A stretch of 64,000 bases of DNA from Balanoglossus misakiensis (taxonomy: Eukaryota > Animalia > Hemichordata). The position numbers were made by a program, and so were the translations under genes. Positions 1-64,000 of this stretch are shown piece by piece (within the stretch, counting starts at the first letter, position 1; the number at the start of each line of letters is the position of its first letter). The stretch covers positions 12,713,129 to 12,777,128 of the forward strand of contig CM082576.2 in NCBI GenBank assembly GCA_040954595.2, in the 5' to 3' direction. A model generated the notes under the pieces. The model had not been told where the DNA came from, made no database searches, and worked only from the letters and a program-made list of their open reading frames with translations.

Positions 1-98
1 CGTGGATCTTGCCAACTTTACTCACAGACAACACCTTGATGAAGATGATAATTGTACAATCAATATAATTTAAAAATTGTATTTTCTGTTTTCAATAG

Positions 99-3000
99 GT
101 TGGACAGAATAACGGAATTAGCAGAGAGTTTTCTGGGACACTTTGAGCCTTACATGGGTCGGATTGAGATCAATGGTAGGCTTCAGTTTCAGAAAGATAC
201 TTCTCAGTCATTAAGATTTCCCTGTACACTGTCTTGTCATGTTAATTATTATGGTTTGGTTAAATTGGCAACCAAGAGACACTGAAATTGTGATTCACTT
301 TGGTTCATTATAAATGACGATTTCCATGTACTGTGATTTGTCAGCAGAAACTCAAAACCATGAGAAACAAAACTTTGATAGAAGTGTGTTGAGAATTGCA
401 AATGCCGCATTTGTTCTTTGCAGCACCAGTTCCTATTTCCCCACTGATTTTTGTTTGTTTGTTTTTTTTTGTTTTTTTTTGTGTATACAGGTAGTGCCAA
501 GAGAATTGAGAGAGTTTACTTTGAGATCAAAGAATCCAACATAGAGCAATGGCAGAAACCACAGATCAAGGTAAGATTCATTTGAGTCAAATTTCTAGCT
601 GTGGTTGGCATATTGTAAAACACACATTCAATAGAAACCCCAAATAAATGCTAAGAAGCTCTGCAATTTGGAATTTTTGATAGTGTCATCTCGCTTAATA
701 ATATGTTGAACCATGTGCTTCTGTCTTCAAGGAATCCAAGCGGCAGTTCTTGCATGATATCGTCAATGAAGGCGGCGAAAAAGAGAAACTGAAAGATTTT
801 GTAGACTTCTGTGAAGACACAATCTTTGAGGTATGTATACATTCATTCATTCAGCACATACATGTAATTCACTATGATGCCCTTAAGACACATAAATGTA
901 TCATAGTCATAAATTGTCAAGAATTATTCTGATTTTATTATCGTCCACTAAGAAGTCTGATCATGACATACATGTATACCAGAGAAATTAAACTAAGTGA
1001 AACTTTCCCATTTTGTGTTTTGACATTTGTTTCCCTTGGACCCACAGATGCAGCATGCAACTAGTATTAGTGGAGAGGAAGGCGGATTCTTGGAAGTGGT
1101 CACCAATGTTTTCTCCACAGGGGGAGACTCAAAGTATGTTGATATCATTAATATCCCATCTCTGTGTATTTTTCACGTTGCACTGCTTTGTAACAACTTA
1201 TAGTTTGAACATGCATGTATGATTCAAGTGTTTGCCAGTGGGCATTTCATGGGCTCATAACCCTCATAGAAGGACAGTAGTGGTTTGATATGGTATTATT
1301 TCACTGCACTTAAAGAAATTTTCCAGTATTATATGATTTCACGCTTAAAGCTTAATAGTACCCATGATGCTCTATATACGTATAAACCATTTTTCACAGT
1401 GAAGTTAATAACTTAGTTGACAACAGAATATCTTGAACAGTTGTCAACGTAGCCATTTCACCCCCAGTTCCCTCTTTAGAGGTCCAACCTTACCATAGAA
1501 TGGGCGCAGACTGAACCATGGTGGTGAAAGGGTAAATCACACGTTGATATTGTTTGGAATAAAAAAAAAACATCCTTCATTGTCTATTTAATGCTAGGAG
1601 TTGGCTGGTTCACCTTGGTCGGTCACTGAAACCAAGCAACCTCTACAAGACGGTGAAAGATGGCATCACAAACACACAGTGGGGAGTGAAGAAGATTCGC
1701 AGTATGTCCCTGGGACAACTCCTCTTTGCGCTCATCAAGTTAGTTTTCATCATAGGATGGAAGTTCGTGGGGATATTCTTCAACCTGGCCTGGTAGGTGT
1801 CATATCTGTTGTATACACTGAGTTTACATTGATCTTACAGAGGTGTAGAATATATGTATGGCCTCTTGTGCCGTGCATCGCAAGGGTCATTTGGACATGA
1901 CCTTTATTAACACAAATTTAGCTCAGATGGTAAAAATGTGTAAATGTGAACACTGTCAAATTGTATCCTTGTAGATTTTGTTGACACTGTCAGTAGATAA
2001 AAGGTTGAACAAATTTCACCTTATGACATCAAACTATTAAAAAAACACTAAACATTTTGTAAAATTCATGTTTCAATTTTTTCTCTCTGTGCCTCAGTTG
2101 ACTTGTAAAGCATTACACAGTTTGATACTTTTTTGCATATTAGTTGCACTTTTATTTGGATCCTATACTTCACATCTATTTCAGTATCTATTAAATTAAA
2201 CCTCAGTATTTTCCCCACTGTCCTGTCTTTGCAGCAAAATAGTAGGAATGCTGATAGGCAGTCGTATCATAGAGGATGCCAAAGAGCTCACTGGAAGTAT
2301 TTCCGATACGTTACACGTGCCAAACATAGCTCGGAAAGCCACCAGAGACATGTCTGATGCTTACATCATGGGAATCAGTGGCGTAGGAAGGTAAGATTTC
2401 GAGTCAATTTGGCAGAGAGTGTAATTAAGCTCTGCAGGGTGACTTTGTATTTAACCCTTTTACCCCCATTTCCCTGTACAGATGGTACAACTTTTACCAT
2501 ATACATGTAAAGCAATGGGTTTGGACCAAACCATGGTGGTGAAAGGGTTAAAAGTACCACTTGAAAATGCTGACTAAAATGGCATATTTGACATTGTACC
2601 ACCTTTTCTGTAGTAGAAAGTTATAAAATGATACTCTGTCCTATTCTGTTCATATAAATCATTGTCAAACTCTTTCTTTAACTGATAGAGGAAGCTGCAG
2701 GGATGAATTTCATGATAAAGTTATTTAAACTAGTGACAGTTAGGTATTCTTCCCGGTATATTCATGTCAACATTAAAATTAATATTCAGTGAATCTGTAA
2801 CTACCAATTGTAGCTTGCCTTTTGTACATGTATTTCAGAAACTCACGGATTAGTTGTAAAACTAGAAATCTTCATCTTTGCACTATTTTTCAATGTAAAA
2901 GTTTTTGATTTTTTTTTACCAGTCGGCCGTCAGTATCAGCATTTGGCATTGACTTCTTCAAGAAAGGTCAAGAAGGTGGAGCTGGTCACTCAGCGGAATA

Positions 3001-6000
3001 CAGGATGAGGTTACGAAGACGGAGAGGTCTGACTCCATCGTCCAGTATCGACATGGAAGAAGAAGATGAAATGCAACCGGAATCTCCGACAGCTTTGGAG
3101 CAGAATGGTCTCAAGGTGAGAAAAGTTTGATTTAAAAGCAAGATTACGTCAAAATCATGTCTTCTTTTCATTTCTTTTGATCATAAGTTGAATAGTCTGT
3201 GGTTTGCCTTTCTGCAAAATGGTATACCCTGATTACTATTAACATGTCAATTCAACTGCAGACAACTGAGAATGGTGTTGCTGGTGGAGCCACAGGTGAA
3301 CGACGTCACAGCTCAATATTTCCAAGGTAAGAATTATATCTTCGTGTAGTAAAAAACAATTCTTCAGTGAGCAGAAAAGAGATGTAATGGGAAATTATTT
3401 GTGAGCTGTGAGATATTGGATGGATTGCAGTGGATTTTCACGCTACTTGATATTCATAGCAGCTTATCTACATGTATCTATCTAACACACTTATACATGT
3501 AAGTGTCAAATGTATAATTGGCTGGTTTTGTCTCACTTTGTAATCGCTGACTTGATTTCAGTTTCTTTCTGCTGCCGGAAGCTGAGAAGGAGAGGAAAGA
3601 GGAAGAGATTGAAGAGGTCGTTGAACCCAAACTGACACAGGCCAGACAAGCATTCTTGGTAGGTACATTCCCTGTGCTTTTCGGCAAGTGATTGGTGGTG
3701 GGGGGGGGGGGGGGGGGTAACCAATCCAAAGAGTTATCAAAGGGAACTTCAAATTTCACAGATCGGAAATAGTAGTATTTTGTGAACAATAGTGCATGAG
3801 TATGAGCAGTGTAAAGATTAGATCTAGCCAATCACAGATTTTCACTTGGGTGGGCATGTGAAAAAAGTACCACGTGGTTACTAAATGGTGCCCATTAAAC
3901 ACTATATGGGCATTCATGTATGTCAATTAGACGTGATTGTATTTATTAAATATTTCTTTTTCCTGTTTTTAATCTCTTCACAGAGTATGTTTGCCCGCAA
4001 CTATTACAACCTGAAGTACGTGGCCTTGGTGTTGGCGTTCATCATCAACTTCATCCTTCTCTTCTTCAAGGTGACCAAAACAGTCTATACACTACCTGTA
4101 TGTAAGGCTTTACTAACACAATTCTTGATGTCATAAAACCGTGATGTGATGTAGGTGATACGATGGTGTGTTGGTCAGATTTGGGGTAATGACATCAAAT
4201 TGCATGCTAGCGTGGTGTAGGTTTCTCATTTGTGCTTTTGTTTGTTTGTTTGTTTGTTTGTTTGTTAACATATAATTACAAAATTTTGATATTTGCATGT
4301 CAAAATTGGTGTTGTGCGTGTTACATAAAACTAACATAAAATAGTGCAAAATTTTTATATTAATTTTAAAAATGTTTGTCATTCGTGGTTGTTCATTGTC
4401 TCAAGACAGTAAAAATTGTTGTAGAACAACACTAACGTTATATTTTTAAAAAATGACATCAAGTTATCCCAGGTGAAATCTACTGTTTTCTGTGACCTAT
4501 TAATACTGAAAAGTAATAATTCATTTGACAAAACTAATGGCACTGCTGAGAGAATTCCCCTTTTGCAATTGTTGTATCGATTGGATCATTTTGGAAATCA
4601 CACTGAATAGCAAATTTTTTTTTGTCCATCGCACCAACAGGCTAAGAACCACGCGTACAGTGCTTTCTCAATCAGTGTGGAAGACATGCCAGATGTGATG
4701 GAAGTCGACACAAATGTGTCGGATGAAGTCGACGAGGACTATGAAGAATGGATAACACTGGAGGGTTCCTTTGGTTACCTGGAGCCCTTATTACAGCTGT
4801 TTAGTATTGTGCACACGGCCACAGCTCTGTCCATGCTAATAGCATACTGTGCATTAAAGGTGCGGTCGCTGACTCTCATAGCAAGGAAATTTATGTTTGG
4901 TGTTTGGACCATACGAAGTCACCTACAAACATGTATATGTTTGATACATCTCTTAACATTTTGTCATAGTGTTTGTAAACTGTACTTACCACATTTTCAT
5001 CTTGTTGGCCATCCCGTAGAATGTCCGGTGACTTTTGCCGTTTCATGTCAAATCGGAAAACTGGCTCTTATGTAGACTTGTATGTAGCTTTGATATGTTG
5101 AATATTTCAAATAGTGTATGAAGTTCCTCAGACTGACAGGTGAATATCTGGCACTGAAAAAATCTTCTTCTCTTTTCCTTGCCTGCAGGTTCCACTTGCT
5201 ATCTTCAAGAGGGAGAAGGAAGTATCCAGAAAACTAGAGTTTGACGGAACGTGGATCACAGAGCAGCCAGAACGAGGTGACGTCAAAAGCATGTGGGATT
5301 CTTTGGTGATCAGTACAAGGTAAGGGAATTAATCTGTGACTATGTCAAGAGCTTTTCTGAGAAACTGACTATTAAATACATAGTATACTCTGATGACTGT
5401 GGTGTGTTTGTTTGTTTGTTTGTTTGTTTGTTTGTTTGGATGAATGAATGAATGAATGTAGATGAGTGTAAAAAGCCTTGGTAAATGCTTCAAGCTATAG
5501 ATATCACCTTTGGATTTTTTCCACAATTATTCATATTCTTTCTTTCTTCAACCAGATCATTTCCCGTTAACTACTGGGACAAGCTGGTCAAACGGAAGGT
5601 GAGGAAAGTTTGCTTTCTGTTCGGCGTTGGGGTCTCTTCCGATGCATAGTGAGTGAGCCATCACTCATCTACCAATCACTACAGAAAATGTCGCCCCTTC
5701 CCATTTGTCAGTACCAGGTAAACGTCATGTGATTGTCACATGGTACGTGTAAGCCAATGATCATCTTGCTCTTTTCCCCTGTAGGTGAGGAAGAAGTACA
5801 GTGAAAGTGTGGACGATGACAAGATCTGTGCATTGTTAGGCATGGAGAAAGAAGACAATTTGTTCCAAGAATCAATGGAAGACGACCAAGACAGTATTTT
5901 GACTGCAATGTGAGTAATAGTGAATCAAACTAGAACAAAATAAAACCAAGGCTACCGGTACTCAATTTTGAATCCTTGGTTTTCTCCACCTGATTGATGT

Positions 6001-9000
6001 TTAACATGTGATTTTCTTTTCTTCAAAACATCACATTTTTAGAGAAATAGGTACAATTGAGTTTGTCAGGAGCTTTATGTATCTTTATTTTGATATGTCA
6101 ATATTTTTTTCTTCAGCTTGAAGTCCGTTGACTGGAAGTACCAGCTGTGGAAGTGTGGAGTCATATGCACCGATAATGTGAGTCATGATAATGTCAATCT
6201 TTTCATTATCTTGAATCCTAATTTCAGAAATCCACTCAGAAATCAATGTCCTGATTATGCTTTGTTATCTGATACTGTCTGGTAAATTTGTCTTGTTTGC
6301 CAGATCAAGGCTGAAGAATACTAATGTTGACACTATTTCCATTTTTCTTTTCTCAGTCCTTCCTCTACATCGCCTTCTATCTGATCTTCTCCTTCCTGGG
6401 ACACATCAACCCATTCTTCTTTGCCGCTCATCTCTTGGATGTTGCCATGGGTTTTAAGACGCTGAGGACTGTATTGCAGTCAGTCACACACAACGGCAAA
6501 CAGGTATGCTGACTGTGGGGGCGCTGTGTATGTGTAGGCCATGCAAGGACACATGTTGATAAAATTACGCATATTTGGAAGATCAGTTTGACAGTTGCCA
6601 ATTTTATAGTGTTTCTATTTTCCTGGGTTGTATTAGTAGTGTGTATGGTACACATGGATCAGCTTGTAGTGTCATATAAAGTTTTCTTGGCAGTGCTGGC
6701 TGTTTTTGGTGACATTTTTTCTAGCTTCATTTTTCTGATCGAATTCTTTATCTTTGCAGCTGATCTTGACAGTAATGATGACATCTATCATCATCTGGCT
6801 GTACACAGTGATCGCGTTCAACTTCTTCCGGAAATTCTATCTTAAAGGAGAAGAAGGAGAAGTGGAGTACAAGTGCCATAATATGTTCTCTGTGAGTGAC
6901 AGTCCTGTTGTGCATGATATACACATAGATCCTCACCAATGATCTGGACTCTTCTTACTGTTAATTATTTATTTTAAGTTTTTCTGTGTATAAAGTGCAT
7001 ATGATGGTAATGACGGTGACCATGACAACAGTGACAAATACAATGATGATGATGATGATGATGACGACGACGACGACGAGGACGACAACAACAACGATGA
7101 TAAATAATTAAACTGAAGTACATGTCAAAAGAACTGCACCTGTGCGCATTAAATGCACTCCCAGAGTTCATACATTCAGGAAAGTCTGTGAAAGTCCTGG
7201 AACCTTAAACCACTCCTGGAAAATCCTTGAAAAATTAAATATAAAATCATGGAAAATTGTTTTATATTAATTATAAAACTTCAAAAATCATGAAAATTTT
7301 CTCGTGAGTTCACTAGCACAGTTATGTATCTTAAATACCTCTAGAAAATCACCAAAAATTATGAAAGGTTCTGGAACTTTTAGAGACTGACCAGTGACTT
7401 CATCCTTGTATGAACTCAGGCACTAGTCTTGCACTAAGCTTGTCAGAATTACTTTACGGTAATGTTATTTGATTTACACACCTTTTTTTCACTTTTATTT
7501 AAGCTATTCTATTTTTGTTTTTGTTTATTATGTTTTATACTTTCAGTGTTTTGTGTTCCATTTGCACACTGGTTTGAGAGCAGGTGGTGGTATAGGTATG
7601 TATCCCAGCATGCCGTTGCTCGGTCAGACTAACAGCCTCTCTTTGCATTCCAGTGTTTTATCTATCATTTACATAGCGGCTTACGGGCTGGAGGAGGCAT
7701 CGGTAAGGCGTCTCTTCCTCTAAGTCTCTTGCAATGTGAAATCAAAACAAAATCAAAGAAATAATAACAATTTTTCTAGGTGACTGGTTTGCAGTAGGGT
7801 CTGTGTTGTGATTGGGGAAACTTCCCAATAATATTCTCAATATATTCAGGATTTAATAAATCACTTCCCCAACACAAATTGTAAGGAACTTCTCTGTAAA
7901 TTTTGAAGAAAATTACTTCAGTCTCCCCACCCCCCTCCACACTTTCACCTACTGCTGTAACCTATAAAATTCTTTTGTGTATGCTTTTAGTACACACTGT
8001 ACAAAACATTATGCAAATGAGAGTGCCTAATTCCAATACAGCTGATGCATTCCTGTAAAGTCGTTCCTGCGTACTGAGTAACAGAACCACTTTGTTTAAT
8101 GAATTTGGAAGAAAAGAAAAATTAACCTACATTGTTGAAACCTCCAGTGAAGTTTACCATGAAATGTGAATTCAGTTTGAAGGAGCTCGACTTATAAAAA
8201 CCTTGCCATAATTTTTTTTTACCAGTCAAGTATGTGTGTCGCCCCACATTCAGAGATACTTGCATAATGTTATTTGTTGCATGACAGTGAGATGTTGGGG
8301 ACAGATGCATTTGTTTTGCGACCTTTGTGATGTCAGATCAGGTCACCTCACACATCCTCATGTCTGAGAGTTATCATAAGCCCGGACCAGTCCCAAGTCG
8401 TAAAGTCGGCTACACTTTCCAAGTATGTGGGTGTGATGTGGAGTAATGTGTATTTTTGTAACACAGGTCTTGACCTGGGAGCGAGAAGAATTCTATAAAT
8501 GTAAATATAGGCTTGCAGTGGTGAAAAACAGGAGACAAATCTTTGTTGATGAAATACACGGTGTGAAAAGTATGGCTAACTATAGTCAAATCTCTGGCAC
8601 TGCATACAAATATTAATATCGCGATTCCATATCTGAAATTTCTGGAAGTTGTACATTAAGTGCAATTTAGAATATCAAAAGAAAAGCAAATGCCTGCTTG
8701 AAACACTCACTCAACTGTGGTGGGTGCAGTATTCCCAGAACGACAGGGATGGCATCAGAAAAATCTGTTTGTACGTGTATTCATGCATAGACCCTAGATG
8801 TGAAATGCTTGATAAACATAAATGTATATAGAATTTATACTGAACTTGGTGGTGTAGACCAAACGGGTACTTTATTTTGTGTGATCATTGAATAAAATTC
8901 TATATGAAGTTTCATATTTGCAGACTATCCTTCAGACAAAATAGAAAGCCACTTTGTAGTGTATCACTCCACCATTTGTTTTGCATATTTCACACGACCT

Positions 9001-11298
9001 TTCGGAAGGCCTCAGCTTTGGGGTCAAAGTGCAAACGTAAAAATACTAGTACCAGTGCATTTCCTGTATATACCGTAGTTGCTAAAATTTTCTCACGGTA
9101 TTTACCACTCAAAAAATCAAGAAAAATCAAGAAAATTTTCATTTTTTATGCCAGAATCATCACAGACTTTACTGATGTAATGCTAAAATAAACATTAATC
9201 TATTCTCTAATTTTTGCAGCCGATGAGATTGAAGCTCCAGATGGTGATCCGTACGAGTTCTACCGTATCGTCTTTGATATCACTTTCTTCTTCTTTGTGA
9301 TTGTCATCTTGCTTGCCATCATTCAGGGTGAGTACAATCAAAACTGATCAGCAGGCAACAGAGGAACACACCTTATGAATGTATTTTATAGATAGTGTTT
9401 TAGCAACTTATAAATTTCAAAGTGAATCATCCATTATAATACACATGTATACAAAACCCATCGTTATCTGAACTGTAACATCATAAACTTTTGGAGTTGG
9501 CGCTTTATCTGATTATGTTTATAATTAAGTTACAGATAACTTCATTGTCAACACTTTTTTTGCATCTCTTCAGGTTTGATCATCGATGCATTTGGAGAGT
9601 TGAGAGATCAGTTGGAACAAGTCAAAGAGGACATGGAGGTAAACATGACAATGCTGTTATAGAAACTAAAGACAGACATGCACTGTGCTGAGGATGACTG
9701 CCCTCTATGGCTGAAATGCAACTATGGTCATAGTCCTTGCCTTGAATGTGAAAAAGGTTCTCTCAAGATATTTTTTCAAGAGATGCAGATATTTATTCAC
9801 ATAAACAGTCTGTGCATTATACATATTTGGAAAAATACAACAACATTAAAATACTATTTTCTTCTTGTACAGAGTAAATGCTTCATCTGTGGTATTGGGA
9901 AAGAATACTTTGATCGAGAACCTCATGGATTTGAGAAACACGTCATGAAAGAACATGACTTCGCAAACTACATGTGAGTATTAATAATCGCTCTAGTGAC
10001 CACACTGGCTTAACCCTTTCACCACCACAGTTTGGTCCAAATATATTAGTTTCTATGGTAAAGTTGGACCTCTGTATTAAAGGGAACTGTGGTGAAAAGG
10101 TTAAAGTCATAACAATACAAATGCATCTACACGTGTTATTATATAATTTTCCTCCCATTCAGTTTATTTTTTTTAATTTCACAAATTTACAAAAAATTTG
10201 ACATCACTTCATCCAGATCTGATCAGACTATTTTTTGGTAAGGCTGGCAGGATATAATAAAAATTCACAGGAAAGGGGAAATGTATCATGAGAAACCATG
10301 TTGGTCATATCTCAAACAGTACCACTAGTCAAAGAAACATGATGATTGCCGAAACAAAACAGGATCGTGAGTGATTACTGATGTCAGCTCAGTTAATATA
10401 TGCCAACAGTTGACAACAGACACCTATGCTGTTTAATTAAGTGTACACCCTCCCTCCTCATATTTGTTTGACACACTATCACTATCAGTGTGACTAATGG
10501 AAAAATTCCTGTGTTTCGTTCACCAGGTTTTTCTTGATGCACTTGATTAACAAACCGGAAACCGAGTACACTGGTCAGGTAAGGGGGAAGCAGACTTTTC
10601 AGAATTCTGGACGGCGTCTTGTTTACTCTGGTGTTCAGTCATGCATGACAAAAGCGATTTTAAAGTATCTATTCTTCCGCGACAGAATGAATGCTGTTAA
10701 ATCCCAGATGTTAGATAATGCGCCAAAGCCAGGGTGAAATTAAACCTATACAACCAGAGATCCAGTCAATTCTGGTCTTTCACAATTCCTTTTGTGTCAC
10801 TTTTCAATTCCCAGCACTCTTGTTACATGGAAATAATGCATATTAATTATTATGATTACTGTTTCATTGTATCACAATATCGGTATTAAATGGCAGAATT
10901 GAACAAAGGCATATTGTTGGATGGCAGGTCAACTGAAACTGTTACAGTGACTGGTGGAGCAATTCACAGGCTTTTACTAACCAGTGTATGCAGAAAGTAG
11001 GCATATACACAAAAGGAGAAAATTTTGTTTATGAAACATTTATGTATGTTTTAAATTGGGTTAACGTTTCAGTATGATTTACTGGCAAGATAGTAAGTTT
11101 ATCGTACCCTGTTTGTCTAATAAACAATGTTTTGGTGACAAACACAACTGTTAGAAAATAGCATTTTGTGATTGTTATGAATTCTGGATTTCTTTTGATC
11201 TGTTGCAGGAGTCCTATGTGTGGCAGCTGTACCAAGAGAGATGCTGGGACTTCTTCCCCGTCGGAAACTGCTTCCGGAAACAATACGAAGAAGAATGA
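99..11298 (+). CDS. RYR: Ryanodine receptor, C-terminal part (post-EF-hand region, S1-S6 channel domain, C-terminal Zn domain); 5' part lies outside the window
   Basis: Phase-compatible GT/AG exons: 99-175, 491-570, 732-830, 1048-1133, 1598-1792, 2235-2390, 2923-3115, 3262-3326, 3562-3658, 3984-4070, 4641-4859, 5189-5319, 5556-5598, 5785-5909, 6117-6177, 6357-6503, 6760-6891, 7547-7595 or 7654-7702, 9220-9327, 9574-9638, 9873-9973, 10527-10578, 11209-11298. RyR hallmark peptides: [199 protein letters not shown]. Confidence 0.98.
1450..1536. mobile_element. Degenerate copy of ~95-bp piggyBac-like MITE family
   Basis: Shares ccatggtggtgaaagggt end and cacccccagttccct...ccaaccttaccata interior with the 2451-2551 copy. 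Confidence 0.6.
2451..2551. mobile_element. ~95-bp piggyBac-like MITE (TTAA TSD, CCCTTT...AAAGGG termini)
   Basis: TTAA|CCCTTTTACC ... GGTGAAAGGG|TTAA; related copies at 1450-1536, 10010-10104 and 18863-18947. Confidence 0.75.
7040..7100. repeat. Compound (GAT)n(GAC)n(CAA)n trinucleotide microsatellite
   Basis: Directly visible in the RyR intron. Confidence 0.85.
7162..7418. mobile_element. Degenerate non-autonomous DNA transposon (hAT-like MITE)
   Basis: 11-bp inverted ends gagttcataca / tgtatgaactc, repeated internal (cc)tggaaaa/tgaaaa motifs; TSD only partially matching (gcact). Confidence 0.5.
7547..7595 (+). CDS. RYR: RyR pore-helix/filter exon, copy A ([16 protein letters not shown])
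   Basis: 49 nt, tttcag acceptor, G|gtatgt donor, phase 0 in and phase 1 out; fits between exons 6760-6891 and 9220-9327. Confidence 0.92.
7654..7702 (+). CDS. RYR: RyR pore-helix/filter exon, copy B ([16 protein letters not shown]), putative mutually exclusive alternative
   Basis: 49 nt, ctctctttgcattccag acceptor preceded by a GACTAAC branch-point consensus at 7627-7633, G|gtaagg donor; same length and phases as copy A; 13 of 16 residues identical. Confidence 0.9.
10010..10104. mobile_element. ~95-bp piggyBac-like MITE, opposite orientation to the 2451 copy
   Basis: TTAA|CCCTTTCACC ... GGTGAAAAGG|TTAA; interior is the approximate reverse complement of 2451-2551. Confidence 0.75.
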
Positions 11299-12947
11299 AC
11301 AGAACTTACAATCTGTCTTTAAATGCCTTGAAAATAACGCGATGAAACTAAAAACACACAAGTGAAACTCAAAACTCACTCTGTCGGAGTGTGTAGAAGA
11401 CAAACTAACCATGTGAGAATAGGAAAAAACGTTGACAGCTTCCTGTTAAGTTTGAACCTAACCATGCGAAAATATGAAAACAGTTCTTAAAGATTAAAAC
11501 GAAGCAAAAAAATATGTACGGGAATGAATTGAAGTGATTTTAGTCTTCTGCTGGACTGTGTTTATTTGTAGTATCAGGATAGCCGGGGATGTTCGTAAAC
11601 AAAGAAAGGCTATGCCCAATACTTGTAAGTCCCTTCTAACTATTATTTAAAAATAGGAAGACAAAAAAAGAGAAAGACGTAATGTCAAATATTTTCATAT
11701 AATATCTAATATATACTGTTAGTTGTGTGTTCAGAACTGAACAAATTCAGTTTTTTTTCAAACAATGAAGAACACAACTTTGTATAAGATCATGTCCGCA
11801 AAAAAAGCAGTAGGGATGTTGGATTCTCTGCTTTTAGCAATTTAGCAAAACCTACAATCATGTTCTTCAGATTTCAAGTTTTACTCTCCACCGATCTTCA
11901 GATTTTTAGGAGAGAACGTTAGAACCTTTTTTAATAAAGACTTCTCCTTCTGAAAGGAAACTTTCTCATTATCTATGCAAAACCAAATAAAACTGTGCCT
12001 GGTGTAGGGCCTCTTCTTTGAAACAGATGGAGTTAGGAAGGAGAGAATCTGCCATTTTATGCACGGAACAAACATTTTGCACTGTCGGAGGAATTCTACC
12101 GAGATATTGCCAAACAGAGTGTGTGTGAACAAAAAACACTCAGACAACTCACATTGTGTGTATAATGACAGCAGTTTTAAAAACAAATTGATATTATAAT
12201 TTGCAGTCGTTTATTGCATGACGAAACTTTCAAACTAATTTGTGCTAGAAGATACCGAACGTATGTTTACACGCAGCAGACACCATGACATTTCTGTGCA
12301 TCGAAACATTTGTATTTATTGGGGTGCTGAAGAGGTTTTTACTAGAGTTAGTAAAAGTTCAACGCTAAGAAAGTGCAATGTGTGATTAGCTTGTATGTAC
12401 CGCTGTTATTTACATAATAGGACGATTTCAGTAGAGAATGACAGTAATAGTGTGTAGCTGCTGTTTTTTCCCTGTAATTTGCTCCCCTAGAAGTAATGGC
12501 AGCTTAATTTCCTTAGTGTCCATCAGTTTGGGTTTGACTGTAATTTCCTTTTTAAAGTTTTATTTAAATTGGGTTGGTTTGGTGTTCATAGAGATTTTTC
12601 AAGTTAAATTATTCGTTACGATAGGAGGGTTCCATAGCGAAACAAGTTTTAGATGTAGTAACACTATAAAAATATTTCAAAGGCAAGCTGGTCTTAGCTG
12701 ATAGGTCATTACAGATTTTCAATTCTGAATCAAGCTTGAATTTTAACATCAACAAATCTTCCGAGCCATTTGCAATTGACTGATTTTTTTTTTTTGTACA
12801 GCTCACGATTACAAATTAACACGCTGAATGAATTTCCATACTCTGCCAGTTGTTGTCATTTCAAAAACTGACAAGAAATAAAATCCAACATTCTTTTGCA
12901 AAGAATATTGTTGTGTCTGATTTTCTTTCAGTTTGACTGGTAAATGG

Positions 12948-13067
12948 CAGTGTCAATCTGATTAAAATCAGATGTAGGGAACGGCGACTTGGTTTTTTTA
13001 TGCTGTCGCATAAAAAAAAAACAAGTCGCCGTTCCCTACATCTGATCTTAATCAGATTGTGACACTG
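12948..13067. repeat. ~120-bp near-perfect palindrome (foldback MITE-like)
   Basis: cagtgtcaatctgattaaaatcagatgtagggaacggcgacttg...T-run / short loop / A-run...caagtcgccgttccctacatctgatcttaatcagattgtgacactg; related copy at 32819-32917. Confidence 0.85.
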
Positions 13068-13639
13068 TGTGACTGATGGTATGGTCGGTCCTGGGCAGTC
13101 AATTTCTGAACAACCAGTGTATTGTACATCATATGACTGCAATCCCAAGTTTACACTTTCCTGTCAAACAGCCTCACAGCGTCAACATATTGCAGATAGT
13201 ATCTTAGATTACATAGAACTACCAAAGCCAACTTCAAATTATTCATTTCAGATACAAGAGCCAAGAATGTTTTTAAAAAATGCTTTATTATCATAAAACT
13301 GTACATAATTTACAGTCACAGGGAAGAATCTGTACAAAAAAGTTGACATTAAGCAGGACTGATCCAACAATATACGTACGGGTAAATTTGTACAAGTGAG
13401 ATTATGTTTAGAGATTGGCCTCTGGTAGTGGTATGATTGCAAAACTCCTGGTATGTGTTTTGGAATGCAAAGTTATTAGTGGCTTTGACGGCCCCAAATT
13501 GTCAGGTACTTTATGTTGTGCAGTTAAACGCCACCATAGACAATCATGGCATCATATTACCCCTGAGCACAATTATGTCGCAAGATAATAAACCTGGAAA
13601 TAAAATCAAGGTCTCAATTCACCCTGATCATTGATTGTA

Positions 13640-15065
13640 TCATTGAAAATGCTTGGCCTTCGTTTCAAAGAACCACATAAAAGCCAACATGAGTCCCACT
13701 GGCTTTAACTTGGTGTCGTCAAATATGAATTGTCTGCCGTCCTTGAGAGGAATTTCAACCACGTCGATCATTTCCCCTTCTTCCACCAGACCGCCTCCTT
13801 GGGTTTTCCTCATGTCGTCTGTGACTTCCACATAAAACATCGTCTGTTGGCTTCCACTTGCCCCAACATTAGATCTGAAATGAACAAACTTCATGCACTT
13901 TAATTTTATTCCCTCCAGCTCGCTGTCTATCTCCCATAACACCTTGAAATCACACAAACTTTCCTGCATGGCCAGAATCAAAATACTCCAATCAACATTC
14001 TTACCTGTATGAAGCCACTTTTTCAAGTTTCTCAATTGGCACATCGTAACCAGTTTCATCCAAGATTTCTTCTCTTGCCATCTGTTCCAGGCTGCATGTC
14101 TTATCTACAATGCCTGCGCAGAGTTCAAAGGTCATACCAGTGCTCCCTGGGTATTTGTCTGTATCGACCGTTCCATTGCTAATCTGTGCTTCTGAAATGT
14201 ACACAGCTGAACACCAAAAAACGAAAATTTATTGACTTTGAAAAGAACAGCATACCCCTTTATAGGAAGAGGAACATTTGCTGGTACACTATGTGTGTAA
14301 ATAGACCAAACCCATACTGACAGTTGCTCAAATGCTACAGCAACCACAAAAGAACAATCATGGAAAGATGAGATTTATTCATAAACTTGTGGAATCTATT
14401 TTTAAAAAAGTCAATTTACATATCTTTCACAAATTCTTACCAGGTCTAAACTGTTTCACTAAGATGAAAACCTTTCTCGTGACATTGAAAATCATGATAA
14501 CAACACTGCAATAATAAAATGTTAACACACAATCAGTGACATTTCAAAGATTTTTAAATGTTATATTTTATATATTTATATTTCTATCTTCATCATGTGA
14601 GAATTAGTTCTGTTTCATGAAGTCTGGCTGCTACAGCAAACTTACAGACTGTGTGAGTGAACATTGTGTAACTTGTTGTGCATTTCAGTTTCACTTTCAC
14701 TTTGTTCCAAGGAAGAAAAGACAGGGAAATGAAATGTTTCCGATTTGGTGGACAAAATGTTTATTTGAGGTGTAAAAATTAATAAATAATTTCTTTTGCA
14801 AACAACAACTAGCACCCACCCACTCATATATGCCCTTCTCCCTCACCTGTCGTGAACTTTTATGTAGTCCCAGGTTTTCTGCACCCCGTTCTGTCGGTTA
14901 AAATGGAGAGGAAAACCTGTGTTAACAATTCCTCATCCTTGTTTTGCAAAGCACAAATGCAATAGAATGTTTATTCAGTACCTGCTTGTAATGCATTCTG
15001 CAAGGTTTGATGTACTTCGACTCAGAAAAGGGAACCACACTGACTTCTTCGATGTTGTCTGCCAT
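13640..15065 (-). CDS. NUDT14: Uridine diphosphate glucose pyrophosphatase NUDT14 (Nudix hydrolase), ~209 aa
   Basis: Five exons 15065-14982, 14890-14847, 14505-14441, 14206-14005, 13874-13640, totalling 630 nt in frame. Translation: MADNIEEVSV...MHYKQNGVQKTWDYIKVHDSVVIMIFN...LVKQFRPAVY...ELCAGIVDK...EEILDETGY...SNVGASGSQQTMFYVEVTD...GGGLVEEGEMIDVVEIP, colinear with human NUDT14 motifs. Confidence 0.95.
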
Positions 15066-15411
15066 CTTGACTGGTGCCGTAAAAGGATATCACCGGAGGT
15101 CACAAAGTATCGTCGCAAAACCGAAGCGACAAATCGCAATGCGAGAAAATTAGTTAGGAAACGACAATAACCAATGCAAAAAAAGACACTAGTGCTTTAA
15201 TTACGATGTGTATTATGGCAAAATTATTTTTAAGGGGAAGGCTTATTTTGCGTTAATGTAGTTTTAAATTTGACTTGAGATTATACAGCAGAACGAGGCT
15301 AAAGGCTAAATCTAGGTCAGAGGTCACAGTAGGCGCGGTGTGTTGCAATGATACTGCGTGCTTTATGATATGTAGGTGTTCTTTTGAGTCTTTCTCGCAA
15401 ATTTTACGAAG
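15066..15411. promoter_or_regulatory. Putative bidirectional promoter NUDT14 / C6orf120-like, containing a perfect DR1 element
   Basis: Relatively CpG-rich ~350 bp between the NUDT14 ATG (-) and a strong + strand donor (AAG|gtaagt at 15411/15412) that could splice to the acceptor at 16385 ahead of the C6orf120-like ORF; AGGTCAgAGGTCA at 15314-15326. Confidence 0.6.
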
Positions 15412-16452
15412 GTAAGTTCTGGTTTGGGGGTGTAAACATGGGTGACCTTGTCGCACATATGCTGCAGCCTGTACAGCTGCTTGTAACCACATATGAAGCC
15501 ATACAATACCTTCTGTGGTAGCGCCATAGTCTGGTACCTGGTGCATGCCAGTGGTTATCATTTCATGACCTTTCAACTTCTATGTATCTGCGGTACCTTC
15601 AGGCACAGCACTGTACCAGTAGTGCCGTGGTACTTTCAGGCTTCATTCCATGACCTTATACATTTTAACGCGAGGCCTTGCGGCGGTTGTGCCATATGTT
15701 GCTAGTAGCCTACTTTTTTCATCTTGACCTTGGTATTGTTGCGACATCATCATCATCGTCGTCGTTGTTGTTGTTGTTGAAAATTGCATATATTTGTAAA
15801 CAACACATTGATGGGTCACTACACATACACGTGACTTGTTGGTTGGCAGAAAACTAGGCATAGGGACACTATAGGGAGGAGGGCGAGACATAGTTGGCCC
15901 ATTAAATTTTCACAACCATTTGATTAAACGCAAACGACTGCAATGATCAGATGATGTTTGTTTGGCATCTTTTATAAATGTACTTATGTATCTCCAACTC
16001 CATTGATTCGCCTTCATGTCAAAAGAGTACACTACTTACATGTAACCATAGTCATATTTACATGTAGTTTTACAGGTAATAATTACAACGTGTAGACAAA
16101 TGCAAAGACTTTGTGTTGGAATGCCAAAAATTGTTATATCACATTATCAAAATACTTAAAGTTACAAGGTTACATGCTGTCTGTCACAAAAAGGTTACGT
16201 CTGTACATTCTAAAAGTCTAAAGTACATCTGATATGAAGTGCCTATGAATCAGATGTGTCGCAGATCAAATTGTTGAAATTTCATATCAGTCAGTTTGTG
16301 TATGTGTCCCTGGGCAGAATCATGCTAAACCTAATTTTATTTTTTTACAATATATGAAACTTTGTTTTCCTCTTTTTACCAACAGGGGCAGGGATTTCTG
16401 TCTCAAGGTATAGCTACATATAGGAAATGTTGACAACATCCAGTGATTCAAA

Positions 16453-16944
16453 ATGTTACTCGGTCTGTATATGTTTTTCTGGCTAGTTCTTACAGCCACA
16501 GCGACAACTGAGTGCGGTGAACAATGCGTCAAATTACAGACATTTGTTGGGAAAATCGGAAGTGGGAATTTCACTTATTACCGACTGACTAGGGACGGCG
16601 ATCTGTCTCTGGTGCTAGAAACCGTAGAAGGAGACACAGACATCTATGTTTCGCAGTCCACCATGAGTCCTGATTACAATAACTATGATCTGAAGTCTGC
16701 AACGTGCGGGACAGATGTTGTTGACATACCCAAGGGTTTTAAAAGACCCATTGGAGTGGGGATCTACGGGCATGTGTTCTATCCCGCCAGCACATTTAAA
16801 CTGCACGTAATGATGGACTATCCGACAGACCACTACGAAGGTGCCAGTGGGTTTCAAAGCCACCAGTCGGAATCGGAGGAAGAAAGCCTTCTGTGGACTA
16901 TATTTGTCAGTATATTGAAGATTCTCTTTGATATTCTTCTGTGA
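16453..16944 (+). CDS. C6orf120: UPF0669 protein C6orf120 homologue (signal peptide, single coding exon), 163 aa
   Basis: Signal peptide, then GKIGSGNFTYYRL, EGDTDIYVSQ, YDLKSATCGTDVVDIPKGFKRPIGVGIYGH and C-terminal EEESLLWTIFVSILKILFDILL, matching the C6orf120 family pattern; upstream acceptor tttttaccaacag at 16385. Confidence 0.9.
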   Translation: MLLGLYMFFWLVLTATATTECGEQCVKLQTFVGKIGSGNFTYYRLTRDGDLSLVLETVEGDTDIYVSQSTMSPDYNNYDLKSATCGTDVVDIPKGFKRPIGVGIYGHVFYPASTFKLHVMMDYPTDHYEGASGFQSHQSESEEESLLWTIFVSILKILFDILL

Positions 16945-18862
16945 CCTGACTGCGCTGTTTTTGTAACTAAAAGGCAATAATTTCAAAGTTGAATGATATT
17001 ATTGATTGCGGGAAAGGTTTTACTGTTGTGTGGATCAGAGTACCACCAAGAACACAGTGAATCAAAAAGTTGGCCGGTCGTTCCTGACGTGGCCTTCACA
17101 TAGGAGCAGTGTATCACACAGTGTGTACATGTACATTGCTGGTCTCACCCATGCTGAATGCTGTTTTCCGAAATTATATGCGAAGGCAGGTTTTTTCAGA
17201 ACAGCAAAAATGAAAATGAAAGCATGCTGATCGCTGGTTGGTTTGGAGCCAGTCATTAATGCAACCTAACACTAACAATAATAGCGCTGTACAGGTGTCT
17301 CATCAGGTGTTCATGATTTTTATTTGATCTCAGCTTACTTTGTTATAAAAAGACAATCAATACGCCGGCACAACATAGCAGGAAAGCACAAAACATGAGA
17401 ATACACGCTGGCGGTGTCCCAGCATGCCGTACAACATATCAGCATGATGGAGTCTCCTCCTTTGTTAACTAATCATCACCAATTCACTGACCAACACAGA
17501 CAGGTACCGTTGCCTGACCATTCTGAAGCCAAGAGCTACATGATTCCCATGAAACCACACCTAGGATTTCCCGCAATTACCTGTTATCAGATGACTCATT
17601 CAATACTTAACAAATCAAGAACATTAGAACAGGTTGAAAATGTAGTATTTTGGATCATGAACCCATGCAGAAAGATTTAATCATTGTTGTACATGTACTC
17701 AGAGTCCATATCTTGGTCACTCTACCTCACTGATTCTATATATTGATTTCCTTCCAATATTCCATCGCCACCTAATGGCATTGATCACTTTCTAGATACT
17801 TTCCAAGATCCAACCATCACAGACATATGGGAGTTCCACAATAATTGTAATGCAAAATTTGCTGTAATCATGTTTTCTCCTTCTAGGGTTTTTCAGTAGG
17901 ACATAACTAATAAAAGCTAGAAAACCATTTCTATTTCGATATATGAAAGTGCCTTTGGTTGAAAGTTGTTTCCTGAACTCAAGTTCTTTCATTTGTTGGT
18001 TGAAATCATTTCTGTGCGCAGAAGATATCAATTTTTTGTGTCTGAGAATGCAGGTAGGACATTTTGAAAGGGATCAGTTGCTGGGAAATTTCTTCTGTGG
18101 GTTTTGTCAGATTAATAAAAGTGCAAATAGTTGTCAATACAGGACAATACTTTAATTTACTGTAAGATGGGGCCATCAGGTAAATTTTGCAATGCAATAA
18201 TGTCTTGAAATAATTTTTTTAGAATGTGATTAAAAATGGTAATAGAAATGAAAAGCTTTCTTTTAACTTGTAGCAGATTCCAATTTAACATGGAATATTA
18301 CTGGCTAGCCTGCTTTGTGACTTTGTACTCAAGCTATGTGCAACTCAGTGTGCTGACTGGATAGTAATCTACAGTACCGGTATTCTAGGAGAGTTACCCC
18401 CTGGGACAGTTATGCGCTAGACACCTGCCATAACCCTACACCCACTGACAGGTGAAATGTCCAGGGGGTAACCATCCCCATACTATGATACAATGTGATG
18501 AAGATGTTTCTTGTGCTTTCCACAGAGATTGTCTTCACTTTGTGCCCAAGAAGTCTTGTTTTTGAACTTGGCCTGTTGGTTTCTTTGCACAGGATTTGTT
18601 TCATCTTTACTCACTTTTTCATGAAACCTAGCCTTCCATTTACCTGTTTGCATGTGTTTTTTTCTGAACATATCAAACATTTCCACCTTCTTTTGGCCAA
18701 TTAATTTATTGGGTCGTCTGAGGTATCATGGACCAGAGCACAGAGATTGAAATCAATAAATGGGTTTCTCCTTAGTGTAGAAAGAGTGAGAGGTGGGGTG
18801 GGGTGTAGGGGGAGGTCACCAACCGGTAGAAATAGAGGTGTCAGGATCATTCCTAGAATTCT

Positions 18863-18947
18863 GTAACATTTTCACAACCATGGTTTGGTCCAAAATCATT
18901 GCTTTTTGCGATGAAGTTGGACCCCCTTCAAGGGGTGAAAGGGTAAA
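18863..18947. mobile_element. Degenerate copy of the ~95-bp piggyBac-like MITE
   Basis: ttttcacaaccatggtttggtccaaa...aagttggacc...ggtgaaagggtaaa resembles 10010-10104. Confidence 0.6.
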
Positions 18948-21900
18948 GTTCTCAGAAATCTGATCATTGCAAGTCAAAAATGTCAACACTGAGACAGTTT
19001 GTCAACTGTTTAAACTCAAGAAATTAAAATTTGTAGCAAGTGACAAAATGAGATGTATTTTTTATAAGTGAAAATTCTATTTTTCAATTGTAAGTACCAG
19101 TACTCCCTACAAAAACACATTCACTGTGGATGTATGTAAGTTTCGAAAAAGTTTCATCTTGATTTTTCTTACTAGGGGAGAGTGTGATCTTTATATCTAT
19201 TATTAGTTGTTACCTTTTTTTAAAATTGTGTACCGGTAAATATTGTCCCCAGTAAAGTTGACCTCTTTTACCAGAGTCAAGATAACCACCTCTATCACTA
19301 GTTGTTTCACTATTTGTTCAGGGCAAATGTTTTATTCTCTGGTGAAATGCTACTTTTGAAAAAAAAATGTCATGGTAAGGTTATAGTGAAGTTGTACAGA
19401 ATTGGTTTTCTCAGTGTCCTTTTTATTTGAAGTAGTTGACTGATATCAACAGGTCGTGAATCTGAATAAAACTTGAAATAATGAAAATGTTTGGTAATTT
19501 GTCCCATCTGTATGGGGTCGAGTCCAAAAGTTAAAACACATGTAGTATATATCTATCGTTCGTCCGAAAATGCCACGAAAAGTTTAGAATACACCGCTGT
19601 GTTGACATCAAGTTTTCGTTTTGCTGTTCTAGATGGCCGTTTGTGTGATAAAACAGCGAAAATAAAATTATAGCTGTCAGATTGATAGGTCTACTGCCCA
19701 GCTCCTAGAAATGACCGTATTCATAAAACATGATGAGGGTCCAGCCAGCTGGACTGGTACACTGGTATGGTAGCGCTTAGATTTGATACGCCCTCAAGTG
19801 TCAAAAGTGCGAAATATGAGCGCTTTTGATCTTTTTTTGATATTCTGTCGGCTTTGTGATGATGCTGGTTTGACGTTGTTATTTTACAAATCTAAAAACA
19901 AGATATACTACCGTACAATATCTCAAACTGTCAAAGAATGCCCATGTTTTATTTATCCTTTAAACAAAAAAATGTAGTGGAAAACTTCAAAAGCACAGTT
20001 CCTCCATACAGAAGTCAGCATGACCGCTCTGTCGGCCTTGTCGAGACACCTCAAGTTGGCGTCACGTCGCTTTACGTGAAATATCATATTCAGGTTCGCT
20101 GTCTGACACGCTCAAGTTCAAGGCTGAGGTCAAATTGAACAGCAACTCGAGGGATTAGGAGTTATTATTCCCCCATTGACAGTGTTGGCTCGCATACAAT
20201 GCAGATAAAAACTGCCCTGATAATAGAATACAATAGGCCGTTGTTTCCCGTTATATGTAAACAGTGGGCTATAGCTTGTCTTGTGTGAATGGCGATTTTG
20301 CCTCATGAAAACGTCATTTTTAAACGTTGATTTACACCGTGGTATGAAAATACAGGCCAAACTAAATGACAGTAGCGTTAGAAATATAAATACCGTGTAA
20401 AATATGTACATGGCCAAAGAATACCAAATGTACACCACTAGAGATCCCGTTGACGGAAAATAACAATCGATCGGATCTCCGGGGGAAATGTACACACGCT
20501 CCTGTAAATTGGCTGGGCATTGTATAAAAGTTACCAACAAGCCTCTAACTGTGCAGTTATAATGTCAAACGAGCGAGATAAACTCCAGCCAACAATGGCT
20601 TCTTTGAAGAAAGTGGGTCACTATTATATTGACGCGAAGGGGGACCTAGCGTGATCGTGTTTTACCGGTCACGACTTTTCACGTCAAGGCAGAGAGTACA
20701 AACAGCAACGCAATCACAAACTGGTCAACAGAGTTTTTATTGAAATGTTGGCACATATATAAAACTGTCAGAAATGTTTACATGCGGAGACTGGCCCAGA
20801 TAAATACTAAACGTGAAAATAGTCCCATATGCCTCACTGATATTAGAAGGTTAATCAATACATCATTAAACATCAATATAGCTTAGTATATCAAACCAAC
20901 GAAATTAGCGGGACACAATATTCAAATCCCACAAATAGCCCGACTTCATAAGATATCATATTGCAATGATAACAAAACTCGCTGTTAGAAAATTCTGCAC
21001 AAAGTGTTAAAGCTGATCAAACCCACCAGTTAGTCGCGGTGCTGACGTTATCAGCTTACATTTTCGCTCCGAGGTCGATTCATCTATGATACAGTCAAGG
21101 TTACCGACGAATATTCCAAATAACAGTCACTTTATAGCGTACTGACTGCGGAAATACTGACGACATATTTCAAAAATATTTGCAAAATAATCTTAAAGTG
21201 TCTGCATATGGCATCAGCCAAAAATAAATGTAATATCATAATGTTAAGTTTCGATATCAGGCACGACAATTTACACCAGTAATATTGTTCAGCTGTACGG
21301 TTTATACAGTCTGTTCTGGAGACAACGACATCGACAAAGCAACAAAACATTTCTAAATTTATGAATTCCGTGCTATATTTAGTTCGATGAGCGGGCGCCA
21401 TTATCATTGGACACTCGCCGCCATCATTACAAAATGTATGCTGCACCCCTTCATAAAAAAGTTTTCCTCGTAAGGTACAATATTCGCATATACAAAAATC
21501 ATCTCATAATAATAATAAAGGAATTATTTACGGAAAAGTGTTCAAATTATTCATCAAGACGTTTGTTTACCAATTCAAAATATTTAAAACTAAATGTACC
21601 TTTAAATATATTAACTGCGAAACAATGCCGTCATCGTTTGAGTGAATGTTTACAATAATATGGCAGTCATCACACCTCTTTGTTGTATTTTACACAGGCA
21701 TTTCATTTCGATGCCGAAATTTAGTAATTTTTTTGTTTGCAAATTAAATGGACAGTTCAGCTTATATCATGCTTCCACCCATTTTTAAAAAAAATAAAGT
21801 TGATACTACAACGCCGTTTTTCGGAATTTTCCCCACAGCACCTGCAGCATTGGTCTTCTCGATCAGCCGCACCAGATCTGTGATATAGGTCGGGGTCCAT

Positions 21901-22734
21901 TCCAGAGTCAATTTCCCCATATTAGCTCGCCCTGGCTGGCGGACGGTCGAAAGGAATTCCAGAGGAAAAACTGTACACCACACATCATCTGCTTGCATGC
22001 CTGACATGCAAACGAGTTAACATAAACCTGTTTCAATTGCGGATGGAATTTCAAACTTATTTAGGTCGCATAGGAGTCGGAAACACCTAAAAATAGTCAT
22101 ATGAAATAGTGTATGGAAATTTTATTTCCAGGTGCTCCCAGTTTTTTTTAAGTTGTTCAGAAGTCGACAATCCCACAACAGAAAACATTCCACGCTACAC
22201 CGACTCTGGTGCATAGTTACCGGATTCTGCTCTTTTGGGCGTAGTCACCAAAGAGCGACCTTTCGTGTTTTGAGGTGTTGACATGAGAAACTGAATCGTG
22301 TTCTAATATTACCCTCTGTTGTGTTATTTCAAAGTCCGGGCGTTCGTTTTCTTTTCAGTGTCGGTTAACCGGAACAATCCATAGTGAACTTATTGGGATG
22401 ACAGTTTTTATCTGGAAGAGCCGACAAATGGCCCCACCAATTAAATTTGGCCCCCACACTGGGCATGTTCAATGGCAATATCGATCGCCGACCGTATTGA
22501 ATATAGCACCTTCGCGTACTATACTCACGAGGCTTTTTATTTCAAACTGAGCTCAGGAGGAATGTGGTCGAGCGAACTTGTTTTGGTATGAGAGGCAGTG
22601 AGTCGTTTTACCACAGTCACAGAGGTCGTGACATTGGGTCAAAACGCACGATTTGATCAGGTTAATTCAGTATTACATCAACGTGGAGGGGACGACAGTG
22701 GTGAAGGCAATGCCAACGCCGCGCACTGTATACT

Positions 22735-24252
22735 TTAAAACAGTTTGAATTTGCCGCCCTTTTTGGACTTCTTCCCGCTCGCGGCTTCTTCACTCTCGGC
22801 TTGGATCGCGTTCAGTTGTTCTGTTGCTTTCTGCAGCTCTTCTTCTTGGGCAGCCCTCTTGGATTCAGCCTCGGAAAGCTTGGACTTCAACTTACCGACT
22901 TCGTTCAGAAGTTCGCTTATTTTGGCGTCTTTCTGGTTTACGCTTGTCGTCAACTTCTGTACTTGGGCAGAATCTGTCTTTAACTTGGCGGCTTCGCTTT
23001 CGAGCTGCTTAATTTTGTCCTCCTTCTCGGACAACGACTTCGTAGCGATTTGCAATTTGCCGACGTCCCTTTGAAGAGTGGATTTTTCGGACTCCAGCTT
23101 GCGGATTCTTTCGTCCTTGTCCGCGGCAGTCTTGGCGACGTTTTGTTGTTTGGCGGAATTATCTCTTTTCAATCTGGCGTTCTCTTCTTCCAAGCTTCGT
23201 ATTCTTTGATCGCTTTCTTTGGCGGCTTTGGACGCATCTTCAAGTTTGGCAACTTGGGCTTTCAGAGCGGCATTCTCTACTTCCAAGTCTTTCGTCTTGT
23301 CACCTGTCTGCGATAACGACTTGGTCATGTTTTCGATCTCTCGTTTAATGTTCATGGTAAGTTTTCCCTCCAACTCCGCCATGCTGTCTTGTAGAATGGA
23401 CGTTTTCCCGGCGACCTCCTCTAAAACCTTCTCGGTTGTGGTCTGGATGCTTTGAGAGGCGTCCCGGTTCTTGCTCGTCGCTTCCTCGAACTTGTCTTCC
23501 AGAAGCGTGAGCTTTTCCAAGATTTCCTCTCGCCCTTTTGCCGCCTCCTCCGCCTCTTTTTCTTGACCGCCATCCTCCTGGGAGGGGCTCTCGTCCTTGG
23601 TAACCTCCTCCAGGATTTTGAAGTTTTGGTCCTCCAGTCGGTTCATGCGTTCCTGGATCACCGTGAGCCGTTCGGTCGTGTCCAGGACGGACAGCCCGCT
23701 TTCTGACGCCACTATCTCCAGCCTCTCTTCCAGCGCGGCGAGTTTCTCCAGCACCGCCTGATTTATCACCCGGTCACCCTGCGCTGCAGCAGTCCGCGGC
23801 GACAACTGAACTTCCTCCGACCCGGCATCGCTGGCAGATTCCGGTGACATCACCGGGTCATCACGCACCTCGGGGCTGCGAACTCTTGGTGGCCCTCTAC
23901 TACCGCCACCGCCATTTCCTTTCTGATGCCGCTGTGGTTGTGTTTTCATCCTGCGTTCATTGGCCTGGGGCTGTGCGGCGGGTTTTTCCTGTGTCGCCGC
24001 TGCCACCGGGGTGGTTTTCCTCGTTGGCAGAGGTATCCCCGACGAGCGCCGCACAGGTATCTTGCTCCCCTGCGGCGTGGTGGGCGTTCGGCCGCCTCCG
24101 TGCGCCGCGTATTCCTGTTCGCTCATGTCCATCATCTCATCGTCGACCGATCCACCGCGGTAGTAGGACTGCACGTCGCTGTATCTACCGTATTGTCCGT
24201 TCTCCTCGAATTCGTTGAAGTTGGCCATAACGTTTGTCTCGTTATAGGCCAT
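22735..24252 (-). CDS. Uncharacterised coiled-coil protein (~505 aa), single coding exon
   Basis: Long GC-rich ORF; first in-frame ATG at 24252 in good context (acgATGg; the ORF track starts at an upstream TTG). Disordered N-terminus with SKIP and SGIP, long heptad region, C-terminus GKKSKKGGKFKLF. Putative 5'UTR intron 25106-24487 (CAAG|gtaagt ... tttgtgttgcag); minus-strand AATAAA near 20736-20741. Confidence 0.85.
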   Translation of the reverse strand: MAYNETNVMANFNEFEENGQYGRYSDVQSYYRGGSVDDEMMDMSEQEYAAHGGGRTPTTPQGSKIPVRRSSGIPLPTRKTTPVAAATQEKPAAQPQANERRMKTQPQRHQKGNGGGGSRGPPRVRSPEVRDDPVMSPESASDAGSEEVQLSPRTAAAQGDRVINQAVLEKLAALEERLEIVASESGLSVLDTTERLTVIQERMNRLEDQNFKILEEVTKDESPSQEDGGQEKEAEEAAKGREEILEKLTLLEDKFEEATSKNRDASQSIQTTTEKVLEEVAGKTSILQDSMAELEGKLTMNIKREIENMTKSLSQTGDKTKDLEVENAALKAQVAKLEDASKAAKESDQRIRSLEEENARLKRDNSAKQQNVAKTAADKDERIRKLESEKSTLQRDVGKLQIATKSLSEKEDKIKQLESEAAKLKTDSAQVQKLTTSVNQKDAKISELLNEVGKLKSKLSEAESKRAAQEEELQKATEQLNAIQAESEEAASGKKSKKGGKFKLF

Positions 24253-27001
24253 CGTGAAAACAACTCTGTCCGGTTCAGGTCGAGTCTCTTTTATAAATAC
24301 GACGTAGATTCCGACCTTCACAATAACCTGCTCTGGTCGATACACCCTATTTGTGTTTATTGTGGCCTCGTGTTCAAACGGTAAGGTCCACTCCAATGTG
24401 AAGGTTCACACCTCGCCCCAAAGTACGCAATCTAGTTGAATAGGTCTTCAGTCCCTTCATGCAAGCACTGGCCTGGCAATCCCAATCTGCAACACAAATA
24501 AAAGTATTACATATCACCTTCGGGGTAAAGTTCCTGAAATAGGCCAATTAATTAACACGATCTCCCATCCACTCCAGGCCGACTCGAGAGTTCCGGTATT
24601 TTTACACTTCGGAGCTCATCACAGCGACGCACCGTCGTGTCATCCGAGGCCGACCTGACCTTAACTCGGACATGACAGGGATGGGCAAGGCAACGACCGT
24701 AGGCCCCGTTTTAAACACAATGTACAATATGCATGTTTGACAAGCGAACCAGGTGTTAAATAAACACGACGTACCACCGACTCGATCAAGGAGAACTTTG
24801 GACAATACGTGTACTGTGGATATAATATACTTCCCCGGCGCATTCGATGAACTCCCGCGTTAGATAAAACTCGTTCCCTCCTTTTTGGCACGAACAGAAA
24901 GTAGACGTGGGAAAAATCGTTTAACTGTCACCATAATCCCGATCCCATGCACAACCGCCTACCACTTTATTTTGTATTCGCAGCATGGGCCCACAACTGA
25001 ACACTTTCAATAATTTGCCCGAGTGAACGATCGCCAGGGCGTGACTTGTGTCACAAGAAATCGGCTCTGGGTTTGTTAGGGTGAAAGGGGTCTCGGTAAA
25101 ACTTACCTTGATGAATCGCCGTGATGGACTCTGTATCCGTTGGATCTGCAAGCAGTGGACGAGCAGCAGACAGCTACAGAAAACAAAGCATTCCACGCCA
25201 AAGACAATATATCGATTCCCACAGCAGAGTGCCCGGCCTGGTCGCGGTGAAATGAACTACAGTTTACGTACGTACGTACACACGCTGGCGTGGCCTAAAA
25301 TAGAAAAAGTAGTTCGCACATGAATACAATGATAATGTTTGAAACAGCTGCACAAGGCAGATCTTCCCCGCAGGCTGTCTGGTCTTTGCACATGAAAACT
25401 CGCGACAGAATGGACTCCCATTCATCTAGAGATGACACCGCGTAAAAAGTGTGTACATTTCAGTATAAGAAGATCCCCACCTTCCAATCGCCTTTGACAA
25501 GAGACTGCACGCTATTCCAAACACGATTTAAACCCCTCCGGGTCATCGTACGAATTCATGTGTAGTTTCATGGTGATGTCATCTTTAGCCAGACAATACA
25601 TGTAAACAACGCAGAAAAGAAACATCCGGGAATTGCATTTACCGATAAATTTGATACAAGCCTGCTCATACGAGTGACATTTGGGTCACGCGTCAACACG
25701 TCACAGATCCTGTTTTGTACGCTTTGTGTGTTTATAAAATACCGCGTTTTGATAAGATGGCCTATAACGCAATTGACATAGTGGTATGCCGCTATATATC
25801 CGCTGTGATTATCCAAACAGTTAATTCACACCTGGATAAAGTAACAACGCAATAATGTTTAATGAGGTTTGATAATCGGCAATGAGATTTGCGTATATCA
25901 CTGGGTAAATTAATAGGCGAATAGGTCATGAATTTGTCACCGGCGCGATATTTCTAGTGCATATTAACCCCAAGACATTCAATTAACCCTCACCCATCTA
26001 ATAAATACTATGACTTTTTTCAAATAAAATTGATGGCAACTGTTGCCTGCAGCTGGTTACAATGTAATCTTACTATTGGTGAAATGTGTTTTGTATATGA
26101 TTTATAGGCGTGTACCTTGGGACGTGTACCGTGTACCATCGGTGTGTTGGTATTTGGTCTAGCTGATGTTAGCTGTGATGAAGTACTTAAAATACTGATA
26201 ACTGATACATCGTTTGGATTTTCGGTCCCGATGATGTAAGCGTTAAAACTTCCTGTTTCGCGAAACTCAGCTGTCCAGTAACCGCTGGACTGCGTGACGT
26301 ATGTTTTCACAGACAGCGTCATCGCGTATAGATTTGCAGTCCACAAAATGCACACTGTATAAATAAAACGTTAAATATACATGATATATGTCTCATGTAT
26401 TGGCGTTTAAATATTTTCGTACGTAATGCGACCACATCAACATTCGTGATTTACTCAGACTATTCAGGGCTTGTGGAAGGAGAGACTTCCCCGGACAATC
26501 AGTGTATACAGCGATAACGATTTCCCGGCCAAAGATATAATGGGTGAAAATGTCTGGATCGATTTTCCCTGCTGTTCGCGACGTACAAGATTAGTCGTTG
26601 GCGATGAACAGAATAATTGGGCGTCTTTGGGTAATTTATTGACCATCCAGGGGCCTTTCACTTGAAGATTATGTAAATATATCTCGACTAGATTGGGTTT
26701 CTGAGATGCCAGACGCTTTATACCTCTCGGACCATTCAAAACCAAAGAATAGGAAGTGAAAACTGACGTAATCTGGATCACGGCACGCATCACAGCTGCC
26801 GCATGTTAAATCCATACCCTGACCAAATACCACACCAGAAAATCTGTCTCGCTAGCCATGGCAACTGGTGAGCGCGTGGGTTGATTCTGTTGATGACACC
26901 GCTGCCGGTTTGTGGGGGCCAAGCTTCAAAACACATTTTCCGTCAACATTTTCTATCAATCCACAAACTATGGCGGAAAGTATCCACGCACAAATTCGCC
27001 G

Positions 27002-27281
<280 letters not shown>

Positions 27282-30200
27282 CACCTCTGTCTATGCATCA
27301 TTATCAAGGAAAGACACATACTTCCAATATAACTTGAAAATAAATTTTAAAGCTGAAATACTTTATTCAATAATGGGCAGTAGGGAAACGCATGGTGCTT
27401 ACGTTATAGCTTTATATAACGCTGACAATCATTTCTCAGTAAACTTTGACATATTGGCTCTGGTTCAAGTTAAACTCCATTGCTGGATGATTTACAAGTA
27501 GGCGGCTGGTGTCTCTAAAGGTGGACAATGGCTAGATTTCTGACTGTTGACGATTGATGACCAGGGTCATTTGGCTCAAAGGGTAACCTATTAAACCCGT
27601 CCACTCTTTTTTGGTATATTTTCCATGTGCGTAAATTGTTCAGTAAACCGCCCGATGTCCCATTCACGCTCATTTGAAATGGCGCCTTCGGAATTTTTGT
27701 GAGCAAGTTGAACGTCATGTAATCTCCACCACTTGCAGGTAACTTAGGCTTTACTGTCAGAACTTTAAGAATCCTCCCATGCTATTTTGTGATATTATAT
27801 ATTACGTCAATTTGTCAAATCCTTTAATTACAATGTAATGCTTTCCCATCGGTGGTTTTACTCTGACTTCATAGTAGACTAGTGGGCGGTAATTCAACTA
27901 CAGTTTGACTCAAACGGAAACGTGCAAAACCACATACTGACATCACCAGTCCGCATAATCGCAATACTCATGCGATTCCGAGTCGATAAAGTTATTTTCA
28001 TAATGGAGATTCTAAAAACCTATATTGATTTTGATAAATGTGGTTGTATGAACTCTGACACACACACTACACACATATTTTATTATTAGCAACAATCCCA
28101 CGCATTCTTCCGTGTATAGACCCAATGATACTTAAAATAAATGAGTTCCAAAATTACTTCTTGCGTACAATTACCAAGTTCTTAATTTATTTTTCGCAGT
28201 AACATGTTGGAATCTCCGGGAAGTTCGTATATGGACGGATTTCGGACTCCTGGAATTTTAGGTATTTTGATGACCGATGTCCTAGTGACGCATATGTAAA
28301 GACAAGGTGTTACCATCCACCTTTCCTTTGAAGTCCCGACATCCGAAGTTCTTTGGAGAAGTTTAGGTTCAAGGACATCGTGCACGGGGTTTACTGCAAA
28401 GTTAATTAAATTTTCATATAGGCCTACATTGCATACATGATGATATACACACTATGAGAATGATCTTTCAAAGGTAATTTTTCTTGATTGCCCGAGTAGA
28501 GATTGTGATAAGAGGGTTACATAGGGCTAGACGTCTGTTTGTATTTATTCAAACTGAACAGTTAGATGAATTGTCTGTCACATAAATCTCATAAAACATG
28601 TTCCTGTAAATATTGAAACTGTTAATTATGGCAGATGGAAAACTTCTCCTTTGAGATGCAAATGACCGATTCAATCGTATTTGGGATTTAAAAAAAAGTA
28701 TGGTCAGCCTGTTTATACACTCTATACCATGTCAAACACCTGAGATATGATATATGACAACACACGCAAACCTTGCCATGCGTTGCCCGGCAACACGCAG
28801 TCCGTTGACCCGTGACCTTTGCCATTAAATAGATAATAGCCTTCGGGTAGATCCTGCTGACGTCCACTCGCTGCCCTCAAGATGTATCGGCGACCTGTGA
28901 CCCTTTGCGCAGCGAATGAGTAGCCCCCGGCGCGATGCTATTAAATTGCAATTATTGGATTATGGACGTCTTTAGAGTCGAAATGAAACGCCCATTTCAA
29001 CATGTGTCAACAAGAGATGGTATTTGGAGTGGAAAGTATTGACATAATCAACTGGAAGGGACGAAGTCAATCAATAATTGTAACACTCCATTAAAAAAAA
29101 TTCTTGAGCAACAGCGTACAACACTTTTAGTAGGTAAAATCGTGATGAAATATTAAACAAGTGATATTTTCCTTCGATTTATGAAATAATTTTTAATATT
29201 TCCTTACAGTTCTTTACTATGCATTTTGATTTTATATGTAAATGATGAGCCCCGTTGTATAAAATGTACAAGTAACTCGGTCGCTTCATAAAAGTGCAAA
29301 TCCTTTGCCCAGGAATAATGAGTATTGTCGGTTCAGTGCATTGAAACACGGTCACCGTGGATTGAAGACGGTAGTGTCGGCCGTCTGTTTTGCGCTATCG
29401 TCTAGACGTTAGTCCCTACAGTTTGACCACTTGGTGGCGCTGAGATCTGTGGTGGACATCGACATTGGGCCAGGAAACAAGCTACTCATGATAAAATGAC
29501 CCTGATTTAACACGAGTTAACTTCGTACTTCCCGTCCTAAGAACAGACAAATAATAAGAAAACCCTGTCAGATACCTGTGTGATAACCAAGCATTTCTGT
29601 AGTAAAAGAAGTGAAAATGTTAAATAGTTTATTAATGAAAAGGAAATAAAGTTGCTGTAAAATCTGATAAAAAAATTCTCTTCCCTTGAAACTTTTAAAA
29701 CTCCGAGACATATAAATTAGTTCTCTTATATACTAAAACATGAAACATTGTGTGACGGATAACGGAACAAATCAGCACCAGCTAACTGCTCCATCAGAAA
29801 ATTCACAAGCAGGGCGGGCCTACATGATGTTGTGTGGCTTACAACATCAGAGAATCTTAGATTTTGAATATTCTTTTTGAAAATATGGACATCATTCTCC
29901 CATTCGACATATAGCAATGGGAATTCTACCCATCTAAAGAATTTATGCAGAAATTCATCATGAAGAATAGAAGTTAGTGGTGTGCGTTGAAACTAAACCT
30001 TTGACATTAGTAGGAGACTGATATCCATATTCTCATGGTGAAGGAAATCGGTGACATCCGATTAATCGCAACTGCACGGTTTCTTTTTATTATGAATTAG
30101 GCCTAGAGGAATTCGAAAATCTAAACTCCGATTTAAAAAAAAGTCGAAAACACCGAACCCTTATTGAATGACTGGAAAAAAAGAAGTACTAGTATTTTGG

Positions 30201-30885
30201 GAATACCGTTGTACAGGTTTTAGTAGCAATTACAATTGACGTATCCAGAGAAACACTTCAAATGGTAAATTTATAAGGACTACATTTTCGGGACTGTATT
30301 ACGAACACTAAAAGGATATTCATCCTGCTATGGGACGAATGAGAGGACAACATACCATTTTATTTTATTTCCTGATGGAAGTTTTACATTTGTAGTACAA
30401 AAGTTGCCAGTAGCTGGCTAGCACATGCGATCTGACAGCAAGTTACCAGGTCCAAATGTGCCCATAATCCATGTAGACTTTAATATGGTTCCCTTTATTT
30501 CATTCGAATTTCCGTAAAATCAAATATTGTTCCATTGGGTCAATACTCAAAGGAATTGCTTAAAGTTGTCAGTTTCAATAATTTCCCAGTGAAACCACGT
30601 GATCTCTGTAACTTTTTCCCGCTTTTTTTGGACGTGGGAGGAAAAAAAGGACTCTGACCTTATGAGACCCTTTAGCTCGCTTGATCAGGGCACTCTGCTG
30701 TGAAAGTGCGTCAAGGAGGTTTGTTTACCAGATTACACCTGGGATTCACCGGCGAAAACGGGAGAGTTCGTCGCAGACTATTGCATCAGTGACTTGTAAC
30801 GAAGTCTTCGTGACTGCCTGGTTCCTGATTTAAACCCATCGCCGTTTCTTTCTACGTTGCACTGGTGATCTGGGTGATTTGCTTA

Positions 30886-31688
30886 GGCTGCATTCACAAA
30901 CACCTCTGGAGGGGGGGGCGGGAGAATTGAGGGGGGGGATTTGAAAAAATTGAGGGTATGTAAGGGGGGGGATTTGAAATAATTTAGGGACTGAAAGGGG
31001 GGGACTTGAAAACTTTAACGACTAAATATTTATTTTGAGTCCACAAAAATGCAGTTTCGCGCCCTTTATTTTACAAAATTTTCTAATGTGGGAGGGGGAC
31101 ACCCCCTCCCACACCCACCCCCTCCATTCATCAACACCTTTCAATCATTGACTAGTTTATCTAGTGTCCCAGGTCAGGGGACTTGCCCCACCCCATGATA
31201 ACTTTGAGCGGCGACGGTTAAATTTGTCCTCCCCAACATACCGGTAGTTGAGTTAATTTGCTTTTGCCGGGTTCATTAAAATGCAGCTTTGAGCTCTGTA
31301 TTTTAGAAAATTTTCTTACGTGCGAGGGGGACACCCCCTCCCAAACCCACCCCCTTCAATTCTCAGTTTACAATGTCTCCCAACACAGAATACAAATATA
31401 TGTACTTAAAAAATAAAAACAATGTTCAGTTTTAATACCCACTGATGAGGGGAAACATCAGTTTCAAATTCTTTTCATGGGAGCGCTGTTTTTCTTTTTA
31501 CAAGATAGATAGGTGATGTGTTTTGCTCTGTGAAAGAAAATGGGGGGGGGGGATTTCAAAATTTTGGCATTTCGGAAGGGGGGGGATTTGAAAATATTGG
31601 CAGTTCGGAAGGGGGGCATGTGAAAATTAGCGGTAAAAAAAATTGAATTCTCCCGCCCCCCCCTCCAGAGGTGTTTGTGAATGCAGCC
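30886..31688. mobile_element. 803-bp non-autonomous PIF/Harbinger-like (Tourist-type) element
   Basis: Perfect 43-bp TIRs GGCTGCATTCACAAACACCTCTGGAG8CGGGAGAATT at 30886-30928 and 31646-31688; TTA target-site duplication at 30883-30885 and 31689-31691; subterminal G7-8ATTTGAAA repeats; no ORF. Confidence 0.9.
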
Positions 31689-31973
31689 TTAGCGCCCTAG
31701 TTTCAGTCAGTTTGGCCCAGCGGTATGGATATGGATGGTTCGTGTCGGCCGTTCGTGTACGTGTAGTTATCCTCACCGGCCGGGTGAGTTCATCTGATTG
31801 ACGCTACACATGCTACAGTCCCTGGTACCGTGCAACAGTTGTCGCGCTTAGGGTACAGGGAGTGTGTTACTACATGCTCGGCTCTGACATTGTCAGCTCG
31901 TCATAACATAAAGTTTACCAAGTCACCGGCGATTTCCAGTACACACTGAACACTGTCGCCGGGACCGGGAATC

Positions 31974-34900
31974 ATGTCGATGGCACTCCCACCGTGCCAG
32001 ATTTGTAACGAATCATCGTCCGGCTACCACTGTGGTGCTTATACGTGTGAAGCTTGCAAGGTAATATTTCAAGAAAATGTCTGTTTATACAGAAAATATG
32101 ACCAGGCACAAGTCAACCTCTCGTGACATATATAACTTTTAGAAAAGAACAGTAGATAAATCATAAATATTAATACATTTTATGGTAATTTTGTTTTGAA
32201 AGTAATATTGTATAATCCTAACTTTCGGAAGTAATATATCTGTCTGTTAACCGTAGACAATGTAGACAGAACTCTAGTTTCTATTACACCACACTTTTTA
32301 AATCTTTTTAGTTATCATGATTTGACCCATTTAAAAATGTCATGCTTTTGATTCACCAAAATAATACTATATAGGGATAATTAAAATATACTAGCTAGTA
32401 TGTGTTCAGTTTGTCCAAAATCTAGGACAAGATTTATCATGATTTAACCTCAACATAATTTGTTATTTCCTGACTATACTACATCATGTTGATGTAATGA
32501 TAAAGTGTATGGTGGAATTTATATTTGAGTCACTAGCGCAAACCACTTTTCTGTGGACAGTGGTTCTACAAATTAGGAATGTAAACATTCTATAATATGG
32601 CAGCACTGGAGATGAAGTGTAACAAACACATTGTTTGTAAATAACTAGTTACCATGGAGATGTATGACCACATCCTGTTATGTAACAGGTGACACAAGAG
32701 GAGGGTCAAACAAAACAAAAACAAATACCAGAAATTCAGCTAGCATTATGCTCCCAAGCTATATTGGCACCATTTCAATGCAGTATTTCCCAGAAAATGA
32801 TGGTGAAAGATCGAATTCGATTAAAATGAGATGTAGGGTACAGCAGTCTTTCTGTGTATTCTTATACTGTACTACATAAGTAAAAGACCTAAACGTACCC
32901 TACATCTGATTTTAATCAGTTGGTTTGAGAAATGTTCTCCATAGGCTTTACCTATTCCCATGAATATATATCTGTATAGTAATAGATGCCATTTTGCTTT
33001 GGGGAGGCTATCGAACTGAAATGGTGCCCCGTATAGTTGTAGTACAGAAGTGCTACCACAAAGAAGTAGAAGTGGAATTGAATGAGAGGAAGTTATTTAC
33101 AAAGAATCACACAAAGATCACCATGGAATTTGAAGTTTATGCAGAATTTGACTATTCGGCTTTCGTTTTGCCTACAGAATACAAGAAGTTCCATGAATAT
33201 AGAAAACCACACTGTTGCGTTCGTTTCTGTATCAAACAATTTTCTCCCAACAATAAAGTGCACTTACTCATTCCACATCAAAATTATGGGTTACAAACAC
33301 ACGGCTGGATTGGACTGGTCTAGTCTCTACTTTCCTGTTAAGACTGTCTCTTGCCGCAAGTGCCTGTCTGGAAGTTTGTTGTTTTCGTACGAAAATAAAC
33401 CATAAAGTTTTAGCTGTGTTTGAATGGTATTATCCGTACCATTGTTGCCTTGGAAAAACAGCAAGTCACCCCATCATGAAGAGCATGCCCAAACTCTCCC
33501 CATACACTTGTGCAGTGGTGAGAGAGTTTGGGCAGACTACAACACGTACACGTAGAATCAATGGGGTAGTGTTTCAGTCCTATATCCTGCATTGGAATTT
33601 CGAAACATAAGACCGGTAGCCAAGTAAAACAGTCGAGTTGAGTGCAAATCTCTTCATGAGAATCCCAGTTTATCGAGAAGTGTAGGTTTATAAATCAAAC
33701 AAATGTGGAAGTAGAAAATAAGGTGACATCATTATTAAAACTGAATGAATATGCTCCAAAATGTCATCCTTCTTGTGGACTGAACTTTCAAAAAAGATGT
33801 AAAACTAAAAGTGTAATTTCTCATTTCTTTTTCACTTTCTTATTTGTTCATGTAAGAACTATCACCTGCGAAAACACCAAGCTGGCCAAAGCCCAGCACA
33901 AAGGATACATGTATTATGTAACTCGAGTTGAAGAGCAGAGCAAACAAGTCTTTGATGCTAGACTTTAGGAGTGTTATTATATGGGACATACCTGTGTTTT
34001 GATAAGTAACTCCGAAACCAACCAACATGATTATTGGCAACCCTCATCATCGTTGCCAGTACCGGATTTTGGACTCATTTTGACATCAAACGGTCGTGCC
34101 ATGAATTATTCGCTAGAGTTTCAGACATACATGTACACAGCTGCACAAATGAAATGCAGCATTCCTTCGTGACCATGAACTGGAGAATTGTGGAAATTAT
34201 TAGAAATCATACATTTTTAAGATTGATATAGTGAGTTTCTGACCCGGATGTGGGAACTGGTACATAGCAAGATTGTGGACCGTTTTTTTTTCCATCATAT
34301 TTTATGCAATGAGCCGAAACCTCCCCTGTGGCAGTTGAGGAAGTAAACATGTTTAGTGAGTCATCATGCAGTCTAGGTGTGACTCTTCAGTCAGCCTAAT
34401 TGAGATGTAAAAAAAAACTTGTTAAAGTTCTCTGGATATTTTGGGGGTTTATTTCACCGTTGTTTCCCAACGTCATATGGGTGACATCATCATCACGTGG
34501 TTGATGACTGAACATTCACGGTTGTTACTGGTGTAATTTATCGTCATCTTTAAACTGATGTACATTATACAGGGTCCTCTGTTTCGTTGGCAACTATTTT
34601 TGATTCTTTGAGGTTGTCCCGGTCCGGTCTTGGTTTCCCTCTTGTACATGTAGGGTACATGTATCAATGACCAAACTGAAAGACCATGGTAGACTCATAT
34701 ACTCTGTACCTGAACATACACAAAACAATGGCAATTTATAACCATCATGGCCGATGTTCGTATTTAATCCTAACCAGTGTGCCAAATGGAGGCAAAGTCG
34801 GTAACTTTTGATATCATTTTGGATATGTGTGAAAAATTATTACCAGTGAGTTTGTTGAGTCAGTGGTGTGTCATATGGGCTAAGCTGCTTAGAGGGCAGA

Positions 34901-37900
34901 CTGCCACAGATCCTGTGCAGACATATTCCCTGGAGCAAGTTGCATTGGTCAACTCTTGAAGTCTCAGGTTTAACAGGTTTTTTTCAGTAATGTGTGTGAA
35001 GCCATATGTCGTAGAAAATAGTGGTGATGAATGGATTGAATGGAAAGAGGAAAGAAAGGGAACATGGTCTGCATTGAATGTAATCCCTTTCCGAAAGACA
35101 CGGGGAAAAGTATTTCTTTAGAATCTAAGTAGGCCCTGATAAAGGCAAAACTAATCTACAGTGAGATACAATGAGTGAAATGGATGGTCACTTCACCGGC
35201 TGGTACTGGCTTCAACGTGGCGGAGTTGTAAGAGAACTTCAGGGTATTTAGCCGTAGAATGTAGTCAAATTTAGAACTAGAAAAGGTAGATCACATACAT
35301 GTAGTACGAGCCTGCATCAGTCTTGAAACAAAAGAGAGCTACCGCTCTCTTCTTAAAATAATTTGTGTTTGTTAAAAAACCTTTCTCCCATTATTGCTGT
35401 GCCTGCTGCGATACTGGATCAGAGAGCATGCTGGGACATCTACTGATCTAGTGTTGGATGTGTGTAATGCTCACCTGTGAGTGTGACCGAATAACCTCTT
35501 TCTTGAGGTTATTAGGTCGCTTATCTCTCGGATCAGCTTTGAATAGAGTAAAATAGCATATAAAATTGCCGATCTACTATTATTAAAGGCTGGTGATGGT
35601 CTTATGTGCAAGTACATGTATGTACATGTATACAGTAATTTCTTGTGTACAAACATTTCGTCCGTTTTTCATGCGCACCATATAAACAGACTTTAGTTTA
35701 GTCCCTTCTTTTCACCCAATTCACTGTCTTTTCCCGATCTCCGACACAGACTACATGTATGGTCGCTGACATCTTGTCATTGGGACAACGCACTGCTTTA
35801 TGACATTGGCTGTATACAATTGTATTTTGTAACCAGAGTCTCTGGTTTGGCACATGTCACTGGCCTGGGACACATGTGCATAAGACGATCGTTGCCCTTT
35901 AAATGCACTAGAGTCTCCCCAGTCATGCCTCCTATACCACTGATCACTTGTGCAACATTCTAAGCCATTACTGGCAAACTCTCACCCAGAATTTTGACAA
36001 ACTACCCTTTTGATGAAAACATGTACCCTAGCGCCTTCATTTTGAAAGCAGTTTCCCCCTAAAGCATTTTTCATCCCCCTCTGATTTCCAGAACACAGGT
36101 ATCAATTGAAGTCAACACCTTGGCAGAAATTCAATTGGCAGTGTTGAACAAGCCAGGTACCTGTGATTTGGAGAAAAGAAACACCGAGTTGCATTTGCAT
36201 TTGAATGGGCGATAGCACTCCGTCTGGCCTGTTTGTGAGAAAGTTGTTTGTCTGACCAAATCTGATTGGGCACCATTAGAATACATGTGCTGATTACCAT
36301 AGTGATACACGGCGAAAATCCACGAGTTTCAAAATGGTCGTCTGCTGTGTTCGCACATTTTTTGTGGTCAATTTTTTTCCGCATTCTCAGCGAGGGCATG
36401 CTGCGAACCGGATCACAGATTTGAATAATGTGACCAGAATTAAGTGATGATGCAACTGTTGTTTAATTAATGAGATTGTTGCCCATGTCCATCTATCCAT
36501 CTCAAGTGTGTAGTTAACAAACAATGGTTGTAAGTGAACTACCTAATAGCCACGGCTATTGGTGTCATTCTGTGGCTATTGTCCGGCGTGTTGATGTTCT
36601 GCGCCAAAGCTGTAGTTTGCGCTGCTGGTGGTAGGGCTGGGGCTCGTCACCAAAGCTTCACGGAGACCCAAAAATAGCCAGACTGGTTGAAAAGGTTCGA
36701 CTGGCATTGTGCTAAATTTATGCAACTGACACCGACTTGCAGATATTCCAAAGGCAGCGCACAGAATGACGATGCCCAAGGTGTAAATAGTCAAAGAAAC
36801 CTGAAGATATCAGAAACAGATTTCTTCTAACTTTTCAAAATCAGCCTCTACATGGACACACATACATGTACAAGCATGCGCATATACATGTACACTCACA
36901 CAAACACATGCACGCACATGATTACACACACATGCATACACATACACAAACTCACATGCATGCTCACATACACACAAGCATATGCACACACATGCATACA
37001 GTGATACACACATACAGAAACGCGTGCACACACACGCACGCATGAACACACTCAAACATGCACCTGTCCCCCGGAAATACCATGAATTTCTTCAGACTTA
37101 TGTAATGTTTGGAGAGTGCTTGAAAGTGATGTCAGCAACTGTGTTACATGTTTGAGTGGAACGTACTTAACATAGTAACACTGTTGCTCAATGACGAGGG
37201 TTTGAAGTATCTGCCATTAACGCATTGTTGCTCTTTGCTAAAATAAAAGAAAGTGTTGTCGTTATTCATTGGACTTTCAAGTCCACTTTATCCAAGACAT
37301 ACTAAGATCTGTTGTTTTAAAATGTGAACACTAGGCTTTTAGCTATTCTGACCTGGGATGGAAACTCAGTGTTAGACAACAGCTGATGTTTTGTTTTGAT
37401 AAGCTTATGCTGTGGTTCTTAGTTTCGAGGCAATCACAACACAAGGATTGTTGGAAAAATGCCATTGTACTGTAAGCAGATGCACTATCCAGGTGGATTT
37501 CTTCTGTAGCAACAAAACATATATCATGCAACTACCTGAAAGAAAGGCCAATAAGTGGTTGCTATGTGACATGTTAAATAATGAAATGTTAAATAATGAT
37601 GTACCACTTGACAATTACACGTATTAGTGAACTGAGCTGGTACTACAAATGTACTTCTAACATGTGTAATGGAGTATATATGAAGTATATTACAGAACCT
37701 AAAATCATAGATTTTTTCCATACTCCCATTCACAGTACTGTTGTCCATATTGACAGTAGGTGCTTGTAGTAAGCATCATTCAAACAAGCACCCTTCTAAC
37801 AAGTGTTGACATCTTTAACATTCATTGAAAAGTGAGGTACAAGTGATTTTAATAGTTTGCCATATTGAAACAAATTTCTCACAATCTAGATATCTCAATG

Positions 37901-40900
37901 ACAGATGTGGTAGAATTAATATTTTTTGATAGTATTAGTACATTATAAATTACAGTGTAATATTTCAGAATCAGAATTTAACATGTGAGATATTTACTCA
38001 GAGTACCTAGCATGGATTAATTTATCTGTCCAAGAACAATCGGCAAATGTCCAATTTTCATTTTGTGAAATTTTTGAATTGTTTATTATAGCGATATCTC
38101 ATACATGCTGCAGAATTTTTAGAAAAAACATGCTTATCCGTATTATTCTCAATGACTTGCATAATTCTACAAAAATCGGCTAAATAGATTGAAAATTGAG
38201 AGGTTTTGAACACTTTCAAAATACCAAGAGTCAAATATATAGGTTACAATGGAACAGTAAGATTTTGCACATGCAATAGCGCGCGTTTGGAACCTTGCCA
38301 GCCATAGCAGCCAATGCGTGATTTGAATCTTTCAGTATCACCTCAAAGACATGACTTGTGTATTGAAAATTGATATTTCAATTTTTATCCAGCATTGAAG
38401 GCTTTTTTTAGTCACAGAGAATTGAGTCTCATGTCTTTTGTCGTTTGACATACTTTTCGTTAGAATACTTGAATCGAATTTTTTTCCTTTTGACTGATGT
38501 CTCATCAATAAAGAGCTAGAAGTTACAATGGTGGTGCACATAAAGAAAATCATGTTTCTGAAGGTGACAAAAGTACCCAGGGAATATGCAATATATGAAC
38601 TTGAGTTTCCATAAATTACATGTATACAGTTTTCAACTAACCAGTGCAGGAATGTTGATCTTTCAGAACATGTTCACAAATTTCACTTTTTTTTAATAAT
38701 TAATCGTCATTATTGATACCAGTACTCACAATAATGTTTTTTTTCACCCCGAAACAGAGATTCTTTCTGCGAAGCACAAAAACCAACGAGAAGGGAGAGA
38801 CACCCAAATATGTTTGCCCCAAAGGGAGCCAGAAATGCGATATCAACAAAACGACCAGAATCCGATGCCAGTACTGCCGCTTGCAAAAATGCTTCGAGGT
38901 TGGCATGGCGAGGAAAGGTAGGTCCCAGCATGCTCCATTACACATTCATATGCAAATGTCAAAGGGGGAGAATGAAACTTGATCTGGACGTGTTGTTTGC
39001 AACCAATGGGGGGGCATAAGTCTGCTATGAGCATGATATGTACAGTACTAGTCATGTACAATATTAATGTTAATAGCAAACAAATTATAGGTTGCCCATA
39101 TACACAGAAATTTTAATCAAATTGAAATAAATTTAATCAAACGGGTAATACACGATGAAGAAGTGTAATGGCTGGGAAGATTTGTAAAGTGATATGGCAT
39201 TATGATTGAGAAGCCTGAAAGGGGAATGAACTCGATTGAAAGATGGTAAGGTCAGTCAGTGTGTCACACTCTCCGTTGAGGGGTGATTTGCAATAATGTA
39301 TGGTTGGCTGAACAAGTTATATGATCCCTGGAGAATGCGGAGGTAATATTGATAAGCTCCACTGACCAGGGATTATATAATTGTTATTGTAAAGGTGTAT
39401 TCATGCATACAGAATGATAACAGTATTGATATGAATCTGAATTGCAGACTTAAAATTATGAATATATTTAAATATTTTAATGTTTTCTATAGATGGCACG
39501 CTTAAATAATATACCAAGCAATTTCTCTGTGTTGTGTGCAAACCTAGTCCAGAAAGTTTCCTTGGCTCTGCCAAAAATACAGGGCTCTTGGCAGACTCAA
39601 AAAGGCAAGATAGATTCCTATTTATTTTGTGACATCTGTCTTATTTCTGATTTCTTGTCGTACTATCTCCGATGTTTTTTTTTGGCTATAAAGGTTGGGG
39701 AACATTGGTAAATGATTTGGGAAACCCAGTAACACTTTTGCTAATAAAAAATGTGTCATAGCTGGTAGTATTCACATGTTCTGACCAAATACAAGTACAT
39801 GGTTATGAGTTGAGCTCAACAACCAGTCATTGAGCATTGTATTTCAGTGAGCAAAAAAACATCATTTGAAGTGGTCTGTTTGTATACTGTAACCGTGTAC
39901 TAGTACAGGTATACATGTATCTACCAGGGTATCTGTGAATGTATGGTAGGTACATGTATGACATTATGTGTGGTTGTATATTTGTTTTCTATGTACATGC
40001 AGTTGTATATGTGTATGCTGTTTATTCAATTATTGGTATATTTTTAATGCAAAAAAGTTTACACAAAGGAGTTACACGGTGTGTTTGGACTGAGACTGAG
40101 TCTGAAAGAAAGTGTTTTTTGAAATGTGGGTCAGTACATTGGATACACACATTGCACTAATGGACTGACTCGGCAGAGAGCCAGTACACGTTTGGTCAAC
40201 AGACGTGTCAGTGCCCTTTTTTCAGGTGCACTTTTTCACCTAACATCTAGCTCTCGTTTGCTATTTAACAGACACATGATAAAAGATAATTATTATATTG
40301 AAAATGAATTAGGAAGGGACAATGCTTCGTCAATATATACTAAGATACCAATTTTGAAAAATTAACTTTGTTTTAGATCCTTGACATCAGGCCCTTTTTA
40401 TCGATAAAGGTCAAATATATGTTGTGATGGGGTCTGGATGACTTCAGAGGTGAACCCGCACAACAATGGTAGCATCAGGGATATCTCAATGTATGGTCTG
40501 TGTTTATTCTGATACTGCTGTGTCAGCTGAAATGTTGTCCAAAGGAGAAATGAGCCTGAGAAGTCACAGCTGAGCTATGCATGCACCTTCTGTGAATCAC
40601 CGTGGAATTGATGATTCTGGAAGTTTTTATATATGCAAGGAGATCTTACTACTACATTGTATACTGCATGTCGTAAAATTTGTGCTACTTATAGTTTTGT
40701 AGTTCCTCAGAACAGGATTGCCATTACATGCTGAGTAGGCAATGGGAAGGTCGCTTTAATGGGATCAAGGTCATGGTCGATGTTATTATGACCTGCACTG
40801 TCATAGTGGATAAGTGGTCAAGCCCAGCCCATGGGCTGTGGTAGACATTATTTGTCTAAAACTGTTTTTAAATCTCAGAATACAGTGTTGCTGTATACAT

Positions 40901-42231
40901 GTAACAGAAATAAAATAATAGTCCTGTTAGTGTTAACCTCTGTGATTTGGTGCAGAAATTATTTTTGAATCCTAACTTTTAAGTTTAATACAAGCACGGG
41001 TAACTGCAATATAGTTATTGCCATTTTCACACCAAAACTAAATGTCAAAAATTATATTAAAACTTCAAGTGGTGGTATACCTGTACAGGGAGAAAAAAAA
41101 CATCAAAAGCCAATGTTTACAAACTAGCATTGTTGTGGGTGTGACATTGCTTGATGTCTGCAACCATGGTAACGATTTATTTGAATGTTATCAGAGAAGA
41201 AGCAGTGAAACTAGCAAAGATAAGCGATAGAAATTTCTGGCAATATTTATGAGTCCCAAAGGAACTCATTAGTGGATATTTCCTAACAGTTGTTATTGGA
41301 GTGAGCATGGTGACATAAACTTCACAAGTCTGTTTCTTGTAAATGTTACTATTCATCAAGGACAACTTGCACATAAAGCTTTTAAATACATGTACTACAC
41401 TTTTAGTGCATATTGGTTAATATTTAGTGTGATATTATCGGAGGCATTCTGCAGACAGGTACTGCAGATTTTAAAAGAAATTATTTTTCAATTTTCTGAT
41501 TTTTTTTTATTAATGTTCAAAGGCCAACTATAAACAGGATATGCTTGGGTTTTTTTTTCTATCTGAGCTTAATTTGAGCCTGTCACAGACAGCAGTTATC
41601 TGACACTGCAGGTACGAATTCTGTGCCGTACCTTGTGGCAATAAAATGTTTTTTAGAGTCATTACATGTTAACACATGCTCATCTGGTGGTAGTAAAATA
41701 ATCAGGTCGTCATTATGGAGCCAGAAGTCATTGAGAATTGAGAAGAGTTTCATGGTTGCTGAGTAATGCAGTAAATCTACATGTATGATAGTTCTGCTAC
41801 AGTACAGGTAGTACTGTACGTGTCCTTAGTTTGTGCAGAAGTCGCTGTGACATATATATTAAAACGCAGTGGGTCACTGAGATTATCTGTTTTGCGTCAT
41901 AGTATTAGTAAGGGCACGTTCTTAGTTTGTACAGAGGTTACACTGAAGCATGTGTAGTTTGTTGAAATATACCACCAGTGTGACATTGTAAAAACAGCTC
42001 CAAGTTAATAGTCAGATTGCGATACGTCTTGTAAATTGTATTGATGTACATGTACCAGTATATGTCTTTCTATCGAAAATTGTAATTGTGTGTTGTTTGA
42101 AGAACTGGAATGATTACATGAACTGCATAGATAAGGCCTGTAGTTTTTCCATTTCTGAAATCTCTGTGTGAGAATTCTGGCTCTTTTACATGTGGTTCAA
42201 GGTCACCATCTACATGTAGTGTTGGGCTTTC

Positions 42232-42282
<51 letters not shown>

Positions 42283-45200
42283 CCATCACCATCACCATCA
42301 CCATCATCATCATCATCATCATCATTTATAATACAAGGGTTGATCAATGGAAACATGACGCTATTATCACTATGGTGATAATTGTAAATAGCACATTTAC
42401 ATGAGCTAGTATATTGCATTATTAACATATTCATGGGCGGTTTGGTTATCATTTTCATATCCTGTTTACTTTCATAAGATACTTAGGGCTGCCTCTCAAA
42501 GAAATAATCACATCCTGGACAGGAAGAAACTTAATTTAATACGTTCACCATCGACGTCATCAGATGAAAATATCCTACAGCAGAATTGATCTTCAGAATT
42601 CTTACAATGGATGGTGTATCTCTAAAGTGTCTATGAGGATTATGGATATCAGGAAAAAATATGTCAAAAATATAACTAATTATGGCGATGATTTGCAAAC
42701 TGTATCTATGACAACGGCTTTACAGCCCATCTACACTGAAAATCACTGATGAGACAAAACTGAAAGCTGTTACACATTTTTGACTTGAACCAACAAGCTC
42801 TGTTGACGGCAGAGTGATGCATTGTTGTACAGTGTATTGCAGTGACAGAATGAGAGACTTCTTGCAATTAAACGCGAGTCATGGATTTTCTCTCAGGCAA
42901 ACCTTTTACTTTATGTGTAACTGGATCTAAACATCTCGCTTCTCATGATGGATCGTACTTCCTACTGAGAATACAAAAAAGTGAGTGCGGGGTTTACCAG
43001 CTAAAGCTGGATTTAAAAATGAATCAATACAGATGTGGTACAATTTAGGTCTCTGTCTGAATTTCACAAAAATACAAGTTGATATTTTGTTACATGTACA
43101 TATATATAAATCTCTGTAGTCAGAAAAAAAAATTAAAAAGCTTTTTGGATAAATTGCAGGTATCCTGGAAAGATGGTGGGTTTATGCGACATTGCTGTTG
43201 GTTGTTTTGCAGTTTGTGTTTCCATGCTTACATATGAAAAAGGCTTCACTGATTGCGTCTCTTTTTTGATCCACTACAGGTACGCCAGCAGCCCAGGGAT
43301 TGTTGGATTTGAAAAACATCCCCAAGACACCCTGTCAAGTATGCGAAGCAGAGTCGTCCGGTTTACATTTTGGTGCCATAACCTGTGAAGGATGTAAGGT
43401 AAAAAAAACTAAAAAAACAGCAACAGTTCACGGTTTAATACTCTGGCTGTAGTCGTCAAAAGATATAACCACAATGGCCAATGTGCTTTGAAGGTATACA
43501 GTCACCTCCAATTTACATACGCCCATATATGGCTGAAATGGTGTATGTGAGCGTTCTACAGGTGGCGCTTTTTTTTTCGCGTGTGCCACCCACTGAAAAT
43601 CTGTGATTGGCTAGATCTCAATTTGCTATGGTAACTATAGCTAATTTTAAACCGGTGACCGTATACCTTTAAACGGCATATTGAGACACGGCAATAATGT
43701 GAAGTGAAAAGAGGAACTTCCTTGTGATGTTAAACACTGAATATATGCATGGGAATCACACAACAAACAATCTAAATTTCTGGAGCTGCTTTCTATCCTA
43801 TATTACTGTCCAATTCACTAAATATTAAAAAAAATACAGATAAAATATCTTCAGATGGTGATGGCTTGTCTCCTACAAATACTAGAAGTACATGTATACA
43901 TTTCGGGAGCTTTTAAGTGCAGCATTTGTTCAATAAAGAGGAAAACGAAGTTAGTCAGTGTCAACAATTATGGCTGAAGAGTGGAGATATAGAAACGTGC
44001 AATGAATATCACAGTACATTAAAATGGAATCATGGAATATGCTCTTTTCATTTATAAAATGTTCCATCTATCAATACAGTATACAACATGACAGTGGCAT
44101 TCACTGTCGCTTGATCTATTTTGAAATGAAACTGGCACAAAAAGAAAATGTCAAACGTCGATGTCGACCTCCAACTAATGATGGAGCACCAGGGATTGAG
44201 AACGGTAGCCTAAAGCATCCTTGCTTAGCACTGGCAGCTCCGGAGATCAACGAAGCCATTTAATGTGTGCCAGTCAAAGTTGTTGAAATGAATCAAAGCA
44301 GATTTTTTTGCCAACCTAGAAGTGAACTTTGTTCTCCTGTTGTAGTGCAGCAAAAGTTTTTTTTTACTCTCTAAAATCCTCCAGCCAAATTTATAGTGGA
44401 TAGCAAATGGTGCACCTCTATAGTGTGAAAAATAAGATAGTCTGAAGAATCTATATGGTGTAGTCATGATGAATATTCTCTGACAGAAGTCAAAGATTGA
44501 TTTGACAGTGTTAAAAGCTTCCTTTCGTGGATGCAGCATTATCACAAGTCATCTGTCAATCGATACAGGCAGGGAATGTCATCAGATGGTCATGATAAAA
44601 TTGAAGAGGAATAACATTTGTCAGTTAGTTTAAGTAAAAAATAAGACTTGATTTACACTTAGATTTCAGTTAATTTCAGAGCTAAAATGTTGTTGAGACA
44701 GTGGTTAATATCATATTCAATTTTAACACACACACACGCATTCTCTCTCTCAAACAGACCACAATATTCTTTTCTAGTGAATGTGAACACACAATGTCAT
44801 TGGTGTTGATTATCTTGGATCCAAAATAATTTTGACACTTGTTGCAGACAACGGAAGTCTGACATCTTTGTGTTTGTCTTCAGCCTTGACTTATTAGGAA
44901 GAAAAAAAATCCCACAGGCATTATTGTCAACATTTTTTCCCCAGGAAATGTCATCTTAGTGGGTAAATCTAATAGCTTGTCAAATGATGTGCAAAAATAT
45001 GCTGTATTTATCCCTGAGGATCCTTTGTTAATTGCCAAGACTGGGAATTCAAACATGTCCTGGTACAAACAAAACCATATTATGTGTTAAGTGAAAAAAT
45101 TCCATAGAAATATGTATTCCAATCTACCTATCAACCGACATGTAATTTTATACTGTCATGTGACATCTTCAGGGTACTACATTGTACATACTGCTAACCA

Positions 45201-48200
45201 CCCGTCAACCAGTCGATGTTTGTTCGGGCCATGCATCTAGCATTGAATATCGCTGCCGATGAAAGTCAGTTCATATTCTACCACTAGTATGTTTTCTGTA
45301 GAACACTGCTGGGACTCCATTTTGATTCTAGTGTATAGGCCTATTGCCACACTTACACAGCTTCAATTTTCGGCAATTAATTATAACCGGGATTGCCAAT
45401 TTCTCTGCAGGGTTTCTTCAGACGCAGCGTGCAGGAGAGGAACAGCCAGGAGTACAAATGCAAGAAGAATAAAAATTGCCCGATCACGCCAGGCACCAGA
45501 AGTTCGTGTCAGTATTGCAGATATCAGAAATGTCGCCAGGTTGGCATGGCGATGGAATGTGAGTAAAATTGGCAAATTCCGTCACTAGGCGCATGCAGTG
45601 ATAAAATGTACATCAGATGTCAGATCGTTTCTTCCATTCAGTGCGCCCTCTACAGGCGTGTTTTTGAGTTCAATGTTTATAAACTTTTCTCAGTTGTATC
45701 CATGGCAATTTCTTTCACGGTTCTCTTGACCCACTTTTTAACATAAACATGGTATACTCGCAAAACTACATTTAGTGAAAATATTCCCACTTTTCAGCAA
45801 TTCAAATGGGGAGGCAGTCCAACCATCAAAAGTACCTGATCATGACGAAGCAGAAGATCGACAACGGAAGCCTCTCGCCCTCCAGCTTCGCCAGCTTTTC
45901 ACCGTCGAGTTTCGGATCCCCGAAGTCAATCCCGTCGCCTTCGTCCTCAGGGTCGGCTTCACCCAGATCGCCGGCCTCGCCCCCCACTTACCCCGTCGTC
46001 CGAAGCCCCGTCTCTCTGGCGCCGCTGAAGAATCCCCCGGGAGGGAGGATGAGCGGCCCCCTGAGACCACCGCTCAGTAGGGTGTCGGCCCTGCCGCAGA
46101 AGGCCGGACCGGTGACGCTCGGATCTCCGAAGAGGAGTCCGCCCACCGAGATAACGGTCCTGCCGGCGCTGAAAGTGAAAACCGAAGGACAGTGGTCTCC
46201 CGGTCTGGAAACCCCGACGCCCTCCACCAACGGCTCGTTAGTGCCTCAATCGCCGCTGTCCAACGGCCGACCCCTGGCGCCGATTCAACAAACTTTCGTC
46301 CCGTCGTCGTCATCATCCTCGTCCTCCTCGTCGCTCTCATCACTGTCAACATCACCGTCACCGGTCGCCGCACAGCCCTCGCTGAACAACACGGTCGGGG
46401 TCAACATGCCCATCGGGTTCAACGACGCCATGCAGCAGATCGAAGACCTGGCCATCATCAACAGCGCCGCGGCCGAGATCATGGGCGAGGCCCCTCCCGT
46501 ACTGGACGAGAACACCGCAGTCTTCATCGAAGAAATCGTGGAGGCCTACACAGAGATGGAACCTATGTACAATGGGGTAAAACTAAAAGTACTATCAGCC
46601 TCCTCTCTCACTATTGTAATTTCTTTCAGACATTTCATACACTTCCTTGATAAAACTGTGTTTTTGTCATGCCAATGAAAACGGTAAGATGACATCAGAA
46701 TGAGAAATCATCAAGATGTTTTGAATATGTCCACTGTTTGTAATGTCCATAATCATTTCTTAACAGATCTTCAGTACATATATTTCTCATAACTATTTCT
46801 TGCACACATACATGTATACATACTTAAATGGCTAATACTGTTTATTTCAACCACATATCCTGTATTTCCGTCCTCCTAAAATAACCTTTAGTTATTTTTT
46901 TCAGTAATATTTGTTTAAGTCTGTCAACTACAGATTTTTGTTCAACTTCCTGTTGCATGATGAAATGTCCCGTAGCTTATCAGCACAGCCCATGCATGTA
47001 CAGTCCAGCGTTGTCATTGTTTGAAAATTGAATCAAAATCTTGAGTTAAATTCATTTGTAAGAGTGGTCATTACAAATATACAAGGTTTGTTGGGAAGCA
47101 AAATATTGGGCATTTTATCATGGTTTTCAGGACAGAAATCTGCAGTTGACACATGAAATTACATATTGTTAAAAAATGTCAAATGTCAGTCATTTCAGAC
47201 TAAGACTAATACAAAACACAGATATCAGTTCATACCATACCATACATGTAACTGTACAAGTGTATATACTCTGGTGTATGTAACTTCAATATGGGCATTT
47301 ATATTCGGGTATAATATTGAACAGGGCATCTGTTTTGGGTCGGTGTGAAGCGTCTTGGAAGGTCCTTTGCAGCAGTCACGCGCATGCTGTACACACTGAA
47401 GGGAGTTGACAAGGGGATTGACCAATTAGAAGCAACCTTCCAAGACTGCTTCACACCAGCTCTGCATTTTTCGGTGTGGTTGTGGTATGAAATTGTCCGT
47501 CTTGAGATGTTCTTACCGTGGACTTTCCTTTTTAAGTTTCCGAGGATGAAGAAAGAAATCCCAGTTGTGGATGTGGAGAATCTGTGGGACAAGATCATGA
47601 CATCTTTCATGAATAATGTTTATAGCCTTCTGGCATTCACCAAGAAAATCCCGGGTAGGTCCATAATTTAGTTCTGAAAATGTTTGTTTGTTTGTTTGTT
47701 TGTCAGCCAATACTTTCTCCACCACATTGATTTATACATGTACCAGAGAACACTGGAATTAATTGATTGTAAGATGATGCGGAATGCATGTGTTGGCTGA
47801 ATTGTATGGAATTTCGTACAGCCAGGGTCTGTCATTATTTTAGTTTTGCAGCTGTCAACAGCATTTCACATCTAGTAAACTTAAAAACAAATACGCTGTG
47901 TGAGCATGCCAAGGGGGGGGGGGGCATGTTCTTTCCTCACCAATAAATATTTTACGTGCACTTTATAAATTAACAATGGAACTGGAAAAGGCATCTGGCT
48001 ATTAAATTTGCTGGTTAGGTGTACATGTGAAATAGACATTGGAACGCAATTCATCCAACAGGAGACCCTGATTTTAGCAATGACACCAATACATCTTGGA
48101 TTCCCCTGCCTGTTGTGAACATTCCTGCGTCCAATCCTGAATTCAACTTTTCCCCTCACCATCAGGTTTCCGCCAGTTAAAAGTGGAAGACCAGATCCTG

Positions 48201-49435
48201 ATGATCCAACGTGGCATCTGCCAGGTGACCTTGACCGTGCTGGCAGAGGACAAGATCAACACGGGGAGAATCTTCAAGTGGTATTTAGAGGGTGACGAGG
48301 AACTTCAGCTGCTGGCGAGGGAATTCATGCCGTTTAATCTGATGTCCGATCGGGCGGACACCGTGGCCGAAGCGTTCAAAGCGGCCGATCTGGATCATAC
48401 CGAGACCGGCTTCTTAACTGCCCTCCATGTAGTGGCTGCTGGTGAGTTTGTCGTCTGTGACTGTGTCACATTTAGGCCCACAGTTCGTTCTTTAATGATG
48501 GATTTTTTACATAAATATGCCATTCTTGTTTTAATAATACCAGCTGATCGTTTAACCTAGCTGGAGATCAAACTTTGCCACATGTCAAACCTCTTTGTGT
48601 TCATGTGATATGATATACATGTAAATGCCAATGTTAGTACACGGTTCCTGCACCACATGCAACAGCGCCCTCACGTGGCAAACAATGCAACAATGTTAAA
48701 TGGAAAAACAAATGTTGTTTTTACATATCATAAAGACTCGACATTTCACATGAATGGCGATGTATATTTATGTCTTCATAGATTGGCCAAACTTGAAGGA
48801 ACCAGAGAGAGTTGCTGATCTCCAAGTTGCACTTGAAGAAGCACTGGCAAGATACGTCTTAGGTAAGCTGTCCACCAACAACAATGTGTGCTTCTGATTT
48901 TGGTTTTATAACATTCTCAGGCCGAAACCCCAATATAGAAGGATAAATTTTGGCAGGTTTATACCAGAAAGTCAATTGACATTATTGACTACTGATGATA
49001 CTGTAAAACATGTTATTTTCGCAAGCAATAAATTTTCGCGAAATACAATGGAGGTAAAATAATGTGAAAATAAAAAGTTGCGTAAATTTTTTTTCGGAGA
49101 TAGAGGTTCAACTTTGCCATTGAAAACAGTGGGATTTGGTCCAAACCACGATGGTAAATGAGTTGAAGAAATCCATGTGATGTTCGTTTCTTGCAGTGCG
49201 CGACTTCGGCACGGGCAGCAGTCGATACAACACCATCTTGAAACTGAAGATGTTCCTGAGACTGAAGGAGAAGGAACACCACGCCGCCGTGATGCAGTGG
49301 AGGAAGACGCATCCGGATCTCAAGTTCCCGGCTCTGTGGACGGAAGTCCACGAAATTGTACTCAACGATTGCGAAGAAGCACAGAATGATCGGGAGCCAA
49401 TATCACACATCATCAAGAAAGAAAAAGAAAGCTAA
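31974..49435 (+). CDS. Nuclear receptor with two tandem DNA-binding domains and one ligand-binding domain (2DBD-NR), ~668 aa
   Basis: Exons 31974-32060 ([29 protein letters not shown]), 38758-38917 (RFFLRST...[34 protein letters not shown]), 43280-43398 ([40 protein letters not shown]), 45411-45558 (GFFRRSVQE...[33 protein letters not shown]), 45798-46576 (S/P-rich hinge; alternative donor 46588), 47537-47654, 48166-48441 (FTKKIPG|[17 protein letters not shown] signature), 48782-48862, 49197-49435 ([10 protein letters not shown]-2-like). Total 2007 nt, all phases compatible, in-frame stop upstream of the ATG. Confidence 0.93.
32819..32917. repeat. Degenerate copy of the palindromic element at 12948-13067
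   Basis: gattaaaatgagatgtagggtac ... gtaccctacatctgattttaatc inverted arms. Confidence 0.7.
36850..37062. repeat. Degenerate (CA)n/(CACATG)n low-complexity tract
   Basis: Directly visible in intron 1 of the 2DBD-NR. Confidence 0.8.
42234..42323. repeat. (ATC)n microsatellite with ACC interruptions
   Basis: Directly visible; explains the poly-I and poly-D ORFs. Confidence 0.95.
43488..43672. mobile_element. ~180-bp MITE with TTAA-type TSD and AGG...CCT termini (Kolobok-like)
   Basis: ttga|AGGTATACAGTCACC ... GGTGACCGTATACCT|ttaa (15-bp TIR, 1 mismatch). Confidence 0.7.
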
Positions 49436-51123
49436 ATATAAACCTGTAGAATTTGTAGTCGTTTATCACTCTTTTCATCACTTTCAGTTTTTTCTTGTGA
49501 AATGCATTGGCTTTTTGCTCTTGAAAAGACCAAATTTGCTATGACCGAGTGTTGGAAGCTAAATTCTTCGGGAATGGTTTCAGCCGATGTTTCCTGATGT
49601 TATGAAACAAAAGTTGCCTTGTTACTGCATTTTAAATGTTGCTGTCCATGTTTAAAAACTATGTCGTCTTGATAATGTTCATCTATTTCTTATACTGCCA
49701 TAGGTGTCAAGAATTTGTCTTCAAAAGTTCAAAGTTAGTATTATGTGTATAGAAACTTTCAGGCCGGATATATACCCCCGTTGATATCATGTACTGATAT
49801 GAATAATTGTACAAGAGGTTATTTTTTTAAATATAAAATTGTCTATTTTCTTGTCAGAATTTGTCACCTGCAGCTCAGCTATTGTACAATTATTTATCAT
49901 TATACTTTCAAGTATTAACAAATCTTAGTCTTGTGTCTACCAAATACATCAAAGGTGTTCACACTTCAATAAGCAGAGAAAATTAATGAACTGACAGTTT
50001 CCTATGCAAGCCACTTCAAAGCTCTTAGCCGTTGTCGGACAAAGTCCAGTGGCTTGTTTTCTGTGTTTTGAAACACGTTTTTGTTTGTTTGCTTATAAAA
50101 ATTCGGGTGACCTTAGAGATTTGATTTGCCCTTGTACGTGGAGGGAGTGTGGCTGTGTTAGGGGTTGTGAATCGAGGACTGTGTGTACTTCCCAATAACG
50201 GTTGCTATTTTTTTTTCAGATAATTTTTGCTCGACTGTATATAAGAGTTCAATTATCCACATTCCATAATTTGGCATGTTGTTGATTGAGAAAATGTTCA
50301 ACCATTGGGTTCATGTATTTTGCATGACCCATGTTTGACTTTGCGTGTGGACATATCACCATTGGCAAAGTCAAGCTCAGAGTCAACCATGGTTAATGAA
50401 CATGCACACAGAATCGTTGTAACTCCTATTGGAGCGAGAAAAAAATTATATTTTTCTTTGGTACCAAAAATAATTACTCTGTTTCAAATTAAAAGGCAAA
50501 GCACACACCAAAATTAAATATCAGACTGTTCAGTGGGTGGTCAGTGGGCAACTCACGCAAACTGTAAGACAGAGCAAACATGTCGTACATACGGTGAACA
50601 TGAAAAAAGTGACATATCGTATATCAGCAAAAGATTTATAGACCGACAGATTTTGTGATGCGTGTCTTTTGTCGATTGGTTTGGGCGGGAAACTGTTTCG
50701 GCAAACCCTCTAACATCGTGTGATTTTTCTGTAACTGTCAAAAACCTAGACAGTATCTTAAGGGGCTTCAAATATTTTTGAATTGTGGTCCCACTTGATC
50801 AATGACATGAAGGTTTAAGGGAAAAACAGCAGGATGACTTAAGGGGACTTCTGTTTCCGTCATGAAGGTGTTCAAGTGTCCACCGCATGAAGTCAAGAGG
50901 TGTGATTGTCCCCTGATAGTATGCCCCACCACCACCACCACAGGAAATAAATTTGTTCATGCGTGTCTTACTTCCTGGTTCAAAGAGTCACATCGGTCCT
51001 TAGGATTCAAGTATCCATGCCGTTCTTAGTTCCTGGTTCAGAGAGGTCAGATCTGGTCGAAAAATGAAGATTTGCAAAATGTCATTTCAAAAAGTACACA
51101 AGATATTGACAAAATTCCAGTAT

Positions 51124-51222
51124 TTAACCCTTTCAGACTTGGGTTTCTCTGGTATTTTAACACACATAAATGTACCCCTGTACAACGTACAGTATATAGC
51201 TTTTAAGGCCTGAGAGGCTTAA
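51124..51222. mobile_element. Degenerate ~95-bp TTAA-flanked (piggyBac-like) MITE, different interior
   Basis: TTAA|CCCTTTCAGACTT ... AAGGCCTGAGAGGC|TTAA imperfect inverted ends. Confidence 0.5.
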
Positions 51223-53953
51223 ATGCTGTGGAAGTAATCACTTTCATTGTTAAAGTAGACACCGTTGACAATTGCTTCCTGGTCTTGTGCATTGAGCAAT
51301 CTTTTACATGCACAGATATTGTTACATACCCATGCAACCAGGTATTGCTGTAATGGCACAATACTCGTGTGGGATTTTTCAATGTGCAAGAAACGTTGCA
51401 CGGTTTCAGATAGTCTAAGGGAAGAAGGATTGAGTAATAGTCGAACAACCTTGCAAGAGAACACTGCACACTTCCTGTTCATGTTTCCGATGTGAACCCC
51501 ACAACAGTCAAAATATCTCAACCAGCTACAGACAACTGAAACATGCAATGAAATGGTGATTGGTTAAATTGAATCAGAAATATTGTCAAGTAAGCAAGTA
51601 TCACAACAACAGCAAATTCGAATCAAGCTCTATATTATATATTGTAAATATTTCAAAAAATCAACCATGAATATGTCTCTGCTTCAGTGTTTTATATTGT
51701 GTGTATATATATGCTTCTTTCCCGAGTACAGCTTTAAGCTTAATACTCTGTTGTAGAATTATGTTAGAAATAATAAGACTGTCCGTTTGTCTATAGTGAA
51801 AATTATTTTATATATGTATATATATATATTTTTATCATCACTTTATCATGTATTTTATATTTCATTATGTCTTGTATGAATCATTCAACCACTGATCAAA
51901 CTATCACTTTGTGGTGAAGTGTCTCCATCTAAACAAATTCATGTAAAGAGAAAGCTGATTACCGGTAAATAATTTGAATTTTTCGCGAATCTCTGTCTGT
52001 CAGCGAGTGCTGACTTTTAGTATGCATGCAGCCACAGTCCCTCCACGCACGCGCCAAAAGGACCTGCAGTTCAAAGGTCAGCTGACTATCAAACCTGACA
52101 ACCTCAGCAAGCATCTTGCTTTTCGAGATCTGGTTTTCCATTAAAATTTGTGGTGAAAATATCTACTGTATTAATCGGCTTCTGGTGGTTTCACAGAGCA
52201 GTGATTTCAATGAGATGTTTCCAATTTTCATTCATTCGCTTGAAGTCTGTCGGTGCCTGAGAACATTTCTTGATAAATAAATTTTTCAATTATGGAAATC
52301 AAAACAGGGTATCAAATCACTGTGCAAATGTTTGATTTTTTTTTCAAATCTCTTGTATCAGGTAATTGCAAAAAAAATGATTTTGGAGTCTCTACAGGTG
52401 CCATGTGGACAGTTTGAAATTTAGAATTTTTACGTCAGATTTCCCAGTTTACTGTGAAGGGTTGGTGTCTATTCATTCATGAATAAAGTTGATCTGTCAC
52501 ATTCTGAAAACTACACTAGTCTACTTCATTGGAAGACAGGGAATTGAGCCGATGGCTTTTGTTTTGCTTGTGTCTGTCTTGAATGTTTGAATAGGTTCAT
52601 GGCTAATTTTGTATGCACACATCACCACATCAAACATTGGCAGCACATTGGGGTATTTGGGAACTACTAAGAATGTCTGTGGAGCCATTTCACACTTAGA
52701 ATGTTGGGCTTACTGAAGTCCGGCTCAGTATGCTTGATGTACTAGAATTTCTAACCAATTCCCAAAATTTCGAGTGAATACAAATAAGGGGATAGATTTG
52801 GTTCAATTTTAGAACCTCAATCATACAATCACTGTCAATAAGTAAGACTAGCTCCCATTTGGTGTATGTACATGTATATATACCAGTGGGATCAGTCAGT
52901 GTCCGTCCGTCCGTCTGTCCATGTTTGTAATGTTGACATTCTTTTATATATGAGCCATGCAGAACTTTCTCTGCATTATCTACTGACATGCCAGCCTCCC
53001 ATAGCATCTCCACGTGATCTTTCATGGTCGCCATGACGACCTCCGTCGATTGTGCTAAACATCAGCTCGTCATGCTATCAAAAGAAATTCCTCGGGCTCA
53101 AATATCACAAAGATCACAAGGTTATTCACTGTTTCTTAGAATTCGGCCGAGTCATAGTTATACTGCCCAGGCAGATCGTGATGCTTCCAACTGGGGCAGA
53201 CACCAAGATGTCTATTGTAAAACCGGTCGCGACCTCATTTATCCCTCCTCCACCCTCCCTTCTTTCAAGAATCATCATTTTATGCACTTCCCGTGTTTTG
53301 CCCCCCCCCCCCGATTTCGCGATTCAACACGTCTTGAGTGTCGTTTGAGTTTTATCGATGCTTCGCTGCCTGTACTCAGAACTTTATAACACACGAGTAA
53401 CAATTCATTTACCCATTTCCAGACACCGTTAACTTTTTAATTAGCAGTTCATAAGTATAGTCGTACTGCAGGACAGTTGAAACTCAAAACTGGGGTGTTG
53501 CATTACAAATTAGTAAGAAAAGCGCGTCGGTTGACGATCCACGATCTGCATTCTACCAGATTAATAACCATGATCTATATATCTATCTATCTGTCTGTCT
53601 GTTTGTCTGTCTGCCTGCCTGCCTGTCCGTCCGTCCGTCTGTCTATCTGAAGATGTCTCTCTGCCTCTCTCTGCATCGTGCCATACATCTCAATACAAAA
53701 CAGGCAGAACAGAGAAGTCCACGTACAAGCAATTCTTCATATTACGTGTCAGATTTATTATATGTAAATACTTACATGTTCTCGACGCCAAGACACGTCA
53801 CGCACGGAGCAGCAAATCAGCGTGTGTTAAAACTAGGTCGGCCGAGGAGGAACTGAAAATAGCGTTATGCGTCAAAGTTTCTAATTCTGACTGGCTGTGT
53901 TATTCTTGGTGTATTCTGGCTAGCCTGATTACCTTGGCAACCATCTGGTAAAC

Positions 53954-56900
53954 ATGAACCTGCATATCATGGTGGTTTTGCTGTGTACCTCGGCTCTTGT
54001 GGTCGCTAATTCCCTGGTGAGTTTTGTTTTTGTTTGGTGTCGGGGAAGGTTTCCAATCTTGCTCTCTGCGGAATGGAGTGATAGAGGAGGAAGTACATGT
54101 ACTGTACACTTATGTCGGATGGTGCTAGCATCTGAAAGTTCGCGGACAAGAACCACATGAAAGTTGGCGAAAATAACGTTATCTTGCAAGGTATCCCAGA
54201 GGCTAAAAACCTGAGATATCGCCATATGTCGAATATATTTGAATACGACGGTCGTGCTTTTGTTATTTTGTTGGAAAAGTTCTTCGGGTGTTGCAAAAAT
54301 CTGATCCTCGAAGCGAAAGTATCGCGGCTATTGGGTGTGCATATTTAATTACAATGATGTGTTTTTCTCGTTGAACTTTTTAACCCATTAAAATGCTCTG
54401 GATTTCCTCACATCGTCGCTGGCAGACGATAAGAAAGTCGGTATTTGTGTTGCCCTGCGCCATATTTGAGCAAGTGTGATGTCATCTGTCAGCTCCAAAA
54501 TGCCAACAAATACTTCAATAATTACTAGGGGTGGAAGTAAGTATTTAAAGAATAAGAAACGAGAAACGAGAGTTGCTGTTCATGTCGGAGCTATTCTTTT
54601 ATAACGGTTACCGAAGGTTCAACAACACGAAGAACAGACTGACCACAGTCCCTCAACACAAGAGAGTACTAGTACATTTATGTACAGACATAAGTTTTTC
54701 GGTTCCTTCTCAATGAAAATAAGTCCATGGATGGTTGGAACAAGGTTTGTTTGACGAGGGTGTGGACTTTACTGCGGGATCTGAATCCAAAGTCCCCAAG
54801 AAGTCCGAGTACAATGACTGCGAGAGACACCGATGAGCGCATTATTCGAGGTTTATTAGTAAGAAAGCTTTTAATAAATACTATTACCGGTAAGGTCATT
54901 TCGGTCACGTGGGCTGACGGTGGAGATTTATTCATGTCTGCCATTCGGTATTTAAACGAAGTTCCAAAGAGCGCATTTTCACTTGGCGTATTTTGATTCC
55001 CTCAAAATGACGACTTAAAAAGTTTCTTTAGTTCTTGCTTAAAAATTGTTGAGTTAGCTTCGAATATAACCCGCAAAGTTAAAAACAATTTACTCACTTT
55101 CTATAAATTGGCATTTTATAAATTCCCAGAGGAAATAGGCCTACTGTAATATGAAATTGTCTCATGTAAGTGTTAAGAGAACGTTCTTCGGGTAGGCAAT
55201 TCGGAATTTAGTGCAGTTTTTCGATTGTAAGTGGAACTATCTTTCTTGATAATTTTGAAAAATGAAACCCAACGCCGAACCATACTGCAAAGTCTCCATC
55301 TCTCGTCGGGCCATTTCTTCTTTGCTGATCTTAGAAGGTTCCGGGCCACGGTGCCGAGTGTTAGCGTGTCTTTTTGTTTATGCATGCCTACTACACCACC
55401 ATGCATGCAGCTGTGTTCAGTTTCAGACATATATGGCTAAAAAAGAGAATTATTTCTGGTCTTGACTTAAAAAGGGGGCGGCGACGTCGGGAATTGTAAT
55501 TGTTAGATGTAAATTGACTTGTGAGTCACCAACGCCAACCCTTATCTTTGTTTTTTATACATAAGACATTCCGATATCACGCCGTAAGTATAAAACGGCT
55601 CCCCACCCTCGAGATTAATGTGACCAGAAACAGCAATGCAGAGTGTGTACATATCAGCCTTTACGAGTATGTCGAGAGTCCTGCCGTGAACTCTCAGCGT
55701 GCTGGTAGGCCGGGCCCGTGTACATGTCAGAGGGCGTGCCGGCCAATTCCTGTGAAATTTGGCGATCCAAGTCATATTTGTTGAAATTGTGATGATATTT
55801 TCGATATTGTATTTTCGGGCCAATTTGTCCTTTTTGATAAAAAAAAAACAACCATGCCAGAGAACACTGAGCATGGCATTCGCTGACCCCTGAATTTGAC
55901 AGGTCTCAGAAGAAGTGCGCCGTTTCTTTTCTAATGCAAAGTATCACATCAGAGCTGTATCAGCTGGCATGTCGCTCGTTTCCATATTCAAATGTAACCA
56001 ACCGAAATACAGGTGTTACAGGCAGACACGCGTCGAGTGCAATGTAAGCATGAAAGCCCTGTTCAAAGTTTCACCCAAAATTAGAGGGAAATGTCGGCAA
56101 CGCCGAAAAATGATTTCATGTATTATGTTACCAGGTACAAACGACCATGATGGCATCAACGACGGGCGATTATGGTGATAGCAACACACTGTGCTACACT
56201 CTGCCGAGGCACATCAACGATTCCGTACGCCGCATAAACGTGGACTGTTCTGGTTGCCCAGAATTACCGTCGCCTCCACCCTGCATGTCAACATGGCAGT
56301 GTCCAACGACAACCCAAGGTATGTCAATTTTACAATTGGCTATATCCAGCCAGCTAGCCGGACAGACTGACGCACAGAGAGATACCGACTGATTGATTGA
56401 TTGGGTGGTTGATTGATTGATTGATTGACAGTGAATTATTCGTATACGATTAATGCATGGGTAGATGTGTTTTTTCGACAGTTTAACAATATCTCAAGTC
56501 ACACAGTTTCTTACATGCACGCACACACAGACGTACGCACGCACAAATAGATGTTGCGTGCTTGCATACATTTGTATCGCAAAAAATGATGACTTATTTC
56601 CATGTTTACACCCTCAGTGCCGACGACTTTCAGCACCACCACCCCCATCAGAACATCGGCCACAACAGACAGGACAACTCCGCCAGAAGAAATTACAAAT
56701 TCGCCCGCTTATTCAAGTCCGTCAACAATGCACACATTACCGCCATCAACCACCGGCCTCTCAAAATCAACTGCTGCTCCGGGTCCCTCAGCAGAACGCT
56801 CTACACGACAATCGGCCTCCAGCCCCTCCATTTCTACAGTGCAGGACACGACGGGGAGCAAGGTATCCGTGACAACTGGCGAGACACCCGCGAGCAAAAC

Positions 56901-58494
56901 GACGCCGAAGAAGGGCGAAACAGGCAATCCTAGAGGTATGTAGGTTCACCAACAAAAATAATTGACACCAAAGATGTCAGAAAGTTAACAAAGAGAACGA
57001 TTCAAAGTTTACAATATTAATATGGCAAGGATCATTGTAATTTAGTTTAATGATGTCAAAACCGACGTGCTCGTGAATTACTTGTAACCTATATAACTTT
57101 CTTTCTTTTTTTTCCGGACAGAAGCGGATATCTGGCCAATAGTCCTGGCTGTCGCAGCTGTCGTTTTCCTCATATTAATACTGATAGTGGTGGTGAAGGT
57201 CTGCATGCGGAGGTAGGCCCAAAGTATTACTGTTGTTGTTGTTGTTGTTGTTATTTTTGTTTAAACTGGTGTCACCATTTACATTTTCGACATGTTTCTA
57301 GTGTCGCCTGGGTAAGGCACCTTCATGACCGACGACTCATGATTCACCCCTTTTGTGTCCGGAACAAAATGTATTTGTTGCTGTTGTTCTCAGACGAGGT
57401 TTAATAGTGTGCGCAAATTCAACTGTGACCGTATGGCTGACTGTCTCGTACCAAAAATGTTAGCACGTAACGGTCGCACACAGTACAGGGGTGATGACAG
57501 TAGTCTTGCCCCGACTCTGTGGTTGCGATGTATCGCTTTCTTTTAAGTTTTAGCACAGCGCTGCAGTCGTTCGGTAGAAATCGGGCAGGGGACCAAACTA
57601 TCATAAAACGGCCTGAAACTCAAAGACAAACCGAAAGAACGAACAGGACCTCTTTTTTGTTGATAGTTTTATACCGCGTAAATAATTTTCTTCGCCCTTC
57701 AAGTATAATTCCATTTTTGGCCACCTTTCCCGTTCTCGTTCTTTTCCATCAGGAAGAAAATGCGCTTCTTTGATTTAATACGCACGTGGCGAGAAGCTTT
57801 CGGGACAAATCCGGGCCCATCCACTGATGAGAAGAGGGACAATACAAGAAGTACTGCAGAGTACACCAACGCGACTTACCAACCGACAGACTTGGAGGAA
57901 GGAAATGCGGGGAATGGACTTAAACTAGAAACGAAATCGCCGAATGAAGGAGGCACCGGCGAGAACAACGTGCACACAGCGACAGGTGTGGTGACTGGCG
58001 ACACGGAAGCGTTACTGAATTCGGCTTCGGATATGGCTCGGAACGACTCGGCCGCGGACTCGGGGGTTGTAACCCCGAGGGGAGCGAATGTTAACGAGAA
58101 GACTGGGGGAGAAGGTCCCAGGGAAAAGAATGATTCAGAAAGAGACATTTCAGAAAAGTCTGCTGGTGACACAGGTGTTGAAAGCGGTGTCGGTGGTGGT
58201 TCGGAGATGAAAAAGACGGAAGGAAGGGGAGACGACGCTGACTCAAGCAGGCCGCCCGAGGAAAAGTCAGGCGACAACGTCGCAGACAATCCATCTCCGG
58301 TAGCACAGCTTGAAAAGCCCGGCGGACAAGGGAAAGTGGACTCGGTCCCAGAGATTGCTGACGAGGAGGAAGAGGATGAACTGTTGCCTCCGATTGTCTC
58401 GCCAATTACATCTGGTACAAAAATGGCGACGCTGAAATATGATGACCGCTTCGGCCAATCACCGAAATCGCAAGGCAGTATTCAAAAGTTGTGA
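53954..58494 (+). CDS. Type I membrane protein with small Cys module, mucin-like S/T stalk and long acidic cytoplasmic tail (~465 aa)
   Basis: Exons 53954-54016 (signal peptide MNLHIMVVLLCTSALVVANSL), 56135-56318 (Cys module), 56618-56935 (Thr/Ser-rich), 57122-57212 (TM IWPIVLAVAAVVFLILILIVVVKVCMRR), 57753-58494 (tail). Total 1398 nt, phases 0/1/1/2 compatible. Confidence 0.82.
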
Positions 58495-61241
58495 TAGATG
58501 TAACATAGGATTAAGGCACTTTTGTGACAATAGCTATCATATTATTACACGTGTTACACAAAACTAGCAAGTCCCCGGTCAGCGCAGTTACGTCACTGGC
58601 ACGTCTTTTTTACGGGAGAACGCGGAGGGAAGACCCGAATACTATTGTAAATATTTAAAAGTAAACACGGGTGCGTTTTGGATCATACCTGTCTGTGTGT
58701 CAAACACCAAAGTGCAAACTTTTGAGAAGATACTCATTATAACGGAATAATAAGATAACGGTTAGCAACAAACTATGGTTTATGTATAGTTACAATGACG
58801 TACCATGTAACTGCTATGCCCAATCACGTAATTCGGGAGGAATAATTGATATATATAGGCGTTATTCGACAACAGACACATGTGCCGCCGTAGAGCATTA
58901 TGGGATAGATTGGCGGACATAATATTAGTTGGCATCGGCACGTACATTGTAACTTGCATATATCCCTGTACGGGGCGCAGTTGATCGTAAAATATCAAAC
59001 ATATTGCCTCAGCGGGCAAAGACCCTGAACATAAAAATAACCAATCAAAAATCAAATATATTTGATAAACAGCCTCAAAAAACATAGTGTTATAAGCCTT
59101 GGGGTTTTCTTGCACATAATAAAACAAGGCCTATACACGTGTAAATTTGAGGTATTTCCTCCTTCAAGCTGTCCCTATATGACCTTGTTTGTCAAACTAC
59201 CATCATAACTTTTATGTTAAATAAATACACCTCAAATGGTCGCTTTTGGATAGTCACTTTATCTCAACATTCGTCGCATAGGCCCTATCATGTATCTAAC
59301 GCGATGCGAGTTTCGGGCATTTCATAGAAAAGTTTTCCGTGCCCGCGAAGGCAGTTTAACTGAATATATGTTGTTTGTTAATTTCCTTCACAACCCGTTA
59401 TTGTCGGTGAATGCGTATTCAAGTAGCTTGGGATCACAGGTCAGTGACGCGTGTCTGAGAGAAGGTCGGGTGCTGTCAATGTCCGTCATGAAATATGACA
59501 TCCTTCACATACTTGGTGGGTGTATTCGTCATTTTGGTATGGGGGGGGGGGGGTATCAAAAAGTTGCCAATAGCCCCCCCCCCACCGCGATTGATAAAAC
59601 ACAACAAGATGATCCTAATATTCACCCGAGAAAAATCAGAAATACAGACTGTCTATTTTACATCAGAGATTCCCAGGGAGAAAAAATAGACTTCACCAAA
59701 GTATAAGAGTAGGCCTACATCTTCAGAATAATAGAAGCCTATTTCGTATTCTTCTGAAGGGTTGTCTGCCATATCAGACTGTATACATGTATGACATACA
59801 TGAGGTGTTTTTTCAATGTCTCTATCAAAGGCTATTTTATTCAATTTACTCGAAATATTCTTTCTGACAGAGAGATGCGGTCAGATGGGACTGGCTCCCT
59901 GCCCCCAGAAGTTGAAACATTTGAAGTTGTGAAAAGGAAGCACTGAGTTCTTCGGTGGCAGGAAACATTCGCTCAGGTGCGCAGTGACGCACCGACAATA
60001 TTTTCTGGCGCTAATTCAAAATGATATATGATAGCAGTTTATATTTAATGTATGCACCCGAACAGCGTGCCGAAAACTTGGTCTTAATGATTTAATTTGT
60101 TGCTGGTGTTTTGCTGCAATTGTGGGCTAGCGCGATATTGTAATTTGTACTCGCTCACAATATAAAAAAACACACTTATCCCTACTGAGCATTTTGAAAA
60201 AAGGTTGACCTCAAGCAATAAACGCCCCCGTCGGAAAAACTGACCAGTCCCTCAGCCTTTTGACCGACAGCTCCCAGGCCACTTTGAGTCTTGTGCTCTG
60301 CTCTTTTCAAACGTCCAACGATCGCCGGCCGAGCGTATTTCGGGTTTCAATTCGCACTTTTAGTTGTGTGAGAAACGGTAACTGGCTTTGTTTTATGGAT
60401 TGACTTGCGGTCGACGAACTATGCGAGTGTTTTAGAGGAAATTCGAAGCGATAATGAGAGACGTCCAGGTGCCTCCGCTATTCAGAGCGTGAAGTGAGTG
60501 GAGATCGCGATATACGTGTATAGAGGCTGAACTTGCAAGCCCAAGGCGTTTTGAGTTGTTTTCACGCGTAGAAGAGAACGGACACAAAATCTCTCAGACG
60601 GGATACCAGAATCTTTCACCGGTAAGCTGGAGCTTTGATACTCTAGTCACATGTCTGTCGCGCCGTGAAGGGCAGAAAAAGTCGGACTATTGCGCATTTT
60701 ATTTCAGTTCACTGTGCACAGCGCACTGACACTGCTCCGGGAACAAAATGGGGACAGAGTGTCAGGCTGGTGTGACCTTGGTTTAACTATAAACATGATA
60801 ATTAAGTAAACCTACTACATCATAACATATGGTATCCTTGTCAGTCGTTATATTAATAATAATTGGCGTAAATAAGCGACCTTTATGTCGGAAAAGGCCT
60901 TCTGAACAAATTCATTCCACGCACTGTTTCTTTGTAGTAGGTATTAACTGTAAATAATAATAAATTTCTTGTCACTTCCTTATCGACGAAGGAGTGGTAT
61001 GGCCTGCGGGAGGGTCGCCAACCTTTATATTTAGATTTTCAACAAGTAGGCCTAATCAATAACAATAACGACGACGACAACAACAACAACAACGACAACA
61101 GAACATCAGAACATGAATGTAAAATTAGTTTATACAAGAGTCAAAACAACGCTCCGAAACGTGCGGAAAATATATATGTGCAAACTGACGCTAGGCGTTT
61201 TTCGCCCTGATAAATCGACCGCAAGATTGCGTTTTGCACAA

Positions 61242-63653
61242 ATGGCTCTCAACAACGTTCTAGACATGAGAGCATGCGTGATAGAAACTTGTACGACGAC
61301 CAAACTACTAATACTAATAATTTTTATATTGCATTGTACACTTCGAAAAGTGGCGTATAACAAGTACTGTAACTATGATGTATTACATGCAATAGTTGTC
61401 ATTATTGCCTTGAACATGTGTTCAAATTAACTTGAGGAAAGAGGTATTGATATCAGAAACAACAGTTGACGAGGAAGTAAGTGACAATGATATATCACAC
61501 CACACACATGCGAGGGTAAAACTTCCGCGTTTGAAGGTCCATTTAGCTTTACATTATTTTTGTTTGATTTATATCTGCAGCAGTTTTTTTGTTCGAATCA
61601 CATGCAAGTTCATATATATCTCTCTTACTATGATCGCTGAAATATACCATACGATGTGATCACAGTGTGATTGACATATTGGCCTGAGTGCCACTGGAGA
61701 ATATTATAATACGCACGCGCATTTTCCGGGGATGTAAATTGAATTTAGATACGATAAAGGATGTATCCCCGGACACACTTGCAACCCATATTGGAATTAA
61801 AACGGTGGATATTATCAAAAATCATAACATAATTTTCGTATTTGTTTTTGCTGATAGCTTGGAACCTAAAAAATCCACCCCAATGTTTATCAAAATGGCC
61901 CAAGGAAAATGTTATGGAACTGGAGATGTACTATACTGCCATAGCTGTATAGAGACTCTACCGCCCCCACCACCACCGCCGCCACCGGATGCATCAACAC
62001 CTGCACCGACACTAACAATGCAGTCCATGAAGACACCCGAGCGTCCTGTTGTAACTCCACGTAAGTGTTTTTGATAATTAACCTAAAGCTGTTTTAAATT
62101 TCTTTACTATATTTTGCGTATCAACCAAGGTGCTTGGGTTCCCTGTGACTGATCACCGTGTGATGCATTTGTTTTTTATGATGGTTTTGTCAATTTTATA
62201 GTCAGTTATAGTCAGTTACAGATATCAATTACATTTAAAGGACTATCATTATTAAATTCAGAAACATTTTAATTCTGCAATAAAATCAACAATTAGACGT
62301 ACAAGTTGTGTTTTTTTCTTTCCATGTACTGTAATACACGATTTATTTATCTCGAGCAGTTACACTGACGAAGAATTTCTCTTTTTATTCTTTTTATCAG
62401 AGCCCAATGACATCACTGTAATCATCATCATCGTCCTTGTGATTGTTGCACTTTTGGTTATCGTAGCAATCATAATCACTTACTATCGTCGGTAAGTTTT
62501 GTCACGTGTTTCTTGTTCAGTTGTCAACGTAGGGGGAGCTGTCCGGGTCAGTTTCACTCATCAGCATTTTTGACCTGAGTCCCGCGCTCATGGTGCAAGT
62601 ATAACCAGAACTGCAGATGGCCTTTCTTGGAGTACGTTATATGATAATCGCTCTTTGGTGTTGATTTTGTCAAACTGATGACGTCACAGTCTCTCCTCCA
62701 TGCAGGGACCAGCATAGCTGTGGAAACGCGGCTGCAGCATGTGGGGTGTGGATTTGAGCAGGGCAGATTCCCTCACGTTGCCGTAAAGCTGCGTTTTCAG
62801 CGGGCATAATAAGTGTAACTTACGTAGCATATTGTTTTTCTTGTAAAGGCGACAAGGACGATGTTTCAACAAGATTGATGAACCTGAGGAGAATCCGAAA
62901 GGTAACGAACTTATCCCCGTTAATAACGAAATTAATTCTTCGAAGGAGGACAACAAAGAAAACGAAATGAAGGAGGGCGTCCCCAATCCTGCTGAAAATA
63001 ATGAAGAGCATGACTACGTCTATGTATCAGACGACAAAAACCAAACCGACTATGTCAAAGTATCAGACGACAAAAACCCAACTGACAATGTCAAAGTATC
63101 CGAGGACAAAAACCCAACCGACTATGTCAATGTATCAGACGACAAAAACCAAACCGACTCTGTCAAAGTATCAGACGACAAAAACCAAACCGACTATGTC
63201 AATGTATCAGACGACAAAAACCAAACCGACTATGTAATAGGGGACAAAAACCAAACGATGAATGGCGACTTGAGAGATCCGCAAAGTGAGACTGAGAAAG
63301 GAAAAGAACACGAGATTGGGAAGCCGAATGGCGCTGCAGGGGAAAGGAATCCGACCAGCAACGCCAGTGAGATCTTGTCACCGAATATTCAAAATCCAGT
63401 CACACCACAGTCGCACGACAAGAAAGAGCCTGAACCCCAACCCAGTTCATCCGACGCGTTAGAAGATGGCTTTGTTTATGCTGTCGCTCCCAAGGCGGGA
63501 TACGTAAAGAATGTAAAGGAGGCGTCAATAGTTAAACATCCGCATAGTCTCATGGCAAAAGAAACCAAGGCAAAAGAAACCAAGCTTTCTCAGCCGACGC
63601 ACACTGGGGAAGACCAGCCTATGTATTTGACACTCGAGCATGAAGCAGTCTAA
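61242..63653 (+). CDS. Type I membrane protein with short Cys/Pro-rich ectodomain and cytoplasmic Tyr-motif repeat array (~406 aa)
   Basis: Exons 61242-61363 (start and first exon less certain; hydrophobic LLILIIFIL), 61858-62060 ([27 protein letters not shown]...), 62401-62491 (TM ITVIIIIVLVIVALLVIVAIIITYYRR), 62849-63653 (tail). Phases 2/1/2 compatible. Confidence 0.78.
63012..63257 (+). repeat. Coding 36-bp tandem repeat (6 full + 1 shortened unit; DYVxVSDDKNQT)
   Basis: Unit gactatgtcaatgtatcagacgacaaaaaccaaacc repeated in frame in the last exon. Confidence 0.95.
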
Positions 63654-64000
63654 ACTGCGGCCATCGCTATCCACGCCTCTCCCTATATACACGATGTATT
63701 TGGACGTTTGGTATAAACGGTTGTTGCAAGAAATCACACAATTACTCCCATTAAATAAACGCAACTTTTGCCAGCAGGTTAGACTTAGTCGGACAAGCTT
63801 GACGCGAACGAAGACGTCAAGTTTTTGTTTTGTGATTCTACGCACGCAGCTACCTCCATGTTCTGACTCTTCCGGAAACCATGGACTTTCCGAGATCCAC
63901 GTGACAGAACAGTTTACAAAACATCAATCAGCATCTGATCGGGGACACGATCATCAAACTCATCGGGAGCGTAATACAGTGGCACGGGACACTAGTAGTT

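What the first reader, a model, noticed from the sequence alone, without database searches (positions are those of the whole stretch)
7547..7702. Tandemly duplicated RyR pore-helix/selectivity-filter exon arranged as mutually exclusive exons
Seen: two 49-nt exons, each with valid splice sites and identical phases, encode [16 protein letters not shown] and [16 protein letters not shown]. They differ at many synonymous sites but only three residues (V/I, F/Y, T/S), which suggests both are under purifying selection. The spacer is only 58 nt, with a consensus branch point (GACTAAC, A at 7632) about 36 nt from the upstream donor; including both would also shift the frame (49 nt). Established: a donor-to-branch-point distance this short sterically enforces mutual exclusion (as in alpha-tropomyosin exons 2/3). 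A GCATG (Rbfox-like) motif at 7608-7612 and ACTAAC (QKI-like) lie in the spacer. Inference: one RyR gene makes two pore isoforms, possibly tissue-specific, that differ in conductance, gating or ryanodine binding. I cannot establish whether this has been described for this lineage.
Basis: partly seen in the sequence, partly recalled or inferred. Interest (0 to 1): 0.85.

Follow-up and report, generated by a model that had tools for sequence, protein, structure and literature searches.

The report
Twin pore exons in ryanodine receptor
The calcium-release channel (ryanodine receptor) gene of what is likely an acorn worm carries two old, intact copies of the small exon for its pore helix, likely spliced in one at a time to give two channels that share the same ion filter and are predicted to differ only slightly.

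Summary
Two 49-nt AG/GT-bounded exons (7547-7595, 7654-7702) lie 58 nt apart, and either one completes a stop-free 819-aa RyR C-terminus; both together, or neither, give an early stop. Silent sites are saturated (pS about 1.2) against pN 0.095, so the duplication is old and both copies were constrained. The protein groups with echinoderm RyRs as their sister, so the animal is likely a hemichordate.

Either-or splicing is likely but untested: no RNA run was listed and no hemichordate relative was retrieved. Steric exclusion is plausible, not established for this lineage. The three changes lie in the pore helix (rabbit L4884, F4885, V4889), not the filter, and each residue occurs in other RyRs, so a large conductance switch is unlikely. 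Sea-urchin models show one version only.

No paper found describes alternative RyR pore exons, and the scan had not noted this pair on other DNA. It has noted similar pore-exon pairs in other channels, also in this genome. Two by-products: a GGGIAD filter shared with echinoderms, and copepod RyR database isoforms that swap the whole pore. Interest 0.45.

The parts
6760..6891 (+). Constitutive upstream RyR exon (S5 and luminal loop), 132 nt, ends in phase 0
   Evidence: residues 1-43 align to rabbit RyR1 4837-4880
7547..7595 (+). Pore exon A, 49 nt (pore helix plus GGGI; V, F, T at the variable sites)
7596..7653 (+). 58-nt spacer between exon A donor and exon B acceptor
   Evidence: shortest of 20 constitutive introns is 146 nt
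7608..7612 (+). GCATG, Rbfox-type motif (label recalled; AGCATG here, not the full UGCAUG)
   Evidence: about 6% chance per 58 nt
7628..7633 (+). ACTAAC, predicted branch point of exon B (A at 7632; +37 from exon A donor, -22 from exon B)
   Evidence: predicted, not mapped
7654..7702 (+). Pore exon B, 49 nt (pore helix plus GGGI; I, Y, S at the variable sites)
9220..9327 (+). Constitutive downstream exon (end of filter, loop, S6); its first two bases complete an Ala codon, so both isoforms read GGGIAD
99..11299 (+). 3' part of the RyR gene: 22 constitutive exons plus the pore slot, 819 aa to the stop codon
   Evidence: the nine upstream exons were set by inspection and checked for AG/GT ends and an open frame

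Best explanation
This RyR gene, likely from an acorn worm, holds two anciently duplicated, selection-kept copies of its 49-nt pore-helix exon that are likely spliced either-or, which would give two channel subunits with the same GGGIAD filter and three conservative pore-helix differences predicted to tune gating or conductance only modestly. Shown: the anatomy, the open frames, the early stops when both or neither exon is used, saturated silent divergence, intact splice sites. Inferred mechanism: exon B's branch point lies only 37 nt from exon A's donor, so U1 on the A donor and U2 on the B branch point cannot be used together; rare double-inclusion or skipped messages would be removed by NMD. 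Speculative: a factor binding GCATG at 7608, just downstream of A and upstream of B, would favour A in some tissues. Because RyR is a tetramer, cells using both exons could also build mixed pores (inferred).
For: pS about 1.2 (13.5 silent changes on 11.2 sites) against pN 0.095, with 13 of 16 third positions changed; 0 of 200,000 random 17-base changes left 3 or fewer residue changes and no stop. Both copies keep all 9 positions that are invariant across 33 distinct homologous segments, 8 within the exon and the Asp just after it. Against the echinoderm state (V, F, S) each copy has changed: A at one site, B at two (parsimony). Splice sites score like constitutive ones; the spacer is 58 nt against 146 nt or more for 20 constitutive introns. 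Exon length 3n+1 puts an early stop in double-inclusion and skipped messages. The same 49-nt exon, single, occurs in 6 of 6 metagenome loci, so the unit of duplication is an ancient exon. Tandem duplicated exons are enriched in ion channels and listed for RYR3, fly RyR and unc-68 (PMC9741552; passages). The tree places the protein sister to three echinoderm-clade RyRs, SH-aLRT 100, quick method.
Against: No transcript evidence was obtained, and no relative with both copies was found. All 5 sea-urchin models that contain the pore, including L. variegatus isoforms X1-X3, carry one version. A recent loss of use is not excluded: 3 random changes pass the test 57% of the time and 5 changes 11%. The variable sites are tolerant: 9 residue types at V4889, 6 at L4884, F or Y at F4885 among 33 distinct segments, which argues for a small or no functional difference. 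Exon A has no YTRAY branch motif within 60 nt of its acceptor, though 7 of 22 constitutive acceptors also lack one. The steric threshold is lineage-dependent.
Confidence: 0.7

Rival explanations
1. Both exons are used either-or, but the two proteins are functionally equivalent; the copies survive because each has become the one that is spliced well in some tissue or stage (regulatory subfunctionalisation). This shares the splicing steps of the best explanation and differs only on function.
For: All three substitutions are conservative and each occurs in other RyRs: Y4885 in molluscs, I4884 in flatworms, S or T at 4889 in echinoderms, flatworms and molluscs. The filter is unchanged.
Against: B combines I and Y, and neither copy followed by its next two residues equals any of 33 distinct homologous segments. 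Conservative changes in duplicated channel exons can alter conductance or gating (PMC9741552; passage on Slowpoke and para).
Confidence: 0.3
2. One copy is now unused or nearly so: an old functional duplicate that was silenced recently and has not yet decayed.
For: Sequence cannot detect a recent silencing. Echinoderm models show only one version. Exon A lacks a near branch motif; exon B has the weaker donor.
Against: Both copies have intact, mid-range splice sites and no disabling change after saturation of silent sites; this would need a coincidence of timing.
Confidence: 0.15
3. The cassette mainly sets RyR dosage: regulated double inclusion or skipping makes early-stop messages that NMD destroys.
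For: Both aberrant products have stops 352 and 245 nt before the last junction. Nested inverted repeats flank the cassette.
Against: A poison exon would not need to keep the amino-acid sequence, yet both copies do. The short donor-to-branch distance disfavours double inclusion.
Confidence: 0.06
4. Assembly artefact, a second haplotype, or a fragment of a paralogous RyR gene.
For: No reads could be laid on the region.
Against: The copies are only 65% identical with saturated silent sites; blastn of 7481-7780 finds no second match in the window; no other RyR exon in the window is doubled.
Confidence: 0.02

Closest known systems
Insect RyR mutually exclusive exons a/b in the second SPRY domain (PMC3342285, PMC3787966, PMC3989282, PMC6026295, PMC8301844; passages)
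   Same: Same gene family; a tandem pair of either-or exons; use differs by stage or body part in the insects tested.
   Different: Those exons lie in the cytosolic N-terminal part and differ at 13 of 33 or 20 of 31 residues. Here the pair builds the pore helix and differs at 3 of 16.
Tandem duplicated exon substitutions listed for human RYR3, fly RyR and C. elegans unc-68 (PMC9741552; passages and supplement rows)
   Same: Repeated, independent exon duplication in RyR genes.
   Different: The supplement files human and fly events under 'different region, convergent'. I did not see where the RYR3 and unc-68 events lie, so a pore location for them is not excluded by what I read.
NALCN alternative selectivity-filter exons 15 and 31 (Senatore et al. 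2013, PMC3557258; abstract and section list)
   Same: Duplicated pore exons in a single-copy channel gene, reported from flatworms to non-chordate deuterostomes.
   Different: NALCN exons change the charged filter residues (EEEE against EKEE or EEKE). Here the filter is identical in both copies.
Copepod Eurytemora carolleeae RyR RefSeq isoforms X2 and X3 (XP_023320279.1, XP_023320280.1)
   Same: One annotated RyR gene with two alternative pore regions, including a change at the V4889 position.
   Different: The swap covers the last 211 columns (S5, pore, S6, C-terminal domain; 35 differences, with E or V at the E4900 position), so likely alternative terminal exons. It is a database model whose DNA I could not inspect.
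Steric mutual exclusion: alpha-tropomyosin exons 2/3 and OGDH 4a/4b (PMC7969005, PMC6692369; passages)
   Same: Donor-to-branch distance under about 50 nt (37 here; 25-41 in human OGDH).
   Different: OGDH uses distant branch points far from the acceptor (alpha-tropomyosin likewise, recalled). Here the predicted branch point is at a normal -22 and the whole spacer is short; it is predicted, not mapped.

Membership tests
Ryanodine receptor | Sequence homology to RyR S5-pore-S6 and C-terminal domain | tested here: met
   All 39 PDB sequence hits of the upstream exon are RyRs; 68% identity over 484 columns to sea-urchin RyR
Ryanodine receptor | GXRXGGGXGD pore motif | tested here: inconclusive
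   Reads [10 protein letters not shown]: Ala for the last Gly, as in 6 of 433 held proteins with the motif, all in the echinoderm clade. A lineage variant, not a loss of membership
Tandem-duplicated mutually exclusive exons | Homologous neighbouring exons of equal length and phase with valid splice sites | tested here: met
Tandem-duplicated mutually exclusive exons | Both copies under purifying selection | tested here: met
   pS about 1.2, pN 0.095; 0 of 200,000 in the random null; a recent silencing is not excluded
Tandem-duplicated mutually exclusive exons | Double inclusion or skipping is unproductive | tested here: met
   Early stops 352 and 245 nt before the last junction
Tandem-duplicated mutually exclusive exons | Each exon is found, alone, in mRNA | not testable with these tools
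   No RNA holder was listed, so no reads could be laid
Tandem-duplicated mutually exclusive exons | Pair conserved in related species | tested here: inconclusive
   No hemichordate RyR retrieved; 5 of 5 sea-urchin models show one version; single copy in the 3 metagenome loci that span both flanking exons
Sterically enforced exclusion (alpha-tropomyosin/OGDH type) | Mapped branch point under the spliceosome's minimal distance from the upstream donor | tested here: inconclusive
   Predicted branch point at +37; not mapped; the threshold for this lineage is unknown
Selectivity-switching pore exons (NALCN type) | Alternative exons change the filter residues that set ion selectivity | tested here: not met
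   GGGI identical; differences at L4884, F4885, V4889 of the pore helix

The most novel reading that the evidence does not exclude
The first ryanodine receptor with a splice-switched pore helix: acorn worms build two pore types, and mixed tetramers, from one RyR gene on an unusual GGGIAD filter, with a tissue-specific splicing factor choosing between channels that differ measurably in conductance, luminal Ca2+ sensing or ryanodine binding. Together with the copepod isoforms this would make pore swapping a repeatedly evolved invertebrate counterpart of the vertebrate RyR1/2/3 split.
Probability: 0.25. Interest if true: 0.7.

Novelty: new variant of a known kind. Interest (0 to 1): 0.45.

Why it matters
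Most invertebrates have one RyR gene, and the mutually exclusive exons described in the insect RyR papers I read lie in the cytosolic part. An either-or exon in the pore helix would show that splicing can reach the conduction pathway of this channel family. It offers a ready natural pair of variants (three residues) for asking how the pore helix behind the filter tunes RyR. The expected effect is modest, and duplicated exons in ion channels are a well-known class. The shared echinoderm/acorn-worm Gly-to-Ala change at the position of human disease mutation G4898, and the copepod whole-pore swap, may be the sharper leads.

Tried and rejected
No whole genome is held for this window. Three homologue searches covered 78-2000, 201-2000 and 3218-5000 residues and list at most the best 120; RyRs over 5000 residues appeared only as cluster members, and no named hemichordate RyR came up. 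The representative search (best 150 of 308) gave mostly vertebrate- and arthropod-type exon fragments by sequence. The metagenome pattern scan gave 6 loci, each with one pore exon; 3 of the 6 span both flanking exons. No held protein checked had the pore motif twice. The window's C6orf120-like protein is not in the collection, so it gave no species name. Repeat search and folding showed no convincing docking/selector pairing: one U-rich/A-rich pair around the cassette and a fold at z -2.1, 4 of 200 shuffles as good; not pursued. My first exon model had off-by-one boundaries and was replaced. The careful tree did not finish; quick trees were used. No structure prediction was run, since the tools return no side-chain contacts. 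Literature: searches for RyR with mutually exclusive exons and pore, GGGIAD, filter/invertebrate splicing, copepod isoforms, hemichordate, sea urchin, G4898A/G4828A and tandem exon duplication showed no description of alternative RyR pore exons. Most results were seen only as search listings, and the library lacks most subscription papers (for example the Heliothis and sea-urchin RyR cloning papers, the latter recalled).

Full report
Observation. A scan of all six frames finds no third copy (scores 91 and 91 against a next best of 31), and tblastn with two insect RyRs hits this exon twice and every other exon once. With boundaries corrected and nine upstream exons added, either exon gives an 819-aa frame over 23 exons with no internal stop. 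Including both puts a stop 352 nt before the last junction, and skipping both 245 nt.

Gene and lineage. All 39 PDB hits of the upstream exon are RyRs, and its residues 1-43 align to rabbit RyR1 4837-4880. The duplicated exon therefore covers 4882-4897. PMC2668181 (passages) assigns M4879-A4893 to the pore helix and 4894GGGIGD to the filter. The three differences fall at L4884 (V/I), F4885 (F/Y) and V4889 (T/S), all in the helix; GGGI is the same. In a quick tree of 26 C-terminal sequences the window's protein is sister to two Lytechinus RyRs plus one unnamed transcript, SH-aLRT 100. It is about as identical to sea urchin as to oyster over the last 469 aa (68%), which fits a hemichordate. This is inferred; no hemichordate sequence was in the tree. 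Unreviewed notes on other pieces of this genome also call it an acorn worm.

Selection. Silent sites are saturated (Nei-Gojobori pS about 1.2; 13 of 16 third positions differ) and pN is 0.095. None of 200,000 random 17-base changes left three or fewer residue changes without a stop. Eight random changes left two or fewer in 0.4% of trials, five in 11%, three in 57%. So neither copy has been dead for long, but a recent silencing cannot be seen. The echinoderm state is V, F, S, so by parsimony A changed one residue and B two.

Splicing signals. With matrices built from this gene's own sites, the donors of A and B outscore 10 and 6 of 21 constitutive donors and the acceptors 13 of 22; few intronic decoys reach these scores (2 and 12 of 543; 6 and 4 of 381). 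Exon B has CTAAC with its A at -22, which is +37 from A's donor. The spacer is much shorter than any of 20 constitutive introns (146-630 nt). A minimal donor-to-branch distance of about 50 nt is reported for mammalian, viral and yeast substrates, with assembly abolished at 35 nt (PMC6692369; passages); human OGDH uses 25-41 nt (PMC7969005; passages). C. elegans, however, splices introns down to about 40 nt (PMC4165533; passages). Steric exclusion is thus likely here, not established. ACTAAC is the branch motif itself. GCATG at 7608 is well placed to favour A over B under the usual Rbfox position rule (recalled), but arises by chance in about 6% of such stretches. No convincing RNA pairing was found.

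Relatives. A metagenome scan with a pattern that fits both exons returned 6 loci. Each has one 49-nt pore exon with the same boundaries, and 3 of the 6 span both flanking exons; their peptide matches the annelid type. Many vertebrate- and insect-type genomic ORFs read straight through GGGIGD, so those lineages lack the intron and cannot duplicate this unit. Of 9 clusters compared member by member (a tenth, Lingula, had one member read), 8 show a single version of the segment, including L. variegatus X1-X3, 11 Tachypleus isoforms and 8 Penaeus isoforms. The exception is the copepod Eurytemora: RefSeq isoforms X2 and X3 are identical for 4660 columns and differ at 35 of the last 211, across S5, pore, S6 and the C-terminal domain. 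No named hemichordate RyR was retrieved; the searches covered 78-2000 and 3218-5000 residues and list only top hits. Conservation in other acorn worms is therefore open.

How different would the isoforms be? Among 33 distinct homologous segments (from 360 of 498 held proteins), V4889 takes 9 residue types, L4884 takes 6, and F4885 is F in 30 and Y in 3. Every residue in A or B is a natural allele elsewhere. This counts against a large effect and keeps functional equivalence as a serious rival. It does not exclude fine tuning, which is documented for duplicated exons of other channels (PMC9741552; passages).

A shared oddity. The split codon after GGGI is Ala in both isoforms. Ala occurs there in 6 of 433 held proteins with the motif: five sea-urchin models and one unnamed transcript of the same clade. 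Arg at this position (G4898R) abolishes Ca2+ permeation and ryanodine response in RyR1 (PMC2668181; passages). Searches for GGGIAD and for G4898A/G4828A found no paper.

Comparison with what is known. Mutually exclusive RyR exons are well described in the insect SPRY2 domain, with a possible second site at the calmodulin region (PMC3342285, PMC3787966, PMC3989282, PMC6026295, PMC8301844; passages). Duplicated-exon events are listed for RYR3, fly RyR and unc-68 (PMC9741552; passages and supplement rows); I did not see the positions of the RYR3 and unc-68 events. Alternative pore exons are known in NALCN, where they change the filter charges (PMC3557258; abstract). Eight searches aimed at RyR pore splicing or its context, mostly seen as listings, showed no report of alternative RyR pore exons; subscription papers are largely missing from the library. 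The scan's earlier notes hold no look-alike of this stretch and no RyR pore pair among the notes shown, but 41 of 86 notes on this genome fit a duplicated-exon query, including a TRPC pore pair. The arrangement thus seems common in this genome, going by unchecked notes.

Verdict. A real, old, selection-kept duplication of the RyR pore-helix exon, likely spliced either-or (about 0.8 that both are used; 0.7 for the whole best explanation). It is a new location for a known kind of event, with a predicted small functional effect and no expression data. Interest 0.45.

Noticed in passing
window 7595/7702 joined to 9220-9221: Both isoforms read GGGIAD instead of GGGIGD (Ala at rabbit G4898). Shared with sea-urchin RyRs and one unnamed transcript, 6 of 433 held proteins; no paper found.
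   Followed up: partly
P0321 and P0450 (Eurytemora carolleeae XP_023320280.1 and XP_023320279.1): Two RefSeq isoforms of one copepod RyR differ only in the last 211 columns, swapping the whole pore domain, with K/Q at V4889 and E/V at E4900. The V type occurs in 17 held proteins; no paper found.
   Followed up: partly
L001-L006: The 49-nt pore exon has identical boundaries in six metagenome loci of annelid-type sequence, while many vertebrate- and insect-type ORFs lack the intron after GGGI.
   Followed up: partly
window 7161-7420 and 9087-9175: A small element with 14-nt inverted ends upstream of exon A (partial match at 4333-4371), and three nested inverted-repeat pairs (18-25 nt, 80-86%) linking it to 9087-9175 around the cassette; probably repeat remnants.
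   Followed up: no
window 7505-7526 and 7745-7766: A U-rich tract before exon A can pair with an A-rich tract after exon B; low complexity, fold z -2.1.
   Followed up: partly
window 16453-16944 (+): Single-ORF gene for a C6orf120/UPF0669 protein; exact sequence not in the protein collection.
   Followed up: partly
window about 13640-15070 (-): Nudix-hydrolase-like gene (NUDT14-like; label recalled) converging on the RyR 3' end.
   Followed up: no
window about 38700-49400 (+): Pieces resembling a nuclear receptor, with zinc-finger and ligand-binding parts (labels recalled).
   Followed up: no
window 22735-24405 (-) and 62847-63653 (+): A 556-aa stop-free frame with a long coiled-coil-like part, and a 268-aa frame with short tandem peptide repeats.
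   Followed up: no
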